64,000 nucleotides of DNA, taken from contig JAJYKS010000001.1 of assembly GCA_021788365.1 (NCBI GenBank), forward strand, positions 137,962-201,961. Direction: 5' to 3'. Made by a program: the position numbers and the translations under genes. Under the pieces are notes generated by a model. The model saw only the letters and a list, made by a program, of their open reading frames with translations. It searched no databases and had not been told where the DNA came from. This document shows, piece by piece, positions 1-64,000 of the stretch. This DNA comes from a bacterium. GTDB lineage: Bacteria; Patescibacteriota; Microgenomatia; UBA1400; UBA12108. Each line of letters starts with the position of its first letter. The stretch's first letter is position 1.

Positions 1-660
1 AGGACCGTTAAAAACACCATATAGTACACGTGTAAGTAGATATATCCTTCCCTCGGGATCGCGAAACATTGGAATAAAAAATTGTAACGGGCTGTATGTA
101 CTTGGTTCAATATTTACCTCTATCCTAGCAATAAGCACCATTACCACGACACCAACGAGCGCACCTGCCATATACGTAGCTGTGTATGAATGGGTACGTG
201 ATATAACGTAGGTAATAATTGGTACTACGATAATACTCACTGTATTCATAACAGATGATTTGGTACTAATGTACTTTGTTCCCTCTTCTCCTCGTATTAT
301 TGCTGCGGCGACTAAGCTGTATGCCACCGACTGTATACCGACGCTTGCCCCAGCAATAGTTGCGATCGGGATGAGCATAGTTTCGAGGTTATTTTGAAAA
401 AGAATCACACTAATCGCCTGCAACATACCACAGGCTATGGAGATTATATATACCTTTTGTGCACCCCATTTTCCAACCAGCGATCCAGAAATTTGGCTGA
501 AAATCATAATCGATGTAAATAGTGTTATGTAATAAGTCAAGATACTCGAAGCTTCTTTTGTTTTGTCCCAAATAAAAATTCCCACGAGAGAGCTGAGAAC
601 AAAATCGAAAATTACATATAAACCAAGAATAACGAGGAATGTTTTTTGATTTTTGGTCAT
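1..660 (-). CDS. MFS-type transporter, N-terminal part (gene runs off the window start)
   Basis: Reverse-strand ORF starting ATG at 660-658 (MTKNQKTFLVILGLYVIFDF...) read by eye, open to position 1. Hydrophobic TM segments and GSLVGKWGAQKV resembling MFS motif A. Not in the ORF track because it lacks a stop inside the window. Confidence 0.5.
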   Translation of the reverse strand, partial: MTKNQKTFLVILGLYVIFDFVLSSLVGIFIWDKTKEASSILTYYITLFTSIMIFSQISGSLVGKWGAQKVYIISIACGMLQAISVILFQNNLETMLIPIATIAGASVGIQSVAYSLVAAAIIRGEEGTKYISTKSSVMNTVSIIVVPIITYVISRTHSYTATYMAGALVGVVVMVLIARIEVNIEPSTYSPLQFFIPMFRDPEGRIYLLTRVLYGVFNGP

Positions 661-771
661 AATAATTTGTTATTTCGATGTCGTAGGGTCTTAATCGAAA
701 TTTCTTTTGGTGTGGTGTTGCGATGCCTTGACCATAGGTGGATACTACTATAATTCGAATTAAGGTAGTAA

Positions 772-1413
772 TTATTCCTTTGTTACGTCTACTATGCGGT
801 ACCAATCGTCACGAACTTCTACGTACTGAGTATCGGTGAGTGGAATAATTGGATAGGAAACGGTGTAGGCTATGGGAAGTTTGGTTTCCATATAGGTTTT
901 GCGTTTATCGGCATTGCCCCAGTGAGGAAGGATGGCAAAATTCACTATGCCGTAACTGGCGGTACTACTTAGTCCGCTGTCTGCAGCACTATGGCCGGCC
1001 CGCTCTGCCGTCCTAATATCCGGTCCCACAATGATAGATCCGGCGCTGGTACCTATATAAATGAGACCATTGTTGATGCGCTCGGTCACGTATGAACTAA
1101 ACTTGTTCTCCAGAGAGTGCTTCAACATGTTGAAGGGGTTGCCGCCCTCGACATACATGATCTCGTATTTACCTAGGTCATGGACAATGTCTGCGGAAGT
1201 TTTGCCGGTAATGTCGTAGTCTACGAAATTGAAACCTGAGTTTTTCAACTGGCGACGATTCTCGTTATGCCACTCTAGTTCTTCGGCGGTGTGTTTTCTC
1301 CCAGATAGTGGTGTGGTAATAAAGACACCTGGCTTTTTTGTGTCGTCGCCCAGTTTTTTGGCAATACTCGCGGCAACGAATTGGACTTGGGAGGTAAGAA
1401 AGAGACGCTTCAT
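772..1413 (-). CDS. Peptidase S51 family (PepE / cyanophycinase-like) protein
   Basis: 213 aa; GTSAGS nucleophile-elbow, HWGN and EGGNPF motifs typical of S51 dipeptidase E family; paralog of the upstream gene. Confidence 0.7.
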   Translation of the reverse strand: MKRLFLTSQVQFVAASIAKKLGDDTKKPGVFITTPLSGRKHTAEELEWHNENRRQLKNSGFNFVDYDITGKTSADIVHDLGKYEIMYVEGGNPFNMLKHSLENKFSSYVTERINNGLIYIGTSAGSIIVGPDIRTAERAGHSAADSGLSSTASYGIVNFAILPHWGNADKRKTYMETKLPIAYTVSYPIIPLTDTQYVEVRDDWYRIVDVTKE

Positions 1414-2057
1414 TTTTCGCTCCGCACGTCGACAATGCGATACCAGTCGCCGTTTACTTCAACGTATTCATTGTCATTGAGGAGGATGTATGGCACGTCA
1501 TCTGGAGCGTAAATTTCGGCCATGCGCCCGTTGAGATATCTCTCTTTAAACCATGGACTACCCCAGTGCGGAAGAACTGTGAAGTTAACTATGTGGTAGC
1601 AGGTGGTATCGGAGAGGCGTGGTGAGGCATCTGATTCAATGAGATATCCTGGCATTACGGGTCCCGTAATGATGGAGCCTGCGCTTGTGCTCACGTATGG
1701 CCTCCCCGTGTTTACAAAATCATGTACAAAATCGACAAACCCGGATGCACGAGATTGTTGCAGCAGATAAGGAGTATCGCCGCCAGATACGTACAAAACG
1801 TTAATGTCACCTAGGTCTTTATCTAATTGTTTACGCGTTTTCCCGGTTACGGTGTAGTCAAATACCATAAAACCGGCAGAAACCATGGCATCGCGATCTT
1901 CTTTTAGCCAGGACAAATCTTCTTGCTCGCTTGGCGGCTCGACGGGAGTTGTAATAAAAGCCGTTTTTAGTGGCTTGTTGCTACCGATTTTGGAATAGAC
2001 GGAAGCCGCAACCCCGGGAGTTCCAATACTACTTGTCAAGAAAAGTCGTTTTATCAT
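1410..2057 (-). CDS. Peptidase S51 family protein (tandem paralog)
   Basis: 215 aa; same architecture (STSAGS, HWGS, SGGDTPY); shares N-terminal MxKRLFLTS and C-terminal GDWYRIVDV with neighbour; 4-bp ATGA overlap with downstream paralog. Confidence 0.7.
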   Translation of the reverse strand: MIKRLFLTSSIGTPGVAASVYSKIGSNKPLKTAFITTPVEPPSEQEDLSWLKEDRDAMVSAGFMVFDYTVTGKTRKQLDKDLGDINVLYVSGGDTPYLLQQSRASGFVDFVHDFVNTGRPYVSTSAGSIITGPVMPGYLIESDASPRLSDTTCYHIVNFTVLPHWGSPWFKERYLNGRMAEIYAPDDVPYILLNDNEYVEVNGDWYRIVDVRSEK

Positions 2058-2061
2058 GCGA

Positions 2062-2586
2062 CTATTTTAGCAGCTTGTCCCATTCGCCGGACCAGAATCG
2101 ACGTAGTACGCGCGTCGTACGATCCGCGACCGTGTGCGTGGCGGAGAATTTTGTAAAATCGGCTTCTGTTACCCAAGCATATTCGTCTACCTCACCCGGA
2201 TCTATAGCAATCTTTGCTCCACTGGATTTTCCCAGGAACCAGTGGCAGTAATGTGTTTCGCTTGGCATAGCTACGCGTTCGCGGAATAGGTGGACGAGAC
2301 GGGGTACGTCAAAACCCATCTCTTCTACCAGTTCTTTGTGGGCAGTTTTTTCTATTGAATCGCCGTAGGTGACGTGGCCGGCGGCAGTTGTAACCCACAA
2401 GCTAGGGTTTACTTTTTTTGTGTGGCTGCGGAGTTGTAACAATACGCTACGGTTGTTGTCGACAATAAGATCGGCTATTTCGACATGAAGGTATTTAGGA
2501 TCGCTATTTGCCAGTGTACGAGGAATAACTTGGATAAGGGTTTCATTTCTGTCGACCCAAGCGACCATTTCTCCATCATCGGTCAT
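2062..2586 (-). CDS. NUDIX hydrolase
   Basis: 174 aa; Nudix box GHVTYGDSIEKTAHKELVEEMGF (Gx5Ex7REUxEExGU pattern). Confidence 0.75.
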   Translation of the reverse strand: MTDDGEMVAWVDRNETLIQVIPRTLANSDPKYLHVEIADLIVDNNRSVLLQLRSHTKKVNPSLWVTTAAGHVTYGDSIEKTAHKELVEEMGFDVPRLVHLFRERVAMPSETHYCHWFLGKSSGAKIAIDPGEVDEYAWVTEADFTKFSATHTVADRTTRVLRRFWSGEWDKLLK

Positions 2587-2891
2587 TTCTTTACTTTCGG
2601 ACGGTCGATCTTATCAAGGCCGAGGCCATGAACGACAAAGTAAACGACGGCGGCGATAATCGTAAAGTCGACCAGATTCCCGAGGAAGTCACCCCACATG
2701 AGTCGTACGGGGCCGAGGACGAGGGTAGCGTTTTTTAGATCGCCGACGGCGCCTAAAATGGGGCCGAGGAGCGGGTTGATGATGTCGGTAACCAGCGAAG
2801 TTACCAGTTTGGAGACGGCGCCACCCAAAAGAAAGCCTACGGCAAGTCCCATGACCCCTTGTTCACGAATAAAATTGAGAAAACCTTTCAT
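2583..2891 (-). CDS. mscL: Large-conductance mechanosensitive channel MscL
   Basis: 102 aa; N-terminal FxxFxxRGNVxDLAVGxxxGxAF-like sequence (FLNFIREQGVMGLAVGFLLGGAVSKLVTSLVTDII), two TM helices, basic C-tail; length typical of MscL. Confidence 0.8.
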   Translation of the reverse strand: MKGFLNFIREQGVMGLAVGFLLGGAVSKLVTSLVTDIINPLLGPILGAVGDLKNATLVLGPVRLMWGDFLGNLVDFTIIAAVVYFVVHGLGLDKIDRPKVKK

Positions 2892-2908
2892 GTATTACAC
2901 TATACTCC

Positions 2909-3718
2909 ATGACACTTAGACTCATCTCGTGTAACTGTTTTGATGTATCGCTTATCAATCGTCGGCGGGCAAAGAAGATCCGCCTTCTTGCTAAAGAACT
3001 CGCTTACCTCGCCCCTGATTTACTTTGCCTTCAAGAACTCATTTCCCACCGACATCGACGCTATATGGAATCACTCCTCACTTCTCAGGGCTACCGTACG
3101 GTGTATACGCCCAATCGTATGCGAACAACAGCCGGTGGGCTATTTTTTGCCAGCCGACTGCCAATCGTGGCACACTATTTTGTTCCCTACGCACAACAGG
3201 GTATAAAAATGTCTATGCAACTCGGCGATCGATTGCTTACCAAAGGTTGCCAAATAGTTCGTGTGCGGGCACATCACGCAACATTCACCATAGTACACAC
3301 CCATATGGCGGACGTATACAACGAGCATAGTACGCGCCAGAGAGCCATACACCATAAGCAACTTACCGAGCTGGGTGCAATTATCTCAACACTTACCCCA
3401 CCACTACTTCTTGTCGGCGACCTTGAAGAACGGACAGGTACTTCTCCCTATTTTCGCCGACTTATTAAAACAACTGGACTTGTCGATGTGACTAACCATT
3501 TGCCAGACCGAATACAGTCGACCAATACCAATGTCGCCTACATAAATGCACATTCTCCTATTCGCGAAGAGCCGGGGAAATATGACTATATCCTCGCCTC
3601 TCCATCTCTCCAGGCAGCGGCAGCTGCGGAACTCATTTTTACTGAGCCGTCTCGGGTTGGCAGACATGATGAGCACTTAACTGACCACTATCCCCTGGAC
3701 TTGACACTTAATCTGTAA
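2909..3718 (+). CDS. Endonuclease/exonuclease/phosphatase (EEP) family protein
   Basis: 269 aa; LCLQEL near N-terminus and C-terminal TDHYPL (SDHxP-like) motif typical of EEP fold. Confidence 0.65.
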   Translation: MTLRLISCNCFDVSLINRRRAKKIRLLAKELAYLAPDLLCLQELISHRHRRYMESLLTSQGYRTVYTPNRMRTTAGGLFFASRLPIVAHYFVPYAQQGIKMSMQLGDRLLTKGCQIVRVRAHHATFTIVHTHMADVYNEHSTRQRAIHHKQLTELGAIISTLTPPLLLVGDLEERTGTSPYFRRLIKTTGLVDVTNHLPDRIQSTNTNVAYINAHSPIREEPGKYDYILASPSLQAAAAAELIFTEPSRVGRHDEHLTDHYPLDLTLNL

Positions 3719-3732
3719 AAGTGTGCTATACT
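3702..3732 (+). promoter_or_regulatory. Candidate sigma70-type promoter (TTGACA-N19-TGcTATACT, extended -10) for the RRM gene
   Basis: TTGACA at 3702-3707, TG at 3724-3725, TATACT at 3727-3732. Spacer is 19 bp (slightly long). Would give a roughly 100-nt 5' UTR before ATG 3838. Confidence 0.35.
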
Positions 3733-3837
3733 ACCATCTAGTTATTTATGTGCGCTTACTTTTCCCGACGTCAGTGAGTTTTTCCTGAACCGGTACGGCA
3801 GTGAAGTGTTGGCACGAACACAATGGAGGTGCCTATC

Positions 3838-4170
3838 ATGGCAACCAAACTCTTTGTCGGTAGTCTCGCCTGGGCGACGACTGACGATTCATTAAAAAAC
3901 TTCTTTTCCCAGGTAGGAGCTGTCGCATCTGCCCGTGTCATCACTGACCGTGCTACTGGTCGCTCTAAAGGCTTCGGCTTTGTCGAGATGGCAAATGATG
4001 CTGACGCACAGAAAGCCATCCAAGAGCTCAACGGAAAAGAGCTCGACGGTCGCGCAATCGTTGTAAACGAAGCGCGTCCCATGGAACCCCGCAACGGCGG
4101 TGGTTTCGGTGGTGGTCGCCCCGGGTTCAACCGCGGTGGCAATGGCGGCGGGTACAACCGCAGCTACTAA
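3838..4170 (+). CDS. RNA-binding protein with RRM domain and Gly-rich C-terminal tail
   Basis: RNP2 LFVGSL and RNP1 KGFGFVEM motifs; GGGFGGGRPGFNRGGNGGGYN tail. GGAGG RBS 8 nt upstream of ATG 3838; the upstream in-frame ATG at 3823 lacks an RBS. Confidence 0.85.
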   Translation: MATKLFVGSLAWATTDDSLKNFFSQVGAVASARVITDRATGRSKGFGFVEMANDADAQKAIQELNGKELDGRAIVVNEARPMEPRNGGGFGGGRPGFNRGGNGGGYNRSY

Positions 4171-4203
4171 GATTCTAGAAATTAGATTTTAGAAAATAGC
4201 AAA

Positions 4204-4232
4204 CCCCACTTCGTAAGAAGTGGGGTTTTGTT
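4204..4232 (+). terminator. Rho-independent terminator
   Basis: 9-bp GC-rich stem CCCCACTTC/GAAGTGGGG with GTAA loop followed by TTTTGTT, 34 nt after the RRM stop codon. Confidence 0.7.
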
Positions 4233-4271
4233 CAGATATTTTTCAGCTATACATCTATAATAGTTAGGTAT

Positions 4272-4955
4272 ATGAAACTTCTGGTCGTCGAGGATGAACA
4301 CAGGATAGCCGGCGCCCTTAAAAAAGGTCTTGAACAGGAGGGCTATATTGTAGACGTGGCATATACCGGTACTGATGGCTACGATATGGCGGCAACGGTA
4401 CCGTACGACCTCATTGTTCTTGATCTTATGCTTCCTGGCATGGATGGTACCACTGTCACCAAAAAACTCCGCGAAGAATCTATACATACACCTATTCTTA
4501 TGCTCACGGCTCGGGGACAGGTGGCTGATAAAGTGGCTGGACTTTCTGCGGGTGCGGATGACTATCTCGCAAAACCTTTTGCCTTTGAGGAACTCTTGGC
4601 GCGCGTACGGGCAGTGACCCGTCGGCCGCGCGAGACGGCGAGCACGGTGCTTTCTGCCGAAGGACTCACTCTAGATATCACGACGTATCAGGTGGCACGT
4701 GACGGAACCTCTATTACCCTCTCTAGCAAGGAATATGCTCTCCTCGAATATTTATTGCGTAACTCTGGCCGCGTGCTCACCAAAGATCAGATAATAGATC
4801 ACGTGTGGGATTACGACGCTGACGTACTCCCGAATACTGTCGAGGTGTATATACGTAATTTGCGCAAGAAAATCGACATCCCCTTCCCGGATAAGCCCGC
4901 ACTCATCCATACCACCCGTGGATTTGGCTATAGCATAGGTACCCCACATGTTTAA
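4272..4955 (+). CDS. OmpR/PhoB-family response regulator
   Basis: Receiver domain (LLVVEDE, DLIVLDLMLPGMDG phospho-Asp region) plus winged-helix output (VWDYDxD, TRGFGY). Confidence 0.9.
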   Translation: MKLLVVEDEHRIAGALKKGLEQEGYIVDVAYTGTDGYDMAATVPYDLIVLDLMLPGMDGTTVTKKLREESIHTPILMLTARGQVADKVAGLSAGADDYLAKPFAFEELLARVRAVTRRPRETASTVLSAEGLTLDITTYQVARDGTSITLSSKEYALLEYLLRNSGRVLTKDQIIDHVWDYDADVLPNTVEVYIRNLRKKIDIPFPDKPALIHTTRGFGYSIGTPHV

Positions 4956-6090
4956 GAAAGCACGACTTAAACTGACGGCGTGGTATTTGGCAATCATCAT
5001 GCTGGTGTCTGCCACTTTTTCGGTGGCCATCTATCGTGTGCTCATTACCGAAGTTATCCGCGTAGCCCGCAGTCAGCAAATGCGCATCGAACGACTCTAT
5101 TTCGGCCCCACTTACAATACCACGCTCCCGCCAACTATTTACTTTGATACCGATCTTTTGACCGAAACTCAGCGACGGCTCATTTTTAGCCTCATTCTTA
5201 TCAACAGCGGCATCTTCGTTTTAGCTGCGTCGGTTGGTTATATTCTGGCCGGTAAAACACTGTCTCCCATTCAGGAGATGATGGATGAACAGGGTCGGTT
5301 TATCTCTGACGCCTCACACGAGCTCAAAACTCCACTCACCGCGCTTAAAAGTAGTATGGAAGTATATCTCCGTGATCCGTCGCCCACACTCGACGAGGCA
5401 AAATCTGTTGTTACCGATAGCATTACCGATATCAACCGTTTGCAAGCCTTGTCTGAATCTCTTCTCGCGCTCTCCGCGTATCAGCAGCCACTTTCCTCGC
5501 AGCTATCGCTTACTACGACTACGCTCGGTGCGGCAGTTGCCCAAGCAATAGAGCGTACGCGTGCAAAAGCGGCACTTCGCCACATCACAGTGAAAACTGT
5601 TGGTGCGCCTGCGGCAAAAATGGTCATTCAGGCAGATCCGCCAAAGCTTGCTGACGCTGCTGTTATACTCCTCGATAATGCGATCAAATACAGCAAGCGT
5701 GGAGGCACCGTCACCATCCGAACGGCATTGCATGGAGATGTTGCGATTCTTAGCGTTGCTGACACTGGAATCGGTATTGCCGAGGCGGATCTACCCCACA
5801 TTTTTGATCGTTTCTATCGCGCTGACTCTGCTCGGACACATGCCGATGAGGGTGGGTATGGCCTTGGATTGTCTATCGCCCAACATATTGCCCATCTCCA
5901 TCAAGGTACTTTGATTGCAACGAGCCGCGCTGGTAAAGGGGCGACGTTTACCCTTTCTCTCCCCCGATCTCCCCGCCTGCAAAACATAATCTCTTCACCA
6001 TTCAGTACATTTTCAGCCGTACGGAGTAAAGTGGTCGCATATGCCAAAAAAATTGTCACTCCCCGTGCAACCGTCACCGGGCGCACATAA
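4948..6090 (+). CDS. Sensor histidine kinase
   Basis: Two N-terminal TM segments; H-box SHELKTPLTALKS; G-boxes DTGIGI and GGYGLGLSIA. Overlaps the RR gene by 8 bp. C-terminal roughly 45 aa tail uncertain. Confidence 0.85.
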   Translation: MFKKARLKLTAWYLAIIMLVSATFSVAIYRVLITEVIRVARSQQMRIERLYFGPTYNTTLPPTIYFDTDLLTETQRRLIFSLILINSGIFVLAASVGYILAGKTLSPIQEMMDEQGRFISDASHELKTPLTALKSSMEVYLRDPSPTLDEAKSVVTDSITDINRLQALSESLLALSAYQQPLSSQLSLTTTTLGAAVAQAIERTRAKAALRHITVKTVGAPAAKMVIQADPPKLADAAVILLDNAIKYSKRGGTVTIRTALHGDVAILSVADTGIGIAEADLPHIFDRFYRADSARTHADEGGYGLGLSIAQHIAHLHQGTLIATSRAGKGATFTLSLPRSPRLQNIISSPFSTFSAVRSKVVAYAKKIVTPRATVTGRT

Positions 6091-7405
6091 GCCGGAGGTA
6101 GTACCCGTTTCGGCCCTCAAAAAACAGCGGTCTACGCTTTTTGCGCGAATAGCAAAGCTACCGTTCACCTTAAAGATCGTCGGAGCACTTATCATTGTTT
6201 TTGCCCTTTGGTTTGGGTGGAGTAGGTTGCAGGCTGGAAAGGCGGGACAGCCAACCTACCAAACAGCACAGGCGGCGACCGGCGACCTCGTCGTGTCGGT
6301 GACGGGTAGCGGCAGCGTCACCGCAACCAATAATGTGACCGTCTCTACTCAGGCAACAGGAGTGGTAACAAAGGTATATGTAAAGGACGGTGATACTGTA
6401 AAGGCTGGACAAAAGTTGGCAGATCTAGAGCTTGACACCAATGGTCAGCAAAACTATGCCTCGGCACTTGCCAGCTATGAGGGTGCAAAAAATGCTCTTG
6501 CTTCGGCACAGAATGCACTCTACACATCACAGTCTTCCATGCTTTCCAAGTGGAACTCGTACTACAGTCTTGCAACCAACAACTATTATCAGGATAGCAG
6601 CGGCGCACCGCAGCACCGTACCGAACAACCTATTGTCCAGGCCCAGGACGATTGGCTCGCGGCAGAGGCCGCATATAAGCAGCAACAACAAACAATAGCG
6701 CAAGCACAGACGTCTCTGTCATCGAGCTATTTGTCTTACCTGCAACACACGCCATCAATATACGCACCTATTTCAGGAACTATCTCCGGATTCTCCCTTC
6801 AGAACGGGACGGTTGTCAATGCGACGACGAGTACCAGCGGGAGTAGTCTCGCCACCAAAATCGCGAGTGTGGTCACTGGCGCCAAGCCGTCTATTGTGAT
6901 TACGCTCACCGAAGTGGATATTACCAAAGTAAAAGCCGGTGACAAGGCAACCATTACCGCCGATTCCCAGCCAGATAAGACGTTTACCGGTAGAGTAGTG
7001 TCTGTCGATACGGTTGGCTCGGTTTCCTCGGGGGTCACCAGTTATTCTGTCTACCTTAGTCTCGATACCGATGAGCCCGATCTCTACCCCAACATGAGTG
7101 CGACAGCCAATATCATCACAAAAGTAGACAACAATGTCCTCACCGTTCCCTCGAGCGCAGTCACAACTGCAAACGGCGTCTCGACCGTACAAGTGATGAA
7201 GAATGGCGCCCCGCAAACGGTGACCGTGCAGACGGGCGATTCGAGCGACACCGACACTGTGATTACCTCGGGCCTCTCGGCCGGCGACACGGTGGTGACC
7301 GCGACCATTCAGCCTACTACCAGTTCGACCAGTAGCTCACAGCAGTCCGTGTTCAGCTCGTTCGGGGGACGCACTGGTGGCGCCACGCGAGTACTGTCGA
7401 GATAA
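6041..7405 (+). CDS. HlyD/MacA-family periplasmic adaptor (membrane fusion protein)
   Basis: N-terminal TM anchor, biotinyl/lipoyl-like hairpin (VTKVYVKDGDTVKAGQKLADLELD), long coiled-coil Q/A-rich stretch, beta-barrel C-terminal region. Annotated start overlaps the HK by 50 bp, so the true start may be downstream. Confidence 0.6.
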   Translation: MPKKLSLPVQPSPGAHKPEVVPVSALKKQRSTLFARIAKLPFTLKIVGALIIVFALWFGWSRLQAGKAGQPTYQTAQAATGDLVVSVTGSGSVTATNNVTVSTQATGVVTKVYVKDGDTVKAGQKLADLELDTNGQQNYASALASYEGAKNALASAQNALYTSQSSMLSKWNSYYSLATNNYYQDSSGAPQHRTEQPIVQAQDDWLAAEAAYKQQQQTIAQAQTSLSSSYLSYLQHTPSIYAPISGTISGFSLQNGTVVNATTSTSGSSLATKIASVVTGAKPSIVITLTEVDITKVKAGDKATITADSQPDKTFTGRVVSVDTVGSVSSGVTSYSVYLSLDTDEPDLYPNMSATANIITKVDNNVLTVPSSAVTTANGVSTVQVMKNGAPQTVTVQTGDSSDTDTVITSGLSAGDTVVTATIQPTTSSTSSSQQSVFSSFGGRTGGATRVLSR

Positions 7406-7428
7406 CTCGGATAATTCAGAAAGCCAGA

Positions 7429-8178
7429 ATGCCAAAAAACCAGAAAAATCAGACCGTCATCTCAGTTGAAAATATCTCAAAAGTTTACCAAGTGGGCGAA
7501 GTGGAGACGGTGGCTCTGGATACTGTGTCTTTTACGATCGCCAAGGGCGAGTTTGTGGCGATCATGGGACCATCGGGGTCAGGTAAGTCGACTTTGATGC
7601 ATATCCTCGGGGCGCTGGATACCCCCACATCTGGCACCTATACTTTAGACGGTGAACTCGTGTCCAGCCTCTCCGACGATGAGCTTGCTGATATACGCAA
7701 TCGCAAGATTGGGTTTATTTTCCAAGCTTTTAACCTCCTTCCCCGGACTACTGCCCTCCACAACGTGATGTTGCCCATGGCCTACGCCGGGATACCCGTG
7801 GCCGAGCGGGAGGAGCGGGCGGCGGATGCCCTCACCAAAGTAGGTCTTGCCAATCGCATACATCATTACTCTAATCAGCTTTCCGGTGGGCAACAGCAGC
7901 GGGTCGCGATTGCCCGTGGCATAGTCATGGATCCGGCAATTCTTCTGGCCGACGAGCCGACCGGTAATATCGCGAGCAATCAAGCGGATGAGGTGATGGA
8001 AATTTTCCATACCATCCACCGGCAGGGACACACCATAGTGATGATCACCCACGAACCGGATATCGCGGCACATGCGGAGCGGATATTGCATATAAAAGAT
8101 GGAAAACTTGTTAATGATGAGAGGAATACTCAGAAAACTCAGAGGGTCAGAAAGCCGGAGGACCGGAAGACCGGATAA
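7429..8178 (+). CDS. ABC transporter ATP-binding protein (MacB/LolD-like)
   Basis: Walker [13 protein letters not shown] signature [13 protein letters not shown], Walker [12 protein letters not shown]-loop ITHE. Confidence 0.9.
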
Positions 8179-8183
8179 CATAC

Positions 8184-9407
8184 ATGGATATACGAGAACA
8201 GGTTGTCGAATCATTCAGAACCCTGACCGTGAACAAGTTGCGGACGGGGCTTGCGATCCTGGGTATTGTTATCGGCATCGGGAGTGTGATCGCCCTCATA
8301 TCCCTTGGCCAAGGCAGCCAGCAGATGGTACAAAACCAAATACAGTCTTTGGGCGCAAACCTACTCACCGTGCAACCTGGTTTTTCCCAGTCTGGCAGTG
8401 TACGGGGGGCGGCCGGCGGCGGCACAACACTCACCCTTGACGATGCCCTTGCGCTTTCTACTGACCCCACTATTACCACGGTAAAAAACGTGAGCCCCGA
8501 AGTTTCGAGTAGACAGCAGGTGACGGCTGGGCGCAACAATGCCAACGAGCAGGTTTACGGGGTGTATCCCGCCTATGCCGATATACACAAAATCACGCTT
8601 TCGAGCGGCAGCTTCGTAACAACGAGCGACCTGGCTGCGCAGCGGAAGGTAGCAGTCATCGGCCCCCAAGTTGTTACTGATTTGTTTGCCACCGATGCGA
8701 ATCCTGTGGGACAGAAAATACGTGTTAAGGGCCAAGAATATACCGTCATCGGGGTCACGGCGAGTAAGGGCGGTACCGGCTTCCAAAACCAAGACGCCAT
8801 CATCTATATTCCCCTCTCTACCGCCCAAAAATCCATTACGGGTAGCAGTTCGATAAACTCGATTTCCGTCGAGGCTGCGAGTCAAGACGTCATGACCACG
8901 GCGGAGGACCAGGTTGGCTATGCTCTCTTGAAACGTCATAAAATAGCGGATCCAACGCAAGCCGATTTCTCCATTTTTTCCCAGCAAGACATATTGAATA
9001 CCGCCTCGTCTGTTACCGGTACGTTTACCTCGCTCCTGTCTGGCATCGCCGCAATATCGCTCCTCGTGGGCGGCATCGGGATCATGAACATCATGCTTGT
9101 CACCGTGACGGAGCGGACGCGGGAGATAGGCCTCAGGAAAGCGCTCGGGGCGAAGCGCGCGACCATTATCCGCCAGTTTTTGATTGAGTCCATTATCCTC
9201 ACCATTCTTGGCGGGTGTATTGGTATGGCGTTTGGTGCGACCGTATCATTTATTTTATCCAAGGTTCTCTCGATACCTTTTACGATTACCATGAGTTCTG
9301 TGCTTCTCTCTATCGGGGTATCCGGCGGGATTGGGATTATATTTGGATGGTATCCAGCTAGGACGGCGGCTAAACTGCAGCCCATTGAGGCGCTGCGGTA
9401 CGAATAG
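8184..9407 (+). CDS. ABC transporter permease, MacB/FtsX-like
   Basis: 407 aa; N-terminal TM, large periplasmic domain, C-terminal 3-TM FtsX-type domain (GIMNIMLVTVTERTREIGLRKALGA). Confidence 0.8.
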   Translation: MDIREQVVESFRTLTVNKLRTGLAILGIVIGIGSVIALISLGQGSQQMVQNQIQSLGANLLTVQPGFSQSGSVRGAAGGGTTLTLDDALALSTDPTITTVKNVSPEVSSRQQVTAGRNNANEQVYGVYPAYADIHKITLSSGSFVTTSDLAAQRKVAVIGPQVVTDLFATDANPVGQKIRVKGQEYTVIGVTASKGGTGFQNQDAIIYIPLSTAQKSITGSSSINSISVEAASQDVMTTAEDQVGYALLKRHKIADPTQADFSIFSQQDILNTASSVTGTFTSLLSGIAAISLLVGGIGIMNIMLVTVTERTREIGLRKALGAKRATIIRQFLIESIILTILGGCIGMAFGATVSFILSKVLSIPFTITMSSVLLSIGVSGGIGIIFGWYPARTAAKLQPIEALRYE

Positions 9408-9467
9408 AAGTTCAGAATAATTTCAGAAATTGCGAATAGAATGTGCTTATAAAGAAGGAGGGGCATA

Positions 9468-9968
9468 ATGGTAGCAAATAAAGCAGTTACGTATGTTTTG
9501 GTAGGAGTCGTTGCGGCCGGAGCGGGGTTTGGCGGGGGATATCTCTTCCGCAATTACCAGCTTGGACAGACCCGTACCCAGTTTGCTCGACAGTTTGGCG
9601 CAGGTGCCGGATCGGCCGGCGGTAGATTTTTGACAAATGGAACCGGTACTCCACGAGCTTCTGGTGGACAAGTCCTACGCATGGGAGGCAGGCCTGTCTC
9701 CGGCGACATAATTGCCGCGGACGCAAACTCCATCACGGTGAAAATGCCTGACGGCAGCAGCCGCATTGTACTCCTCTCCCCCTCGACACAGATCACCACA
9801 GCAACGGACGTGACCCGCGACAAACTCGCGACAGGGGTACGGGTGACGGTATTTGGGACCGACAACTCCGACGGCAGCGTTTCGGCTACCTCGGTACAGC
9901 TGGCTTCTCCTTCGACAAGCTCAGGACCTTCGGCTGCTGCGTCCATCTCGCCAGCGCCTACCCAGTAA
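9468..9968 (+). CDS. Hypothetical membrane-anchored/secreted protein
   Basis: AGGAGG RBS; N-terminal hydrophobic segment, Gly/Ser-rich; no recognisable catalytic motif. Confidence 0.45.
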   Translation: MVANKAVTYVLVGVVAAGAGFGGGYLFRNYQLGQTRTQFARQFGAGAGSAGGRFLTNGTGTPRASGGQVLRMGGRPVSGDIIAADANSITVKMPDGSSRIVLLSPSTQITTATDVTRDKLATGVRVTVFGTDNSDGSVSATSVQLASPSTSSGPSAAASISPAPTQ

Positions 9969-9995
9969 CGCCCGGCGCGTATACAATGAGGGAGC

Positions 9996-10799
9996 ATGGC
10001 AACCGATCATATTTTGACAGTCACCAATTTGACGAAGCGGTTCGGTACCTTTACCGCGGTTGATTCCGTGTCGTTTGCCGTCAAACGCGGAGAGATCTTT
10101 GCGTTCCTGGGTCCGAACGGCGCGGGGAAAAGTACGACCATCAAAATGGTGACGACGCTGCTCTCGCCCACATCCGGTGCTATCATATTAAACGGTCACG
10201 AGGCGGCGCATCATAAAGACGCCGTACGTAAATCTCTCGGCATAGTCTTCCAAGACCCAAGTCTGGACGACGACCTCACGGCCCAAGAAAATCTGGAGCT
10301 CCACGCCGCACTCTACCATACCCCGGTAAAAGAGCGAGCGGCACGGATTGAAAATCTCATGACATTTGTGGAGCTGTGGGACCGCAGGAACAGCCTGGTC
10401 AAGACTTTCTCGGGCGGTATGAAGCGACGACTGGAGATAGCCCGCGGCCTCCTTCACCACCCCCATATTCTGTTTCTCGATGAGCCGACCATCGGCCTCG
10501 ACCCCCAGACCCGCAACCACTTGTGGAGCTATATCAAAAAAGTGAACCGCGACGAGGGAATGACGGTGTTTCTCACCACTCATTATATGGAAGAGGCGGA
10601 GCGGGTAGCGGACCGTATCGCCGTCATCGACCACGGGAAGATTATCGCCGAAGGAACAGCCGGGTCCTTGAAAAAACAAACGAAGCAAACCAATTTGGAA
10701 GATGCGTTTCTGGCCCTCACTGGTCACGCTATACGTGACGAAGAAGCAACCGGCCTCGACCATATGCGAGCTCGACACCAGATGTGGAGGAGGCACTAA
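9996..10799 (+). CDS. ABC transporter ATP-binding protein (ABC-2 / DrrA-like)
   Basis: Walker A GPNGAGKST, signature FSGGMKRRLEIARGL, Walker B LFLDEPTIGLD. Confidence 0.9.
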   Translation: MATDHILTVTNLTKRFGTFTAVDSVSFAVKRGEIFAFLGPNGAGKSTTIKMVTTLLSPTSGAIILNGHEAAHHKDAVRKSLGIVFQDPSLDDDLTAQENLELHAALYHTPVKERAARIENLMTFVELWDRRNSLVKTFSGGMKRRLEIARGLLHHPHILFLDEPTIGLDPQTRNHLWSYIKKVNRDEGMTVFLTTHYMEEAERVADRIAVIDHGKIIAEGTAGSLKKQTKQTNLEDAFLALTGHAIRDEEATGLDHMRARHQMWRRH

Positions 10800-10801
10800 C
10801 T

Positions 10802-11554
10802 ATGGACTTTAGCACCATTTACATACTCTGGAAGCGGCAACTTATTAAGTATTTCCGTTCGCGGAGCCGTATTGTTGGTTCACTCGGCCAGCCCATCCTT
10901 TTTCTTGTGGCGTTTGGGTTTGGATTTGGCGGTGTATATCAGCGTGCGGGGGGCGGCAGCTATATGGAGTTTCTCGCTCCTGGGATTATTCTCATGAGCG
11001 TGCTCTTTACCGCCGTGTTTTCTGGGATAGACCTTATCTGGGACCGACAATTCGGATTCCTTAAAGAAACGATGGTGGCGCCTGTCCCGCGTTTGTCTAT
11101 TATGCTTGGTAAGACATTAGGTGGGGCGACGGTCGCGGTAATTCAAGGCCTCATCGTATTTTTGCTTACGTTTCTCTTTGGGTTTCATATAGCAAGTGCT
11201 CCCCTTCTCCTTGTTGCATTCTTTGCCGTTGTGCTCGTCGCTATCTTATTTACTTCCTTGGGTGTTGCCATTGCCTCTACGCTCGAGGATATGCAGGGAT
11301 TTCAACTCATCATGAATTTTCTTGTCATGCCTACCGTATTTTTGTCGGGGGCATTCTTTCCCCTCCAGGGACTGCCGACCCTCATGGAGTATGTCGTCAA
11401 AATAGACCCACTGACCTATGGGGTGGACGCTGTGCGTGGAGCGCTTATTGGTATCTCTTCTTTTGGTATGGCGCTCGACTTTGCTATCCTGATTGGGCTT
11501 TCTGTTGCTATGCTGGCTATTGGCAGCTACCTCTTCGAGAAAGTTCAAATTTAG
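10802..11554 (+). CDS. ABC-2 type transporter permease
   Basis: Six predicted TM helices. ATG 10802 directly follows GGAGGAGG RBS and the stop of the ATPase gene; the ORF-track start 10784 overlaps the upstream gene. Confidence 0.8.
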   Translation: MDFSTIYILWKRQLIKYFRSRSRIVGSLGQPILFLVAFGFGFGGVYQRAGGGSYMEFLAPGIILMSVLFTAVFSGIDLIWDRQFGFLKETMVAPVPRLSIMLGKTLGGATVAVIQGLIVFLLTFLFGFHIASAPLLLVAFFAVVLVAILFTSLGVAIASTLEDMQGFQLIMNFLVMPTVFLSGAFFPLQGLPTLMEYVVKIDPLTYGVDAVRGALIGISSFGMALDFAILIGLSVAMLAIGSYLFEKVQI

Positions 11555-11600
11555 CCGTATTCAGCACAGATTCAGCAATAGTATCGTATACTAAAAACGC

Positions 11601-12134
11601 ATGAAAAAGTACGCACAGTTCACTCTCGTTATAGTCGCGTTCTTCCTACTCGTGTGGATACGACAAGGTGAAAGTAACTCCGAACACACGGTGGCCCTAT
11701 CACCACAACAGGCGTCGCTCGTTGCAAGTGCGCCGCCGGGAAACGCCATCGCGAGTCCAGCCGCACCTCCCCCCTCAAATCCCACCCCAACACCAACGCC
11801 AACTGCCGCAGCCCAAACCACTACCCCCACTCCCACTCCTGCACCAAAGGGACAATATCGAGATGGTACCTACACCGGTAGTGTGGCAGATGCATTTTAT
11901 GGCAACATGCAGGTACAGGCGGTTATCTCTGGCGGGCGCCTCACCGCCGTCAATATCCTCCAATACCCGAACGATAACGGTACGTCACGCTCCATCAACA
12001 GCCAGGCTATCCCCATCCTCCAGTCCGAAGCGCTCCAAGCGCAAAGCGCTAATATCGATATGGTGTCCGGCGCCTCGGCCAGCTCTCCCGCCTTTCAGCA
12101 ATCGCTCCAATCTGCTTTGTCACAGGCAAGTTAA
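11601..12134 (+). CDS. Secreted FMN-binding domain protein
   Basis: Signal/anchor (LVIVAFFLLVW), Pro/Thr-rich linker, then FMN_bind-like domain containing the ApbE flavinylation motif DMVSGAS near the C-terminus. Confidence 0.65.
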   Translation: MKKYAQFTLVIVAFFLLVWIRQGESNSEHTVALSPQQASLVASAPPGNAIASPAAPPPSNPTPTPTPTAAAQTTTPTPTPAPKGQYRDGTYTGSVADAFYGNMQVQAVISGGRLTAVNILQYPNDNGTSRSINSQAIPILQSEALQAQSANIDMVSGASASSPAFQQSLQSALSQAS

Positions 12135-12137
12135 TGT

Positions 12138-12884
12138 ATGCGTATGACACGAACGACAATGGCAATGCCCGCCGCCGTCACCGCCCTTGACGCCCACGCG
12201 TCGGCGGATGATCTTGGGCGCGTATTCCACTTGTTTGACGAAGTTGACCAGAAATTCAGCGTTTTTCGTGACGAGAGTCCGGTTTCAAAGTACCGGCGGG
12301 GGGAGCGCACCCGCGACAGCTTCGACGAGGAAGAGCGCCATGTGTGGGACCTTTGCGAACAGACAAAACGGGAGACCGATGGATACTTTGACGCGTTTTA
12401 TGGCGGGACGTACGACCCCACCGGGCTCGTCAAGGGATATGCCATACGGCGTGGGGCCGAGCTTTTGCGCTCTCTCGGATATCGACAATTTCTCATAGAG
12501 ATCGCAGGGGATGGGGAGGCCGGGGAGAAATCGCGCGGCACCGGGTGGAAAGTCGGCATATCTAATCCCTTTAACACCCGCGAAATCGTAAAAGTCGTAC
12601 AGCTCTCCAACTGCGGCATTGCCACTTCCGGTATCGCCGAGCACCTGGATCACATTGTCGATCCGCACACCCATCAGCCTGCCCACGAACTGGCAAGTAT
12701 TACCGTCATCGCGCAAGACGCCGAGGAGGCAGACCGCTTTGCCACGGCGGCCTTCTCGATGGGCACAGCGGGACTCGCGTTTGTGGAGCAGCACACCCAC
12801 TGCGCGGCATACGCCGTGACGGCCGACCGGCGCGGGGTTGCGACTACACGATTTAAGAGTTACGAGGTAGCCAGTAACCTATGA
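12138..12884 (+). CDS. ApbE-family FAD:protein FMN transferase
   Basis: YDPTGLVKGYA, ATSGIAEHLDHIVDPHT motifs typical of ApbE. Shorter than typical ApbE at the N-terminus. Confidence 0.7.
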   Translation: MRMTRTTMAMPAAVTALDAHASADDLGRVFHLFDEVDQKFSVFRDESPVSKYRRGERTRDSFDEEERHVWDLCEQTKRETDGYFDAFYGGTYDPTGLVKGYAIRRGAELLRSLGYRQFLIEIAGDGEAGEKSRGTGWKVGISNPFNTREIVKVVQLSNCGIATSGIAEHLDHIVDPHTHQPAHELASITVIAQDAEEADRFATAAFSMGTAGLAFVEQHTHCAAYAVTADRRGVATTRFKSYEVASNL

Positions 12885-14413
12885 TGCAGATAATTGATCG
12901 CTTCCTCGATCGCACCACCATGTACCGTCTGACGGTCTACTACCTGGTCGCACTCCTCGGTATTGCCACGATATTTTCTGCTGGACACATTCTCACGTTC
13001 AACCCTTTAGACATTGCCATTTCTGTCACTGCCGCCCTAGCGACATGCCTCATCGGCAACGAGATCGCTGCAGCCGTATTTGGCGCGACCGCCAACACGG
13101 AGAGTAGCACCATCACCGCGCTCATTATGGCGCTTCTTATCCCGCCCACCTATCCCATGAATATCGTGGCAGTCGTGCTTGCCTCCGGGGCCGCGATCGC
13201 CTCCAAGTATCTTTTGACAGTGGAAAAACATCATGTGTTCAACCCGGTGGCAGCGGGAGCGGTGGCCCTCGCTCTCCTTACCCCATTCTCGGTGACTTGG
13301 TGGGTTGGTAGCCCGTGGATGCTGCCCTTTGTGGCACTGGGCGGGTGGGCAATCGTCCGTAAGACTCAGCGGGAGGATATGGTGGCGACGTTCCTCGTCA
13401 CTTTTTTCGCGATCACCACACTTTCGGTACTCTTTACCCGCCCCAGTTTCTCTAGCCTCACGACGGCGTGGATTGTCGGCTTTGTTCACTCCGCGCTCAT
13501 CTTTTTTGCTACCGTCATGTTTACCGAACCCTTAACCTCGCCGGGAACAAAGGCTGGACGCCGGTGGTTTGCCGTGGCAACTGCGCTTTTGTATGCGACA
13601 CCGCAAGTACCGCTGTTTGGCCAGGTATTTACCCCGGAGATGGCGCTTGTACTCGCCAACTTCGGCGCCTTTCTTTTGTGGCCGCATTACCGCTATACCT
13701 TGACCTTGGCTGCTAAAAAAATACTTGCTAAAGATGTATACGAATTCTCTTTTTACCTCCCGGAAGAAAAGATCACCTACCGCCCCGGTCAGTTTATGGA
13801 ATGGACGTTACCCCACAGCTCTGTCGATAATCGAGGTAATCGCCGCTATTTTAGTCTATCCTCTGCCCCCACAGAAAAAACCGTGAGCTTTGCGATAAAG
13901 TATTACGACCCGCCATCTAGCTACAAGCGGACACTCGTAGCAATGGAGCCTGGCGGTAGTATTATCGCAACTGATGTGGCGGGCGACTTTACCCTCCCCA
14001 AAAAATTGTCCCAGCCACTGGTTTTTGTTGCTGGCGGGATCGGGGTAGCACCGTTTCGGAGTATGCTCAAGGCGATTGTCGATCGTGGAGAGCGCGCCAA
14101 TCTCACCATCTTATATGTTAACCGCCACGCCGATGAAATTGCGTACAACGACCTTTTTATTCGCGCTGCTGGACTTGGGGTAAAGACGTACTACATTTTG
14201 ACCGATGCCAAGTCCCTTCCCCCCGGATGGAAGGGAGGGGTGGGACACGTTGACGCTAAGATGATTGCGCAGCTCGTCCCAGATTACCAGCGAGCTAGTT
14301 TTTATCTTTCTGGCCCTCAGCCGATGGTGGAGGCGGCTGCCTCGGCGCTTGCCAACCTATCAGTCCCTGACAAGCAGATCGTTACCGACTTTTTCCCCGG
14401 CTATGCCACTTGA
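12881..14413 (+). CDS. Membrane oxidoreductase: RnfD/NqrB-like polytopic domain fused to ferredoxin-NADP reductase-like FAD/NAD(P)-binding domain
   Basis: N-terminal roughly 270 aa with about 8 TM helices and FNPLD / FNPVAAG motifs; C-terminal RRYFSLSS (RxYS FAD-binding) and GGIGVAPF (NAD(P)-binding) motifs. Confidence 0.7.
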   Translation: MMQIIDRFLDRTTMYRLTVYYLVALLGIATIFSAGHILTFNPLDIAISVTAALATCLIGNEIAAAVFGATANTESSTITALIMALLIPPTYPMNIVAVVLASGAAIASKYLLTVEKHHVFNPVAAGAVALALLTPFSVTWWVGSPWMLPFVALGGWAIVRKTQREDMVATFLVTFFAITTLSVLFTRPSFSSLTTAWIVGFVHSALIFFATVMFTEPLTSPGTKAGRRWFAVATALLYATPQVPLFGQVFTPEMALVLANFGAFLLWPHYRYTLTLAAKKILAKDVYEFSFYLPEEKITYRPGQFMEWTLPHSSVDNRGNRRYFSLSSAPTEKTVSFAIKYYDPPSSYKRTLVAMEPGGSIIATDVAGDFTLPKKLSQPLVFVAGGIGVAPFRSMLKAIVDRGERANLTILYVNRHADEIAYNDLFIRAAGLGVKTYYILTDAKSLPPGWKGGVGHVDAKMIAQLVPDYQRASFYLSGPQPMVEAAASALANLSVPDKQIVTDFFPGYAT

Positions 14414-14462
14414 GATGTGATACACTCATACACGTATTGTCATTAGTTTAAGGAGGAGAGAT

Positions 14463-15077
14463 ATGGACTATAGCAAAGTTGCAAAAAAAGATGTCGTCGA
14501 ACATGTTATTGCAGAGCTTGCAAAGCGCAACATTGACGCGATATATGTACCTGATCGCGTTGCGGCAAAGGAAAAGGTATTGTCACTTATACCTAGCGGC
14601 GCCGAAGTTTTTACCATGAGCTCCATTACCCTTAAAGAAACCGGGATCGCCGACGCCATAAACAATTCTTCTGACTATGTGTCGGTGCGAAACAAACTGA
14701 ACGCCATGAACCGTGAGACTCAGAGCAGGGAGATGCAAGTCCTTGGCGCTGCGCCGCAGGTTGCTGTGGGGTCGGTTCATGCCGTGACCGAGGATGGAGA
14801 TATATATATAGCGAGCAACACGGGTAGTCAGCTCCCGGCGTACGCGTACGGGGCAGATCGCGTTATCTGGGTCGTGGGCACACAAAAGATCGTCCTCGAC
14901 GGGAAGGCCGCACTCGACCGCCTGGATACTTATATCCTCCCCAAGGAGTCGGTGCGTTTGTCGGAGCAGTACCACGCGCAGCTGACGTCCAATGTCAGCA
15001 AGCTACTCATTGTTCATAAGGAATTTACCCCAGGGCGGGTGACGGTTGTCTTTGTCGGTGAGCAGCTCGGATTCTAA
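14463..15077 (+). CDS. LUD-domain (LutC/YkgG-like) protein
   Basis: 204 aa with LUD-domain-like layout; AGGAGG RBS upstream. Confidence 0.55.
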   Translation: MDYSKVAKKDVVEHVIAELAKRNIDAIYVPDRVAAKEKVLSLIPSGAEVFTMSSITLKETGIADAINNSSDYVSVRNKLNAMNRETQSREMQVLGAAPQVAVGSVHAVTEDGDIYIASNTGSQLPAYAYGADRVIWVVGTQKIVLDGKAALDRLDTYILPKESVRLSEQYHAQLTSNVSKLLIVHKEFTPGRVTVVFVGEQLGF

Positions 15078-15152
15078 TCATTCCCCCCTTAATCTTCTCT
15101 TAATGCACAGTGGCGTATAGATATTATTGTTATTTCATTACAAGGAGGATCT

Positions 15153-15581
15153 ATGCGAGACTCTATCATTAGTAAAGTCATAGCTGGTGTTTTGACCACC
15201 GCGTCCATCGCGACCAGCGTGGGGGCAGGTTACAAAGTATTTGCAGAGCACAATAGCGCTCCAGCACCGGTTCCGACTATTGCCGAATCGTCACCTTTAC
15301 CAACGTCTTCCCCGGAAGTACTTGGGACAGAGATAAAGGCGTCTGAAAAGACCGAGGCTACTGCGACACCTACACCAAGTGCGAGTGCGAGCCCCACCCC
15401 TAGCGCATCGCCGAGCGTAAGTCCGCTCCCCTCATTTTCTCCTATGCCGTCGTTTACCCCAGGTAAGTTCGACGATTCCTCGGACGACAGCGTGGAGATT
15501 GAAGATCAGCACGTGCACGTCGGAGTCAACGCTTCGACAACTACCTCGGTTTCACCCACCCCTGAAGCAGGTGATAACTAA
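15153..15581 (+). CDS. Hypothetical secreted Pro/Ser/Thr-rich protein
   Basis: N-terminal hydrophobic segment; low-complexity PTPSASASPTPSASPS repeats; AGGAGG RBS. Confidence 0.4.
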   Translation: MRDSIISKVIAGVLTTASIATSVGAGYKVFAEHNSAPAPVPTIAESSPLPTSSPEVLGTEIKASEKTEATATPTPSASASPTPSASPSVSPLPSFSPMPSFTPGKFDDSSDDSVEIEDQHVHVGVNASTTTSVSPTPEAGDN

Positions 15582-15606
15582 GCTAGCCATCACTAAAGCC
15601 GAGTAT

Positions 15607-15633
15607 CAGAGGCTGCGCATTCCGCAGCCTCTG
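15607..15633 (+). terminator. Candidate stem-loop terminator
   Basis: 11-bp perfect stem CAGAGGCTGCG/CGCAGCCTCTG with CATTC loop; weak T-tract (TTCC); immediately followed by TATAAT (15641-15646) 8 nt before the RR start. Confidence 0.4.
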
Positions 15634-15654
15634 TTCCGGATATAATAGCGCTAT

Positions 15655-16335
15655 ATGCGAATATTGCTTGTTGAGGATGACCTTGTTATTTCCAAAAATA
15701 TTGTAATTCTCCTTAAACGTGAGTCCTATGCTGTGGACACCGCGAACTCTATTGAGCAGGCACGCGAGCACATCGAGTCTGAGACATATGACTGCATTAT
15801 TCTTGACCGCCGGTTACCAGATGGTGACGGAGTAGCGCTCATACCCACTATTCGGACTGAGCATCCCACAACTCTTACGATATTGCTTACTGCCAGAGCT
15901 CAGACGAGTGACGTGGTGGCCGGTCTTAACGCGGGTGCCGACGACTATATTGCGAAACCATTTGTCCCGGCAACACTTCTTGCGCGACTTCGCGCACTAC
16001 TGCGCCGAGCGAGACGAGTACCTGTTACCCCTATCATCGCGATTGCTGACCTCATTATAGACACCAATACTCACCACGTTACGCGTGCGGGGCGTACCAT
16101 AGAACTTTCACCCCGCGAATACGCGATACTCGACTACCTCGCGCGGCATCCATGCCAAGCCATCGATCGCATGACTATACTCACCCATGCGTGGGACGAG
16201 CGAGTCGACCTTTTTTCCAACACCGTGGATGTCCATATTCGTTATCTGCGACGCAAAATTGATGAGGGACAGCAACTCCCCCTCATTCATACTGTTCGCG
16301 GTAAAGGCTACATGCTATGCGACCGCGCAGTATAG
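15655..16335 (+). CDS. OmpR/PhoB-family response regulator
   Basis: Receiver (ILLVEDD, DCIILDRRLPDGDG) plus winged-helix output (TVRGKGY). Confidence 0.9.
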   Translation: MRILLVEDDLVISKNIVILLKRESYAVDTANSIEQAREHIESETYDCIILDRRLPDGDGVALIPTIRTEHPTTLTILLTARAQTSDVVAGLNAGADDYIAKPFVPATLLARLRALLRRARRVPVTPIIAIADLIIDTNTHHVTRAGRTIELSPREYAILDYLARHPCQAIDRMTILTHAWDERVDLFSNTVDVHIRYLRRKIDEGQQLPLIHTVRGKGYMLCDRAV

Positions 16336-17693
16336 CGACAAAATTTACTCTGCTCGTGACGATACTTGTCACGGTGATTGTACTTGCGGCGTCGGCGGGT
16401 GTCGGGGTAATGGTTTATTTCCAAACTGAGCGAGAAATACAGCGACAACTATCTACCGAGGCGACAACTATTGTCGAGCAATATCTCCAGGTATCGAAGG
16501 GCTCCGTACAACTTTCGTCGACGGTTAGTGGCGAGGCCCTGGCATCAGCGTTGCGGACGCTTGATCTTTCTTTGTATATCGAGAATACACAAGGTGCGGT
16601 ACTTGCCACGTACGGTACATACCGTGATATTACTCCCGAGGAGCAGGCGCAGTTTATCCAGACATCGCCTATGGAAAATGGTATGTATCGGGATATTTCT
16701 TTGCGAGGTAACCGCTACGATACATACACGATTCCCCTGCGTTCAAGCGAGGGAACGGTTGGTTATATGCAAATTTCCCGACTAAACAATGTACTACCAC
16801 TCATTACCCGAACGCTCGGATCGACACTCCTCTTTATCTTACCGCTTGTTTGGATTGTCGCAGCAGCCACAACTCGCATGCTTTCTGCGGCAATACTTGA
16901 TCCGCTATCGCGACTCGTTGCTTTTATGGATCAGATAGAAGTTGAGCATGTATCTTCTCATACCCTTACGCTTCCCCCATTTGCCGACCGTGAAGTACGT
17001 GTACTTGTTATAGCTTTTAACGCACTCCTTACGCGGGTGCACGAGACTATTACGCGGGAACGGGAAGCTGCTGAAAATATTTCACACGAACTGAAAACTC
17101 CTTTAACCCGCATAGCGAGTAGTCTTGGAGTTGCCGCACAAGGTGCCCCACCTGCAACAGCTCGTGCGATACGAGCGGTAACTCGTGATATCGTTCAGCT
17201 TGGCTCACAAGCCGATGCAATCCTAGATCTAGCCATTACCCATCCCTCCACTACCCAGATGAGCTGCCTCCTTTCGCCTGTTATTGCAGAACTTTCTATC
17301 TCTATCCCACCTGACATCACGTACCACGCTCACCTATCAAAAAATTTTCGTATCCCTATGACGTCAGAGCATGCTCGAGTTGTGTGGCAAAACATTTTTG
17401 AAAATGCCATAAAGTACAACCATCATGGTGGAACACTCACTATTACTGCCAAGGTGAGCGGATCGGGATGGAGTGTGACCACCACCAACACCACACAGGA
17501 GCGGGATGGGGAGGATGGGACTGTGTTTGACCGTTGGTGGCGCGGCGCTTCTTCCTCAGTCCGCGGACGTGGGATTGGGATGGCTCTCATCCGTGACATC
17601 TGCCATATCTATCACCTAACAGCAACGTTTTCCATAAAAAACGGCATTGCCACGACCGTTGTGGCGGGACCATCGTTGCAACCAAGTTCATAG
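16317..17693 (+). CDS. Sensor histidine kinase
   Basis: TM sensor region; H-box SHELKTPLTRIASS; ATPase G-box GRGIGMALI. 19-bp overlap with the RR gene. Confidence 0.85.
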   Translation: MRPRSIATKFTLLVTILVTVIVLAASAGVGVMVYFQTEREIQRQLSTEATTIVEQYLQVSKGSVQLSSTVSGEALASALRTLDLSLYIENTQGAVLATYGTYRDITPEEQAQFIQTSPMENGMYRDISLRGNRYDTYTIPLRSSEGTVGYMQISRLNNVLPLITRTLGSTLLFILPLVWIVAAATTRMLSAAILDPLSRLVAFMDQIEVEHVSSHTLTLPPFADREVRVLVIAFNALLTRVHETITREREAAENISHELKTPLTRIASSLGVAAQGAPPATARAIRAVTRDIVQLGSQADAILDLAITHPSTTQMSCLLSPVIAELSISIPPDITYHAHLSKNFRIPMTSEHARVVWQNIFENAIKYNHHGGTLTITAKVSGSGWSVTTTNTTQERDGEDGTVFDRWWRGASSSVRGRGIGMALIRDICHIYHLTATFSIKNGIATTVVAGPSLQPSS

Positions 17694-17736
17694 TGTGATT
17701 TGATTGGTGCATACTAGTATTTATGGAGGGGAATAT

Positions 17737-17937
17737 ATGATTTTTCGTATGCGGAGTGTGGAGAAGTATTTTAGCAAGCATGTCATGGCAAATAGCGCGG
17801 CACATCTTTTCTTGGGCGTAGGCTTGGGACTTTTGGCCGCGCGGCCACTCGCCGCAACACACCCGGTACGCTGGGCACTGGTCTTTATTGCGGTTGGCCT
17901 CGGTGTACACATTATGGCAATGACTGAGAAAAAGTAA
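17737..17937 (+). CDS. Small hydrophobic protein (hypothetical)
   Basis: GGAGGGG RBS 7 nt upstream of ATG 17737; two predicted TM segments; the track ORF begins at TTG 17704. Confidence 0.3.
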   Translation: MIFRMRSVEKYFSKHVMANSAAHLFLGVGLGLLAARPLAATHPVRWALVFIAVGLGVHIMAMTEKK

Positions 17938-17952
17938 TCTATAATTGAGTTT

Positions 17953-19191
17953 GTGCGAGCTGTATTTGCTGTTTTTGTTGCTGCTACTACTTTTGTTTTC
18001 GGGCTTGCTGCCGGTTATTTTTTTGTTGTGCGACTTTTGCCAGACACCTCATTTATGCCTGACCATCCGCTCTACCGAACGTTTGGTGTGGTAAAGCCGA
18101 AGGTAGTCGGATTCCTACCCTACTTTCTTATGAGCAAAGCTACTCACGACTACCACCCCTACCTCACCGATCTCACCTATTTTGGCCTAGCGCTTCAGCC
18201 AGATGGTAGTGTACAGAAGCTGGTCAACCCCCACGAGCAAGAGCCTGGATACACTGCACTTACCGGCGGAAAGTGGACCACATTTGCTGCACCGTATGCG
18301 GATGCCGGAGTTGGTACCTCCCTCCTTGTTCATACCGGAGACGAAGACACCATTGCGACCCTTGTCGCAAACCCAGCATCGTCGGCAGCAACGCTCGTCT
18401 CATCGGTGCTTCCCGCTATGAAAACATACAACTTCCGCGACCTTAATCTCGACATTGAGAGTTTCCGCACGGCAAGTGACTCCGCGCGAGCAAACTTTAC
18501 CACGTTTCTTGCGACTGTCGCCTCTGCCATGCACACGGCTGGATATACCGTGACGGTCGAACTTTCTCCCTCTGCATTCACCAAATCGTACCTTACCGAT
18601 CCTGTCGCTGTTGGTCGGTATGCAGACTACGCTCTCGTTATGGGTTATGACTACCATTACACCGGAAGTTATGTGACCGGGCCAATCGCACCCGTCCACG
18701 GCGTGCCAAGTGTGCGCGAAAATGATGTTGCGACTACTATTGCTGCAGCCACCGCTGCCATACCCCCCGAGAAGATCATCTTGGGTATCCCTCTCTATGG
18801 TTACCAGTGGGAGACCCTTACTGCTACCCCTGCGGCTGGTGTGATCCCTGGCTCCGGTGTTGCTGCTTCTGCCGCCAGAGTTGCATCGTTATCTGCTACG
18901 TGTACGACGTGTACGGTGACCCGAGACCCAATAGCTGACGAGCGTATCATCATCAAGCCCGACCCTACAACTGGCAGTATCTACCAATTCTTCGTACCCG
19001 ACCAAGCTGCACTCACCAGCAAGCTGTCGCTTGCCACAGAGTATCACCTCGCCGGCATTGCTTTGTGGGCACTCGGTTACGAAGATGAGTCTCTTTTGTC
19101 ACCACTCTCTGCCTATCGCGCGTCTGCCCGCCTCATCCCATCATTCACTTTCCCCACAACCGTGACGAACGTGATGTCCCATATACGGTAA
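17953..19191 (+). CDS. Glycoside hydrolase family 18-like domain protein (membrane-anchored)
   Basis: N-terminal TM; DLNLDIE (degenerate DxxDxDxE catalytic region), MGYDYHY and WALGYED motifs consistent with GH18 TIM-barrel. Confidence 0.55.
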   Translation: MRAVFAVFVAATTFVFGLAAGYFFVVRLLPDTSFMPDHPLYRTFGVVKPKVVGFLPYFLMSKATHDYHPYLTDLTYFGLALQPDGSVQKLVNPHEQEPGYTALTGGKWTTFAAPYADAGVGTSLLVHTGDEDTIATLVANPASSAATLVSSVLPAMKTYNFRDLNLDIESFRTASDSARANFTTFLATVASAMHTAGYTVTVELSPSAFTKSYLTDPVAVGRYADYALVMGYDYHYTGSYVTGPIAPVHGVPSVRENDVATTIAAATAAIPPEKIILGIPLYGYQWETLTATPAAGVIPGSGVAASAARVASLSATCTTCTVTRDPIADERIIIKPDPTTGSIYQFFVPDQAALTSKLSLATEYHLAGIALWALGYEDESLLSPLSAYRASARLIPSFTFPTTVTNVMSHIR

Positions 19192-19792
19192 ACGACTGGC
19201 CCTCGTGAACCTCTAGCGTGTGCGTTGTATTCCCCGTATCTTCGTACCCGACGGTGACCACTCCCCTTTTTACCAGAAGTATCATAACTTTTGTTTTGGG
19301 GGTGTAACTCACGGTGTACTGTGCGTTTTGCGACTGCACGAGTGTTATCCCCACACGCACGGAAAGCGGTACATTCCCCACCGTATAGCCGACTGTTCCT
19401 CCTGACTCTGCTAGCAAAAACTCCGTGGGAATGGTATCTACTAACGCTACCTCTCCGTACGCTCCCAGGTCGGCTGACACGCCATTCGTAAATGATATCC
19501 TGACCGAACCTACGCCAAGGACTGCGAGCGACTCGCCTTGGAGTATCGGGCCATCTGCGGTAAGCGGGACGGGGGAATCTTCCCCACGTCGGTCTATTTG
19601 TACCGCACCCAAAATCTTTGAGATAACTCCCCCTTCTGCTTCGGTTGGCGGCGCAGAAGAAATGGGTAGGGAAGATGGAGTGAAATGTGTTTCATTGTGT
19701 ATCACCTTTACTTTGTAGGCACGGTACCACACGGCACAGGCAAAGCCAGCGACAAAGAGTGCAATAGAGCCATAGAACCAGAGCCACTTCAC
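19145..19792 (-). CDS. Hypothetical membrane-anchored protein
   Basis: 215 aa; N-terminal TM (LWFYGSIALFVAGFACAVWY); no recognisable motif. Convergent 47-bp overlap with the GH18 gene. Confidence 0.4.
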   Translation of the reverse strand: MKWLWFYGSIALFVAGFACAVWYRAYKVKVIHNETHFTPSSLPISSAPPTEAEGGVISKILGAVQIDRRGEDSPVPLTADGPILQGESLAVLGVGSVRISFTNGVSADLGAYGEVALVDTIPTEFLLAESGGTVGYTVGNVPLSVRVGITLVQSQNAQYTVSYTPKTKVMILLVKRGVVTVGYEDTGNTTHTLEVHEGQSFTVYGTSRSSRLWGK

Positions 19793-19815
19793 CTCTTTAG
19801 TATATACTCAAAGGT

Positions 19816-20844
19816 ATGCGGCACGCTGGAAAATTTTATCTCCTGCTCCTCGTTGTTGTGGGAGCGGTCGTAATTCTTCGCACCCGCACCAATCCCACAA
19901 CATCCGTTCTCCCATCCCCCACGTCTTCCCCCACGATTCCACTCTCGATTCTTGGTATGCGCGCGCGGCACTACCCGGGTAGCGATTTTGTCGTATCCCA
20001 AACACTTCCCGACACGGCGGATTATCATCAAGAGATTGTTTCATACCAGTCGGATGGTCTCACCCTGTACGGCCTTCTCACTATTCCAAAGGGAACGCCG
20101 CCTCCGGGGGGCTGGCCCGCCATCCTTTTCAATCATGGCTATGTGGATCCGCGTATCTATACGACAACGTCGCGCTATGTGCAGTTTGTCGCCGACCTAA
20201 CAAACGCTGGCTACGTTGTGTTTAAGCCGGATTATCGCGGAAACGGATCCTCTCAAGGAAAGCCCGATAGTCCCTATTTTTCACCGAACTACGCTATCGA
20301 CGACCTCAACGCCCTCTCGAGCTTGCGGCGAGACAGCCGAGTCAATCCCTCAAAAATCGGCATTTGGGGACACAGCATGGGTGGGAACGTGACTATGCGA
20401 GTGCTTGTGACCAACACAACCGATATTCGCGCCGCTGTTATCTGGAGCGGTGTGGTGGGAACGTATGACGAGATTATCAATCATTGGCAGAACATGCCGG
20501 ATATCACGTACAACCCATCGCTCTATGAGATGGGAGAGCGGTATCTTGGCAAGGATGCACTGGTTGGCGCGTATGGGGAGCCTTTGGCTAATCAAAGTTT
20601 CTGGAATACTATTGATCCTACGCACTATCTTGCTGATATTACGATCCCGGTGCAGCTTGAGATCTCAGATCACGATAATGAAGTGCCGCACAATTGGTCG
20701 GAGCAGCTTTATAGCCAACTCAAGAACCTCGGGAAAACAACCGAACTATATACATACCCTGGAACCGACCATAATATTTTGCCGCCTAACTACGCCACCG
20801 CCATGGCACGAACCATCGAATTTTTCAACAGGTATGTGAAGTAA
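19816..20844 (+). CDS. Alpha/beta hydrolase (prolyl oligopeptidase/dienelactone hydrolase-like)
   Basis: Signal anchor; GHSMGG nucleophile elbow; C-terminal D and H (TDHN) consistent with catalytic triad. Confidence 0.7.
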   Translation: MRHAGKFYLLLLVVVGAVVILRTRTNPTTSVLPSPTSSPTIPLSILGMRARHYPGSDFVVSQTLPDTADYHQEIVSYQSDGLTLYGLLTIPKGTPPPGGWPAILFNHGYVDPRIYTTTSRYVQFVADLTNAGYVVFKPDYRGNGSSQGKPDSPYFSPNYAIDDLNALSSLRRDSRVNPSKIGIWGHSMGGNVTMRVLVTNTTDIRAAVIWSGVVGTYDEIINHWQNMPDITYNPSLYEMGERYLGKDALVGAYGEPLANQSFWNTIDPTHYLADITIPVQLEISDHDNEVPHNWSEQLYSQLKNLGKTTELYTYPGTDHNILPPNYATAMARTIEFFNRYVK

Positions 20845-20865
20845 TTTTCAGCTTGTCAGTATATA

Positions 20866-22170
20866 ATGGGCGGTTCTATGTCAGTCGTAGATGAAAACCT
20901 GATTCTTGAGGAAAGCGCGGAAGTTGCGGCCGCGAGTGTGCCTTGGACCCAAAAAATACTTACGGTTTTCCCCGCTTTTTCGAGTCGCAACTATCAGCTC
21001 TACTTTTTTGGCCAGCTTGTCTCCATGATTGGCACGTGGCTACAGATCGTTGCCGAAGGGTGGTTGGTGTTCCAACTTACGCATTCGGCGCTTTACGTTG
21101 GGCTCGATGCTGCTGCCGCTATGATTCCGTCGCTTTTTCTGTCGCTTTTTGGCGGCGTTATCGTAGACAAATTTCCTAAGCGTACCATTCTCTTCGTCAC
21201 TCAAACGGCTGCGATGGTACTCGCCCTCATACTTGGCGTTATGACCATTACCGGCACTGTCACCGTGTGGTGGATTATCTTTCTCGCATTTCTCCTTGGT
21301 ATTGTGAGTGCGGTCAACACACCAGCGCTCCAATCGTATGTTGTTGAGCTTGTCGAAGATAAGTCTCATCTAGCCTCGGCTATTGCTCTTGGCGCCGGTA
21401 TGTTCAATGCGGCTCGTGCCATTGGCCCCACTGTCGCGGGGCTCCTCATTGCGGTATATGGCACCGGCGTTGCATTCATACTCAATGGTGTTTCGTATCT
21501 TGCCATTATTGTTGCTCTGTACTTTATCCGTACACAGCCAATACGGCATGGAGTTGCCGAAAATCCACTAGCCGCTATACGTGAGGGGCTTGCGTATACA
21601 TTTTCACACGAGACAATCCGACTCCTGCTCGTTCTCACCGGCATTATCTCTATTTTCGGATGGTCGTATTCAACACTCATGCCAGTCATTGCGACAACAA
21701 TATTCCACTCGGGAGCAGACACGCTTGGCTATCTTTATGCGACAACTGGGCTGGGTGCATTTACCGGCGCCATGGTCGTATCTGCCTACGCAAAGCGGAT
21801 AAGTGCCGAACGATTTATCTTGGGCGGGCTTACGCTTTTTGCGTTGTCGCTTTTCACCTTTACGTTTGTCACCAGTCTTCCCGTGGCATACCTCGTGTTG
21901 TTTGTCGTTGGATTTGGACTTGTCATGCTGTTCTCCACAACCAATAGCAGCATCCAACACGCAGTCGAGGACCATATGCGTGGGCGAGTTATGAGTATAT
22001 ATGCGTTGGTGTTTATGGGACTCGCACCGATCGGAAACGTAGAAATCGGCGCGGCGGCAGAACGGGTAGGAAGCGAAATGGCGATCCGTCTTTCGGTCGT
22101 TGTCGTCGCCCTGTTTGCCATGTACCTTTACCCCAGGCGACATAAGCTGGTCGTGCGCCACGTGGCGTAA
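20866..22170 (+). CDS. MFS transporter
   Basis: 12 predicted TM helices; MFS-type motifs (GGVIVDKFPKR). Confidence 0.8.
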   Translation: MGGSMSVVDENLILEESAEVAAASVPWTQKILTVFPAFSSRNYQLYFFGQLVSMIGTWLQIVAEGWLVFQLTHSALYVGLDAAAAMIPSLFLSLFGGVIVDKFPKRTILFVTQTAAMVLALILGVMTITGTVTVWWIIFLAFLLGIVSAVNTPALQSYVVELVEDKSHLASAIALGAGMFNAARAIGPTVAGLLIAVYGTGVAFILNGVSYLAIIVALYFIRTQPIRHGVAENPLAAIREGLAYTFSHETIRLLLVLTGIISIFGWSYSTLMPVIATTIFHSGADTLGYLYATTGLGAFTGAMVVSAYAKRISAERFILGGLTLFALSLFTFTFVTSLPVAYLVLFVVGFGLVMLFSTTNSSIQHAVEDHMRGRVMSIYALVFMGLAPIGNVEIGAAAERVGSEMAIRLSVVVVALFAMYLYPRRHKLVVRHVA

Positions 22171-22181
22171 GATACACCTAT

Positions 22182-22625
22182 ATGCGGTTGTTCTCACTTC
22201 TCCGAAACACGACCTATCAATTTGTTTTTGTTGTGGCTGGTGGGGTCGCGTATTTTCTCGTCCCTAACACGCTTTTTTCCCGAGAGCACATACTTCTTGT
22301 CGCACTTTTTATTTTGTTGTTTGCCACGACTGCGGTGTGTGTGGTACACGCTATGCGGGAGCGCATTGCGGCGGCGGCAACGGCGCAGCAGTCACTTTTT
22401 GGCATTATTGCCTCCGTACTCGGCTTTTCCGCGCTCCACGTGTGCGGGGCGGCGGCACCCGCGTGCGGAACTATTGCAAGTGTGGGACTTGCTGCAGCAT
22501 TTTTCCCTGGAGTACTCCTTTTTATCCGCCTGCACGGAACACTTCTCCTTTGGCTATCCATTGCACTCCAACTTGTGTCGCTCTATTTCTTAGGCTGTTT
22601 CCGGCGAGAACGTACGGTACAATAG
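22182..22625 (+). CDS. Hypothetical membrane protein
   Basis: 147 aa, 4 hydrophobic segments; no motif. Confidence 0.35.
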   Translation: MRLFSLLRNTTYQFVFVVAGGVAYFLVPNTLFSREHILLVALFILLFATTAVCVVHAMRERIAAAATAQQSLFGIIASVLGFSALHVCGAAAPACGTIASVGLAAAFFPGVLLFIRLHGTLLLWLSIALQLVSLYFLGCFRRERTVQ

Positions 22626-22629
22626 CTAT

Positions 22630-23355
22630 ATGGAACCAGTTCTTTTTGCCATCGGTACATTCATCTCTACGACTTTGGGCGGACTTTTTGGCATCCGCAA
22701 TCACGACCGACTACACCTCATTATGAGCTTCACCGCAGGGGTGGTGGTGGCTGTGTCTTTTTTTGACATATTACCAGAGGCAATACGACTCACTCTTGCT
22801 AGCGGAGGCGCTATTGGTACCGTTTTTGCCGCGACAGTCATAGGCTTTCTTACTTTTCATATTCTCGAGAAAACGGCGGTCATCCATCATAGCCATGAGG
22901 AGTTTTATGCTGAACATGGGCACCCGCAGGTGGGACTCGTGGGAGCAGCGGGACTGTCGTTCCATAGCTTTTTGGATGGCGTGGGGATAGGCCTCGGCTT
23001 CCATGTAGGGACACACGTCGGTCTCATCATTTCCTTGGCTGTTATCGCTCACGATTTTTCTGACGGCTTGAATACCGTGACGTTTATGCTCACCCACGGA
23101 AACACTAAAGCGAAGGCATTTTCTATGCTCTTGGTCGATGCTCTCGCGCCAGTACTTGGCGTGTTTATCACTTTTCTCCACCCTATTGCCGAGACAGCAC
23201 TTGCACCCTATCTCGGTTTTTTTGCCGGGTTCCTACTCTACATAGGTGCGAGTGATTTACTCCCCGAAGCTCATAGCCACGAGTCTTCATACCGCATGAT
23301 ATCGCTTACCATCGTGGGGGTGCTTTTTATCTATATCGTGAGTCGATTTTCGTAA
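22630..23355 (+). CDS. ZIP-family metal (zinc) transporter
   Basis: HSHEEFYAEHGH His-rich loop and HSFLDGVGIG ZIP signature in TM4/5. Confidence 0.8.
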   Translation: MEPVLFAIGTFISTTLGGLFGIRNHDRLHLIMSFTAGVVVAVSFFDILPEAIRLTLASGGAIGTVFAATVIGFLTFHILEKTAVIHHSHEEFYAEHGHPQVGLVGAAGLSFHSFLDGVGIGLGFHVGTHVGLIISLAVIAHDFSDGLNTVTFMLTHGNTKAKAFSMLLVDALAPVLGVFITFLHPIAETALAPYLGFFAGFLLYIGASDLLPEAHSHESSYRMISLTIVGVLFIYIVSRFS

Positions 23356-23356
23356 G

Positions 23357-24487
23357 TTATTGTGAGAGCGGAGCAACGCAGCGGAAGCCGACGTCGTCTA
23401 TTCCTGTTTTATCGGGCGGTGGCGATAGGTGGATGTTAAAGATGCCATCGTCCCATCCGTGGCGCCAGTTCCCACCGCGGATTACCCCATATACTGCCGT
23501 GCTTGTGTCCTCTCCGGGTGTGCTGTAGTGATAGATGCGGCCAACACCGTTTCCGGCATTCCACGCGGGGTTACTCGGCCGGAACGCGTCGTAGCCTAGC
23601 GACGGACCGGATCCATTACCCGTTATCACGCTTGTCGAAGATCCTGGGGCAAAATCGCTCGTGTGCCAGCCGGTTTGCACGACTCCTGAAACCTCCGAGT
23701 GTGGCTCGTCTTTTCTTAGTACTGTCATATCGACCCACTCCCAGACGTTCCCGGCGAGGTCCCATAGAATCTCACCGTTAGAAAGGGTGAGCGTGCGTTT
23801 TTCTGAGCTGCCGCCACACGTGCCATCCGCGTTGTTGCTGGTGCCAAAACATGGTGCGGAGTCTATCCCAGCAATCAAGGCACGAGTGCCGAATTTGTGG
23901 CCATTGGCAAGGATTTTCCCTGTGGCTCCTGGGGTGGCACCACAATTTTCTCCATTTTTATCGCACCAATTGGCAGGAATAGTTTCCGCATTCCTTGCGA
24001 TTGTCATCCATTCTGGATTGGTGATGACGTGCCAGCCACGGGCGGCACAGTAGGCGCTGGCATTATCTTCGCCACTTCCCACCATGGGAATAAAGGTGAT
24101 GGGATAGCCAGAGGCAGTTGAGACCACTTGGCGACTCCCCGTGCAGCTACAACCCACGCCATTATTTTTGTATGTGCCGTTGTCTTTGCCGTAGCTTACG
24201 CCGTCGCACGCGGTGCCGGCCTTTGGTTCTAGTCCCACGGTGGGAGTCCTTTTCTCTGCACACTTGGCTTCGTATTTCATCACACAAAAATCACTGGTGT
24301 GGTAGAGCGGGCTACCCGGAACGCGAACGAAGCCCGCGGGACAGTGCAGGACCGGGATGGGCGAGGGCGCGGGTAGGACACTCAGCGGCGGGCCAGGGAG
24401 GATACGGGGTGTGTGCCACCATATAACTCCCACCACTAGCGCAGTTACAACAACACCACCGGGGACGAGCCATTTCAGATAGTGCAC
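23357..24487 (-). CDS. FGE-sulfatase (SUMF1-like) domain protein with N-terminal TM and Cys-rich region
   Basis: DLAGNVWEWV, RGGNWRHG and GFRCV motifs typical of the formylglycine-generating enzyme fold. Confidence 0.7.
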   Translation of the reverse strand: MHYLKWLVPGGVVVTALVVGVIWWHTPRILPGPPLSVLPAPSPIPVLHCPAGFVRVPGSPLYHTSDFCVMKYEAKCAEKRTPTVGLEPKAGTACDGVSYGKDNGTYKNNGVGCSCTGSRQVVSTASGYPITFIPMVGSGEDNASAYCAARGWHVITNPEWMTIARNAETIPANWCDKNGENCGATPGATGKILANGHKFGTRALIAGIDSAPCFGTSNNADGTCGGSSEKRTLTLSNGEILWDLAGNVWEWVDMTVLRKDEPHSEVSGVVQTGWHTSDFAPGSSTSVITGNGSGPSLGYDAFRPSNPAWNAGNGVGRIYHYSTPGEDTSTAVYGVIRGGNWRHGWDDGIFNIHLSPPPDKTGIDDVGFRCVAPLSQ

Positions 24488-24503
24488 TGTTCTATTGTAC
24501 CCG

Positions 24504-25052
24504 TTACTGGCACGCCGTCAGCCAGTTGGTCGCTATTTCCTGCTGCGCGGCGGCGAGCGAGAGCTCGTGGTTGCAGACTTTTTCGTGACAGCGATTCTCA
24601 ACTTTATCTTTGGCGTTCGGGGAGGCACCACGCTCCGGCCACAAGTTTTTGGGGTCTGCCGGAGCGCCACCCAATTCTAGCGATACGAGATGGTCTTCCT
24701 CGAAATTACGCGGATCTTGCCCGCTATACCCATATGTCTCCATTTGTGCGAGCTTGAGTTTGTTTGTGTACTCGACTGGCGGGCGAACGGTCGCGGTGTA
24801 GCCCTTTTTGCAAATGGTCTCGGCGAGATTGTCTTGCGTCACTCGTGGGTCTGTCACCCCCGGCGTGCAAAAGGAATCGGGGAGACCATTGGTACTTATG
24901 CAGTGGGTGGGGGCGGCGGAGGATAGAGGTGCAGGAGTAGCCGACTGAGCAGGAGCTACAGACGGGCTGGGACGGGAGGTGCCGAGACTCAGGAAAATAA
25001 TGGCACAAAAAATAAGGGCGGAGAGTACAAAGCCTATTGACCGAGAACTCAT
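24504..25052 (-). CDS. Secreted HNH endonuclease-domain protein
   Basis: N-terminal TM/signal; EEDHLVSLELGG...NLWP...CHEKVC matches HNH DH-x-P/S-x-GG...NL...C-x-x-C pattern. Confidence 0.5.
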   Translation of the reverse strand: MSSRSIGFVLSALIFCAIIFLSLGTSRPSPSVAPAQSATPAPLSSAAPTHCISTNGLPDSFCTPGVTDPRVTQDNLAETICKKGYTATVRPPVEYTNKLKLAQMETYGYSGQDPRNFEEDHLVSLELGGAPADPKNLWPERGASPNAKDKVENRCHEKVCNHELSLAAAQQEIATNWLTACQ

Positions 25053-25095
25053 ACCGAGAGTATACAGGATTTATTACCATCAACGAGGGGGCTCT

Positions 25096-25524
25096 ATGGC
25101 GGATAAGAAAAGTACGACAGTTAAAGGATTTTCGGATGACGAGCGAGCGGCCATGAAGGAACGCGTCGCCGAGCTCAATATGGGCAAGTCGGAGGGCGAG
25201 GCAGCGGTACTCGCGAAGCTCGCGGCCATGACGGGAGATGATCGCACGATCGGCGAGCGGCTACACAAAATCATCATGGAGAACGCCCCCACCCTCACGC
25301 CCAGAACGTGGTATGGTATGCCGGCCTATGCCTATCCCGACGGGAAGATTGTCTGCTTTTTCCAGAATGCCGGAAAGTTTAAGGCGCGATACCAGATCCT
25401 TGGTTTTAGCGACAAGGCACACCTTGATGACGGCGCTATGTGGCCGGCGAGTTACGCTATTACGAAATTGACCCCCTCGGACGAGGCAAAGATTGTAGCA
25501 CTCGTGCGGAAGGCTGTTGGGTAA
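25096..25524 (+). CDS. DUF1801/YdhG-like small protein
   Basis: GAGGGGG RBS before ATG 25096; sequence resembles YdhG family; upstream part of the track ORF would overlap the convergent HNH gene. Confidence 0.5.
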   Translation: MADKKSTTVKGFSDDERAAMKERVAELNMGKSEGEAAVLAKLAAMTGDDRTIGERLHKIIMENAPTLTPRTWYGMPAYAYPDGKIVCFFQNAGKFKARYQILGFSDKAHLDDGAMWPASYAITKLTPSDEAKIVALVRKAVG

Positions 25525-25589
25525 AAATGTGGCAAAGCTAGAGCGGGTAAGTACAGGCAGTTTGCTGGCGCCCCTAAACTCCAGAAGGC

Positions 25590-26627
25590 CTATTTCAGAA
25601 GATAAGGTGCAAACTGATCGATGTTTTGACCGACAACAAAGCGGGCAAATTCTACAGCGCCATTGGCTTCGTAATATTCGCGTGCTTCTTCTATAAAACG
25701 AGTAATTGTTTGCGATACGGAAAAGTCTGCGCTTTGCGGCATTTGTACCGCGCGATCGTAATATGCCTGGCCCATTTCTTCTTTAACCCATGGATTTTGT
25801 CGTACCAAGAAGTTCCCTTTTTCTTCTGTCGCCATTTCCGGATGTGGTTGGATTTGGTACAGGACTGCGCCATTTGAGAAGGTTATTTTGCTCGCTTGGA
25901 TAAAAGTGCTATCTTGTTGTTGTAGTCCGTTTTCATCTAGATAACCACGCCTGACGGCGAGCGTGTCCGCTGCAATTACCACTATTTCTCCCCGTGCTGT
26001 TTGCACCTGAGTACCGACTTTAGGTAGTTCTGCCACGTAGTCACTATGTAGATGAGGGGCATAGAATGTTTCTGGTAATCGCCCGAATATTTTGTCTTGT
26101 TTTCCAGCTTCTGTTAACTCCTGTGCAAGCCACCCCGCTTCCGTTACCGTTTGTCCGTATGAATTTTCGGGCAATCTCCCAATTTTCCCACCGACTGCGT
26201 GGACGGCTAGCTGTCCGCCAAAACAGATTCCAAATACCCACTTCCCCTCGCCGAGTTCGTTCCGTACGGCAGCCTCGCCTCTATCCAATGCCTCCTTGTC
26301 CTCTGCAGAAAATGCAGATGGGTCACCCTCTTGAAATTTGTACATCGACATTCCCGAGCCACTGAGGATTAATGCATCATTGTTATTTATCGCTTTCGCG
26401 TTCTCAACATTTCCGAGCAGGGTTCGGAAGAACCATGGTTGATTTGCCCGGAACCATACAGATCCCTTTGGGAGTTGTCTTGCAATATTGAGGGGATACT
26501 GTCGCTTATCCGCAAGTAGTGGTTTTAGTTCGTCAGGAATGCCGATTTCTGTTGCCTGATCCTGTGCCATTCGCGATGGGTTGAAATCAATGATCTGAAC
26601 GTCAAATGTTTCTTTTTTGCTAGACAT
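25590..26627 (-). CDS. Class I glutamine amidotransferase-like protein
   Basis: GICFGGQ nucleophile-Cys motif and downstream PHPE (His/Glu) typical of GATase1. Confidence 0.65.
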   Translation of the reverse strand: MSSKKETFDVQIIDFNPSRMAQDQATEIGIPDELKPLLADKRQYPLNIARQLPKGSVWFRANQPWFFRTLLGNVENAKAINNNDALILSGSGMSMYKFQEGDPSAFSAEDKEALDRGEAAVRNELGEGKWVFGICFGGQLAVHAVGGKIGRLPENSYGQTVTEAGWLAQELTEAGKQDKIFGRLPETFYAPHLHSDYVAELPKVGTQVQTARGEIVVIAADTLAVRRGYLDENGLQQQDSTFIQASKITFSNGAVLYQIQPHPEMATEEKGNFLVRQNPWVKEEMGQAYYDRAVQMPQSADFSVSQTITRFIEEAREYYEANGAVEFARFVVGQNIDQFAPYLLK

Positions 26628-26718
26628 GACTATATTTTATCAAGATCCATTCGTTCATCTGAGCTTAACCAGATGGTTAAAAGGAATGATTCTGCACTAT
26701 TTTGTTCAATAATTTTAT

Positions 26719-27240
26719 CTATTTATTTATTGGTAAAGTTTTTTCTACCCTCGTGGCAAATTGCATCTTTAGAGCTTCGTCGGTACTCAAAATTTTTCCT
26801 TTATCAAAGGTCTTTCTGATGTTTTTCACCTTTGGTAGTTCCGCTGCCAATATCTCAAAATATCGATCATCTATCTGTCGTAAGAAGTTTGTTGTTTCGG
26901 ATTGTACGGAAATTACCTGTGACTGCTGAGGGCCGTTATAAGTTGGGGGGTGAAACCTTACCCTGCAATTTTCAATTAATGTTTTTTCCTTTCCGGATAG
27001 AAACAATATAATAGCTGCTGAATCTACTTGACCAAAACCTACTGTGTTAAGATTTAATCTTGTAGCTTTGACAAAATCATAAAACCGGATGGCCGAGTCA
27101 ATATCGCCACCTGTGGACGATATGTAAAGAGTAACTTTTACGTTTGGGTCAACGTATAATTGTTTTAATATATCGATAATTGCATCGCCTACGCTTTTTT
27201 CAGTAACCGAACACGGGAACATATACCAATATTTGTTCAT
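26719..27240 (-). CDS. ClpP/S14-like serine protease fold protein
   Basis: YISSTGGDIDSA (INSPGG-like), GFGQVDSAAIILFLSG (GxAASMG-like catalytic Ser region), RFHPP (IHQP-like His). AT-rich gene. Confidence 0.5.
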   Translation of the reverse strand: MNKYWYMFPCSVTEKSVGDAIIDILKQLYVDPNVKVTLYISSTGGDIDSAIRFYDFVKATRLNLNTVGFGQVDSAAIILFLSGKEKTLIENCRVRFHPPTYNGPQQSQVISVQSETTNFLRQIDDRYFEILAAELPKVKNIRKTFDKGKILSTDEALKMQFATRVEKTLPINK

Positions 27241-27316
27241 GATTTAATTTACAATTTTAACAAATTTTTACTTTTAGTATAGCAATGCATGCCTCGGACT
27301 GTTATGAACTGAGATC

Positions 27317-28186
27317 TTATCTATCTATCCTAACTAGCGATCTACCAGGCGTTATCCATTTTTGCGTAACAATTTCTATTAACTTTGAGAAAGGCTCTGC
27401 GTTTACCACCTGAAATAACTCCTGCGCTTCTCTTGTCATTAGGACCTCTCCAACAGCAAACTCTATCTTCTCTTCGTTAGTATTAATAACATAAATCTCA
27501 TTACCGCATTGCACTGGTATTGTTTTGGCAGAACCGACCGTTAGCTTAAAACCACTAATACTGTTAAAGTGGATTAATCCCAGACTTTCTAAGTGCTGGA
27601 GATCCTCAAAGGAAAATGTTCCATTGCTGTATTTAGCCTCTGAAGGGTCAGGAAAAATTAAGGGAACTTTTCTACCCCCGCCAACTATTGCAGTATAACC
27701 GCATATTCTTGAGAAAAGATTCGCATCATCCTGTCGCATATTAGCAAGTATGGACATTGTCTTGTACGAATAGCTTCCATTTCTTATAAATTCACCTGAT
27801 AATACTTTTGACCAAATATTTTGCATTTCTTCATTCGAAATATCTTGCGAAAAATTAAAATATTTCCTGACCCAATCAGTGTCAACTTGTTGATCTATAG
27901 GTTTTCCGCTTTCATGGAGATTTTTAAGAGCTTTTTCGGTAATTTGGTTGATATTCTTTTGATGAATTGTTTCAAGGTTCGCTAACCGATATAAGGCTTG
28001 TCTTTGTAGTCTTGAAACATTTATATCACCCTTCGCTTTTATAATTGAAGCATCAGATTCTGCTTTTGCTTTTCGTCTTATTTTAGTTGGCTCATATAAC
28101 GTATACCCAGCATGTGCAATAATATCGAGCGCTTTTGTAATTGTCTTACTTTCTATATCTATATGAAACGCTAATGGGTTTGCCAT
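27317..28186 (-). CDS. Hypothetical protein (AT-rich accessory gene)
   Basis: 289 aa; no confident motif. Confidence 0.4.
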   Translation of the reverse strand: MANPLAFHIDIESKTITKALDIIAHAGYTLYEPTKIRRKAKAESDASIIKAKGDINVSRLQRQALYRLANLETIHQKNINQITEKALKNLHESGKPIDQQVDTDWVRKYFNFSQDISNEEMQNIWSKVLSGEFIRNGSYSYKTMSILANMRQDDANLFSRICGYTAIVGGGRKVPLIFPDPSEAKYSNGTFSFEDLQHLESLGLIHFNSISGFKLTVGSAKTIPVQCGNEIYVINTNEEKIEFAVGEVLMTREAQELFQVVNAEPFSKLIEIVTQKWITPGRSLVRIDR

Positions 28187-28249
28187 GTTTTTAGCCTTAT
28201 CTATGTTTACAAGATGGCTGGCGCTCCTGAACTATGTGGGAACGTGGTA

Positions 28250-29041
28250 TCAGGTGGCGAGCGTATCTTGATAGTGAGACCACAATATGGGAGAGAACTG
28301 ACTCATCGCCTCTTTTACTTCCGCATATTCTGTGTGATTATTCTCTTCCTTCTCAATCCCATCGGACAGTACGTGACCCAGTACTCTGTCAGCATCCCCA
28401 TCAGCAACAGTAACCGATTCTGCGACTATTGCTAGGAGTTGTGCCGGTGTCGCTGCCCGTGATATAGCCTCATCGAGGATATTGAGGGCTTTGTCATATC
28501 GCTCCCACGACCGCTCACCACCCCACGTTCGCTCGTCATCTCCCCAACCGATCTCTTCAATGAGTGTTCGGGAGAGCGCATAGAGAACCAGACCCGAAAG
28601 TGAAGACATTTCATGCTCGTGTGACGCTGGAACCCTTCCTGGTTCGTAGTACCCCACGGGTTCATCCGACAAACGCGTCTTGGGAGTCGTCAAAGCAGCA
28701 TATAGCTCATTTTTCCCAGCTGCTTTCACTTTCTCTAGCACGTCTCCGGTCACAAAATCACACTCATCGTATCTGCGGCGGGTTATCGCGATACCGTGTG
28801 TCTCAATCTCTTCGACGGAGGGCTCTGGCTGTTCTTTACCATCGTGTTCTTTCCACCATTTCAGCCATTCTTGCCCGTAATAAGCAACAACGCCATCTGG
28901 CTGGGGGCAAGCATGTCTCCAGGCTGAAATGTAGAGTCGCTCCTTTGGAGTAAACTCATCAATCCTAGGATCATCCCCAAGGAACGTGCTGCTCCCAAAA
29001 TCTTTAGGTGTAAGGAATTCCTGTATGTCTGGTTTAGGCAT
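28250..29041 (-). CDS. Hypothetical acidic protein (GC-rich ORF inside AT-rich flank)
   Basis: 263 aa, Trp/Glu-rich; no recognisable domain; composition about 55% GC, unlike neighbours. Confidence 0.4.
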   Translation of the reverse strand: MPKPDIQEFLTPKDFGSSTFLGDDPRIDEFTPKERLYISAWRHACPQPDGVVAYYGQEWLKWWKEHDGKEQPEPSVEEIETHGIAITRRRYDECDFVTGDVLEKVKAAGKNELYAALTTPKTRLSDEPVGYYEPGRVPASHEHEMSSLSGLVLYALSRTLIEEIGWGDDERTWGGERSWERYDKALNILDEAISRAATPAQLLAIVAESVTVADGDADRVLGHVLSDGIEKEENNHTEYAEVKEAMSQFSPILWSHYQDTLAT

Positions 29042-29071
29042 GAGTGTATTATACCCTATAACGCAATCATT

Positions 29072-29101
29072 GCCTGGGAGGTTCGAATCCTTACCCGCCT
29101 T
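29072..29101 (+). other. tRNA-like 3' fragment (T-arm GGAGG-TTCGAAT-CCTTA plus acceptor 3' strand); possible att scar
   Basis: GGTTCGAATCC T-loop consensus on + strand with partial 4-bp stem. The upstream sequence does not fold into a full cloverleaf. Sits at the GC-to-AT composition switch. Confidence 0.3.
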
Positions 29102-29252
29102 ACACTAGTTTGATCTAGTCACTCCAGAGGGGGACCAAGAGCTGCGGGGTACGGTCTAGCACCGTTTCGTCCGTATAGTCATTGTCTCACATCCAGGGTA
29201 AATGAGACAAATGGGACAGTACTTGACTACTTAATTGATTAATATTAATGAT

Positions 29253-30425
29253 CTATTTTGATATATTAGATTGACGATCCTTCCTGAATAACAATCCATA
29301 TAGATAAATTACCGGGAGTGAAAGTATTGTCAAAATAACCAAAGCTTTGGGAGGACCCATGATATCAGCCATTCCACCCAAGAATATGCTCATAACGGTA
29401 AACCCGAGGCTACCACCAAGTGAATTAAGCGAACTCATGGTTGCTCTTTCATGATCGCTAAATTCTTTTTGCATAAGAGTTTTTTCCGATACTGACCCAA
29501 CTCCATACAATAGTGATGGTGCAGCCAAGATTATTGGGGAAAGAACTGTCGGGAACCCGTAAGCGAATAGGCTTACTACTCTGCCAAAAATGCTATCGAA
29601 TAAGAGTATTCTTATTTCTTTGAATTTTCGAATCAGCTTGCCACTAAAAAAGTAACTAAGAGATGCCCCAAAACTTGGTAAGGTTCTAGCTATACCAATT
29701 GCCCAAAGTGGCCAGACGATAGCGGTAAAAGCAGAAGAAAATTCCCATTTGATTTCATTTATGGAATACTCCCAGATAGAAGCTAAACTTAGAAGTCGAA
29801 GTTTCTCATTATGAATAAATAGTCTAAAAGCATTATCAATATGAGCGTAGATATTGGAACTCGTGTGAGTGCGTGGGCGTGGATCAATAAATTGATAGCT
29901 AATATAAAGCGCCGCAATTCCTAAGATAACTGATATCCACAACAAGTAGTGAAATGAGAAACTTGCAACAATTCCTCCAAGGATTGCTGATAATCCCATG
30001 GCGAGTTGTTCGGTTGAACTAACTTTACCCTGATATCCATGGAACTCGCTTTCCAGATGATTATCGGCCAGAGTGTCATAGAGAAAGGCATCGTTGTTGC
30101 CACTGTATAGTGACCGGGATAGACCTTCGAAAATAGCGCCGATGACTAGCCACCAATATGAGGAGCCCACTGCATAAAATATTAAAGCTATAACACGTGA
30201 CCAGGATCCAAGGATAATTGTGACTTTGCGACCAACACGATCAGACCAGATACCAGTTGGTATTTCAAATAAGGCAGAGGTAAGCGTAGTAATACCGAAA
30301 ATCGATGCCCCTAACGCAAAAGAACCAGAGACTCGTGAAAAATAGATGATAGCAAGAGGAGCAAAAAGACTAAATCCAGTAAGGAAGTTGAAAATTGAAA
30401 GTAAATGAACATTTTTCCGGTACAT
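29253..30425 (-). CDS. MFS transporter (possible exporter of cluster product)
   Basis: 390 aa; 12 TM; GIWSDRVGRK MFS motif A. Confidence 0.75.
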   Translation of the reverse strand: MYRKNVHLLSIFNFLTGFSLFAPLAIIYFSRVSGSFALGASIFGITTLTSALFEIPTGIWSDRVGRKVTIILGSWSRVIALIFYAVGSSYWWLVIGAIFEGLSRSLYSGNNDAFLYDTLADNHLESEFHGYQGKVSSTEQLAMGLSAILGGIVASFSFHYLLWISVILGIAALYISYQFIDPRPRTHTSSNIYAHIDNAFRLFIHNEKLRLLSLASIWEYSINEIKWEFSSAFTAIVWPLWAIGIARTLPSFGASLSYFFSGKLIRKFKEIRILLFDSIFGRVVSLFAYGFPTVLSPIILAAPSLLYGVGSVSEKTLMQKEFSDHERATMSSLNSLGGSLGFTVMSIFLGGMADIMGPPKALVILTILSLPVIYLYGLLFRKDRQSNISK

Positions 30426-30467
30426 ATGAAAAGTATATATGGATCAGTGCCTAGTTCGTCTAGGAAA

Positions 30468-31238
30468 CTAGAGCTGTATTTTATTGTTATTAAATTTCTC
30501 TAAGATCTTGATTTCGTTTGACCATATCTCATTTATATTTGGTCCTTTATATAGAATTTCTTGAACCATTTGCAGCATAGGATTATTCTGGTTCGACAAG
30601 TTGAGGTCCAATTTCAGGTTATCTCTTGTAATATATTTATTCATTAAGTCACATCTGACAATTTCTCCTGTCGACATATATAGCAGTAGCTCTCGCTTAG
30701 GATCGCTTGAATATCCCACTTCTATGTCCCACGGAATATTTTTCCCTGATACTAAGTAGAAATACAGATCCACTTCATGTATACCAAGGTCGAAAACTGG
30801 ACCTTCTAAATTAGCTCTATTGGGTTGGAAGCCGAATCTACTACTTCGTATTTTCGAAACGTGGGAAAGATCGACGTTCTTTTTGATAAATGAGACTACT
30901 GGATTATATCTTTCAAGGGTAGATTGGTATAGGATTTTCCCTCTCTCCTCAGCTAAGTTTTCAAGGTTGAGAGATTTATTAACCGATAGACATATAGGTT
31001 TTTCAACAAGTACATTGTAATCACTTTCTAATAAGGTTTTGGCAATGGAGAAATGTGTTTCTGATGGGGTAGAGACGATAACAAGATCAACTGCTGGATG
31101 CATTGAGACAAAGTCTTCTACTGATCTGAAATATGCTTTGTTAGCTATCGAAACAACGTCCACTATGTAATCAGCCGAAATGGCCTTATCATAGTATTTC
31201 CCCATTTTCCCATAACCAATAATGGCGAATTTGGACAT
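30468..31238 (-). CDS. Gfo/Idh/MocA-family NAD(P)-dependent oxidoreductase
   Basis: N-terminal Rossmann GxGxxG (IIGYGKMG); EKP motif (LVEKPI) typical of sugar dehydrogenases of this family. Confidence 0.7.
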   Translation of the reverse strand: MSKFAIIGYGKMGKYYDKAISADYIVDVVSIANKAYFRSVEDFVSMHPAVDLVIVSTPSETHFSIAKTLLESDYNVLVEKPICLSVNKSLNLENLAEERGKILYQSTLERYNPVVSFIKKNVDLSHVSKIRSSRFGFQPNRANLEGPVFDLGIHEVDLYFYLVSGKNIPWDIEVGYSSDPKRELLLYMSTGEIVRCDLMNKYITRDNLKLDLNLSNQNNPMLQMVQEILYKGPNINEIWSNEIKILEKFNNNKIQL

Positions 31239-31239
31239 A

Positions 31240-32310
31240 TTATTCTGCCTCCAAAAATGAAGTGAGTGTTGATGATGCTTTTTCCCAAGTGAGGTCTCTA
31301 CTTAACTGGACATTATTTTTTCCCATGGATTCTCTATTTTCATAGGCCATTGCTATACCATTCCTCCACGAATCAATATTTTTATCAACCAGGGATCCGT
31401 TGATACCATCTTTTAATAACCACCCTATTCTTCCCTTCCCCATAACTATTGGTTTACCTACTGCTAGATATTCGCTAACAGCAATTGGACTACAGTCTAC
31501 TGACACTGGGAACACTAAGACATCAGCAATGTTGGTGTAATTGGGTACTTCCAGCAATGGCACTGCACCTGTCTTTATAACTTGAGGTAAATCTGGCAGA
31601 CTAGCTAGTAGAGGTCCATCACCTACAATAAACAGGAGTTGGTTCTCGTCTATTGAAGAAATAATCAATCTAATATCTTCGTACCATTTACTTAATTTAC
31701 CCGTATAAACTAAAATTTGCTTTTGTTCAAAGCTTATATTGTATTTCTTGGCATATTTTAGCTTTAGTAATTTAATCTTTTCATCTGAATATTTGTAGAA
31801 AATATTTTCATCATATCCATTAGGAATAATTACTGTCTTATTTGTTCTGAGACCTTCTCGTTTAAGTGCTTCAAGCATGGTTGGTGATTGTGTGATTACT
31901 TTTGTTGCTATCTTAATTATGGATTCAAAACCTTTTTTTAATAAGAAATATCTTTCATCTGCTCCAAATTCTGTTAAATACATTTCTTCGTACCAATCAA
32001 TGCAATCAAAAACTATTGGGATCTTAATTGTTGGATTTATCAGAAGTGCACTAAGTGGATTGTCTATCAAAATATAATCATATTGGTGTTTTTGTAGATG
32101 CTGATTTAATTTTTCCTGCTCTATCGATACGTCCGAAATATTGTTTAGTATCTTATGTCTTAAGAATTCGACCCTACACTTACCATCCAAGTGTTGAAGT
32201 AAAAATTGCTCCCTTTGTGGGAAGCCCTGAAAGTACCTTGGCGAAAAATGCTGAATACTTTGTGCGTATACCTTATCACCGACTTTTAGTATCCTTTTCA
32301 TGCAAACCAT
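31240..32310 (-). CDS. Glycosyltransferase family 1 (GT4-like)
   Basis: C-terminal GT-B fold with E-x7-E region (EYLAVGKPIV) typical of GT1. Confidence 0.65.
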   Translation of the reverse strand: MVCMKRILKVGDKVYAQSIQHFSPRYFQGFPQREQFLLQHLDGKCRVEFLRHKILNNISDVSIEQEKLNQHLQKHQYDYILIDNPLSALLINPTIKIPIVFDCIDWYEEMYLTEFGADERYFLLKKGFESIIKIATKVITQSPTMLEALKREGLRTNKTVIIPNGYDENIFYKYSDEKIKLLKLKYAKKYNISFEQKQILVYTGKLSKWYEDIRLIISSIDENQLLFIVGDGPLLASLPDLPQVIKTGAVPLLEVPNYTNIADVLVFPVSVDCSPIAVSEYLAVGKPIVMGKGRIGWLLKDGINGSLVDKNIDSWRNGIAMAYENRESMGKNNVQLSRDLTWEKASSTLTSFLEAE

Positions 32311-33293
32311 TCTTCAAGAGCATTTCTAATTTTTTTCACTTCTCGGTCAGTTAGATTCCATCGATTAGGTACACTAACTATTCTAGACGTCCAATCTGTG
32401 TAATACTTCCTTTCGTTTATAGGAAGAATGTCGTCACCGTAATATACGAGTGTGGCAATCCCCTTCTTCTCCATATACTGCCTAAACTTGTCTCTTTTCT
32501 CTATCAGGAGATTAAACACGGAGTATATATGTCTATCTCCTTTATGTTCGGCCAAGAATGGCTGTATCGTAGGGATTACTTGAAGATATTCCCTGGAAAT
32601 ATCTCGTTGTATCTTAATCCTATCTTCATAGTGAGAGAGCTCGTGTAAAAGGAATTCTGCCTTAATTTCGTCCATTCTTAAATTTAAAGCGATGTTCTCT
32701 GTCATTTTTCCATCTTCTCGTCCGGATTGAATAAAGACTTTCATTTTTTGATACAACTCTTCGTCGTTCGTAACAATGGCTCCTCCATGACCGCATGTAT
32801 GAAGCGACTTGGTAGGGTAGAAACTGTAACAACCCACCACCCCGATAGTACCCACTTTCACCCCTTGAATCTCAGCGCCAAAAGCCTGACAAGCATCTTC
32901 TATTAACACGTTTTTGTCAATTTTGTTGACAAGCCGATTTGGTTGACCATACAAATGAACTAGAGTACTTACGGTTGATGGATCAATAGATATCTTTTGT
33001 TCGAGGATATTTTTGCGATATTTAATTTTGTAGCCTAGTAAACGTGCGGGTTGGTAAGTGGCAGGAAAAGTGTAAGGATCAACTATTAATCTTGAATACT
33101 TTTCTCTTAAGGCCCAATATGCTGCAAGTAGTGAAGATGTCCCGTTATTTGTAAGTAAGACATACTTCACATTTAGATATTCTTTGAGTTTTTCCTCCAG
33201 GTTTCTTATCATGATCCCATCAACCCAGTTGCCGGAATTGTACACTTGGCTCTTATAATCAGAATTTAGTAGGTATATCGGTATATTGTCCAT
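32298..33293 (-). CDS. DegT/DnrJ/EryC1/StrS-family PLP-dependent sugar aminotransferase
   Basis: DACQAFGA and SFYPTKSL (Schiff-base Lys region) motifs. Confidence 0.75.
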   Translation of the reverse strand: MDNIPIYLLNSDYKSQVYNSGNWVDGIMIRNLEEKLKEYLNVKYVLLTNNGTSSLLAAYWALREKYSRLIVDPYTFPATYQPARLLGYKIKYRKNILEQKISIDPSTVSTLVHLYGQPNRLVNKIDKNVLIEDACQAFGAEIQGVKVGTIGVVGCYSFYPTKSLHTCGHGGAIVTNDEELYQKMKVFIQSGREDGKMTENIALNLRMDEIKAEFLLHELSHYEDRIKIQRDISREYLQVIPTIQPFLAEHKGDRHIYSVFNLLIEKRDKFRQYMEKKGIATLVYYGDDILPINERKYYTDWTSRIVSVPNRWNLTDREVKKIRNALEEWFA

Positions 33294-33294
33294 A

Positions 33295-34020
33295 TCATTC
33301 TTCTAAAATAGTTGTGAGCAGCTTAGTTCCCGATGCAGAAATAGGTGTATATGAACTGACCTGGAAGGCCTCGCCGTAGGAAGCTCCCGCAGTATTGCCT
33401 CTCAACGCAAGGCAGCTTTTAATTTTAGACATTAGCCAGTCTTGGCTAGTTTTATGTTCATCTTTAACAGATGCATAACAACTGAAAGCAGCCAACTTAT
33501 TCGCTACGTTCTCACTCGATATTGCAGATATAACTTGAGATTCAAAAGGAGTTGTCATTTCTAGATCGACTTCTCCTTGTAGAATTACTGTTGCACTCCA
33601 TTGAGTTTCCCCACCACATAGTTTGCAGCCACTTTGAAAGTTTGCTTCGGGAATTACTTCCCCTAGAGTACGATGGTCAATATGTTTATCTTTTATGTGA
33701 TGCGTAATTATCAAATCTGGTTTGACCCTTCTAATTTCGCCCATAGTGGCCTGAATTAACCTCCCTTTATCTTTTTGTAGTTCCATATCCACAAAATCTA
33801 GAAAATTTACCTGAAATCCCAATAACTTACTACTAGCTTTCCCCTCTAATTTTGTTCGTAAAATTCGAACTTTTTGTTTTTCGGATGCAAAATAAGCTTG
33901 ATCGTTGTTGGTAAAAAAGCTGACATGAACTTCATGATTTTTCTTAACCAGTTTATCAATCGTTCCTCCGCAAAGGATCGTTTCGTCATCTGGGTGCGCT
34001 AGTAATGCCAGGATTTTCAT
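33295..34020 (-). CDS. PIG-L/LmbE-family N-acetyl-sugar deacetylase
   Basis: AHPDDET zinc-binding motif near N-terminus; downstream HxxH. Confidence 0.75.
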   Translation of the reverse strand: MKILALLAHPDDETILCGGTIDKLVKKNHEVHVSFFTNNDQAYFASEKQKVRILRTKLEGKASSKLLGFQVNFLDFVDMELQKDKGRLIQATMGEIRRVKPDLIITHHIKDKHIDHRTLGEVIPEANFQSGCKLCGGETQWSATVILQGEVDLEMTTPFESQVISAISSENVANKLAAFSCYASVKDEHKTSQDWLMSKIKSCLALRGNTAGASYGEAFQVSSYTPISASGTKLLTTILEE

Positions 34021-34029
34021 TTTGGTCTT

Positions 34030-34749
34030 TTATACCTTTCTTTTAGCTCCCCAGATATCACAATGAAGTCTGCCAAGAAGACGATATCCTTTGACCTTTA
34101 CTGTTTCCACTACTTTTTGAGCATTTTCAGATACCTCTAAAGATGTTTTCCCCTGAGGCATGATAATAATTTTGTCTATGTTAAGTTTGAGTGGCTTGAT
34201 AAAATCATTTTCGATTTCATCTAAGTCATTAGTGTTGTTAACCACAAACTTAAAAATAGAATTTGCTTTATTAATCGCTCTTAAAACATTTTCATTTATT
34301 CTGGCTTGACGGAGATTCCCTGAATTCTCTAACTTGGGAGAACAATTAAACTGACAACGTTCAAGAAGGTATTCTGATGGCATGACTGTCCCGTTCGTTT
34401 CAATTTCTACTGTCCAATCTGGCATTAACTTAATTAACGTTTCAATACTACTTTTCTGTAACAATGGCTCTCCACCGGTAATTACAAGACGTTTCTCGAC
34501 TTTTTTATTTGTACATGTCCATGCAGTAATTATTCTTTCTTTAGTTTCCTCAATACTCCATTTTTGCTTTTCATTCCAGAATTCTGGTAATTTGGCATCC
34601 CAGGCGTAGCGCGTATCACACCAAATACATTTCAAATTACATACACACAACCGCAAGAAACATGCGGGCTTACCCATCGAGATTCCTTCACCCTGGATTG
34701 TATAGAAGACGCCGTCGCCTGATACATTAAAATAGTCGTTATTTAGCAT
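34030..34749 (-). CDS. queE: 7-carboxy-7-deazaguanine synthase QueE-like radical SAM enzyme
   Basis: CNLKCIWCDT cluster (QueE-type CxxxCxxC with preceding Cys) and ITGGEPL SAM-binding motif. Adjacent to queD and folE. Confidence 0.8.
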   Translation of the reverse strand: MLNNDYFNVSGDGVFYTIQGEGISMGKPACFLRLCVCNLKCIWCDTRYAWDAKLPEFWNEKQKWSIEETKERIITAWTCTNKKVEKRLVITGGEPLLQKSSIETLIKLMPDWTVEIETNGTVMPSEYLLERCQFNCSPKLENSGNLRQARINENVLRAINKANSIFKFVVNNTNDLDEIENDFIKPLKLNIDKIIIMPQGKTSLEVSENAQKVVETVKVKGYRLLGRLHCDIWGAKRKV

Positions 34750-35179
34750 AACTAGCCTTACTTGTGGGAGTTTCCCAGATAGTTACCTCTGATAACTTAA
34801 GACCTGTACCAAAATTATCTTTAAACTTTGCTGCTAGCTTTTTATATATCCAATACGCAATTCTTTCCGCAGTTGGGATAAAGGGTACCGATAGATTTTT
34901 TAAAAGCGGGTTGGTTTTAAAAAAGCTAGCCATTACTTGGTCTTTTTCCCAATACATGAACGAGTGATCGCAAATATTAATAATCTCTTCTTGGAGAATG
35001 GTTTTGATTTCACCAAAATCCATTACCATATCCTCACTAGATTCGTTTGATTTATTAATTAACGAACCTTCTAGGCAAATTTCTGCCCTATACCTATGGC
35101 CGTGAACATTTTTGCATTGTGATTTATGATTTGGGATGCGGTGGCCCATATCCCATTCGACTATTTTATATACCTTCAT
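34739..35179 (-). CDS. queD: 6-carboxy-5,6,7,8-tetrahydropterin synthase QueD
   Basis: CxNxHGHxY motif (CKNVHGHRY) and HRIP region. Start set to the internal ATG at 35179 (MKVYKIVEWDMGHRI); the track start 35254 overlaps folE by 89 bp. Confidence 0.8.
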   Translation of the reverse strand: MKVYKIVEWDMGHRIPNHKSQCKNVHGHRYRAEICLEGSLINKSNESSEDMVMDFGEIKTILQEEIINICDHSFMYWEKDQVMASFFKTNPLLKNLSVPFIPTAERIAYWIYKKLAAKFKDNFGTGLKLSEVTIWETPTSKASYAK

Positions 35180-35747
35180 GGCTTTTGGCCTCGCTTGACG
35201 TATCAACCTGATGCATAAATTGCATAACAAGGCTTTTGTCTTTATTAAATACACCCGTCTTTATCAAGGTTCTCATCTGACTAGATCCATTTTTTACGCC
35301 GCGCATGCTCATGCATAGATGCTTAGCTTTGCAATAAACGATTACGCCTTTAGTTCTAAGGTTCTTTTGGATTGTTTCAGCTATTTGTTTGGTTAAACGC
35401 TCCTGTAACTGTAATCTGTGGGAAAATATCCCTACTAATCTGGCAAACTTGGATAAACCTAGAACTTTTTTGTCTGGAATATAGCCGATATGAATCTTTC
35501 CATAAAATGGCAGCAGGTGATGTTCGCAGAGGCTATAAAAGTCTATATTTGAGACTACTACCATTCCGTCATAGTCGTCGCTTTTAAAACATTTGAAAAT
35601 ACTTTTAGGATCTAAGTTATAACCATCAAGTAGTTCGGCATACATTTTAGCGACACGCCTGGGTGTTTCCAACAAACCCTCTCTATTAGGATTTTCACCT
35701 ATTTCTGATAACAATTGCCTAGTAATATCCTCTATTCTTGCTGTCAT
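35166..35747 (-). CDS. folE: GTP cyclohydrolase I FolE
   Basis: CEHHLLPF catalytic motif and the LTKQIAETI region typical of GCH-I. Confidence 0.85.
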   Translation of the reverse strand: MTARIEDITRQLLSEIGENPNREGLLETPRRVAKMYAELLDGYNLDPKSIFKCFKSDDYDGMVVVSNIDFYSLCEHHLLPFYGKIHIGYIPDKKVLGLSKFARLVGIFSHRLQLQERLTKQIAETIQKNLRTKGVIVYCKAKHLCMSMRGVKNGSSQMRTLIKTGVFNKDKSLVMQFMHQVDTSSEAKSHEGI

Positions 35748-35853
35748 ATTTAATAACTATTATTACGACTGCATAATTCTACTATAGGTTTCCAGGCAGG
35801 TAAAGAGCGTCACCAGGGGTGGTTTCGGAGTAACATTTATTAAATAAATTTCT

Positions 35854-36753
35854 CTATTTTGCAGATTTTTCATATTCATATCCAGATAAGTAGAACATTC
35901 TCCAAAAAGCAATAAACAAAGCAGTATCCCATCCATATTTCTCCATAGCCGTTTGATAGTATTCTTTTGCACCCTCAGTAAAATAACCCGTCTGGATTTG
36001 ATTCCATAGATCTGGGCATTTATTTCCCACTCTTTCGATTTGTGCCTCACTTCTGCCGAATTGGAACGCCGTTCTTAATTCGTGCTTTAAATCTATGGGG
36101 TCATGGTAAATGACTGCCTCTTGGGACACAAAGATGGGTACGCCGGCAGCCTTAATTTTTTGATCTAGATATCCATCATCACCAAATCTTACTTCGGGGT
36201 GGTATATATTACCCTCTTCTCCGATAACATCTATGAGCTCTCTCCGCTTTAACCCAAGTCCTGGTGAATATGATTTTGGTTCATAACGATTTTCGTGTGT
36301 CCTGGAATTGCTGATCAATTTACTAACCCTACTACCATCGTTAAGAAATATAACAGTTGGCTGAACTACCAAGTTACCCATCTTCAAGGATTGATTGATT
36401 ATTGCGATGGCGCCAGGTGCAAAAACAGAGTCGCTGTCCATGACAATAATATCGTTATGAGTTGATTCTTTGATCCCAGCTTCTGCAGCAATACTCCAAT
36501 TTCCATACCTGTGAGGGGCGACTTTAATACCTCTTATTTCATCTATAAAATCAGCGTCGTCTGCTACACTTGCCACAACCTCAACGGGCACATCTATAGA
36601 ATCCATACACCGGAGAAGTCCTTCTCTACTTCTTCCACATCTAATGACAACAGAGAGATCAGTTTTTTGATTTAAACCATTTTCAAATTTCATATTGCTT
36701 ACTTTAAGCCCTATATTTGTAGGCATTTTACTACTATAAGTCATTCTAGTCAA
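35854..36753 (-). CDS. Glycosyltransferase family 2
   Basis: N-terminal GT-A fold; DxD (MDSDS) motif. Confidence 0.6.
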   Translation of the reverse strand: MTRMTYSSKMPTNIGLKVSNMKFENGLNQKTDLSVVIRCGRSREGLLRCMDSIDVPVEVVASVADDADFIDEIRGIKVAPHRYGNWSIAAEAGIKESTHNDIIVMDSDSVFAPGAIAIINQSLKMGNLVVQPTVIFLNDGSRVSKLISNSRTHENRYEPKSYSPGLGLKRRELIDVIGEEGNIYHPEVRFGDDGYLDQKIKAAGVPIFVSQEAVIYHDPIDLKHELRTAFQFGRSEAQIERVGNKCPDLWNQIQTGYFTEGAKEYYQTAMEKYGWDTALFIAFWRMFYLSGYEYEKSAK

Positions 36754-36781
36754 AAAAAATATTAGTAGTAAAATATGCTCT

Positions 36782-37981
36782 ATGCTATCTCAAGAGAAGA
36801 ATATTCCTCTAGAATATCATGGTAGAAGTATAGGCGCGGCTGACTATGTTGCCGCAGTTTCTGCGGAAAATGTTCACAATATTATTGGACCTCATAATGT
36901 TTTGTTACAAGTCAATTATGGATGCTATCTTCATTGTGAGATGTGTGATCGCCATAAATGGGTAAAGGAAGGGGTCCCCGTAGATGAAACGATGACAACA
37001 AACCAGCTGTTGGGATTGGTTGATGAGCTTTCGGCCATGGGAACCAGGCGAATTACAATTGTTGGAACAGAACCCGTCATGAGGAAAGATTTGACTCTTA
37101 TGCTCGGGAGAATCAGAGAGAATAATATAAAACCAGAATTATATACGGCCGGTATAGTACTATCAGATGAGTTGATTGAGTCGATATTGTTAACATCAAC
37201 AGATGTGGCATTTTCTTTAGATGGTTTTAATGAGAATAGCCATAATCGCATAAGAGTCCCAAATAATGAGTTCAATGCCTATGCGCGGACACTAGGTTCG
37301 ATAGAGCGGTTAACAAAAGCAAGGGCGGCAAAAAATATTAGCCAAGAAAACGTTAGAATAACGGCAAATTTCACCATTCAACGGAATAACATTAGTGATT
37401 TAGCGCTAGTAACACCAGAACAAATTGATTTATGCGGTTTAGACGTTTTGCGGATGTCTGTGGTACACGGTGAGGGTAGCTATGCTTTAGTAAGTGAAGA
37501 CATACCGATAATATTAGAGTTTATGCAAAGGATGAAAGCGAATTCATCGCGTACTGAAATATCATTTTCAAATGCATTGGAATATCTTGCTAACAATTCG
37601 CTTACCCCCCAAGATTTTAATGTAAATACTCTTATTCCTTCACGAATCGCTGATGGCACTAATAAATTAAAGTGCCACATCGCAGAATACAGTACGATGA
37701 TTGATCCGAAAGGAGATGTCCGTCCTTGCCTGTATTTGTATGACGATAACGGTTCGTTTGACTCAAGTGATCGAGATCAGTTTGTGATGGGAAACGTAAA
37801 AAATGATTCGTTTAGAGCAATTTGGAATGGTGAAGCATATACCACTTTTAGAAGGTCAAAGGAATACCCGGATTTGAAGAGTGGCAGTCGTTGTCGTACA
37901 TGCGAATACACTGATCAGTTTGAAGAGATGGATCAAATAATTGCCTTATCAAAAATTAACGATATTCAGATTGGTTGGTAA
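36782..37981 (+). CDS. Radical SAM / SPASM-domain protein
   Basis: CYLHCEMC (CxxxCxxC) near N-terminus; C-terminal Cys cluster CLYLYD...CRTCEY consistent with SPASM/twitch auxiliary cluster. Confidence 0.7.
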   Translation: MLSQEKNIPLEYHGRSIGAADYVAAVSAENVHNIIGPHNVLLQVNYGCYLHCEMCDRHKWVKEGVPVDETMTTNQLLGLVDELSAMGTRRITIVGTEPVMRKDLTLMLGRIRENNIKPELYTAGIVLSDELIESILLTSTDVAFSLDGFNENSHNRIRVPNNEFNAYARTLGSIERLTKARAAKNISQENVRITANFTIQRNNISDLALVTPEQIDLCGLDVLRMSVVHGEGSYALVSEDIPIILEFMQRMKANSSRTEISFSNALEYLANNSLTPQDFNVNTLIPSRIADGTNKLKCHIAEYSTMIDPKGDVRPCLYLYDDNGSFDSSDRDQFVMGNVKNDSFRAIWNGEAYTTFRRSKEYPDLKSGSRCRTCEYTDQFEEMDQIIALSKINDIQIGW

Positions 37982-39168
37982 ATATGTTAATCGAAGGCAT
38001 ACACTCGTTTCACATTAACGAATCAGGGGCGCCCACAGGAGGAGCCGAACGTTATTTAATAGCGCTTCATCAGGAATTACAGGCTTCTGGAAATCCCGCA
38101 ATATTGATATACGGCCGTAATGAGCCTGGGACTTATCTTCCGCCTGATGGTTCTACAATTGTAGAAGGAATTGATTTGGCAGATGAGCCAGAATCTTCAA
38201 GAGCTGGGTTCCTACAGCTATTAAAACATAATAAACCTGATTTAATTCACTTTCATAATCTAAATAACACCTCCCTTATTTCTCAGATGTCTACTACTCA
38301 AACAACGGTAAGGACAGTACATGATTCTAGATTATTTTGTCCAATGGAGTTCAGAATGAAGAATAATGGAGAATTATGTAATGAAGCGGCAGGATTAAAC
38401 TGTCTTGCTTGTATGAGTGATTTCCAAATGGATAATGACGAATCCATTACGAGATTAAAACAAACGATGCAAGAAATTGAAGCTACAAAACAAGTGTCAA
38501 TTCTTGTAACTCCAAGCAATTATATTAGGGAGCAACTAATTCTTAATCAAGTTGACGACTCTAAGATCATAGTTATACCTCCATTCTTATTAAACGAGAT
38601 AGATACTTCATCTTCACATATGGAGAAAGAAACAACCGATGTTCTTTTTGTAGGAAGAATTGTTAGATCAAAGGGACTTCATCTCTTACTCGAAAGTTTG
38701 GTAGAGTTGCCGAATGATACAACTTTAACCATCGTTGGAGATGGACCTGATTTGAATAACAATATCGAACTATCTAGACGATTAAAATTAGGTAACAGGG
38801 TAAGCTTTGTTGGATGGGCAAATTCTAACCAGTTGAGCCACTATTATCGTCGATCCAAGGTATTAGCAGTTCCATCGATGGGTCCTGAAGCGTTTGGGTT
38901 AGTTGGATTAGAAGCTATGGCAGAGGGAAAACCAGTCGTGGCTTTTGACTCTGGTGGAATTAACCAATGGTTAGTTGATGGCATTAATGGATATTTGGTT
39001 TCTAGGGGCAATGTAGAAGATCTGACTGACAAAATTGGTCGACTAATTAATAATCAGGACTTGAGAAATAGTTTTGGCCATAATGGATTATCCATGATAC
39101 ATGAAACTTTTAATCGGAAAGCTCATGTTGATAGACTTCTTACTATATACCAATCAATACTCACCTAG
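37975..39168 (+). CDS. Glycosyltransferase family 1
   Basis: GT-B C-terminal domain with EAFGLVGLEAMAEGKPVV (E-x7-E). Confidence 0.75.
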   Translation: MVNMLIEGIHSFHINESGAPTGGAERYLIALHQELQASGNPAILIYGRNEPGTYLPPDGSTIVEGIDLADEPESSRAGFLQLLKHNKPDLIHFHNLNNTSLISQMSTTQTTVRTVHDSRLFCPMEFRMKNNGELCNEAAGLNCLACMSDFQMDNDESITRLKQTMQEIEATKQVSILVTPSNYIREQLILNQVDDSKIIVIPPFLLNEIDTSSSHMEKETTDVLFVGRIVRSKGLHLLLESLVELPNDTTLTIVGDGPDLNNNIELSRRLKLGNRVSFVGWANSNQLSHYYRRSKVLAVPSMGPEAFGLVGLEAMAEGKPVVAFDSGGINQWLVDGINGYLVSRGNVEDLTDKIGRLINNQDLRNSFGHNGLSMIHETFNRKAHVDRLLTIYQSILT

Positions 39169-39182
39169 TATAAAATTAGATC

Positions 39183-39902
39183 ATGAGAAAAGATTATTCT
39201 TTGGTCGCTAAGGAAGTTGGTAAAGAATACGAGTCTCACCCTAACTTAATCGGTATTTTGTGGATTGGCTCCTCTTCTTTTGGGATAACTGATCGCTTTG
39301 CAGATATTGATATTCGTTTATTAATTGATAAATCAAATAAACAATTCCCAATGCAACAATTTGTTAGACATGGAATCAATATTGAAGTAGACGAAATAAG
39401 TTGGGATTGGTTGATGAAAAATCATGCCATTGATAGTGAAGAGCGCTGGATAAGAGAGAAAGGGGTTGTCCTATATGATCCTCATAAGCGAATTGCTAAA
39501 AGATACACATTTTTGAAGAGAAAGATGAGGGTTTCAACCAACAGACAATTATGGGAAGAATTTAAGGATATTTTTTATAGTAACGACATTGAGAATTGTC
39601 TAAGGAGAGATGATATTGTTACCTCCACCCTTTATCTTAATAGAGGAATCGAAAAGATGCTTAAGTTTATCTTTTTGTTTAACGAGAAGCCCGTCCCACC
39701 GTTTAAATGGCGGTGGTATTTTGTACGTCAGGATAAAATTCTTCCATCAAAAATAACTGATTTAATGGAAGATATTATAAAAACTAGTGACTCTATAAAT
39801 AATAAATTGGAAAAATTAATTAGTATAGAAAGAGAGTTTCAAAAACTGATGATAGCAAAGGGATTTCCCAAAGAGCAGGTTATGGAGCATTGGCGGTTTT
39901 AA
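39183..39902 (+). CDS. Pol-beta-superfamily nucleotidyltransferase
   Basis: GSSSFGITDRFADID matches the GSx9-13Dx[DE] NTase motif. Confidence 0.55.
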   Translation: MRKDYSLVAKEVGKEYESHPNLIGILWIGSSSFGITDRFADIDIRLLIDKSNKQFPMQQFVRHGINIEVDEISWDWLMKNHAIDSEERWIREKGVVLYDPHKRIAKRYTFLKRKMRVSTNRQLWEEFKDIFYSNDIENCLRRDDIVTSTLYLNRGIEKMLKFIFLFNEKPVPPFKWRWYFVRQDKILPSKITDLMEDIIKTSDSINNKLEKLISIEREFQKLMIAKGFPKEQVMEHWRF

Positions 39903-39903
39903 A

Positions 39904-41433
39904 TCAAACGTTCCATGTTAAATAGGGATGAAAAAGGTCGATATTTCTGAAAATAGTGCTGTAGAAAATCATAGCTCGTTCATCGTCTCCATCTGCTTCC
40001 CTCAGCTTATCCTTTAACCTTGCTTGCAGTGGACTAATTCTGTGGTTATTACGGTTGAGATAGATTTCAATGTCTCTTCCGAACATTGCCGTCCCCTGGT
40101 TAAGCTTATCCTCAATCTCGGCAAGAAGTGGAACCATGTCATTAAACCCAGATTCGAAATATGGGTGGGTGAAAGCCTGGAAACCATATGATGTAAGGAA
40201 TTCAGGAGGCACATTTAAGAGCCTACCATTTTGTTGCATCTTCTTAAAAACTAGAGTGTCTGGCTCCATCATCATATTAGATACTATGAACCCTGAAGGG
40301 TTCAATTCTTGAAGCTGGTCAATCTCATGTCCTATGTTTTGTCTGCTATGCCAATCGTGACCAATGATAAATGTGGTAGCGATTTTGACACCTGCTGATT
40401 GATATTCCTTAATTTCTTCTTTGAGGTCAACATTATCATTTTTTGCATATGGATTAAGCATTGATTCAACGCCAATATTGACACAGGTAACACATAAATC
40501 TCCCTCAGTTATTTCTGCAGGCGAATATTGTTTTAGTATTTTTGAAGATGTGGTAGTAGCAAGTTCGACCGTATATCCTAAGTTGCGGCATCTCTTAAAT
40601 ATTTCTTTCCAAGTGGGAATATCACCCATACCTTGAGGATCAGCTAAGGAGAGAGAAATGACTTCATCTTCTTTTCCCAGCATTCTGTGTGCATAGTCTA
40701 TGGCTGAAATGATTTCATCTGCAGAATGGGGAGCGGTGAACTTGCCTTTGAATTGTGCCGTGGCTGGGCAGAAGTCACACTGATAGAAGCACCCATAACT
40801 AGACATCATCACGCCTATGGTGCTATTTTTAGCTTGGTTGCTGTAGGTAGTTTGGGTATGAGATGGTACGACGGATACCTTGAGTGGACGGCTGTCTTCG
40901 CCCAATAGCTTTCTTAAATCATCGATTTGGTTACCTTTAAGTGAGTAGTCTGATAATTGTGAAGTCTCCGGGATGGTAGCGCCAACTGCACCAGCTATTA
41001 TTTTTATTTCAGGGTGAACTTTACGTAAATGTTCGCTAATATCCCGAAAAACGCTATAGCCATTAAGGTAGATGGAAACAACTAAAGCTTTAATGTCTGG
41101 CTCATTTTTTAGTGTTTTTTCGAGATTTTCGATTGATATAGGATCTCGAATAACGATCCCATCTTTTTGAGTATTTATATTTAAGAAATTACCTGGTGGA
41201 TTCTCAGGCGCCCACGAAAAGGAAAAATTCTCACCTGCTTGTCTTTCTTTTAAAGCAGATATGTGTTCTTCTAAGAAATTTGCATCATAGAATTGTGGGT
41301 TTCCCCGCTGGATATATTCTCTCCCAACCTGATCAAGGTATTCAAGCTGCTTTGCTCTATTAGTTGTATTGTAGTCATACGATTGAGCGACTCCATATGC
41401 TATGGGACCTTCAATGACTGTCTCTTTTTGCAT
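39904..41433 (-). CDS. B12-binding-domain radical SAM protein (class B)
   Basis: 509 aa; N-terminal Rossmann-like cobalamin-binding region; CFYQCDFC (CxxxCxxC) radical SAM cluster. Confidence 0.7.
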   Translation of the reverse strand: MQKETVIEGPIAYGVAQSYDYNTTNRAKQLEYLDQVGREYIQRGNPQFYDANFLEEHISALKERQAGENFSFSWAPENPPGNFLNINTQKDGIVIRDPISIENLEKTLKNEPDIKALVVSIYLNGYSVFRDISEHLRKVHPEIKIIAGAVGATIPETSQLSDYSLKGNQIDDLRKLLGEDSRPLKVSVVPSHTQTTYSNQAKNSTIGVMMSSYGCFYQCDFCPATAQFKGKFTAPHSADEIISAIDYAHRMLGKEDEVISLSLADPQGMGDIPTWKEIFKRCRNLGYTVELATTTSSKILKQYSPAEITEGDLCVTCVNIGVESMLNPYAKNDNVDLKEEIKEYQSAGVKIATTFIIGHDWHSRQNIGHEIDQLQELNPSGFIVSNMMMEPDTLVFKKMQQNGRLLNVPPEFLTSYGFQAFTHPYFESGFNDMVPLLAEIEDKLNQGTAMFGRDIEIYLNRNNHRISPLQARLKDKLREADGDDERAMIFYSTIFRNIDLFHPYLTWNV

Positions 41434-41532
41434 GTGGTATATTATATACTAACCTTATAAGGTTATATTTATACGTTAAATAAGTCATATACTATAGGGA
41501 GTTGGGTCAAAGTCAATTTCCAGTCAGAGCAA

Positions 41533-42522
41533 ATGAAAAAAATAATATCGAACATACCACCGATGGAATGGGGCAGCGCATCAAAACTCATGGATGACAG
41601 GCCAGCAGTTCTTATTACCAGCCGTACAGCACTGAAAGTATCGCAACCCTTTATAAATAACATTAACATTAATGAAACAGTTATTATTGAAAATAGTCAT
41701 CGCGAGTATGTAGAGTCAATTCAAATTAAAAGACAGGATATCGCTATAGCCTATTTAGTAGGAGCAGGTCAAGTTAATGATATAGGGCGATATCTATCCT
41801 ACAAATGGCAATTGCCTGTAATAAGTATTCCTACCGCGATAACTGCAGATGCTTTTCTAGTAGATTGTACTGGGTTAAGAGAGAACAGAGGAGTAACGTA
41901 TCAGCCATCAAAAAGAGCGAATAAAATTGTACTTGATTGGGAATTGTTAAAAAAAGCACCTTGGAATATCAATGTCAGTGGCTGTGGAGATGTACTATCA
42001 ATTTTTACTGGACTTTGGGACTGGCAACATTTCGATGAATTTTACGATGTGGCTGTAGCAACCGAAGCAAAAGGTATTCTTGATGCTTTAATTAGCCAAA
42101 AAAACTCGATCGTTCGGCCTTCTCAAAAAGCATTGGAAATGCTCGTGAATTGCTTAGCAATGGAAGTTCAGTTGTGTTATCTATATGGTAATAGCAGGCC
42201 AGAAGAAGGTGGTGAGCACTTTTTCGCTTATTGTATAGAAAACAAGATAGGGCATTGTTTGCATGGTGAGATTGTGGGTTTTGGTATCCTTTTGACAGGC
42301 TTCTTGCAAAATCAAGATATAACCCAGATTAAAAACTTTATGGATACGATTAGTATGAGCTATTTACCTAGTAATATTAATGAAAAGGTGGTTATAGATA
42401 CACTAAGAGAACTACCCCAATATGTCAGAGAACAAAATTTGCGTTCTAGCATCTATAATAATTTTAACTATGATCAATCTAAGGAGAAGATAAAGTCTTT
42501 CTTTAAGTTAATAAACCTATGA
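41533..42522 (+). CDS. Dehydroquinate-synthase-like / glycerol-1-phosphate dehydrogenase-like enzyme
   Basis: GAGQVNDIG (GGGxxxD-like NAD motif), ISIPTAITADA and HCLHGEIVGFG metal-binding His motifs of the DHQS/Fe-ADH superfamily. Confidence 0.55.
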   Translation: MKKIISNIPPMEWGSASKLMDDRPAVLITSRTALKVSQPFINNININETVIIENSHREYVESIQIKRQDIAIAYLVGAGQVNDIGRYLSYKWQLPVISIPTAITADAFLVDCTGLRENRGVTYQPSKRANKIVLDWELLKKAPWNINVSGCGDVLSIFTGLWDWQHFDEFYDVAVATEAKGILDALISQKNSIVRPSQKALEMLVNCLAMEVQLCYLYGNSRPEEGGEHFFAYCIENKIGHCLHGEIVGFGILLTGFLQNQDITQIKNFMDTISMSYLPSNINEKVVIDTLRELPQYVREQNLRSSIYNNFNYDQSKEKIKSFFKLINL

Positions 42523-43193
42523 ACATTAAAACTAAATTTAACGAGGAGCTACTAATTGGTTTGGAGCGACAACCAACCAAAAAGGCTGTGCTATTGTTTT
42601 CTGGTGGAATTGATAGCACTGCTGCGGGAATTTTACTGAAAGAAAAAGGCTATCGAGTATTTCCACTATTTATCGATTATGGTCAAAGTTCGTTGGCAGC
42701 AGAACAATTAGTTGTTAACAAAATTGCTATCAAATTAGGTTTTGAGCCTGTTAGAGTCATAACTACTGAATTGCTCAAACAACTAACGAAAAGTAATCTC
42801 TTGGGTAAAGAGGCAGTCGATGATAGCCAAGCTTGGGTTCCAGGAAGAAATACTTTATTCATGATCATTGCCGGCATTTTTGCAAAGCAGGTTGATGCTG
42901 ACGGGGTATGTATTGGTTATATGCTTGATGACAATTTTGTTTTTGGAGATAATGATTATTTTCATCATAAGAATGTTGAGCAATTATTATCCAAGTCTTT
43001 TTTACAACCAATGGAAGTATTTATGCCTATTGTTAGTTACAGGAAAAAGGATTTAGTCACGCTTCTTATGGAGAAAGGCTTGTTAAGTGATACTGTTTCG
43101 TGTTGGAATGCTAAAGTAGTTAGGGGTAAGGTGGTTTCTTGCGGAAGTTGTGCGAATTGTTTAGAGAGAAATAGCTTGTTGGTTGTTAAATAA
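42519..43193 (+). CDS. queC: 7-cyano-7-deazaguanine synthase QueC
   Basis: PP-loop SGGIDST; C-terminal zinc-binding CWNAK...CGSCANC typical of QueC; 4-bp overlap with upstream gene. Confidence 0.85.
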   Translation: MNIKTKFNEELLIGLERQPTKKAVLLFSGGIDSTAAGILLKEKGYRVFPLFIDYGQSSLAAEQLVVNKIAIKLGFEPVRVITTELLKQLTKSNLLGKEAVDDSQAWVPGRNTLFMIIAGIFAKQVDADGVCIGYMLDDNFVFGDNDYFHHKNVEQLLSKSFLQPMEVFMPIVSYRKKDLVTLLMEKGLLSDTVSCWNAKVVRGKVVSCGSCANCLERNSLLVVK

Positions 43194-43223
43194 AATAAAA
43201 ATTATAGCTTTATATGTACCGGT

Positions 43224-43601
43224 ATGGCAGAATTTAAAATCGAAGTTGGAACACGATTTAAAGTAAATCCGGGAGTTTTTAAGAACTCTGGAATAGAAAG
43301 GGTTATCTTAAACCCTAAGCCCCATAACAATCGAGACGAAATTCTTGCCGCCCTATTTGTATCAGAACCTGACTGTATGTTATATCAGTTTCATGAGTTG
43401 TCTGCTGGATATATCTGGAATTTAGGTAAAGTGCCAAAATTGTCGAACGACGAAATTATTCGATATCTAGAAACATCTTTGAGAATCGGTAGGATTTCTG
43501 CTGGACAAATGAGGGATGTTAAACAACAAATCAGAGATGGTATATCAAAAAGGAATATTGTAATTCAGCGATTAGATAGCATTTTGGAAAGAGCTTATTG
43601 A
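43224..43601 (+). CDS. Hypothetical protein
   Basis: 125 aa; no motif. Confidence 0.35.
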   Translation: MAEFKIEVGTRFKVNPGVFKNSGIERVILNPKPHNNRDEILAALFVSEPDCMLYQFHELSAGYIWNLGKVPKLSNDEIIRYLETSLRIGRISAGQMRDVKQQIRDGISKRNIVIQRLDSILERAY

Positions 43602-43659
43602 TTGCTCTCCATTAGTCACAATGTGTGCTGTGCGATATACTCCTAACTACTAATAAAAA

Positions 43660-44295
43660 TTACTGCAATATTGGCTTTAGGCTAGGCATTCCAACTTGTT
43701 TTAGTAGAAGAATATACTTCTTTGCGATTCTATCGAGTTCCTTCAAGGCGTTGTTGTATTTTTCTAAACTTGGCGGATTTGGAACTGATGGATCCCGATG
43801 AGCAATGGCTTTATCGACGTAAGCTTTAATTCCCGAAGTCGCTTCTGACAATATCTTAATATCTTTGTCTATGATCGCGGGATCTAAGAACTGATCACCA
43901 AAATGATTGTTAAACTCTGTTGCCGGTATCCCCCTGATAAAACCAGCTAATTCAGGATTATCTTTGAGAAGACTTGAGTCGGTGAGCCATTCTTTAACAT
44001 ACCAATCTTTCGTAATCAGTGTGTTATTCTTCCTCATTCTTAGCAGGAGTTTCATCAGACTTATTTCGGAAGATTTTTGGTCATTAGTAATTTGTCTTCT
44101 CACGGAGGTTAGCATGTCAGAGTAATGACTTTTCGTTACAGTGGTACGTATATGTGGATCAATATCCGATTCGTGCAATTTTGGAATTGTTATTCTAGTG
44201 AAAACATCCTCTTTATAGAGGATGTCTGTTATTTCTTCTGAAATTATTTCTAGATCGTATTTAAGTTTTTTTATAAATTCTTCTTGCATGCCCAT
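43660..44295 (-). CDS. Hypothetical alpha-helical protein, third gene of helicase-nuclease operon
   Basis: 211 aa; 6-bp gap to upstream nuclease gene; contains an Rx6H stretch (HIRTTVTKSH) that could be HEPN-like (weak). Confidence 0.4.
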   Translation of the reverse strand: MGMQEEFIKKLKYDLEIISEEITDILYKEDVFTRITIPKLHESDIDPHIRTTVTKSHYSDMLTSVRRQITNDQKSSEISLMKLLLRMRKNNTLITKDWYVKEWLTDSSLLKDNPELAGFIRGIPATEFNNHFGDQFLDPAIIDKDIKILSEATSGIKAYVDKAIAHRDPSVPNPPSLEKYNNALKELDRIAKKYILLLKQVGMPSLKPILQ

Positions 44296-44301
44296 AAAAA
44301 C

Positions 44302-45804
44302 TCATTTCGACTTTTCCAGGTAATCTTTTATCACCATCGTGGCCTTACAGTCGTCTTCGTTATAGTCAATAATACGCCGTAATTTAGTTGGGTTTTTATC
44401 TTTTAAGTATTCGTTAAACCACTGAATAGAAAGCGCACCTGATGGAGATATATCACGCCATGAAAACCCAAGGTACTTGGCAATATCTTTGAGAGAGTAA
44501 CTATATAACGGCCAGTCTGTCATCTTGAGAATGTATTGACTATACAAATCGATTGCACGTTCCGGAGACAGCAGGTAATCTAATTCTTCGAGCAAAATTA
44601 CGTCTGGATATTGCTTCTGCATTCTATGGTAGGTTGTAACTTCGTGATGCGAATAGTAATAAAGACACCATTTATCCTGGGGCAGGTTCTTGAGGTAACT
44701 AATAAATCCTTTCCATGCTTGCTCTTCTGCTTCTGGAGTCTTTTCTTTGGCTACGAAAGGGATAAATCTTGAGCCGTTGGGAGACCTCTCGTAGACTCCA
44801 TGAAGATAAACAAAGCTTTGAGTCGGATCATCTTCGATATCGAAATAAAGTTCATAATCAACTTGTGGGAAGTGGATTTCGCCGTTAACTACTGGTTTCT
44901 TGATATCAGCTAGAACCTTTGCTCTAGTTTGTAATTTCTTGAGAGTCGGTTCACCAATTCCCCGTAGAAAGGATTTATTTCCTGCCTTTTTTCCCATCGC
45001 AATGGCAATATCAAGATCACGCAGTTCTTCTACTGTTTTTAGCTCAAGATCATGAGCTAGCGTTCCCCTTATACTTCGGCCCAGGTAAAAGAGTGTTGTT
45101 AAATCGTGATTCTTTGTACACCACCCCTTACAACTATCGTACCAAGGACAGAGCTTACACGCGCCACTTAACGCTGGCTCATTCCTTGCTTCGTTATTTA
45201 ACAGATGTCGTACCTCGTTTTTGGTTTCTTGATATAAATCCCACCAAGTTGCGTGATTGCGAACACCCATTGGCTTACCCAGCTCATACAGAGTCTCATT
45301 GTGATCTATATCGTAGATTATCCCCATCTTATCTTTAGCGAATCCTAGGGCGATAAGCACCTCTGCGTAGAGGGCAAGTTGGACAGCGTAGTGCTTTTTG
45401 GGTTTACCGGGATTTTCCTCTTCTTCGCTGACGCCTTCTAGCCCTCTTCCACTTTTAATATCGATGGGCAAGTACGTTCCATCTGGCATGAGGCGGAGCA
45501 GATCTGGTTCTCCTGCAAGATCGTTATAACGGATATAGCCATGATAAATAAGAGGGGTTTTATTCCTCATTGCCTCTAAAGTACGAGCAAATTGTGTATC
45601 TTTGTCGGGATTGCTCAGATCAAGTATTGCCCCAATACCGCCAATAACATCTTTCTCATGTTGGACACCTTTCTCCCAGAGCATCTCCACAAATGGATTT
45701 GTTTCTTTTATCTTTTCTTCCTGAGGACCATATAAATCTCTCCATGGTCTATGGGGACACTGGAGGTATGCATAGAGCTTGGAGGGTGTTATTAAATAAG
45801 TCAT
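44302..45804 (-). CDS. RecB/Cas4-like PD-(D/E)xK nuclease-domain protein
   Basis: N-terminal YLQCPHRPW Cys motif, MPDGTYLPIDIKSG (PD...DxK core), C-terminal Cys cluster CKLCPWYDSCKGWC (Cas4-like Fe-S). 4-bp ATGA overlap with helicase gene. Confidence 0.55.
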   Translation of the reverse strand: MTYLITPSKLYAYLQCPHRPWRDLYGPQEEKIKETNPFVEMLWEKGVQHEKDVIGGIGAILDLSNPDKDTQFARTLEAMRNKTPLIYHGYIRYNDLAGEPDLLRLMPDGTYLPIDIKSGRGLEGVSEEEENPGKPKKHYAVQLALYAEVLIALGFAKDKMGIIYDIDHNETLYELGKPMGVRNHATWWDLYQETKNEVRHLLNNEARNEPALSGACKLCPWYDSCKGWCTKNHDLTTLFYLGRSIRGTLAHDLELKTVEELRDLDIAIAMGKKAGNKSFLRGIGEPTLKKLQTRAKVLADIKKPVVNGEIHFPQVDYELYFDIEDDPTQSFVYLHGVYERSPNGSRFIPFVAKEKTPEAEEQAWKGFISYLKNLPQDKWCLYYYSHHEVTTYHRMQKQYPDVILLEELDYLLSPERAIDLYSQYILKMTDWPLYSYSLKDIAKYLGFSWRDISPSGALSIQWFNEYLKDKNPTKLRRIIDYNEDDCKATMVIKDYLEKSK

Positions 45805-48800
45805 TTTTCAAATAAATAGTCAGCTTCTAACGCTTTATTCACTATTTTTTCACCATAAGCTTGCTGCTTATCAGTCAGATGACCTTTTCGTGAAAGATAT
45901 ACCCCCAAAGAAAAACAGAATCTATTCTCAAATGAACTAAATTTGCCCGTTGTCTTTCCCCAATGAGCTAGGGCGAACCAATATTCCTTCTTAGTAAAAA
46001 GGTTGGCGGGAATAGTATTAACAAAAAGCCTTGTTTGTTTATCGTTTTTCTTTTTCAATTTTTGTTTAGCTCTCGATATTTTCGGGTTTGACTCTACGAC
46101 TTTTAGTACGGCGTTTGCGTCGGCTTCCTCGGAAGCTAATACCGTGATGTTGGTATCTAATTCTTTGTCTTCGATTGGATATTGTTCTATTTTTCGCTCA
46201 GTATTTGTTGGCTGTTTAGCTAATGACGCTAAGATATTATCAATAGCTTCCTCAGGGTTCCGATAAAATATGCTTGCAGTCAATCGCTCTACATCCCATT
46301 GAGTTATTCTTTCTATAGTAGCTTGGCGCTGGTAGTGTTCAGGTGGCAGTTCACCAGAGTCATCAAACTTAAAATCTCCATCACATTCTAGTGCCAATGT
46401 GCGCCCTTCTTTATCAAAGAGTACCTGGTCTATTCTATAACCACCACATTCAAATTGAGTTACTACATTTATCCCTCTTCCTCTGATAATATTGCAAACG
46501 TCTTCTTCAAACATGCTATCAAAATGATCATCTTTAGGCTTCAGTGGATCAGAATACGTTTCTTGAATATGAATAGCATGTTCCATGAATGACTTAATTA
46601 ATTTACCAGGGAATTGGCTAGGTTTTCTCGAAGTGAAAATTATTGCTTTTCTTCTGGCACGTGTAAAAGCAACATTCATGCGCTTAAAACCTTCTTCATT
46701 TACGCCGCCCTCTATACTGGTTACACTCCCTGCTTTACCGTCTGGAGCTGATCTCATAGAGTATAGGATTACGTCTCTCTCATCACCCTGGAAACCGTCA
46801 ACTGTTCTTGACTGAATACCAAAATTTACGATATCATCTGGCGATAAGTTTTGATAAATAAGTTCGCTTATATAATCAGCTTGCTGTCTAAATGGAGAAA
46901 TAACTCCTAGAGACAGACCATTCATTGAACGATCTGAAACTAATTCTTTAAGTGTTAACAATACCTCATTAGCTTCAATTCTGTTGATCTTAGCTTCGGT
47001 ATCTTCAGATCCGGAGTCTATATACCGCACCTCCATTGGGGGATTGAACCTGTTCTCCCAAATGGGGGTCATGATTTTCATCATATTGTTATAAACATTC
47101 TTATTTGACCAAGCGATGATGGTGGGATCACAACGAAAATGCTCGATTAAGGGGATAGGTGGTGTTGCAGCTTGCGCGAAAGTGAGGAGCGAGAATTCTT
47201 TACAGTCAAAAAATTGAGATTTATCGTGATTTAGCAAATTGTATTTTCGTTGGAGCGTATCCGTAATACCTTTTTGCAAGAAGCGAAGACTTGCGCTCGG
47301 CAATTGCTTTTCATCCCCTACGATAATTGCATTTTTTGCGCGATAAAAGAGATGTGGTATCGCAGTCTGACTGCATTGAGATGACTCATCTACGATTACG
47401 TAGTCGAATAAACCCTTCTGGAGGGGAAAATATCTAGAAATATCATCAATGCTGACAATCCAACAAGGGAAATAATATAGGACTTGAGAAAAATCTATTG
47501 AATCTTTCTTTTTAAGGAAAGAGAGGGTTTTCTTTTTCTTACCCAGGAGTTGTTTTAGCTTCACTAGATTCGCATTCGCCAAACGACTACCACTAGCCTC
47601 ATGAAGCGATTTTAGTCTAGTGAACAAAATATACTTATGAATGAGTGCCTTGTTTTTACTTTCTATTTGCTTGATCGTTTTTGCAATCAACCCAGGAGTT
47701 TCCGTAACTACATCGCCATATAATCGCATTAGCCTGTGACATTCAACAATATTTTCTATTTCAAGCAGTTTTTTTGGTACGGCATAGTTATTTTGAATAA
47801 GGAGCTCTTGAATTATTTTCAAAGATTTTGGAATAGTAAGTAACTTTCCAGCTACGACCTGATAGCGATGGAATTGCTTAAATTTTTCCGTACTATCCTC
47901 AATGCGTCTCAGCATGTCTTGAACAGAAACTGGAGACGTCCAGTCAGGAAGTTCAAGGATTGGTGTACTAGTCGAAGATAGTTTTCTATAGTTGTTTATA
48001 CTTTCGATGCATAATTTTATATCTAACAAAGAACGCTCAGAGTCTATATCAAAAGTTTTATTAAAAAGCTCATCAAGGTTATGCTCTCGTAATTCTGAGA
48101 ACAATTTAAATAGCTTAAGAATATCTTGGAGAAGTTTATAAAAGCTACCATACTCTTTGATATTGCATAATTCAACAGATATTAATTCATATGAAGAGAT
48201 TTCTGTTTTTACGGCCTCTATATTGAGAAGAGTTTTTTTAATGTTTATTATTCCTTCTATCTTTTGTATTAAGAGAGGTTTTACACGCTTGTCTATTTGC
48301 GAAATTCCAAAAATACTGGCTATATACTCATGCGCTAAAACTGATTTTTTATCAACAAACTTAGATAGTAGGTGTAAGCTGGATTTTTTAATTATTTCCA
48401 AGTTCTGTTCTAAGTCGAAAAGAGTGTATCGTGTGTTTTCTGCGAGTGGAAGCAGTTCGTTTAAGTTTGGATGTTTGTCGATACAATAATTGCTAGCTTT
48501 TACTAGTTTAAGCAGCTTATCGTATTCCAGCTTGGAAAGCTTAACGATTTGGTCAACTACTGCTGTCCGGTCGGCAATTAAGGGTACATCATTTTTGAAT
48601 TCTGATATGGTATCTTTATATTTTAATAGTATATCTAGATAGGAAATAACTTTCTTGAAGTCTTTACTTACGCCAAGAATATCTTTGAAAAGCTTAGTGT
48701 CAAAATTTGTTGATGTAGATTTCGTAAGCACCTTGTTTAGATTGCTAGCCATTTTGTTTAAGGTATCGATGTTGACTTCAACTTGCTTAATCGTTAGTTT

Positions 48801-50390
48801 GTATTCCTGAAAAATCATTAACTCATCTTTAAGACTTGTTAGAACATTAATATATTCCTTTAGGAGGTTAATATTATTTATTTGTTCTTTACTTTCGAAA
48901 TACTCATTACTATCAATTACATTGAACTCCCCGAGTTCTTTTATCCTAATGGGCGAATCTTCCGCTGATTTATACTTCTTCCGCTCTTCTATCTTAAGTT
49001 CAGAAAATTTATTAGATAGATTAGCAATTTTTTCTTTATTTATACGTAGGTTGTTCTTTATTTCGGTTAGTTCTGTATTAATTTCATACGTCGAGCCAAT
49101 CCCGAGTGAGTACACACTCAAAGCCTCGAGTTTAGCTCGAATGTCATCAGCAATTTTCGATTCCTTTTGGCCTCTAATGAGTGAGAGTTCTAGTGGGACC
49201 GTTAATTCTGGGTGTTTTGGTGCAGGTAGTGAGATATTTCTCTTAAGTTTGTCTCTAACTACTTCAAGAGCCTTGGGTTGCTGACTTGTCACTAATACAG
49301 ATTTTCCGCTTGCAATAAGATGGCATACTAAGTTTGATATTGTCTCTGATTTTCCAGTGCCAGGGGGTCCCCAAACTACGGTAAGTTTCTTTTCCATTGC
49401 AGCATCACAGATTCGCTGTTGATGAATATTTGACTTTAATGGAAAAAAATAATGATCTTGCTTTGGATTATTACTAGTTTGACTATCTTCAACATTCTCA
49501 TTTTCCTGAAAATTGACTGTCAACAACTCTTCAATGGGAGTGTTTTCAATAGTGTCGTTGATGGTCGATAATTGATCGAGATCATCTAAAACAAATGATC
49601 CTGTCCTTGGTGTATTGACCAAAACACCTGCATTGGCGACATATGCTTTTTCTTCAAGTGCGAGTATTTCATTTACCGAATTCAGCTTGTGAAAGATTTT
49701 AATGTCTCTAAAATCTTTTATATGGTTGGTAAGTAGTTCTACAAACTTATCTATAAATGAAGAGTCTATTTCTTCAGATTCTAGAAATATTTCATTAATT
49801 TCACTTCTTACGGGAATCATTGAATCGTCTGGCAAAAGGCTAGCAATTAGTCCGCGGTTTAGGTCTGGTTTACTTGCTAATCTAGTAATAGTAAACGCAG
49901 ATGTGGTGGGATCGTACGCAATGTCAACTTGATTTATTAAAAGCGGAGCAAAAAAGGTTTTCTTGTTTATCGATGCTTTTACAATATATTGCCCTAATAC
50001 TGTTTCTCGTTCGTATGGATTGTTTTCCTGAGTTCGCCAGATTTTATTGACTGCTGCCCAAGCGATATCTTCATCAGTTATCTCTAGCTCTCCAGCTTCT
50101 TCATCCTGGTTAACTTCTTCGAGAGCATTTTCTTCTTCCTCAAATTTTTTAGCAACAAGATCTTTTTTTGGCTTTTTTATTATTATTACTTCTTTTGCAA
50201 GATATTCTCTTTCTTTTATTAGCAGCGCGAGATCGGAAACCATACCATATCTTTGTCCTAGAGCAAGGTTCTGAAGTACTCTTGATGCTGATGAGGAAAC
50301 ATATTTGAGCACTTCTCTGTAATACTTAGCTAGACTTTGTAATAAAGCTGCCTCTACCGTTGGTTCATTTTTCAAGTTTGAATCTAGCAT
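45801..50390 (-). CDS. Large Upf1/DNA2-like SF1 helicase with C-terminal DUF559 (Vsr-like) endonuclease fold
   Basis: 1529 aa; Walker A VWGPPGTGKSETISNL, long coiled-coil insert, motif II VIVDESSQ, motif VI MNVAFTRARRKAIIF; C-terminal ECGGYRIDQVLF...LALECDGDFKFDD nuclease-like fold. Confidence 0.8.
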   Translation of the reverse strand: MLDSNLKNEPTVEAALLQSLAKYYREVLKYVSSSASRVLQNLALGQRYGMVSDLALLIKEREYLAKEVIIIKKPKKDLVAKKFEEEENALEEVNQDEEAGELEITDEDIAWAAVNKIWRTQENNPYERETVLGQYIVKASINKKTFFAPLLINQVDIAYDPTTSAFTITRLASKPDLNRGLIASLLPDDSMIPVRSEINEIFLESEEIDSSFIDKFVELLTNHIKDFRDIKIFHKLNSVNEILALEEKAYVANAGVLVNTPRTGSFVLDDLDQLSTINDTIENTPIEELLTVNFQENENVEDSQTSNNPKQDHYFFPLKSNIHQQRICDAAMEKKLTVVWGPPGTGKSETISNLVCHLIASGKSVLVTSQQPKALEVVRDKLKRNISLPAPKHPELTVPLELSLIRGQKESKIADDIRAKLEALSVYSLGIGSTYEINTELTEIKNNLRINKEKIANLSNKFSELKIEERKKYKSAEDSPIRIKELGEFNVIDSNEYFESKEQINNINLLKEYINVLTSLKDELMIFQEYKLTIKQVEVNIDTLNKMASNLNKVLTKSTSTNFDTKLFKDILGVSKDFKKVISYLDILLKYKDTISEFKNDVPLIADRTAVVDQIVKLSKLEYDKLLKLVKASNYCIDKHPNLNELLPLAENTRYTLFDLEQNLEIIKKSSLHLLSKFVDKKSVLAHEYIASIFGISQIDKRVKPLLIQKIEGIINIKKTLLNIEAVKTEISSYELISVELCNIKEYGSFYKLLQDILKLFKLFSELREHNLDELFNKTFDIDSERSLLDIKLCIESINNYRKLSSTSTPILELPDWTSPVSVQDMLRRIEDSTEKFKQFHRYQVVAGKLLTIPKSLKIIQELLIQNNYAVPKKLLEIENIVECHRLMRLYGDVVTETPGLIAKTIKQIESKNKALIHKYILFTRLKSLHEASGSRLANANLVKLKQLLGKKKKTLSFLKKKDSIDFSQVLYYFPCWIVSIDDISRYFPLQKGLFDYVIVDESSQCSQTAIPHLFYRAKNAIIVGDEKQLPSASLRFLQKGITDTLQRKYNLLNHDKSQFFDCKEFSLLTFAQAATPPIPLIEHFRCDPTIIAWSNKNVYNNMMKIMTPIWENRFNPPMEVRYIDSGSEDTEAKINRIEANEVLLTLKELVSDRSMNGLSLGVISPFRQQADYISELIYQNLSPDDIVNFGIQSRTVDGFQGDERDVILYSMRSAPDGKAGSVTSIEGGVNEEGFKRMNVAFTRARRKAIIFTSRKPSQFPGKLIKSFMEHAIHIQETYSDPLKPKDDHFDSMFEEDVCNIIRGRGINVVTQFECGGYRIDQVLFDKEGRTLALECDGDFKFDDSGELPPEHYQRQATIERITQWDVERLTASIFYRNPEEAIDNILASLAKQPTNTERKIEQYPIEDKELDTNITVLASEEADANAVLKVVESNPKISRAKQKLKKKNDKQTRLFVNTIPANLFTKKEYWFALAHWGKTTGKFSSFENRFCFSLGVYLSRKGHLTDKQQAYGEKIVNKALEADYLFEK

Positions 50391-50448
50391 GGGTAGAATT
50401 ATAGATTAGTTTAAGAGACAGTTAAAGAATATCCGATAGGAGATAGTC

Positions 50449-50676
50449 TTATGAAAATAGTTCCGAAAGCTTGATTTTGAGTGTTTTGGCAAGCTTACCT
50501 GTATTGTCTAGGGAAACATTCTGTTCGCCTCTTTCGATAGCACCAATATAAGTTCTGTGGATATTTGCCTTGAATCCTAGGTTCTCTTGAGAAAGTCCTA
50601 AGCTCTTGCGAATTTCTCTAACCCTTTGACCAAATTGCTTACGCAATCTCAGATTAGGTTTTTGTTTTGTCGTCAT
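50449..50676 (-). CDS. XRE-family (Cro/CI-like) HTH transcriptional regulator
   Basis: 75 aa; helix-turn-helix LGLSQENLGFKANIHRTYIGAIERG. Confidence 0.8.
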   Translation of the reverse strand: MTTKQKPNLRLRKQFGQRVREIRKSLGLSQENLGFKANIHRTYIGAIERGEQNVSLDNTGKLAKTLKIKLSELFS

Positions 50677-50785
50677 ATACTAGAGGTTATCTAGCTGCAG
50701 TCAATAACTCTACAGACAATAACTAGCAATTGTTCGCTATTCCTGATATATTGATGACAATAAATAGCACCTGGAAAGGAGTAAT

Positions 50786-51271
50786 ATGGCAGATGTATAT
50801 AAAAAGAAAAATTGGTTTGCCAGACACAAAATATTGACTGGCATCTTGGTAATTATTGCTATAGGGATGATTGGGAACGCTGCAGGGGGTAGCAATAAAG
50901 GCGACTCTAGCGCCGGATCTTCCCCTACTCCCAGTGCTCAAGAAATAACTTACGAAAAACTGGACACAAAGAGTTTTATCGCTGAGTTTGATCAGAATCA
51001 GCTAGCAGCTGAGAGTAAATATAAAGATAAATACGTCGAATTTAAGGGCGTGATTAAGAATATCTCTGAGGATATCGCGAGCAACCCATTTCTCTCGATT
51101 GAACCACCGACAACTGGTGACTACTACTATGGGACGACAATCAAATGCACTTTTAAGAGCAAGGATGAGCTGATGAACGTGCAGAACAAGCAGACGGTTA
51201 CGCTGCGTGGACAGGTGAAGAGTCAGACACTAGGAATTATCAGTTTGGATAAATGCTCGCTTATTAAGTAG
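50786..51271 (+). CDS. Hypothetical membrane-anchored protein
   Basis: 161 aa; N-terminal TM; AAGGAG RBS; divergent from XRE gene. Confidence 0.45.
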   Translation: MADVYKKKNWFARHKILTGILVIIAIGMIGNAAGGSNKGDSSAGSSPTPSAQEITYEKLDTKSFIAEFDQNQLAAESKYKDKYVEFKGVIKNISEDIASNPFLSIEPPTTGDYYYGTTIKCTFKSKDELMNVQNKQTVTLRGQVKSQTLGIISLDKCSLIK

Positions 51272-51326
51272 GAACAGAAATTGTAATTATACCTGGCAAG
51301 TTGTACCTACAAGGTATAATTAGCTT

Positions 51327-52037
51327 ATGGAGAAAAGAACTTATTTGACAGATTCGGCCATTATCCTGCAACATATGGCGAGGTTTAGGAAGGCGGTGGA
51401 AAAAATAAGAAGAAAATGGGGAGTCCCCAAGAACGGATATCCTGTAGAAGAAAGAGGAGCAGCCCATGCACGACTATATTGGGAAGGAAACGAAGACAAT
51501 GACCATAGTGATTATTCAGAACTTGGGAATGATTTTTTGCCTCCTACGACAAAAGTTCGAGGTCAACTAAGAGCCTTGTCAAGTCGATTTAACTTAGATT
51601 ATAGATGGCACGCATCCCTCTATACTCATATCTTGGGTGGGGGGAAAATTGACCCGCCTTTCGAAAATGTAAACATTGAAGTGCGGCTTAACGACGTACG
51701 ATTGCCAAAAGAGCAATGGGTAGTTAAGAGTCTGAAGATCGAAATTTATAAAGAAACTAGACTTAATGATATTCGTAAAGTATGGAAGAAAGTAAAAGAG
51801 TGGCAGGATATGATGCCAGCTGCCATGCCAGATCGTAAACGCACAAGTCGAAATGTAGATCGTTATGTAGCAGTCAGAGAATTAGAGGAAAAATGTTTCA
51901 GCCATAGGCAAATATTGGAGCAGGCGAAACTAGGTTTTGGCAATGACGTAAAAGCTGTTAGTCAACTTAAATCAGAAATGGAAAGTCGTTTTTCTAGTGG
52001 TCAATTTAAGAAAATCCGTACGTTAATGGACCGTTAA
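51327..52037 (+). CDS. Hypothetical protein (phage-like module)
   Basis: 236 aa basic protein; no motif. Confidence 0.4.
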   Translation: MEKRTYLTDSAIILQHMARFRKAVEKIRRKWGVPKNGYPVEERGAAHARLYWEGNEDNDHSDYSELGNDFLPPTTKVRGQLRALSSRFNLDYRWHASLYTHILGGGKIDPPFENVNIEVRLNDVRLPKEQWVVKSLKIEIYKETRLNDIRKVWKKVKEWQDMMPAAMPDRKRTSRNVDRYVAVRELEEKCFSHRQILEQAKLGFGNDVKAVSQLKSEMESRFSSGQFKKIRTLMDR

Positions 52038-52092
52038 TTGACGGTCGTTTCCTCTCCACGTTAGTATCATACTCCGCCTTGAAAGGAGGGGT

Positions 52093-53430
52093 ATGAACAA
52101 ACATACACCAAAAGAAATCCGTGAAGTGTCGGTGACTGAGTTAAAGCCGGCAACTTATAACCCCAGGAAATGGGATAAGGAGGCTATAGGCCAGCTTACT
52201 GAGAGTCTGACCCGGTTTGGATGTGTTGACCCGATTATTGTTAACAACGCGCAGGGTCGAGAAAACGTTGTGATTGGCGGGCATTTCCGTCTCAAGGTTG
52301 CAAAGGATCTGGGTTACACCACCATCCCTGTTGTATATGTCACTATTCCCGAAATAGAGCGAGAGAAAGAGCTTAATCTGCGGCTAAACCGTAACCTTGG
52401 AGAGTGGGATTGGGAAATCTTGACTCAGTTTGATGAATCGCTGCTTAATGATGTTGGCTTTAGCAGCGAAGAGTTGGACGAGATATTTACGTTAGACCCC
52501 GCCCCCGAGTATTTTGACCTCAAAAAAGAGTTGGCGAAACTTGAAATTTCTAAAGTAGCAATCCAAAAGGGAGATATCTACCAGCTCGGAGAAAGTCGAA
52601 TGATGTGCGGAGATTCCACCATAGAGGCTGACATGCTCAAGTTACTGGGTAACGAGCGGGCGGATATGGTGATGACAGATCCTCCTTATATACTGGATTA
52701 CCTGCACGCCAAGCGTCATGGCGAACCAACAACTGGGTTTGGGGCGAAGAAGAATCGACGCTATTTGGAAACAGACTTTCTCCCCGACAACTTTACCGAC
52801 CTGTGGATGGCTAACATCGCCAAAATTGCCAAGCCTAATTTTTCGATTATTGTCTATGAAAACTGGAAGAACCTGCGAACGATATGGGCTGGGATGGAAG
52901 CACAGAGCTTTAAGGTCCGAAATATGTTGGTTTGGCATATCCCTAACCGCCATCAGGGTTTTTCGGCAAAGTATAAATTCTTTTCGAAACATGATATAGC
53001 GATGGTCGGGACGCAAGGTGAAGTTAAACTTAATCTTGGAGATGAAGAGGAGCTAGTGCAAAACGAGTACGAGACTGCTCTTTTTGCCACTCAAGGCAAA
53101 CCAACTTGGGAAGGATATAAACAAGATAAGAAGAACCAACCCTCTGACTTTATCGAGCACATTGCCTGTGATGCTAAACAGACTGGACAAGACATTATCT
53201 TTGGCACGAAGCCCGTAGAAATTCTAATTCCTTACATTAAAGTGCTAACCAAACGAGGAGACTTAGTAGTCGAACCGTTTGGTGGGAGCGGCAGTACTCT
53301 TATAGCTTCCAGCATGATTAACCGCCGCTGCTACTTAATGGAAAAGTCACCGGTTTATGCCGAAGTGATCAGACATCGCTGGGAGAAGTGGAGCGGACAA
53401 AAGGTGATAAAGATAGAGGAGGCCAAATGA
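52093..53430 (+). CDS. ParB-like nuclease domain fused to N6/N4 DNA methyltransferase
   Basis: N-terminal ParB-N motifs (IVNNAQGRENVVIGGHFRL); C-terminal DPPY (MTDPPYILDY) and SAM-binding EPFGGSGST. Confidence 0.8.
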   Translation: MNKHTPKEIREVSVTELKPATYNPRKWDKEAIGQLTESLTRFGCVDPIIVNNAQGRENVVIGGHFRLKVAKDLGYTTIPVVYVTIPEIEREKELNLRLNRNLGEWDWEILTQFDESLLNDVGFSSEELDEIFTLDPAPEYFDLKKELAKLEISKVAIQKGDIYQLGESRMMCGDSTIEADMLKLLGNERADMVMTDPPYILDYLHAKRHGEPTTGFGAKKNRRYLETDFLPDNFTDLWMANIAKIAKPNFSIIVYENWKNLRTIWAGMEAQSFKVRNMLVWHIPNRHQGFSAKYKFFSKHDIAMVGTQGEVKLNLGDEEELVQNEYETALFATQGKPTWEGYKQDKKNQPSDFIEHIACDAKQTGQDIIFGTKPVEILIPYIKVLTKRGDLVVEPFGGSGSTLIASSMINRRCYLMEKSPVYAEVIRHRWEKWSGQKVIKIEEAK

Positions 53431-53831
53431 CGAAGACAGAGAGCACCAAGAGGAAAGTGCTTTCGTTTCTTGCTATAGCTCCGGTAGTAGAAGTAGCGGT
53501 AAAACGAGCGGGAGTTGCCCGAGCGACCTACTACCGCTGGCGTAAAAGTGATTCTGTTTTTGCCCAAGCTGCTGATGAAGCCATCGAACAAAGTTGCCAC
53601 CTAGTAAACGATCTTGCCGAATCCCAACTAATTAGCGAGATTAAAGCTAAGAATATGACCGCCATTATGTTTTGGTTAAAACACCGACATGCAGGATACC
53701 GCAACAAGCTGGAGCTATCAGGGAAAGTTGAAACTGAGAGCAATAAGTTGTCGCCGGAACAAGAAGAGGTTGTGAAACGAGCGTTAGAAAATGCAGGATT
53801 GCTGCCACTGGAGTCTACTAATGAAACTTAA
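53427..53831 (+). CDS. Putative terminase small subunit (HTH)
   Basis: GAGGAGG RBS before ATG 53427; HTH-like region GVARATYYRWRKS; immediately upstream of large terminase. Confidence 0.45.
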   Translation: MTKTESTKRKVLSFLAIAPVVEVAVKRAGVARATYYRWRKSDSVFAQAADEAIEQSCHLVNDLAESQLISEIKAKNMTAIMFWLKHRHAGYRNKLELSGKVETESNKLSPEQEEVVKRALENAGLLPLESTNET

Positions 53832-55275
53832 TCAGACATATGACCCACGCTTATGGGAACAAATCCGCATAAATAAGGAGCTGAGAGTCAAACTAGCATC
53901 CGAAAGCTTGTATTGGTTTTTCCATCTCTATTTTGGAGAAAATGCGAACTACCCCACGGCTGAGTTTCAAAAAGAGATATATGCAATACTGGAAGACCCA
54001 AACGCTAAACACGTCGTGATCGTAGCTTTTCGCGGATCTGGAAAATCGACAATTGCTACCCTGGCTTACCCCATTTGGGCAATTTTAGGTAAACCGGCTA
54101 ATAAGTTTGTGCTTATTCTGAGCCAGACCCAGTCGCTCGCCCGGTCGCATCTACAAAATATTAAACGGGCTTTTGAGGGAAATGAGCTACTACGGAATGA
54201 CTTTGGACCAATTAATGAAATGAGTGACGAATGGGGATCCACGTCTTTGGTAATCCCGAAATACAATGCCAGAATCAGTACCGCTTCAACGGACCAAAGT
54301 ATCCGGGGAATCAGGCATGGCGCACATAGGCCAGACTTGATTATTGCGGATGACGTCGAAGATATAAGTTCTGTCCAAACCCAAGAAGGACGTGACCGGA
54401 CATACGAGTGGTTTGTATCAGAAGCCATACCAGTAGGAGACAAAGAAACCAAGATTGTGAATATCGGCAATTTACTGCACGAGGATTCACTCCTTATGCG
54501 GCTGCGAGAAAAAATGGAATCAAAGACACTACCTGGCGTATACCGAGAATACCCGATAATCGACAAAAACAACATACCGCTGTGGCCGGGGAAATATCCG
54601 ACTACAGAAGATATTGAAGAACAGAAAAGAAAAATCATGGACGAGCGAGCGTGGTTGAGGGAATATTGTTTGAAAATCGTGGCAGCAGACGGACAGCTAA
54701 TTAAACCAGAGTGGATCCATACTTACTTTAAGTTACCAGAGACTAGTGAGGATTCTTTCTCGCACGCGGCTTTTGCGGTGGATTTAGCGATTACACAAGG
54801 CTTAAATTCTGATTACACAGCGATAGTGTCGGCACACATTTTCCATGATGCTAACGACAAGATCACTATTTACATCTTGCCAAACCTAATAAATGAAAGA
54901 GTGGACTTCCCGACTATGGTGGAGACGGTGAAAATGTTTAAAAGAACATTGCTGCCCAGCCATCGAGTCGAGACCTATGTAGAAAGTAATGGGTTCCAAG
55001 TGTCGCTAGTACAACAGCTTAATAATGAGGGATATGATGATATCAACAGTGTGAAAGTAAGTGCCAATAAGCGGATACGTTTACAAAATACAACTCATCT
55101 TTTAAAGAATGGATCGATTCTTTTCCCACAGCATGGCTGCGAACAGTTAATAACTCAATTAGTAGGTTTTGGCAAAGAAAAACATGATGATTTGGCCGAT
55201 GCTTTTTCACTGTTAGTCAACCAAATAATGGTAAATGAAAAACCGACGCCGGGAATATTTGTTATTGAATACTAG
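53821..55275 (+). CDS. Phage terminase large subunit
   Basis: Walker A-like VVIVAFRGSGKST, acidic IIADDVED motif, C-terminal RNaseH-like nuclease region. Confidence 0.75.
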   Translation: MKLNQTYDPRLWEQIRINKELRVKLASESLYWFFHLYFGENANYPTAEFQKEIYAILEDPNAKHVVIVAFRGSGKSTIATLAYPIWAILGKPANKFVLILSQTQSLARSHLQNIKRAFEGNELLRNDFGPINEMSDEWGSTSLVIPKYNARISTASTDQSIRGIRHGAHRPDLIIADDVEDISSVQTQEGRDRTYEWFVSEAIPVGDKETKIVNIGNLLHEDSLLMRLREKMESKTLPGVYREYPIIDKNNIPLWPGKYPTTEDIEEQKRKIMDERAWLREYCLKIVAADGQLIKPEWIHTYFKLPETSEDSFSHAAFAVDLAITQGLNSDYTAIVSAHIFHDANDKITIYILPNLINERVDFPTMVETVKMFKRTLLPSHRVETYVESNGFQVSLVQQLNNEGYDDINSVKVSANKRIRLQNTTHLLKNGSILFPQHGCEQLITQLVGFGKEKHDDLADAFSLLVNQIMVNEKPTPGIFVIEY

Positions 55276-55299
55276 ACTTACTCGAGGCTTCACGGTACT

Positions 55300-56604
55300 G
55301 TGTGTCCTGCCATGGATACCCCTACCCCATCCCTAAAATATGTCCTGTATGCCCGTAAATCTAGCGAGCAGGATGAGCGACAGGCGATGTCTATCGACTC
55401 ACAAATCAAGGAGATGGGAGAGTTGGCAGTACGAGATGGCGCTACAGTGCTCGATATCCGGCAAGAAAGTCATTCTGCCAAACAATCAGGCCAACGTCCT
55501 GAGTTTATGCGTGTACTACAAGATATTCGAGATGGCACATTTAACGCAATACTAACTTGGGCACCAGACCGACTATCGCGGAATGCGGGAGACCTTGGGA
55601 TGTTAGTAGACCTAATGGATCAAGGAAAGCTTGTGCAGATTAAGACTCCTACCCAGACATTCGCCAATAACCCGAATGAGAAGTTTCTCCTTATGATCCT
55701 ATGCTCGCAGGCTAAGCTCGAGAATGATCAGAAAAGCCTGAATGTTAAGCGGGGAATACGCGCCAAGTGTGAGATGGGCTGGAGGCCGGGGCCGCCACCA
55801 ATCGGCTACTATAACCGGACAATGGCGGGATTAAGGGATATTATTGTTGACCCTGACCGAGGATATGTGATAAAGCAGATGTTTGAAAAGTCTAGGGATG
55901 GATGTGGGGGACGGGCCATTGATCGCTGGTTTCAGGAGATTGGCTTTACGACCAGGAAAGGTAAACGAGTAACCCTATCGCAGATTTACCTAATGCTGCG
56001 GAATCCTTTTTACCATGGTGCATTCGAGTACCCCAAAGGTAGCGGTAGGCTTTACCAAGGAGCTCACACGCCCCTAGTATCGAAAGAATTATTTGAGGAT
56101 GTACAAAAGAAATTAACGGTTCCAGTTAAAGCCAAGTGGGGTGGTAAAGACTTTGCATTTAAAGGAGTGTTCTTATGTGCAACTTGCGGAAGTAGCGTGA
56201 TTGGGGACGAAAAATTACGTAAGCGTAAATGGGCTGAGCCAAAGCGTCATATTTATTATCATTGCACGAGGAAACGTAACTATGATTGCCCAGAGCCCCC
56301 TACCACTGAGGAAGAGTTGACGAGAGAATTAGTCCGCTATATTCGCTTGATTGAGAATGTGAAGCCACAATATATTAAATACTCGCCTCGACTCTCTAAG
56401 CGGATTGAACATTTTAAGAGTCTGCGCGACCAGGTTTTCTTAACTGGCGATGTTGACCCAGACAAGCATACGCTCAGGTTTAATGACTATGTGAAGTACG
56501 TTATGCAGATGGGGAGTTTGGAGGAGAAAAGGGACGCAGTGTTAGCTGTTAACAGACAGTTATATCTCCATAACAAATCAATTATTGTGAGTCCGATTGT
56601 GTAG
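55300..56604 (+). CDS. Large serine recombinase (integrase)
   Basis: Resolvase catalytic domain (YARKSSEQDERQ with catalytic Ser, DRLSRN), recombinase domain, zinc-ribbon CATCGS...YYHCTRKRNYDC. Confidence 0.85.
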   Translation: MCPAMDTPTPSLKYVLYARKSSEQDERQAMSIDSQIKEMGELAVRDGATVLDIRQESHSAKQSGQRPEFMRVLQDIRDGTFNAILTWAPDRLSRNAGDLGMLVDLMDQGKLVQIKTPTQTFANNPNEKFLLMILCSQAKLENDQKSLNVKRGIRAKCEMGWRPGPPPIGYYNRTMAGLRDIIVDPDRGYVIKQMFEKSRDGCGGRAIDRWFQEIGFTTRKGKRVTLSQIYLMLRNPFYHGAFEYPKGSGRLYQGAHTPLVSKELFEDVQKKLTVPVKAKWGGKDFAFKGVFLCATCGSSVIGDEKLRKRKWAEPKRHIYYHCTRKRNYDCPEPPTTEEELTRELVRYIRLIENVKPQYIKYSPRLSKRIEHFKSLRDQVFLTGDVDPDKHTLRFNDYVKYVMQMGSLEEKRDAVLAVNRQLYLHNKSIIVSPIV

Positions 56605-57733
56605 AAAATGATAATCTCATTTGTATTTCCGGAATTACTTTCCCAGTAGGTAGTCTGGCAATGTCGTCAAATACTCCAGATTTGTCGGTCTTGACGAATC
56701 CCATGTGCTCATAAAAGCCAATCGCATGATTGTTATACTCTACAACGTTGACGAGAATGTCTTTAGTGTTGCCCAGCCAAGAAAAGGCAAGTTCGATTAA
56801 CCTCTTCCCGGTACCGGTTCCCTGGTACTTAGGGAGCACATAGATCGCCATAATGCGATTGATACTCCTTTCTTTGATAGCGTGACAGAAACCGATAATT
56901 TTCCCCTTATCTTCGGCTACCCAAATATGAATGTTGGGATCACTGTACCTTGCTTTCCTTCGTTCGAGTTTCGCTTTGGTTTTTACTGGATCATCCTCTT
57001 TATAAACACTTTCAACATCTTCGATAGTGATCCCTGCTTCTTTGTTTGGATAGGTTGCGAGCCAAGTTTGGTGTGCCACCTCGTTAATTCCTGGCAAATC
57101 GTCTACTGCTGAATCACGAATCACGATGTTTTGTAACAATTTCTTGCGGATGGCATTGTTGCTTGTTATTCCGTGATCACCTCCTAGCTTATACAGAAAG
57201 CTCTGCCAGCCAAAAGACTTCGCAGCCTCTACGTTATCTTCTGCATCATCAATGAGCAAGATACTGCTCCCGATTTCATGAATTTTTGTTTCAACGTATT
57301 GAAAGATGGCCGGATCAGGTTTTCGCAGTTTAATATCTGAGGATTCAAAAATATACTCAAAGTTTTCCATACCTTTTATATGTAATAATTTTGGTCCCAT
57401 GTCGTTCCAGTTATTTGTAAGAATCGTTAAATGGTAGCCTGCATTTTTTAGTTCGCTAACTAAATTGATCGTATCTTGTAACCAAAACTCTTCTGACCAC
57501 CACATATCTGTTACTCTACTTAGCTCATTTTGTTTATTAAGTGGTTTTAGAATATCAAGCCATACCTGATCAAAAGTGATGGTGCCAAGTTCTCCGCTGC
57601 CGATATATTTATCCAAAACACTCATGATGTGATTTGAGTCAGTTTCCAAGTGCTTGTTGATTGCATCGAAAGCGCGTTTATAGTCGAAGAGTACTCCGCC
57701 AACATCGAAGATTATCCATTTTGGTTTAATCAT
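56582..57733 (-). CDS. HAD-family hydrolase fused to GNAT acetyltransferase
   Basis: N-terminal IIFDVGGVLFDY (HAD-IA variant motif I), KPD motif; C-terminal GNAT Q/RxxGxG/A (YQGTGTGKRL). Confidence 0.65.
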   Translation of the reverse strand: MIKPKWIIFDVGGVLFDYKRAFDAINKHLETDSNHIMSVLDKYIGSGELGTITFDQVWLDILKPLNKQNELSRVTDMWWSEEFWLQDTINLVSELKNAGYHLTILTNNWNDMGPKLLHIKGMENFEYIFESSDIKLRKPDPAIFQYVETKIHEIGSSILLIDDAEDNVEAAKSFGWQSFLYKLGGDHGITSNNAIRKKLLQNIVIRDSAVDDLPGINEVAHQTWLATYPNKEAGITIEDVESVYKEDDPVKTKAKLERRKARYSDPNIHIWVAEDKGKIIGFCHAIKERSINRIMAIYVLPKYQGTGTGKRLIELAFSWLGNTKDILVNVVEYNNHAIGFYEHMGFVKTDKSGVFDDIARLPTGKVIPEIQMRLSFSTQSDSQ

Positions 57734-58356
57734 AAATTGCCTAGGTGAGCATTATCGTTCCAGGTTTGGAGGTGCCACTTGTTCTCGACTCTCTCTAGAA
57801 GAGTGATTCCAGTATTGGCGAGGTGCATGGTCCCTTCCATAGCCTTATATATTTCAGGGGTTAGGAGGTCTTCAAATATCACATTCCCCAGGATCGCGCC
57901 GATGAATATTCCGTGGGATACAGCGAGAATGTTTTCCTCGCTACGAATACTTATATACTCTAAAAACTTCTTGGCTCGACTAATAAGTTCGTGGATATTT
58001 TCTTCGTCAGAATGGTGCCAAAGCGAATCATGGAGATTGGCTCTAATTTGTGCCCTTATCTCAACTGCGACTGGATCCATTGTGGGCTTGCCTTCGAGCG
58101 TACTAGGTCGTTTGATTTCACGAAGTAATTCGTTGATTTCTAGCTTTACACCCACGTGATTGGCGACAATTTCGGCGGTACTTTGGGCTCGTTTGAAATG
58201 ACTCGTGAGGATGAGGTCGAGCGGAATCGATTTAAAGCGCTTGGCAAGCTCATTGGCTTGGGACATACCTAGCTCAGATAGCGGAGTGTCGGCATGTTGG
58301 TGGATTTTATTCACGTTGCCAACACTTTGACCATGACGTACAAGATACAACTTCAT
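57730..58356 (-). CDS. Histidine phosphatase (phosphoglycerate mutase family)
   Basis: LVRHGQSVGN catalytic RHG motif. Confidence 0.75.
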   Translation of the reverse strand: MKLYLVRHGQSVGNVNKIHQHADTPLSELGMSQANELAKRFKSIPLDLILTSHFKRAQSTAEIVANHVGVKLEINELLREIKRPSTLEGKPTMDPVAVEIRAQIRANLHDSLWHHSDEENIHELISRAKKFLEYISIRSEENILAVSHGIFIGAILGNVIFEDLLTPEIYKAMEGTMHLANTGITLLERVENKWHLQTWNDNAHLGNL

Positions 58357-58396
58357 CCCTATAGTTTATCACCTCGAAGGAAAGTATAATCAAATC

Positions 58397-58927
58397 ATGA
58401 AAATGGTATTTCTGTATGGACCTCCTGCGGTTGGCAAACTAACAGTTGCTAAAGAACTAGCAAAGCTTACTGGCTATAAGTTATTTCACAATCATTTGAC
58501 TGTCGACCTTGTGTCATCTCTCTATGAGTGGGGATCACTTAAATACTGGGAGTACCTGAGAGCTATCCGTGAGGAGCTGTTGGAAAATTTGGCTAAGGAT
58601 AACGTCGATGTTATTTTTACTTTTGTTTATGCAGCTGGTGAAGATGAACAGGTAATGGAGAGAATGTTTAAAAGGATTGAAGAAAATGGCGGTGAAGTAT
58701 TGCTCGTACAACTAACAACTAGCGTTAAAAAATTGAAAGAGCGCATTGTGACTGATGTTCGCAAACAATTTAAAAAGATGTCAAAAACAGAAGCCTTAGA
58801 TAAATGGTTAAAGCAATATAAATTATTTGAAGCGTACCCGAATCGCAAAAATATTATTATTGATAACTCAGACTTATCTCCCAGAGAAACAGCCAAGCTG
58901 ATTGTGGAGAAATACTACTTGAAATAA
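58397..58927 (+). CDS. P-loop NTPase / small kinase-like protein
   Basis: Walker A GPPAVGKLT near N-terminus; 176 aa. Confidence 0.5.
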   Translation: MKMVFLYGPPAVGKLTVAKELAKLTGYKLFHNHLTVDLVSSLYEWGSLKYWEYLRAIREELLENLAKDNVDVIFTFVYAAGEDEQVMERMFKRIEENGGEVLLVQLTTSVKKLKERIVTDVRKQFKKMSKTEALDKWLKQYKLFEAYPNRKNIIIDNSDLSPRETAKLIVEKYYLK

Positions 58928-59652
58928 TCGTGTAGTATTTTAATTTCTTCCTGATAGACTTGTTGGGCTAGGTCGTAGTCCCACGGACTATGATCCTGAC
59001 CTTTTAGAATCATTACGGGCTGAGATTTTCCCTCAACGATATTAATGGTTTTGTTTTTGAGATCATGATCGACATATTTGTCGGTTTCACCATAGACTAA
59101 GTGGATTGCTCCGCTATATGAGTTTAGGCATTCGAAAAAGTTGGCGTCTTTAGCTTCTTGCCAGAATCTGCCATCGTATTTCTGACCTCCTTCTTCGTAA
59201 ACTTTACCTATCATTTCCTCAATATTGCTCTTGGGGTCAGGAACCCAAAGAAGTATGCAGGGTATTTTCCCGGCGATTGCTGGGTTGTGCGTCGCTACTA
59301 CCGTGGCACTAGCTCCCATACTTTGGCCAAGTAAAGCTACTTGATAGCTGAGCTCTAGATATTTTTTCGAAAAATAAACAATAGTTGCCACCCACTCCTT
59401 GAACGAAGAATTGAGGAAATCCCCTTCAGAATTACCGCAGTTGGGCTGATCAAAACGAAGGACAGAGTAGCCTTCTTTTAATAGAAGTTGTGCAAAATCA
59501 ACAAATTGCCTGGCAGGGCCAATCGAGGAGCCGCGAAAGCCGTGGGACATGATTATAATTTTTCTAGTAGGCTCGTCTGGTTCGGAAAAAATACAGAAGA
59601 TTTTCTTCCCGTTTATTTCTTCAAAGTAAACTTTATTGTTGACCATACTCAT
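58915..59652 (-). CDS. Alpha/beta hydrolase
   Basis: GQSMG (GxSxG) nucleophile elbow; HGFRGSS oxyanion region. Confidence 0.65.
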   Translation of the reverse strand: MSMVNNKVYFEEINGKKIFCIFSEPDEPTRKIIIMSHGFRGSSIGPARQFVDFAQLLLKEGYSVLRFDQPNCGNSEGDFLNSSFKEWVATIVYFSKKYLELSYQVALLGQSMGASATVVATHNPAIAGKIPCILLWVPDPKSNIEEMIGKVYEEGGQKYDGRFWQEAKDANFFECLNSYSGAIHLVYGETDKYVDHDLKNKTINIVEGKSQPVMILKGQDHSPWDYDLAQQVYQEEIKILHDYFK

Positions 59653-59831
59653 AGTATAGCGTATTTACTCGAGTATGTTCGAGTCCGAACCGACTAGTTG
59701 AATAACATGATGGCTACCCAGCTCGAGTTATGAGGATTTTGGACGGTAGGGAGAGTTTGGGGGGTTTATCTCGATTTTTAGCGGATAGATAGGTGTTAAT
59801 GATGGGTTACGGTCTCTCGAGGTGTTCGTGT

Positions 59832-59905
59832 TGGTTGCGGGACAGGGATTCGAACCCCGATACTGGCGTTCAGAGCGCCGAGTCCTACCTTTAGACGATC
59901 CCGCA
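59832..59905 (-). tRNA. tRNA-Gln (anticodon CUG), CCA encoded
   Basis: Folded by hand: acceptor UGCGGGA/UCCCGCA with U1-A72 (a bacterial tRNA-Gln hallmark); D stem GUCU/GGAC, D-loop with GG; anticodon loop CUCUGAA (U33, CUG, A37); T stem CGGGG/CCCUG, loop UUCGAAU; discriminator A plus CCA. Confidence 0.75.
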
Positions 59906-59935
59906 AAGGTAACCGTATTTTACCACCTCGAGGAC

Positions 59936-61057
59936 TTATTTCCCGATGAGCCTAGTTGCCGATGTGAGGAGTGCGCCGAGGCCGACCAGGACCGCCAGAA
60001 CATTGACCAGCCCACCCCCGACGGGGACCATGCGGATCACTGTAAAAAGTGTAAAACCAATTGCAAACACGAGGTAGGCAGATTGCTTCTTCCAGCCCAA
60101 TTTCTCCACCGCCCAAAAACCCAAGGCGTACCCGACGACCAACTTGGCAAGGTAGAAACAAGTGAGGAAGAGTGCAACTGATAGTAGTGCAAGTGGGGCG
60201 GCGAGCACCGTGAACAGTAAAATAAAGAATCCCGGAACAATGACGAGACAGGCGAGGAATCCGATGCCGAGGTTCCGCAGGATGTTGTGACGCGTGGCGT
60301 CGGCAACGACACGGCTTGGTTTTGGAAATAACTTGAGCATGAGCAGCCCCATGAGTAGTGCGGAGAGGTAGCCAATGAGCGCGAGAGTATGACCAACCGT
60401 ATCTTTGTATTTGACGAGTTCTGTAGCAATAGCCTTGCCTTTATCTGCTGCTTCGGCTGGGCGTTCCATTTTCGTAACCGTACCTGCAATCGTGGCTGTC
60501 GGTGACTCGGTGATACTAGCGTCGTTCCCCATTACATATGTGAGATCCCCTGCAACTACCGTGGCGGGACCTAGCGCTATCTTGCCACCTGCGAGTCGCG
60601 CTTCTTTTCCTACGCGGCCGTTTATGGTGAGGTTGCCCGCGCCGACAAAAAGATTCCTGCCAACTGTTGCTTCGTCATCGAACGTTCCCGCGCCTGCAAG
60701 GAGTGATCCCCCAATTGTTGTGTTTTTGTCGATTGTTACTTGGCCGGCGCCCAGGTGCACGCTACCCGCAAGGTGCGCCCCTGTAATATTCACGCTACCC
60801 GCACCCACAAATACATCGCCTTTTACCGTGCCGGTTACTGAGACAGAACCTGCCCCTACGTAGAGATTGCCCAGTACCGTACCGGCAATATCAGCCGTAT
60901 CGGCGCCAACAAAAAGATCGTCATTCACTACTTCACCTGCGCCAAGCGTATAGGGACTGTTCTTTTCTATTGCCACTTTTGCTTCCGCTTTTGTGGCTGA
61001 GATGAAAGGAAGAATTAACAGAAATATCAGAGATAGCAACCATTTTTTCATATGCAC
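59936..61057 (-). CDS. Signal-peptide protein with bactofilin-like beta-helical repeats and C-terminal multi-TM domain
   Basis: Repeats of GDVFVGAGSVNITG / GSVHLGAGQVTID type; C-terminal 4 hydrophobic helices. GC-rich backbone gene. Confidence 0.45.
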   Translation of the reverse strand: MHMKKWLLSLIFLLILPFISATKAEAKVAIEKNSPYTLGAGEVVNDDLFVGADTADIAGTVLGNLYVGAGSVSVTGTVKGDVFVGAGSVNITGAHLAGSVHLGAGQVTIDKNTTIGGSLLAGAGTFDDEATVGRNLFVGAGNLTINGRVGKEARLAGGKIALGPATVVAGDLTYVMGNDASITESPTATIAGTVTKMERPAEAADKGKAIATELVKYKDTVGHTLALIGYLSALLMGLLMLKLFPKPSRVVADATRHNILRNLGIGFLACLVIVPGFFILLFTVLAAPLALLSVALFLTCFYLAKLVVGYALGFWAVEKLGWKKQSAYLVFAIGFTLFTVIRMVPVGGGLVNVLAVLVGLGALLTSATRLIGK

Positions 61058-61083
61058 CCCTCCTTTTATAGTATCATGACACT

Positions 61084-61716
61084 ATGACTATTCAAGATGC
61101 GTACTCGCGATATGAGATCATGCCGCAGTTGTCCCTCCATATGCGGCGGGTCGCGGGAGTGGGAAAGCTGATCCTCGACGGGTGGCGGGAGCCTATCGGG
61201 CATGACACGGTCATGCGCACCCTACTCCTACACGACATGGGAAATATCGTAAAATTTGACCTCACCGAGGCGGGACAACGGAAGCTGAAAAGTGCAGAGC
61301 CAGAAGACCTACCCCGTTGGCGCGACATCCAAGCAAAATACTGGAAAGCGTACGGCAAAAGCGCGTACGAGGCAACACTCGCAATCGTCAAAGAATTACA
61401 CCAGGAAGACCTCGTGGAAATATATCAGGCGGATCATGAGGGTTATGCAAAGAGCTACCCCGCACTACTCCTCGACCAGTCACCCACGGTACAGATACTC
61501 GCATACTGCGATGTGCGGGTGGTGCCATCTGGCGTAGTACCCATGAAGGAGCGAATCGCGGATCTGCAGCGACGCTACGGTAGAGACCTCTCTTGGTACG
61601 ACTTTCTCTATCAGCTGGAGGAAAGTGTTGGAGCGATGACAACAACGCCTCTATCCTCCATAACCGAGCAATCGGTTGCGCCGTTTCTCCCCAGTTTGTT
61701 GCAATATCCGCTTTAG
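61084..61716 (+). CDS. HD-domain-like hypothetical protein
   Basis: LLLHDMGN (H..HD.G-like) motif; otherwise unrecognised. Confidence 0.4.
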   Translation: MTIQDAYSRYEIMPQLSLHMRRVAGVGKLILDGWREPIGHDTVMRTLLLHDMGNIVKFDLTEAGQRKLKSAEPEDLPRWRDIQAKYWKAYGKSAYEATLAIVKELHQEDLVEIYQADHEGYAKSYPALLLDQSPTVQILAYCDVRVVPSGVVPMKERIADLQRRYGRDLSWYDFLYQLEESVGAMTTTPLSSITEQSVAPFLPSLLQYPL

Positions 61717-61932
61717 GGCGATACAATGGCGAAAAGGCGATGAAGGGGTTTCCCGCCCTGGAGCCCGGTGTGATGAATACCGCGTAGCTGCACGAGACGC
61801 AGAGAAGTAAGTGAATTGACGAGGTGGTATCGTCTGTGAAGACCCTCGCATGGACCCAAGTTTTTGGGTATGTGCGAGGGTTTTTTTCGTCCAAAGGACG
61901 ATCAGCCTTTGGCTGAGTATAAAGGAGCATAT

Positions 61933-62271
61933 ATGACCATATCTTATGATGACTTTTCCAACGTCGACATTCGCGTGGGGAAAATTGTGGCGATAGACGA
62001 TTTTCCCGAAGCGCGGAAGCCTGCCTACAAACTAACCATCGACTTTGGACCGACAATCGGCACAAAGCGATCGAGTGCTCAGGTGAAGAAATACTATACA
62101 AAAGAAACGCTCCTCAATAAACTCGTGCTCGGCGTCGTGAACTTCCCGCCTAAGCAGATCGGTCCGTTTGTCTCGGAAAGTCTCACCCTCGGCGTGCCCG
62201 ACGAGGAGGGGCAGTGCGTGCTTGTCACCCCCGACAATGAACAGGCAGTTATTGGCGGAAAATTATTCTAG
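61933..62271 (+). CDS. tRNA-binding domain protein (CsaA/EMAP-like OB fold)
   Basis: VDIRVGKIVAI...DFG...A.V motif pattern typical of tRNA_bind domain; AAAGGAG RBS before ATG 61933. Confidence 0.6.
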   Translation: MTISYDDFSNVDIRVGKIVAIDDFPEARKPAYKLTIDFGPTIGTKRSSAQVKKYYTKETLLNKLVLGVVNFPPKQIGPFVSESLTLGVPDEEGQCVLVTPDNEQAVIGGKLF

Positions 62272-62281
62272 GATCGAAGAT

Positions 62282-63157
62282 ATGCAACAAAATAAAACAA
62301 AAGCCGTGGGTTTTGCACTTGCTTGTATAGTGTTATGGGCGTTTATACCTGTAGTTTCGAAAACAGGCCAACAAAGTTTGGATAACTACCAATTTCTTTT
62401 TTGGTCTAGCTTACTATCTTTTTTAGTTTTACTCGGTATTACCCTCATTAGTAAAAAAGGCCATTGGTTTACCAAATATAACTTTGGACAGATAGCAAAG
62501 AATCTCGGACTTGGATTTTTGGGTGCTTATTTGTATTATTTGCTTTTGTATTTTGCATATGCACATGCGCGTGGATTGGAAGTACTTGTCTTACAGTATA
62601 CCTGGCCTCTGTTCATTGTTTTGCTTTCAATCCCCGTCCTTAGAGAAAAGCTAACTAAAATGACGATTTTATCGTCACTGCTTGGTTTTACTGGAGTACT
62701 TATTGTCCTAACAAAAGGTAATTTCACTCATGTTTACTTGGGCAATTTAACTACTGACGGACTTGTGCTCCTTGGATCTTTGTCGTTTGGATTATTCTCA
62801 GTTTTAACGAAGAAAGTAAAACTTGAATATTACACTGACACCACACTTTTCTTTGCTTCAGCAACATTGTTTTCCTTAATATCAATGCTCATATTTTCTA
62901 GATTTTCCTGGCCTAGCTATAGCACTCTCCTACCATTATTTGTGAATGGAGCTTTTATAAATGGTTTGTCTTATGTGTTTTGGCTGAAGGCACTTCGTTA
63001 TGCAAAAGCTAGTTTTGTTGCTCCTCTAGTCTTTATAACTCCAGTCTTGGCGGCAGTTTTGATTACTATATTTTTTCACGAAATTTTCCTGCCAATATAT
63101 GTGTTGGGTATTTGTCTCGTAATCTCTGCTGGATTGCTTAGTCAAAAAAATACATAA
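62282..63157 (+). CDS. EamA/DMT-family transporter
   Basis: 10 TM helices in two EamA repeats; start set at ATG 62282 (MQQNKTKAVGFALACIVLWAF). Confidence 0.65.
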   Translation: MQQNKTKAVGFALACIVLWAFIPVVSKTGQQSLDNYQFLFWSSLLSFLVLLGITLISKKGHWFTKYNFGQIAKNLGLGFLGAYLYYLLLYFAYAHARGLEVLVLQYTWPLFIVLLSIPVLREKLTKMTILSSLLGFTGVLIVLTKGNFTHVYLGNLTTDGLVLLGSLSFGLFSVLTKKVKLEYYTDTTLFFASATLFSLISMLIFSRFSWPSYSTLLPLFVNGAFINGLSYVFWLKALRYAKASFVAPLVFITPVLAAVLITIFFHEIFLPIYVLGICLVISAGLLSQKNT

Positions 63158-63175
63158 TAACAGGAGGAGGGTCAT

Positions 63176-64000
63176 ATGAAATACTCACAACTTTTTGCAA
63201 AAACACTAAAGACAGCACCCGCTGCCGCAGATACCGTAAATCATAAACTTTTGGTGCAGGCGGGGTACGTACGGCAAGTCATGGCGGGGGTATACGACTA
63301 TCTCCCTCTGGGCCTCCGCGTGCTTAACAATATCTCTAAAATCGTCCGCGAGGAAATGAACGGGATCGGCGGGCAAGAAGTACTCATGCCCGTTTTGCAC
63401 CCCTCTGCTATATGGAAGCAAACCGGTGGGTGGGACAAGATAGACGTGCTCTTTAAGGTGAAGAGCCGCACGGGGAAAGATTACGCCCTTGCTCAAAGCA
63501 ACGAGGAAACGGTCACCCCGCTCGCAAAAGAATGGATCCACAGCGCCAAGGATCTGCCTCTTGCCATTTATCACGTCAATTGGAAGTTCCGCGACGAGCT
63601 CCGGTCCAAATCGGGAATCCTTCGTGGGCGTGAGTTCCTTATGAAAGACCTTTATAGCTGGCATGCGACGCAAGCTGATTTTGATGCCTTCTACCAAACG
63701 GCGAAAGAAGCATACAAGCGGGTATTCTCACGGCTTGGGCTCACCGCAAAAGTGACGGAAGCTTCGGGCGGCGCGTTTACCGAAAAGCTCAGCTACGAGT
63801 TCGAGGTACTTACTGATGCGGGCGAGGCACGAATACTCTACTGCGAGTCATGCGACTACTGCGTAAACGTAGACGATATCGCGACGTATAAGGAGGGAGA
63901 CACCTGCCCCCGCTGCAAGGGCGACACGCTCAAGCCTGCAAAAGCTGCGGAAGTGGGGAATGTATTCGACCTCGGCACCAAATATACGAAAGCGTTTGAT
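63176..64000 (+). CDS. proS: Prolyl-tRNA synthetase (N-terminal part; continues beyond window)
   Basis: AGGAGGAGG RBS. MKYSQLFAKTLKTAPAAADTVNHKLLVQAGYVRQVMAGVYDYLPLGLRVL matches the conserved ProRS N-terminus. Class II motif region FRDELRSKSGILRGREF. Zn-ribbon CESCDYC...CPRC. Confidence 0.85.
   Translation, partial: MKYSQLFAKTLKTAPAAADTVNHKLLVQAGYVRQVMAGVYDYLPLGLRVLNNISKIVREEMNGIGGQEVLMPVLHPSAIWKQTGGWDKIDVLFKVKSRTGKDYALAQSNEETVTPLAKEWIHSAKDLPLAIYHVNWKFRDELRSKSGILRGREFLMKDLYSWHATQADFDAFYQTAKEAYKRVFSRLGLTAKVTEASGGAFTEKLSYEFEVLTDAGEARILYCESCDYCVNVDDIATYKEGDTCPRCKGDTLKPAKAAEVGNVFDLGTKYTKAFD

What the first reader, a model, noticed from the sequence alone, without database searches (positions are those of the whole stretch)
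36782..41433. Three radical SAM enzymes of different classes (QueE-type, SPASM-type, B12-dependent) within 7 kb
Besides QueE at 34030-34749, the cluster encodes a SPASM/twitch-type rSAM (CYLHCEMC plus a C-terminal Cys cluster). SPASM enzymes often act in peptide or sugar maturation or as dehydrogenases. It also encodes a 509 aa class-B cobalamin-binding rSAM (CFYQCDFC), a class that usually does C-methylation or other difficult C-C bond formation. This points to chemistry well beyond preQ0 formation, such as methylation or epimerisation of a sugar or deazapurine scaffold.
Basis: partly seen in the sequence, partly recalled or inferred. Interest (0 to 1): 0.55.

Follow-up and report, generated by a model that had tools for sequence, protein, structure and literature searches.

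The report
Three radical-SAM deazaguanine cluster in CPR bacterium
A mobile, low-GC island in a tiny-genome Patescibacteria bacterium carries a 16-gene pathway that builds a 7-deazaguanine base and probably decorates it with amino-sugars, using three radical-SAM enzymes, two of them from rare uncharacterised families, so it likely makes an unknown nucleoside-type antibiotic.

Summary
Three radical SAM (rSAM) genes lie within 7.4 kb, and they hold the only three CX3CX2C motifs in long ORFs of the window. They sit in a 16-gene cluster (29253-43601) on a low-GC island of a Patescibacteria genome. The cluster recurs in other low-GC contigs.

- **399-aa enzyme:** it passes Pfam SPASM but has only four invariant C-terminal cysteines. 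These align with the four auxiliary-cluster cysteines of BtrN, so it is twitch-type with one auxiliary cluster. It always sits beside a GT-A-like protein.
- **509-aa enzyme:** it has class-B architecture, a Rossmann-like domain followed by an rSAM barrel. Its B12 signature is sub-threshold (14 bits against a cutoff of 32). Its best structural match is AprD4, a diol dehydratase that does not bind cobalamin. Cobalamin dependence is therefore unproven. In all 8 related loci it co-occurs with QueC and a glycerol-1-phosphate-dehydrogenase-like enzyme.
- **Rarity:** 14 clusters among 5.8 billion.
- **Tailoring genes:** GT4 plus PIG-L deacetylase, and Gfo/Idh/MocA dehydrogenase plus DegT aminotransferase. 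These mirror aminoglycoside and peptidyl-nucleoside logic.
- **Resistance-like genes:** sister clusters add Erm/KsgA-like methyltransferases, APH-type kinases and GNATs.

The likely product is a new glycosylated 7-deazaguanine metabolite. No TGT/DpdA is present, so nucleic-acid modification is unlikely.

The parts
29253..30425 (-). MFS transporter, probable exporter of the product
   Evidence: PF07690 E 3.7e-27. A 41%-identical copy lies in sister locus L006.
30468..31238 (-). Gfo/Idh/MocA NAD-dependent sugar dehydrogenase (GenD2/KanD2-like role)
   Evidence: PF01408 E 1.6e-15. Syntenic with the DegT, GT and PIG-L genes in L003, L004, L087 and L088.
31240..32310 (-). GT-B glycosyltransferase (356 aa)
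   Evidence: Glyco_trans_1_4 and Glycos_transf_1 hits. 49-56% identical orthologues in four sister loci.
32298..33293 (-). DegT/DnrJ/EryC1 sugar aminotransferase
   Evidence: PF01041 E 8.9e-54. 57-62% identical orthologues in four sister loci.
33295..34020 (-). PIG-L family N-acetylglucosaminyl deacetylase (BshB/MshB/BtrD-like)
   Evidence: PF02585 E 2.4e-25. Best NCBIfam hit is BshB1 at 81.5 bits, below its cutoff.
34030..34749 (-). [quoted passage not shown]
   Evidence: The five best NCBIfam hits are all QueE models (best 94 bits, below cutoffs). It is flanked by QueD and FolE, with QueC in the cluster. It is conserved in all related loci that carry preQ0 genes.
34739..35254 (-). QueD (6-carboxytetrahydropterin synthase, PTPS family)
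   Evidence: PF01242 E 2e-30.
35166..35747 (-). FolE, GTP cyclohydrolase I
   Evidence: PF01227 E 1.7e-71.
35854..36753 (-). Uncharacterised GT-A-like protein with an invariant DxD motif; candidate base- or sugar-glycosyltransferase that pairs with the SPASM enzyme
   Evidence: Weak PF00535 hit, E 1.4e-4. D106 and D108 are invariant. It is present in 6 of 6 loci that carry the SPASM enzyme, including L090 and L091, which lack the 509-aa enzyme.
36782..37981 (+). Radical SAM enzyme with a SPASM-family, functionally twitch-type C-terminal domain (one auxiliary 4Fe-4S cluster); CxxxCxMC motif
   Evidence: PF04055 plus PF13186. Invariant cysteines are C48, C52, C55, C298, C316, C371 and C374. The C-terminal domain aligns to the BtrN auxiliary-cluster cysteines, E 2.9e-8. 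AF2 pLDDT 90.9. Foldseek matches include SkfB, DesII, SuiB, anSME, BlsE and BtrN.
37975..39168 (+). GT4 glycosyltransferase (BshA/MshA/BtrM-like, probably a GlcNAc transferase)
   Evidence: PF00534 E 2.8e-38 and GT4-conflict E 2.4e-9. Best NCBIfam hits are BshA and MshA, below cutoffs.
39183..39902 (+). Probable Pol-beta-fold nucleotidyltransferase (DUF4037-like, 239 aa)
   Evidence: PF13228 E 1.6e-4. Invariant G29-S30...D41-x-D43 motif. Weak PDB hit to a putative nucleotidyltransferase, E 0.03.
39904..41433 (-). 509-aa radical SAM enzyme with class-B-like architecture (N-terminal Rossmann-like domain plus rSAM barrel); CFYQCDFC motif
   Evidence: AF2 pLDDT 84.9, pTM 0.87. Foldseek best match is AprD4 (E 3.5e-10), followed by MgmA, TsrM, CysS and TokK. 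PF02310 reaches only 14.2 bits. HpnJ partial hit, E 3.7e-12. The family has 14 clusters among 5.8 billion.
41533..42522 (+). Glycerol-1-phosphate / glycerol dehydrogenase-like NAD(P) metallo-dehydrogenase; invariant partner of the 509-aa enzyme
   Evidence: PDB profile hits to G1PDH 5fb3 (E 5.8e-30) and to glycerol dehydrogenases. The predicted metal ligands D153, H229 and H244 are invariant. It is present with the 509-aa gene in 8 of 8 loci.
42519..43193 (+). QueC homologue (preQ0 synthase, or a CDG-amine amide ligase)
   Evidence: PF06508 E 2.8e-35. TIGR00364 gives 107.5 bits against a cutoff of 150.
43224..43601 (+). 125-aa ORF of unknown function; not conserved in sister loci, so membership is doubtful
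   Evidence: No Pfam, NCBIfam, PADLOC or PHROG hit. No tblastn hit in 10 sister loci.

Best explanation
The three radical SAM genes are real and belong to one horizontally mobile biosynthetic gene cluster (29253-43601). The cluster makes a decorated 7-deazaguanine (pyrrolopyrimidine) secondary metabolite, probably an amino-sugar glycoside or pseudo-nucleoside antibiotic, in a Patescibacteria (CPR) bacterium.

The genes fall into three separable modules.

1. FolE, QueD, QueE and QueC make the 7-deazaguanine base (CDG/preQ0) from GTP. This step follows from the established pathway.
2. The 509-aa enzyme always occurs with a glycerol-phosphate-dehydrogenase-like enzyme and QueC. It has the class-B layout but a degenerate B12-binding domain. 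I infer that it abstracts a hydrogen from a carbinol carbon of a diol, sugar or polyol unit and drives a radical dehydration or rearrangement to a carbonyl. The NAD(P)H metallo-dehydrogenase would then reduce that carbonyl, as in the AprD4/AprD3 pair. Cobalamin is probably not used for methyl transfer.
3. The SPASM-family enzyme carries a single BtrN-type auxiliary cluster and always travels with a GT-A-like protein. I infer that the GT-A-like protein attaches a sugar. The radical enzyme would then oxidise or decarboxylate that sugar, in the manner of BtrN, DesII or BlsE, to give a ketone that the DegT aminotransferase aminates.

Further amino-sugar decoration comes from GT4 plus the PIG-L deacetylase (GlcNAc transfer followed by de-N-acetylation) and from the Gfo/Idh/MocA dehydrogenase plus DegT. 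The MFS transporter exports the product.

Shown here: gene content, synteny, motifs, folds and rarity. Inferred: substrates, reaction types and product.
For: - **Motifs:** the three genes hold the only three CX3CX2C motifs in long ORFs of the window.
- **Synteny:** the cluster recurs in L003, L004, L087 and L088, with shorter versions in L005, L006, L007 and L089.
- **Co-occurrence:** the 509-aa gene is found with the FeADH2-like gene, QueC, QueE and QueD in 8 of 8 loci. The SPASM gene is found with the GT-A-like gene in 6 of 6 loci, two of which lack the 509-aa enzyme.
- **SPASM enzyme:** four invariant C-terminal cysteines align column for column with the BtrN auxiliary-cluster cysteines. 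The CX3CX2C motif starts at residue 48, which leaves no room for a peptide-recognition domain. The family shares the unusual CxxxCxMC methionine with BlsE (PMC3715490). The sugar-acting enzymes DesII, BlsE and BtrN are among the structural matches.
- **509-aa enzyme:** the model is confident. The best PDB match is AprD4, followed by B12-rSAM methylases. PF02310 is only sub-threshold. AprD4 does not bind cobalamin (PMC12931638) and works with a reductase partner (PMC5461906).
- **Dehydrogenase partner:** it matches G1PDH at E 5.8e-30 and keeps the predicted metal ligands.
- **Tailoring pairs:** GT4 and PIG-L best match BshA/MshA and BshB. The Gfo/Idh/MocA plus DegT pair mirrors GenD2/GenS2 (PMC5461906).
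- **Resistance-like genes in sister loci:** divergent KsgA/Erm-like methyltransferases, APH-family kinases and GNATs.
- **Host:** a flanking housekeeping permease is about 70% identical to Roizmanbacteria, Woesebacteria and Gottesmanbacteria proteins.
Against: - No product or activity is known for any family member.
- All matches to named enzymes fall below family cutoffs.
- AprD4 similarity is structural only (TM about 0.5, 14% identity, sequence E 0.5), and B12-dependent methylases score almost as well.
- AprD3 is not, as far as I recall, a Fe-ADH/G1PDH-type enzyme, so the pairing analogy is functional rather than homologous.
- The short clusters (L005, L006, L089) keep the 509-aa enzyme without any glycosyltransferase. 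Its substrate may therefore not be an attached sugar.
- No enzyme that obviously links the free base to a sugar has been identified. The GT-A-like assignment rests on a weak hit (E 1.4e-4) and a DxD motif.
- The window's copy lacks the rRNA-methyltransferase-like gene found in most sister loci.
Confidence: 0.6

Rival explanations
1. The 509-aa enzyme is a true cobalamin-dependent class-B radical SAM C-methyltransferase (GenK/GenD1/Fom3-like) that methylates the sugar or the deazapurine.
For: It has an N-terminal five-stranded Rossmann-like domain followed by an rSAM barrel. Foldseek matches MgmA/QCMT, TsrM, CysS and TokK at E 1e-9 to 1e-7. A weak PF02310 hit falls at the expected position (residues 102-154), and 7 of 13 family members hit that model, best E 0.0011. 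More distant relatives reach the PF02310 threshold: P0198 scores 32.2 bits, and the Hodarchaeota homologue scores 30.3 bits. The N-terminal domain is strongly conserved, which suggests it binds a ligand.
Against: PF02310 is far below threshold in every family member and undetected in the five closest outgroup representatives tested. The top structural match is the cobalamin-free AprD4 (PMC12931638). The invariant partner is a dehydrogenase, which methylation does not require. As general knowledge, not tested here, Patescibacteria usually lack cobalamin synthesis.
Confidence: 0.28
2. The cluster is a nucleic-acid modification system rather than a small-molecule pathway. It would build a glycosylated 7-deazaguanine that is inserted into DNA or RNA, as a Dpd-like or phage-like hypermodification that serves the mobile island.
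For: The cluster sits on a mobile island with a terminase, a ParB-methylase, a serine recombinase and defence-type genes. The GT4 protein hits the Pfam 'GT4-conflict' model. Sister clusters carry RNA-binding-type proteins: KsgA/Erm-like methyltransferases and GlyRS- or SerRS-like paralogues.
Against: No TGT/DpdA-family protein appears in the Pfam annotations of the window cluster or of the nine fetched relatives. PADLOC reports no Dpd component apart from a marginal DpdJ-like helicase stretch. An MFS exporter lies in the cluster. IMG/VR holds no close relative of either enzyme.
Confidence: 0.08
3. The SPASM enzyme is a RiPP maturase acting on a small precursor peptide and is unrelated to the deazaguanine genes.
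For: Most characterised SPASM enzymes modify peptides. The top sequence and structure matches include SkfB, CteB, SuiB and PqqE.
Against: Only 47 residues precede the CX3CX2C motif, which is too short for an RRE domain. The intergenic gaps in the cluster are about 100 bp or less, and no conserved small ORF is present. The enzyme has a single auxiliary cluster. Its neighbours in six loci are always glycosyltransferases.
Confidence: 0.03

Closest known systems
BtrN (butirosin 2-deoxy-scyllo-inosamine dehydrogenase, twitch-domain radical SAM)
   Same: The C-terminal domain aligns at E 2.9e-8, and all four auxiliary-cluster cysteines fall in the same columns. There is no N-terminal peptide-binding domain. 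A DegT aminotransferase lies in the same cluster, as BtrS does in butirosin.
   Different: The protein has 399 aa against 250-270. The rSAM core is closer to SkfB, CteB and MoaA. There is an insertion between the core and the twitch region. The cluster has no 2-deoxy-scyllo-inosose synthase, and the substrate is unknown.
BlsE/MilG (radical SAM decarboxylase acting on cytosylglucuronic acid) with the CGA synthase BlsD
   Same: Both share the unusual CxxxCxMC motif (PMC3715490). BlsE is among the sequence and structure matches (7vob, E 3e-7; TM 0.54/0.64). In both cases a free nucleobase pathway is combined with a dedicated glycosyltransferase and a radical SAM enzyme.
   Different: Similarity is confined to the rSAM core. 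The base here is 7-deazaguanine, not cytosine. Homology between the GT-A-like protein and BlsD was not tested.
AprD4/AprD3 (radical SAM 1,2-diol dehydratase plus NADPH reductase, apramycin C3' deoxygenation)
   Same: AprD4 is the best structural match of the 509-aa enzyme (6fd2, E 3.5e-10). Both have a Rossmann-like N-terminal domain without a recognisable B12 signature. Both have an obligate NAD(P)-dependent partner and sit in an amino-sugar context.
   Different: Identity is 12-14% and TM about 0.5, and sequence-level similarity is not significant (E 0.5). The partner here is G1PDH/glycerol-dehydrogenase-like. The 509-aa family has its own N-terminal extension of about 70 aa.
Class-B cobalamin-dependent radical SAM enzymes (TsrM, TokK, CysS, MgmA/QCMT, GenK/GenD1, HpnJ)
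   Same: The domain order and fold agree. HpnJ is the best NCBIfam hit (E 3.7e-12). More distant homologues carry PF02310.
   Different: PF02310 scores 14 bits against a cutoff of 32. There is no evidence of cobalamin binding, and no methyl-acceptor logic is apparent.
Known 7-deazapurine natural-product clusters (toyocamycin/sangivamycin, tubercidin, huimycin, roseomycin A)
   Same: They share the FolE-QueD-QueE-QueC core joined to tailoring enzymes. Like huimycin, this cluster has glycosyltransferases (PMC7439116; bioRxiv 10.64898/2026.04.15.718813).
   Different: The known clusters are actinobacterial, and QueE is their only radical SAM enzyme. None of those described carries a SPASM enzyme, a class-B-like enzyme, or the PIG-L, DegT and Gfo modules. 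This cluster has no phosphoribosyltransferase.

Membership tests
Radical SAM superfamily | CX3CX2C cluster-binding motif in a partial TIM barrel | tested here: met
   The motif is invariant in both families: C48/C52/C55 and C215/C219/C222. PF04055 hits were found. Predicted folds match solved rSAM structures.
SPASM domain (PF13186 / TIGR04085) | Profile match above the curated threshold | tested here: met
   PF13186 scores 54.3 bits against a cutoff of 21.5, covering residues 298-374.
SPASM domain (canonical two-auxiliary-cluster type) | Seven-cysteine motif CX9-15GX4C ... CX2CX5CX3C ... C that ligates two auxiliary 4Fe-4S clusters (motif as I recall it from the literature) | tested here: not met
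   Only C298-x12-G-x4-C316 and C371-x2-C374 are present and invariant. The domain has no other conserved cysteine.
Twitch subclass (BtrN-type, one auxiliary cluster) | Four cysteines positioned as in the BtrN auxiliary cluster | tested here: met
   The profile alignment to 4m7s places the four invariant cysteines on BtrN C169, C187, C232 and C235.
Twitch subclass (BtrN-type) | Carbinol dehydrogenase activity on an aminocyclitol or sugar | not testable with these tools
   Inferred only from context (DegT aminotransferase and glycosyltransferases).
Class-B (cobalamin-dependent) radical SAM | N-terminal Rossmann-like B12-binding domain preceding the rSAM domain | tested here: inconclusive
   The fold is present (strands 11-16, 71-76, 92-94, 116-121 and 144-148) and matches TsrM, TokK and MgmA. 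However, PF02310 scores 14.2 bits against 32.1, and the cobalamin-free AprD4 matches best.
Class-B (cobalamin-dependent) radical SAM | Actual binding and use of cobalamin | not testable with these tools
   These enzymes bind cobalamin base-off (PMC12931638). I know of no diagnostic sequence motif for that mode, so sequence cannot settle the question.
QueE (7-carboxy-7-deazaguanine synthase) | Match to QueE equivalog models, and co-occurrence with FolE, QueD and QueC | tested here: inconclusive
   The five best NCBIfam hits are all QueE models, but the best scores 94 bits against a cutoff of 260. The genomic context is fully met.
2-deoxystreptamine aminoglycoside cluster | A DHQS-like 2-deoxy-scyllo-inosose synthase (sugar-phosphate cyclase) | tested here: not met
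   The only member of the DHQS/Fe-ADH superfamily in the cluster matches G1PDH and glycerol dehydrogenases only. No DHQS or DOIS chain appears at E of 0.01 or better.
Dpd / phage 7-deazaguanine DNA modification system | A DpdA/TGT-family transglycosylase | tested here: not met
   No TGT-family Pfam or PADLOC hit was found in the window cluster or in the annotated sister loci.
Toyocamycin/tubercidin-type deazapurine nucleoside cluster | A phosphoribosyltransferase (PF00156) that couples the base to PRPP | tested here: not met
   No PF00156 hit was found in any cluster protein. The feature is listed as defining in bioRxiv 10.64898/2026.04.15.718813.

The most novel reading that the evidence does not exclude
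An ultra-small CPR (Patescibacteria) episymbiont carries, on a serine-recombinase island that also holds phage-defence genes, a pathway for a previously unknown class of hexopyranosyl or amino-sugar 7-deazaguanine antibiotic. Two new radical SAM reaction types build it: a B12-domain-derived but cobalamin-free radical dehydratase or rearrangase paired with a polyol dehydrogenase, and a BlsE/BtrN-like sugar-modifying twitch enzyme. The compound would target the ribosome or a polymerase of the host bacterium or of phages. The Erm/KsgA-like methyltransferases, APH kinases and GNATs of sister clusters would act as immunity genes. On this reading it is a mobile chemical weapon or chemical anti-phage defence of CPR bacteria.
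Probability: 0.2. Interest if true: 0.85.

Novelty: new variant of a known kind. Interest (0 to 1): 0.62.

Why it matters
- **Known chemistry is narrower.** Described 7-deazapurine natural-product pathways are actinobacterial and use one radical SAM enzyme, QueE. This cluster family adds two uncharacterised radical SAM families. One is extremely rare: 14 clusters among 5.8 billion, and five full-length representatives in 1.84 billion.
- **It bears on B12-rSAM annotation.** The rare family sits on the boundary between cobalamin-dependent class-B enzymes and cobalamin-free AprD4-like enzymes. That makes it a good test case for how B12-rSAM annotations over-reach.
- **CPR bacteria are poorly known producers.** As I understand it, these bacteria have minimal metabolism and few known secondary metabolites. 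A roughly 14-kb mobile antibiotic-like pathway in them would bear on how episymbionts interact with hosts and phages.
- **It combines two logics.** The cluster couples aminoglycoside or peptidyl-nucleoside tailoring with a deazaguanine base, which suggests a new scaffold.

Tried and rejected
- **E. coli origin:** megablast of the cluster and of a flank against all complete E. coli genomes found no match.
- **Sequence search of the 509-aa profile against the PDB:** nothing significant. TokK gave E 0.31 and AprD4 gave E 0.51.
- **Defence-system membership:** PADLOC gave nothing for the cluster proteins except a generic QueC hit. PHROGs gave nothing except generic rSAM hits for the SPASM enzyme.
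- **Phage carriage:** IMG/VR holds no close relative of either enzyme.
- **Regulatory RNA:** no preQ1 or other riboswitch was found; Rfam reports only tRNA-Gln. Promoter-like sites are at shuffle level.
- **Island att sites:** no direct repeat of 13 bp or more links the two island ends.
- **Structure-less annotation of the 239-aa and 299-aa proteins against the PDB:** only marginal hits.
- **2-DOS aminoglycoside pathway:** I considered and rejected membership because the Fe-ADH-like protein is G1PDH-like, not a cyclase.
- **Transfer from CPR bacteria into another phylum:** rejected, because the flanking housekeeping gene is itself Patescibacteria-like.
- **Literature:** no paper links Patescibacteria, BGCs and deazaguanine. 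The 2026 deazapurine BGC survey does not mention SPASM, B12 or Patescibacteria.

Full report
**1. Observation**

ORF listing confirms three genes at the stated coordinates:
- a 239-aa gene at 34030-34749 (-);
- a 399-aa gene at 36782-37981 (+);
- a 509-aa gene at 39904-41433 (-).

Their motifs are CNLKCIWC, CYLHCEMC and CFYQCDFC. These are the only CX3CX2C motifs in any open frame of at least 150 aa in the whole 64-kb window.

Pfam gives the following:
- Radical_SAM plus SPASM for the 399-aa protein (E 7.4e-12 and 1.7e-14);
- Radical_SAM plus Fer4_12 for the 239-aa protein;
- a sub-threshold Radical_SAM hit for the 509-aa protein (20.6 bits, cutoff 29.5).

All 13 members of the 509-aa family hit Radical_SAM, best E 4e-7. 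The five best NCBIfam hits of the 239-aa protein are all QueE models, though all fall below cutoff.

**2. Setting**

The genes lie in a low-GC stretch (0.34-0.45) that runs from about 26.4 kb to 59.8 kb. The flanks have GC 0.50-0.56.

The stretch ends next to tRNA-Gln at 59832-59905. It carries several mobile-element and defence genes:
- a serine recombinase, a ParB-methylase, an AbiU2-like HEPN protein and a Cas4-like nuclease fused to RNase H;
- a terminase large subunit (PHROG E 1.6e-84) and a Sie-like protein;
- a 1529-aa helicase/REase matching the PADLOC candidate PDC-S37, E 9e-63.

The exact protein sequences occur in the MAG GCA_027372535.1. A flanking ABC permease is about 70% identical to proteins named from Roizmanbacteria, Woesebacteria, Gottesmanbacteria and 'Patescibacteria group'. 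The host is therefore itself a CPR bacterium, and the cluster sits on a mobile island within it.

**3. The cluster**

From 29253 to 43601 the genes are:
- MFS transporter;
- Gfo/Idh/MocA dehydrogenase;
- GT-B glycosyltransferase;
- DegT aminotransferase;
- PIG-L deacetylase;
- QueE, QueD and FolE;
- a GT-A-like 299-aa protein;
- the SPASM enzyme;
- a GT4 glycosyltransferase;
- a probable nucleotidyltransferase;
- the 509-aa enzyme;
- a G1PDH-like dehydrogenase;
- QueC;
- an unconserved 125-aa ORF.

**4. Comparative genomics**

The 509-aa family is very rare. A word-indexed search of 5.8 billion clusters found 14. An exhaustive profile search of 1.84 billion representatives found only five full-length representatives at E below 1e-100, 41 at E of 1e-30 or better, and 1642 at E of 1e-3 or better.

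Eight related loci were fetched, all with GC 0.34-0.41, and compared by tblastn.
- The 509-aa gene co-occurs with the G1PDH-like gene, QueC, QueE and QueD in 8 of 8 loci.
- 'Long' clusters (window, L003, L004, L087, L088) add the SPASM enzyme, the GT-A-like protein and the quartet of PIG-L, DegT, GT and Gfo.
- 'Short' clusters (L005, L006, L089) carry neither the SPASM enzyme nor the glycosyltransferases. In their place they have GlyRS- or SerRS-like paralogues, GNATs and methyltransferases.

The SPASM family has 34 clusters at E of 1e-10 or better. It is always adjacent to, or near, the GT-A-like protein (6 of 6 loci). Two of those loci lack the 509-aa enzyme. L090 has preQ0 genes plus a carbamoyltransferase and a phosphatase. 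L091 has no preQ0 genes and lies on a conjugative or integrative element.

The three radical SAM enzymes therefore mark three separable modules.

Divergent KsgA/Erm-like methyltransferases score 110-150 bits, below the 171-bit RsmA cutoff. They occur in six of the eight sister loci that carry the 509-aa gene but not in the window. APH-family kinases occur in L004, L087 and L090.

**5. The 399-aa enzyme**

In a 21-sequence alignment the invariant cysteines are C48, C52 and C55 plus only C298, C316, C371 and C374.

A profile search of the PDB aligns the C-terminal domain to BtrN (4m7s) at E 2.9e-8. The four cysteines fall on BtrN C169, C187, C232 and C235. From memory, these are BtrN's auxiliary-cluster ligands. 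The canonical seven-cysteine SPASM motif is not met, so this is a one-auxiliary-cluster, twitch-type enzyme that still passes the Pfam SPASM model.

The AF2 model is confident (pLDDT 90.9). Foldseek returns SkfB, DesII, SuiB, CteB, anSME, PqqE, BlsE, MoaA and BtrN.

Only 47 residues precede the CX3CX2C motif, so there is no room for a peptide-recognition domain. No conserved small ORF lies nearby. This argues against a RiPP role.

The family motif is CxxxCxMC, with the methionine at least 90% conserved. BlsE is noted for the same unusual methionine (PMC3715490). BlsE decarboxylates cytosylglucuronic acid, which the synthase BlsD makes from a free base and UDP-glucuronate. That logic would fit the invariant pairing with a GT-A-like protein here. 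This is a lead, not a demonstrated homology.

**6. The 509-aa enzyme**

The AF2 model (pLDDT 84.9, pTM 0.87) shows a five-stranded alpha/beta domain followed by the rSAM barrel.

The Foldseek ranking is:
- AprD4 (6fd2, E 3.5e-10, TM 0.52/0.58);
- MgmA/QCMT;
- TsrM;
- CysS;
- TokK;
- MiaB and RimO.

PF02310 is detected only weakly. The window protein scores 14.2 bits at residues 102-154. Seven of 13 members hit the model, best E 0.0011, against a cutoff of 32.1 bits.

Evidence from relatives is mixed:
- A Hodarchaeota homologue (29% identity, 501 aa) scores 30.3 bits for PF02310. It sits next to ThiF and GNAT genes and has no preQ0 context.
- The five closest outgroup representatives tested show no PF02310 hit.
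- More distant representatives do, with P0198 at 32.2 bits.

The family therefore descends from the B12-domain rSAM lineage but has an eroded signature.

A 2026 review states that AprD4 does not bind cobalamin although it clusters with B12-rSAM enzymes (PMC12931638). AprD4 is a 1,2-diol dehydratase that needs the reductase AprD3 (PMC5461906).

Here the invariant neighbour is a dehydrogenase. Its profile matches G1PDH (5fb3, E 5.8e-30) and glycerol dehydrogenases. The residues aligned with the metal ligands, D153, H229 and H244, are invariant.

I therefore favour radical dehydration or rearrangement followed by carbonyl reduction, with confidence of about 0.35 for that specific step. Cobalamin-dependent methylation remains a serious rival at about 0.28. 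The short clusters keep this pair without any glycosyltransferase, which is unexplained and weakens the idea that the substrate is a sugar.

**7. Pathway logic**

Three gene pairs have known parallels:
- GT4 (best hits BshA and MshA) plus PIG-L (best hit BshB1) parallels GlcNAc transfer followed by deacetylation in bacillithiol and mycothiol biosynthesis. From memory, the 2-DOS aminoglycosides use the same logic.
- Gfo/Idh/MocA plus DegT parallels GenD2/GenS2 (PMC5461906).
- A twitch rSAM plus DegT parallels BtrN/BtrS.

The cluster is nevertheless not a 2-DOS aminoglycoside cluster. No DHQS-type cyclase is present. It is also not a toyocamycin-type cluster, because it has no phosphoribosyltransferase, and not a Dpd system, because it has no TGT/DpdA.

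QueC homologues can act as CDG-amine amide ligases (roseomycin A; bioRxiv 10.64898/2026.04.15.718813). The base may therefore be joined through C7 rather than through an N-glycoside.

**8. Novelty**

A 2026 survey grouped 966 non-nucleic-acid deazapurine pathways, mostly from Streptomyces. It mentions no SPASM enzyme, no B12 enzyme and no Patescibacteria. No paper in the library links Patescibacteria, BGCs and deazaguanine.

I classify this as a new variant of a known kind: a 7-deazapurine secondary-metabolite cluster containing two uncharacterised radical SAM families. The product, the substrates and the cobalamin question remain open.

**9. Verdict**

SPASM/twitch is correct. 'B12-dependent' is unproven and somewhat disfavoured. 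'Beyond preQ0' is correct.
- Interest is 0.62.

Noticed in passing
window 1-26400 and 59900-64000 (flanks); 8184-9407: The host genome is itself a Patescibacteria (Microgenomates-like) MAG, GCA_027372535.1. A flanking ABC permease is about 70% identical to Roizmanbacteria, Woesebacteria and Gottesmanbacteria proteins. The flanks have GC near 0.52, against 0.34-0.45 in the island.
   Followed up: partly
window 43660-50390: A probable defence module lies directly after the cluster. It comprises an AbiU2-like HEPN protein (43660-44295), a Cas4-like PD-(D/E)XK nuclease fused to an RNase H-like domain (44302-45804), and a 1529-aa SF1 helicase with an MTES_1575 REase domain that matches PADLOC candidate PDC-S37 (E 9e-63). 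None of these is conserved in the sister loci.
   Followed up: partly
window 50786-56604: Mobile-element or prophage-remnant genes: a Sie-like tRNA_anti-like protein, a ParB-N6/N4 DNA methylase fusion, a terminase large subunit (PHROG_38, E 1.6e-84) and a large serine recombinase. tRNA-Gln lies at 59832-59905. No direct repeat of 13 bp or more was found between the island ends.
   Followed up: partly
window 56582-58356: A HAD-GNAT fusion (383 aa) and a His_Phos_1 phosphatase sit at the far end of the island. A 32%-identical His_Phos_1 protein lies immediately next to the SPASM gene in L090. These may be detached pathway or immunity genes, for example for acetylation or dephosphorylation of a pro-drug.
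   Followed up: no
L003 17231-18187; L004 13427-14398; L005 13894-14688; L087 6326-7288; L088 8877-9833; L089 13269-14333: A divergent KsgA/Erm-like rRNA adenine methyltransferase (110-150 bits, below the RsmA cutoff) accompanies the cluster in six sister loci but is absent from the window. It could be a self-resistance gene, or an N-methyltransferase acting on the deazapurine.
   Followed up: partly
L005 8800-9999; L006 8814-9965; L088 2281-3417; L089 8779-9984: Sister clusters carry truncated class-II aaRS paralogues just upstream of the 509-aa gene. Three are GlyRS-like. The one in L089 is SerRS-like, lacks the N-terminal arm, and lies next to an Asp/Glu racemase. GNATs and methyltransferases accompany them. 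This suggests aminoacyl (peptidyl) decoration in some variants.
   Followed up: partly
L091 5549-11182: The module of SPASM enzyme, GT-A-like protein, GT4 and Methyltransf_24, plus a GT2 and a GNAT, occurs without any preQ0 genes. It lies on an element with a relaxase, a TraG-like ATPase and several recombinases. This module can therefore work on a different acceptor.
   Followed up: no
window 26719-29041: At the left edge of the island lie a ClpP-like protease (173 aa), a DUF2806 protein (289 aa) and a 263-aa protein with no family hit. The last has locally higher GC (0.53 at about 28.5 kb). Their function and their relation to the cluster are unknown.
   Followed up: no
L008 3267-7678 (Hodarchaeota MAG): The nearest outgroup of the 509-aa family (29% identity, PF02310 at 30.3 bits) sits beside ThiF-family and GNAT-like genes in an Asgard archaeon, with no deazaguanine genes.
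   Followed up: no

Follow-up and report, generated by a model that had tools for sequence, protein, structure and literature searches.

A helicase-endonuclease and a TM0106-family nuclease beside an independent AbiU2-type gene in the exchangeable cargo slot of a phage-derived island

Three adjacent genes on the minus strand of the window (the whole stretch of 64,000 nucleotides that was analysed) occupy the slot for exchangeable cargo in an integrative island derived from a phage. The reading that we favour, with moderate confidence, is that this slot holds a giant helicase-endonuclease and an accessory TM0106-family exonuclease, which together would form a split DNA2/AddAB-like degrader, beside an independent AbiU2 gene. 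The first gene encodes a 1529-aa SF1B helicase of Upf1/DNA2-like type, carrying a Vsr/MTES_1575-type endonuclease in its C-terminal part (45801..50390; Pfam, PADLOC and NCBIfam matches), the second a 500-aa nuclease of the TM0106/COG2251 family (44302..45804; TIGR03491), and the third a 211-aa protein probably of the AbiU2 (HEPN) family (43660..44295; PF18734 and family matches). The open reading frames are arranged as a previous sequence-only reading of this DNA had described, with a 4-bp overlap between helicase and nuclease genes and a 6-bp gap between the nuclease and the 211-aa gene; helicase and nuclease are probably co-transcribed. Comparison with related loci indicated that the three genes are separate modules and not one system.

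The mobile, defence-rich setting claimed for the three genes was borne out. The region from about 26 to 51 kb displayed 34-40% GC vs. 50-56% GC at 3-25 kb, in keeping with the AT-rich island previously proposed, and phage-type neighbours were found as expected. The cargo slot has as its conserved flank a 75-aa HTH regulator (50449..50676, minus strand; PHROG repressor/regulator families), and on the plus strand lie an OB-fold (tRNA_anti-like), Sie-like protein (50786..51271; Pfam PF12869; phrog_8545, superinfection exclusion-like, E 2e-10), a ParB_N-DNA methyltransferase fusion belonging to the island core (52093..53430; Pfam; phrog_498, E 4e-82), a terminase small subunit-like protein, TerS (53388..53831; PHROG TerS families), the terminase large subunit, TerL (53791..55275; phrog_38, E 1.6e-84; Pfam Terminase_6C), and a large serine recombinase, the island integrase (55300..56604; Pfam Resolvase, Recombinase and Zn_ribbon_recom; phrog_95, E 9e-63). 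No phage structural genes were in view in the island. TerS family 5 was present in 10 loci, and ParB-methyltransferase homologues with 63-67% identity adjoined the nuclease in L069, L090, L091, L092, and L103. Flanking genes (His kinases, MacAB-like efflux, and MFS) did not have a typically Patescibacterial appearance.

The exchangeability of the slot became apparent from a sister island, L055, which shares TerL, TerS, the ParB-methyltransferase, the HTH regulator and the AbiU2 gene with the window (60-95% amino acid identity). The place of the helicase and the nuclease is taken in L055 by genes for a 349-aa protein, a type IIG methylase (RM), a LexA-like protein and a DUF2188 protein. The absence of the nuclease from this island indicated that it moves with the cargo. 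The AbiU2 protein of L055 was the closest homologue of the 211-aa protein (89% amino acid identity), and the DNA homology between both islands coincided exactly with the AbiU2 ORF (87% nucleotide identity), the sequences on either side being unrelated.

The 211-aa protein had been suspected of being HEPN-like on the basis of a weak Rx6H stretch. A probable assignment to the AbiU2 (HEPN) family emerged: the protein matched PF18734 (HEPN_AbiU2) with 25.3 bits (E 1.2e-5), just below the gathering cut-off of 26.8, and 37 of 43 aligned relatives also matched this profile (best E 1.5e-17); the stretch itself, presumably R50-x6-H57, did not belong to the conserved residues, which were R67, S79, D145, and H166, and no canonical Rx4-6H motif was conserved in the family alignment. 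The AF2 model was all-helical (pLDDT 95). The same reading had proposed the three genes as one candidate defence system; in a dedicated system of this kind the HEPN protein would act as effector or regulator. The short overlap and gap, suggestive of one transcript, and the failure to find a convincing terminator between the genes are in keeping with such an arrangement, but the AbiU2 profile detected no member in the other helicase and nuclease loci scanned, except in L055, where both partners are missing and DNA homology is confined to the AbiU2 ORF. In addition, the third position changes from locus to locus: L004, the parallel with the best resolution, has an unrelated gene behind the nuclease, L151 differs as well, and in L145 and L146 the helicase is followed by yet other genes. 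A total of 234 AbiU2 relatives were stand-alone proteins of 168-301 aa, with a single exception of 632 aa. A three-component system is thus largely refuted by the comparative data, and we regard it as highly improbable. The AbiU2 gene would rather be an independent abortive-infection module, predicted from its family, that abuts the helicase and nuclease genes by chance.

Pfam profiles located in the helicase the domains AAA_11 (residues 320-476), AAA_12 (1076-1255) and an MTES_1575 endonuclease domain of Vsr-like PD-(D/E)xK type (1294-1390; 46221..46511, minus strand; E 8.6e-16, 58.2 bits vs. a cut-off of 38.2). The Walker A motif GPPGTGKS (residues 341-348; 49347..49370, minus strand; alignment A1) and motifs II, III, V, and VI were invariant in 13 homologues, in agreement with the SF1 core that had been proposed, and so were the four catalytic residues of the endonuclease (D1321, E1335, D1337, and K1341), as expected from the Vsr/DUF559-like C-terminal fold also put forward. 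Profile comparison aligned the latter domain with its DUF559/MTES_1575 counterpart in a DUF4011 helicase. The insert noticed between Walker A and motif II exists and is poorly conserved at residues ~497-860. A DUF3320-like tail was not recovered; neither this family nor DUF4011, which had been suggested for checking, gave a Pfam match at E ≤ 0.1, and in hhalign only residues 986-1405 aligned with a true DUF4011/DUF3320 helicase. The NCBI gene model is 1480 aa long and starts 49 codons downstream of the 1529-aa start; conservation of residues 17-46 supported the longer version. The N-terminal ~300 aa constitute a conserved region of their own in which no family was detected, and the AlphaFold model of the first 330 aa, the presumed sensor part, had a pLDDT of 45 and was unusable.

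Full-length homologues of the helicase formed 19 clusters with 46-66% identity, and the solved structures closest to it by sequence were DNA2, which ranked first, Sen1, IGHMBP2, and Upf1. Two scans of viral contigs for the helicase yielded nothing, and a scan of the genome collection with a generic Walker-A pattern from the helicase alignment retrieved only distant SF1 helicases. A search of E. coli genomes gave no match. The neighbours of the helicase's relatives were TIR, ThsB, RT, AAA_15-HNH, and type III RM genes, and distant plasmid relatives adjoined BrxL or AbiE genes. By its family matches, the helicase is of a kind predicted or validated as anti-phage, and a similar function may be predicted for it here.

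The TIGR03491 (TM0106) model matched the 500-aa nuclease end to end (219.6 bits vs. a cut-off of 97.45; residues 6-496 corresponding to positions 2-462 of 462). The description of this protein as a RecB/Cas4-like nuclease was accurate for its Cas4-like PD-(D/E)xK domain (45115..45804, minus strand), with C16, C216, C219, C225, D101, D115-I-K117, and Q142...Y146 invariant in alignment A2 and weak matches to Pfam PDDEXK_1 and to PADLOC/TIGR Cas4, but it had overlooked a second domain, an RNase_H_2 (PF13482) DEDD 3'-5' exonuclease (44317..44850, minus strand; residues 319-496; Pfam E 4e-27) displaying invariant D322-x-E324, D419, and Y481-x3-D485. The four cysteines and D101, D115, K117, D322, E324, D419, and D485 were invariant in 14 sequences. 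The RNase_H_2 (PF13482) family has been grouped with 3'-5' exonucleases and the combination of Cas4-like and PF13482 domains in TM0106/COG2251 described, as have tandem AAA domains in COG2251 (PMC3985635). More than 1900 homologues of the nuclease were found, mostly from sources named as Patescibacteria, the best matches having 55-68% identity; the profile found no relative among PDB sequences. The literature on TM0106, PF13482, or PDC-S37 yielded no functional study. A role in CRISPR adaptation as a Cas4 was considered and rejected, since TIGR00372 reached only 26.3 bits vs. a cut-off of 65 and CRISPR-cas surroundings were lacking, with no tandem repeat array in the window, no CRISPR RNA family match, and no cas gene among the scanned neighbours. 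TM0106/COG2251 is a very abundant, well-conserved, and uncharacterised family which is consistently located inside defence islands.

The pairing of helicase and nuclease recurs, as the sequence-only reading had anticipated. A Cas4+DEDD nuclease adjoined the helicase family in six of nine contexts and in three orientations, one of the six adjacent nucleases (L145) being a non-orthologous, DUF2779-type replacement; in the remaining three contexts the helicase occurred without it. The TM0106 nuclease followed many unrelated defence genes in 80 metagenome loci, including types I, IIG and ISP RM, OLD/UvrD, SNF2, and other SF1 helicases. Fifty non-redundant loci extended 3 kb or more beyond the nuclease on its upstream side. 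In 20 of them its immediate upstream neighbour, with the same orientation, was classified as a helicase, RM or OLD gene, and in 32 a gene of this kind occurred within 6 kb. The partners comprised PDC-S37 (E = 0), Hhe, BrxH/DrmD-like SNF2 proteins, RM enzymes of types I, IIG, and ISP, OLD, and UvrD-like proteins, and others bore Mrr, McrBC, DpnI, or Abi_2 domains. Against the favoured reading, the nuclease also followed type IIG enzymes devoid of a translocase, as well as a few housekeeping genes of DnaK, DnaJ, and ClpB type.

These data bear on an alternative in which the helicase-endonuclease would be sufficient by itself, like PDC-S37 and Hhe in their annotation as single-gene systems, and the TM0106 nuclease would only be a conserved island gene or recombination anchor that flanks a hot-spot for cargo and plays no part in defence. 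In favour of it, the helicase is found alone, as just described. The order ParB-methyltransferase, variable cargo, nuclease is repeated in L069, L090, L091, L103, L105, and the window, and in some loci (L005, L092, L129, and L132) the nuclease gene and its neighbour have divergent or convergent orientations. A neighbour-joining tree of the nuclease, built on identities, did not sort by partner type; it was star-like and not robust, and a co-evolution of nuclease and partner was rejected. The median partner-nuclease gap was 9 bp vs. a background of 19.5 bp in these compact genomes (p = 0.23), and since gaps were no tighter than background, operon coupling is weak evidence. Evidence against such an anchor comes from the absence of the nuclease from L055, which indicates that it moves with the cargo, from its occurrence in defence islets that contain neither terminase nor integrase, such as RhuM-DUF2130-SNF2-nuclease, from its substitution by the DUF2779-type analogue in L145, and from its fusion to SF1 helicases. 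We consider this alternative unlikely.

The helicase-nuclease link is also supported by Rosetta-stone fusions of the TM0106 nuclease with an SF1 helicase, of 1111-1129 aa, which occurred on plasmids of Rhizobium, Novosphingobium, Phenylobacterium, and Piscirickettsia; the architecture was checked in three of those proteins. A Sphingobium plasmid carries a gene of similar size (1099 aa), a putative further fusion. The plasmid fusions were often accompanied by a divergent WYL regulator. The Novosphingobium homologue adjoins SRAP, AlkB, DinB, and error-prone polymerase genes, a SOS/translesion neighbourhood that fits DNA repair. Helicase and nuclease might accordingly constitute a DNA2-, AddAB- or MrfAB-like repair or recombination module for replication or maintenance of the island or for repair in the host, and not for immunity, as would also suit DNA2 being the closest solved relative of the helicase and the membership in PF13482 of MrfB/YprB, a repair exonuclease with a helicase partner (PMC12458937, PMC11194089). 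Against such a module, the slot was swapped for an RM gene in L055, RM or defence genes made up the overwhelming majority of neighbours in more than 80 loci, the helicase bears an endonuclease of Vsr type, a typical feature of Hhe-like defence proteins, and the distribution is patchy and mobile; a phage recombination gene is, in addition, disfavoured by the total lack of matches of the nuclease in tblastn against 50,697 phage genomes. Taken together, the repair interpretation appears rather improbable.

Under the favoured reading of a helicase-endonuclease with an accessory exonuclease, the helicase would load, upon a presumed trigger, onto foreign or replicating DNA, would translocate along it with a predicted 5'->3' polarity, and would nick or cut it. 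In the accessory enzyme the Cas4-like Fe-S domain would serve as a 5'-end nuclease and the DEDD domain as a 3'-5' exonuclease, so that both strands could be degraded from the resulting ends, the two proteins possibly cooperating physically. The AbiU2-type HEPN gene would act as a separate abortive-infection module next to them, and the putative outcome would be protection against phages. Because the nuclease is common to many other DNA-targeting defence genes, it would be a generic "finisher". As a tentative extension, TM0106/COG2251 Cas4+DEDD proteins might be unrecognised, partner-agnostic finishers of prokaryotic immunity. As separate genes in uncultured bacteria with small genomes, mostly Patescibacteria according to source names, they would destroy or resect the ends made by RM enzymes of types I, IIG and ISP, Gabija-like OLD/UvrD, SNF2, and several SF1 helicase-endonucleases. 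In Proteobacteria, the form joined to an SF1 helicase, with a WYL regulator controlling it, might be a free-standing, DNA2-like defence gene.

The nuclease is a more useful lead than the helicase; it swaps among many immune genes, and cultured bacteria carry it in helicase-fused form. Should it cooperate with its partners, it would form a downstream layer that many DNA-based immune systems have in common. It would also offer an inexpensive marker for undescribed defence genes of uncultured lineages and a candidate system that could be tested in Rhizobium, Sphingomonads, and Piscirickettsia. The island, with its conserved integrase, terminase, and ParB-methylase and its exchangeable slot, provides an entry point to the mobile defence islands of little-studied bacteria.

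With regard to known systems, the helicase extends the Hhe/PDC-S37 class of giant helicase-endonucleases by a branch of its own. It matched PADLOC PDC-S37 (PDLC05009), a model without a curated cut-off, at E 9.1e-63 (residues 269-1451 on HMM positions 239-1394 of 1550); other helicases in related loci reach E = 0 with this model, which would place the window helicase in a sister family, the true members being another partner family within the same loci. PDC-S37 is itself only a computational candidate. Matches to Hhe (NF042953/PDLC02194; 150.3 bits vs. a cut-off of 2000) and to the NCBIfam "anti-phage protein" ProA (NF058533; 216.3 bits vs. a cut-off of 1500) were restricted to residues 942-1449 and 909-1458, respectively. 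The window helicase shares with all three the giant polypeptide, the split Upf1-like SF1 core, the C-terminal Vsr/DUF559/MTES_1575 endonuclease, and the location in defence islands, whereas it differs from them in being usually accompanied by the Cas4+DEDD nuclease and in its own conserved 300-aa N-terminus; Hhe, a validated system, combines a DUF4011 helicase with Vsr, and the window helicase lacks DUF4011 and DUF3320. Mokosh (MkoA/MkoC) was discarded, as matches were limited to the helicase 2A region (992-1255) and no PLD domain was present. Hachiman, Gabija, Nhi, and Hna, to which a likeness had been raised previously, were all missing from the PADLOC matches (E ≤ 0.1) that the three proteins gave. 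In keeping with the favoured reading, helicase-nuclease defence systems such as Nhi, Hna, and Hachiman reportedly respond to phage SSB or to intermediates of replication (PMC10732053).

The 500-aa nuclease is a full-length TM0106 member of the same Cas4-like plus PF13482 architecture; in the window and in Patescibacteria-like metagenome contigs it is a protein of its own, next to a gene for a helicase or an RM enzyme, whereas on proteobacterial plasmids nuclease and compact SF1 helicase form one polypeptide. With DNA2, AddAB, and RecBCD the pair has in common the combination of a Fe-S PD-(D/E)xK nuclease and an SF1 helicase, DNA2 being the top structure match, and it differs in its two polypeptides, the extra DEDD and Vsr-type domains, the mobile defence context, and the lack of sequence-level orthology. 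MrfAB (YprAB) likewise joins a helicase gene to a gene for a PF13482-family 3'-5' exonuclease, but MrfA belongs to the SF2 helicases (YprA/DUF1998), MrfB lacks a Cas4-like domain, and the role is chromosomal repair. The 211-aa protein resembles lactococcal AbiU2/HEPN proteins in being small, stand-alone, and all-helical, and departs from them in its sub-threshold score and the missing canonical motif. In P2/P4-type phage satellites and prophage hot-spots, core genes flank a slot that exchanges unrelated defence genes; the slot in the window may be comparable, with the difference that its core consists of a serine integrase, TerL, TerS, and a ParB-methylase and belongs to uncultured bacteria.

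The three ORFs described in the sequence-only reading were borne out exactly. On the minus strand, a gene for a giant helicase-endonuclease (45801-50390, 1529 aa), a nuclease gene (44302-45804, 500 aa) and an AbiU2-type gene (43660-44295, 211 aa) followed one another with a 4-bp overlap and a 6-bp gap. Their AT-rich setting was confirmed as well, the trio lying within a stretch of 34-40% GC (approximately 26-51 kb of the window), and the left part of the window (3-25 kb) presented 50-56% GC. To the right of the helicase gene, a module (50449-56604) comprised an HTH repressor (50449-50676), a Sie-like OB-fold (tRNA_anti-like) protein (50786-51271), a 236-aa unknown protein, a ParB-methylase, TerS, TerL and a serine integrase. 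Genes for capsid, portal or tail proteins were not in view in the island, no CRISPR-like repeat array was present in the 64-kb window, and the sole RNA gene found there was tRNA-Gln (59832-59905). This element is a phage-derived integrative island. For the OB-fold protein, the matching PHROG carries the annotation superinfection-exclusion (Sie)-like; its small gene borders the cargo slot, the variable position beside the island core, and may likewise serve defence.

Among the comparison loci (metagenome contigs and plasmids, numbered L001 onwards), the module of ParB_N-methylase, TerS, TerL and large serine integrase recurred in L005, L055, L069, L090, L091, L092 and L103, often with HTH or LexA-like repressors, with phage structural genes not in view and with the adjacent slot filled with differing defence genes. 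Such elements seem to make up a family of defence islands in uncultured bacteria that resemble satellites. Directly to the left of the trio, an AT-rich biosynthetic cluster of sugar/deazapurine type (26719-43193) encoded an MFS transporter, a GFO/IDH oxidoreductase, GT4 and GT2 glycosyltransferases, a DegT aminotransferase, a PIG-L deacetylase, QueE-like radical SAM, radical SAM/SPASM and 509-aa radical SAM-like proteins, Fe-ADH_2 (sugar-phosphate cyclase-like) and QueC-like proteins. Its product could be a glycosylated 7-deazapurine or a modified sugar, or the cluster could have a role in DNA modification; a related oxidoreductase, plus glycosyltransferases, appeared at a similar distance in L069. 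The closest protein relatives of the window island were mostly from Patescibacteria. The flanks of 50-56% GC (1-25000 and 59900-64000) carried two-component His kinases, a MacA/MacB-like efflux pair, an MFS exporter and a flavoprotein reductase, a gene content that does not appear typical of Patescibacteria, so the host is not obviously a member of this group and an inter-phylum transfer of the island is possible.

In the helicase, Pfam searches located AAA_11 (320-476, split), AAA_12 (1076-1255) and a Vsr-clan REase domain, MTES_1575 (1294-1390). The helicase and Vsr-like assignments made earlier thus held, and the proposed DUF3320-like tail did not, neither DUF4011 nor DUF3320 being found with Pfam; when its profile was compared with that of a true DUF4011/DUF3320 helicase, the alignment was confined to residues 986-1405. 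The top PADLOC model was the candidate defence family PDC-S37 (E 9e-63, residues 269-1451), followed by partial matches to MkoA, MkoC and Hhe, and scores for the NCBIfam families ProA (216 bits vs. a cut-off of 1500) and Hhe (150 bits vs. 2000) were far lower than required. The closest solved structures by sequence were DNA2, Sen1, IGHMBP2 and Upf1. Full-length homologues formed only around 19 clusters, with 46-66% identity. Among 13 homologues, Walker A, motifs II, III, V and VI and the REase residues D1321/E1335/D1337/K1341 were invariant and the N-terminal region of 300 aa was conserved, residues ~497-860 showing low conservation. The public model of this protein has 1480 aa and omits the first 49 codons counted from the initial ATG (50244-50390); as residues 17-46 were invariant or nearly so in the homologues, the 1529-aa start is probably right. 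For the N-terminal 330 aa, AlphaFold reached a pLDDT of just 45. The helicase adds a new branch to a kind already known, the Hhe/PDC-S37-like helicase-endonucleases.

The nuclease was a full-length TM0106/COG2251 protein (TIGR03491, 219.6 bits vs. a cut-off of 97.45). The Cas4-like PD-(D/E)xK domain proposed from the sequence was present, and an RNase H-fold domain, PF13482 (DEDD type, E 4e-27), had been overlooked. Across 14 sequences, C16, C216, C219, C225, D101, D115-x-K117 and Q142...Y146 were invariant, as were D322-x-E324, D419 and Y481-x3-D485 in the second domain. COG2251/PF13482 has been classed among 3'-5' exonucleases, with a DUF83 (Cas4-like) domain recorded for the family and tandem AAA domains described as frequent (PMC3985635). 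More than 1900 homologues were obtained, the best 120 of them being 54-69% identical, and Patescibacteria were the origin of most named ones among the matches listed.

A Cas4+DEDD nuclease accompanied the helicase family in six of nine contexts. Helicase and nuclease followed each other on the same strand in the window, in L004 (the same as L069/L070) and in L151, and were convergent in L005 and L132. In L145, a 494-aa DUF2779 (PF11074) protein (L145:1224-2708) was encoded just upstream of a helicase of the window family; it shared with the window nuclease the Cas4+DEDD architecture, the Cys pattern and the EIK and DxE motifs, with weak sequence similarity (E 3e-4), and seems to stand in for the TM0106 nuclease as a non-orthologous replacement. 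The nuclease was missing from the helicase contexts L001-3, L146 and L147-150. Genes neighbouring the helicase family included TIR, ThsB-TIR, reverse transcriptase, AAA_15+HNH and type III RM; distant relatives on plasmids came after brxL in Acinetobacter or stood before a GIY-YIG nuclease near AbiE in Variovorax.

A metagenome scan with the nuclease provided 440 relatives, from which 80 loci were kept, their ORFs called and clustered and the neighbours classified. Among the direct upstream partners on the same strand were the window-type helicase, a DUF4011/Hhe helicase, SF1 helicases ending in a Top1 zinc ribbon or WYL domain, a 1236-aa SNF2 protein (BrxH/DrmD/HmaA-like), RM enzymes (types ISP, IIG and I), an OLD-family nuclease, a UvrD-like helicase and ResIII proteins. 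Elsewhere the upstream gene carried an Mrr, McrBC, DpnI, EcoRI-methylase, MmeI, Abi_2, DUF3800 or DUF2130 domain, and a few were housekeeping genes (DnaK, DnaJ, ClpB-type). Partner type was not tracked by the nuclease tree; the nuclease is promiscuous in its partners. Of the non-redundant loci, 50 extended 3 kb or more upstream of the nuclease; a classified helicase, RM or OLD gene was immediately upstream in 20 of these and within 6 kb in 32, and homologues of the island genes for ParB-MTase, TerS, TerL, serine recombinase or LexA-like proteins occurred in 24. The upstream neighbour was on the same strand in 58 cases vs. 9, and partner-nuclease gaps were not tighter than background (median 9 vs. 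19.5 bp, p = 0.23). We regard it as unlikely that the nuclease is only an island or hot-spot gene. PDC-S37 was matched by 10 of 27 partner and neighbour proteins scanned (best E = 0), and this catalogued single-gene candidate may have an unrecognised partner in the TM0106 nuclease. SF1 helicases at L072, L078, L113, L141 and other loci had a TM0106 nuclease directly after them. No report of a broad defence-island association of this nuclease was found in the literature searched.

The nuclease had no match in phage genomes and matches on 56 plasmids. Genes annotated as 'TM0106 family' (1111-1129 aa) were present in Piscirickettsia, Novosphingobium, Rhizobium etli (pRsp8C3a) and Phenylobacterium, and a gene of similar size without family name (1099 aa) on a Sphingobium plasmid (loci L152, L153, L155, L156 and L158). 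In the proteins from Rhizobium, Novosphingobium and Piscirickettsia, the N-terminal ~500 aa aligned with the nuclease profile over its full length; the SF1 motifs in the remainder aligned with those of the window helicase (motifs I, II/III and V/VI). In cultured hosts, these fusions represent a candidate defence gene of DNA2-like type, and no description of them as such was found. Recurrent adjacency in several orientations, non-orthologous replacement and fusions together argue for a functional link between helicase and nuclease. That the pair serves instead as a repair or recombination module appears improbable. The neighbours of the plasmid TM0106 genes included SIR2, dGTPase, multiubiquitin/E2/E1 and SbcCD-like genes, with a divergent WYL regulator beside several; one of these plasmid genes was situated among SOS/translesion genes.

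The third protein scored 25.3 bits on HEPN_AbiU2 (gathering threshold 26.8). An exhaustive phmmer search gave 234 relatives, and the 150 listed had 168-301 aa with one exception of 632 aa; 37 of 43 aligned relatives matched PF18734 (best E 1.5e-17). Its AF2 model was all-helical (pLDDT 95.3). R67, S79, D145 and H166 were conserved in the family, and the Rx6H stretch suggested previously (presumably R50-x6-H57) was not among the conserved residues. The nearest homologue (89% aa identity) was located in the sister island L055, which has TerL, TerS, ParB-methylase and the HTH gene in common with the window (60-95% aa identity). Between HTH and AbiU2 genes, L055 contained a 349-aa gene, a type IIG methylase, a LexA-like repressor and a DUF2188 gene, and the window the helicase and nuclease. 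At the DNA level, homology covered the AbiU2 ORF alone (43653-44296 vs. L055:8701-9344; 87% nt identity over 644 nt), from 1 base before the start codon to 7 nt past the stop; the gene behaves as a discrete cassette. Upstream of it there was a strong GC hairpin in L055 and the nuclease stop codon in the window. With an AbiU2-family HMM, the window was the sole helicase or nuclease locus among those scanned to yield a member. The gene after the nuclease was unrelated in L004 and encoded a 276-aa PDDEXK_1 protein in L151; in L145 and L146 no nuclease came after the helicase, which was directly followed by small proteins of another kind. These proteins (L145:7548-8267, 239 aa; L146:5639-6313, 224 aa) shared weak similarity (25% identity, E ~1e-9), with no Pfam match on record. 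The one three-gene unit proposed from the sequence was therefore not sustained by co-occurrence, and we consider a genuine three-gene system very improbable.

The cargo slot would thus hold two modules. One joins a helicase-endonuclease of Hhe/PDC-S37-like type to an accessory Cas4+DEDD exonuclease that is shared with other systems; the other, independent of it, is an AbiU2 Abi gene. We infer the anti-phage role, as well as the polarity of the activities and the trigger. Taken together, helicase-endonuclease and accessory exonuclease would resemble a split DNA2/AddAB machine, and the trigger could be phage SSB or replication intermediates, which are those reported for Nhi, Hna and Hachiman (PMC10732053).
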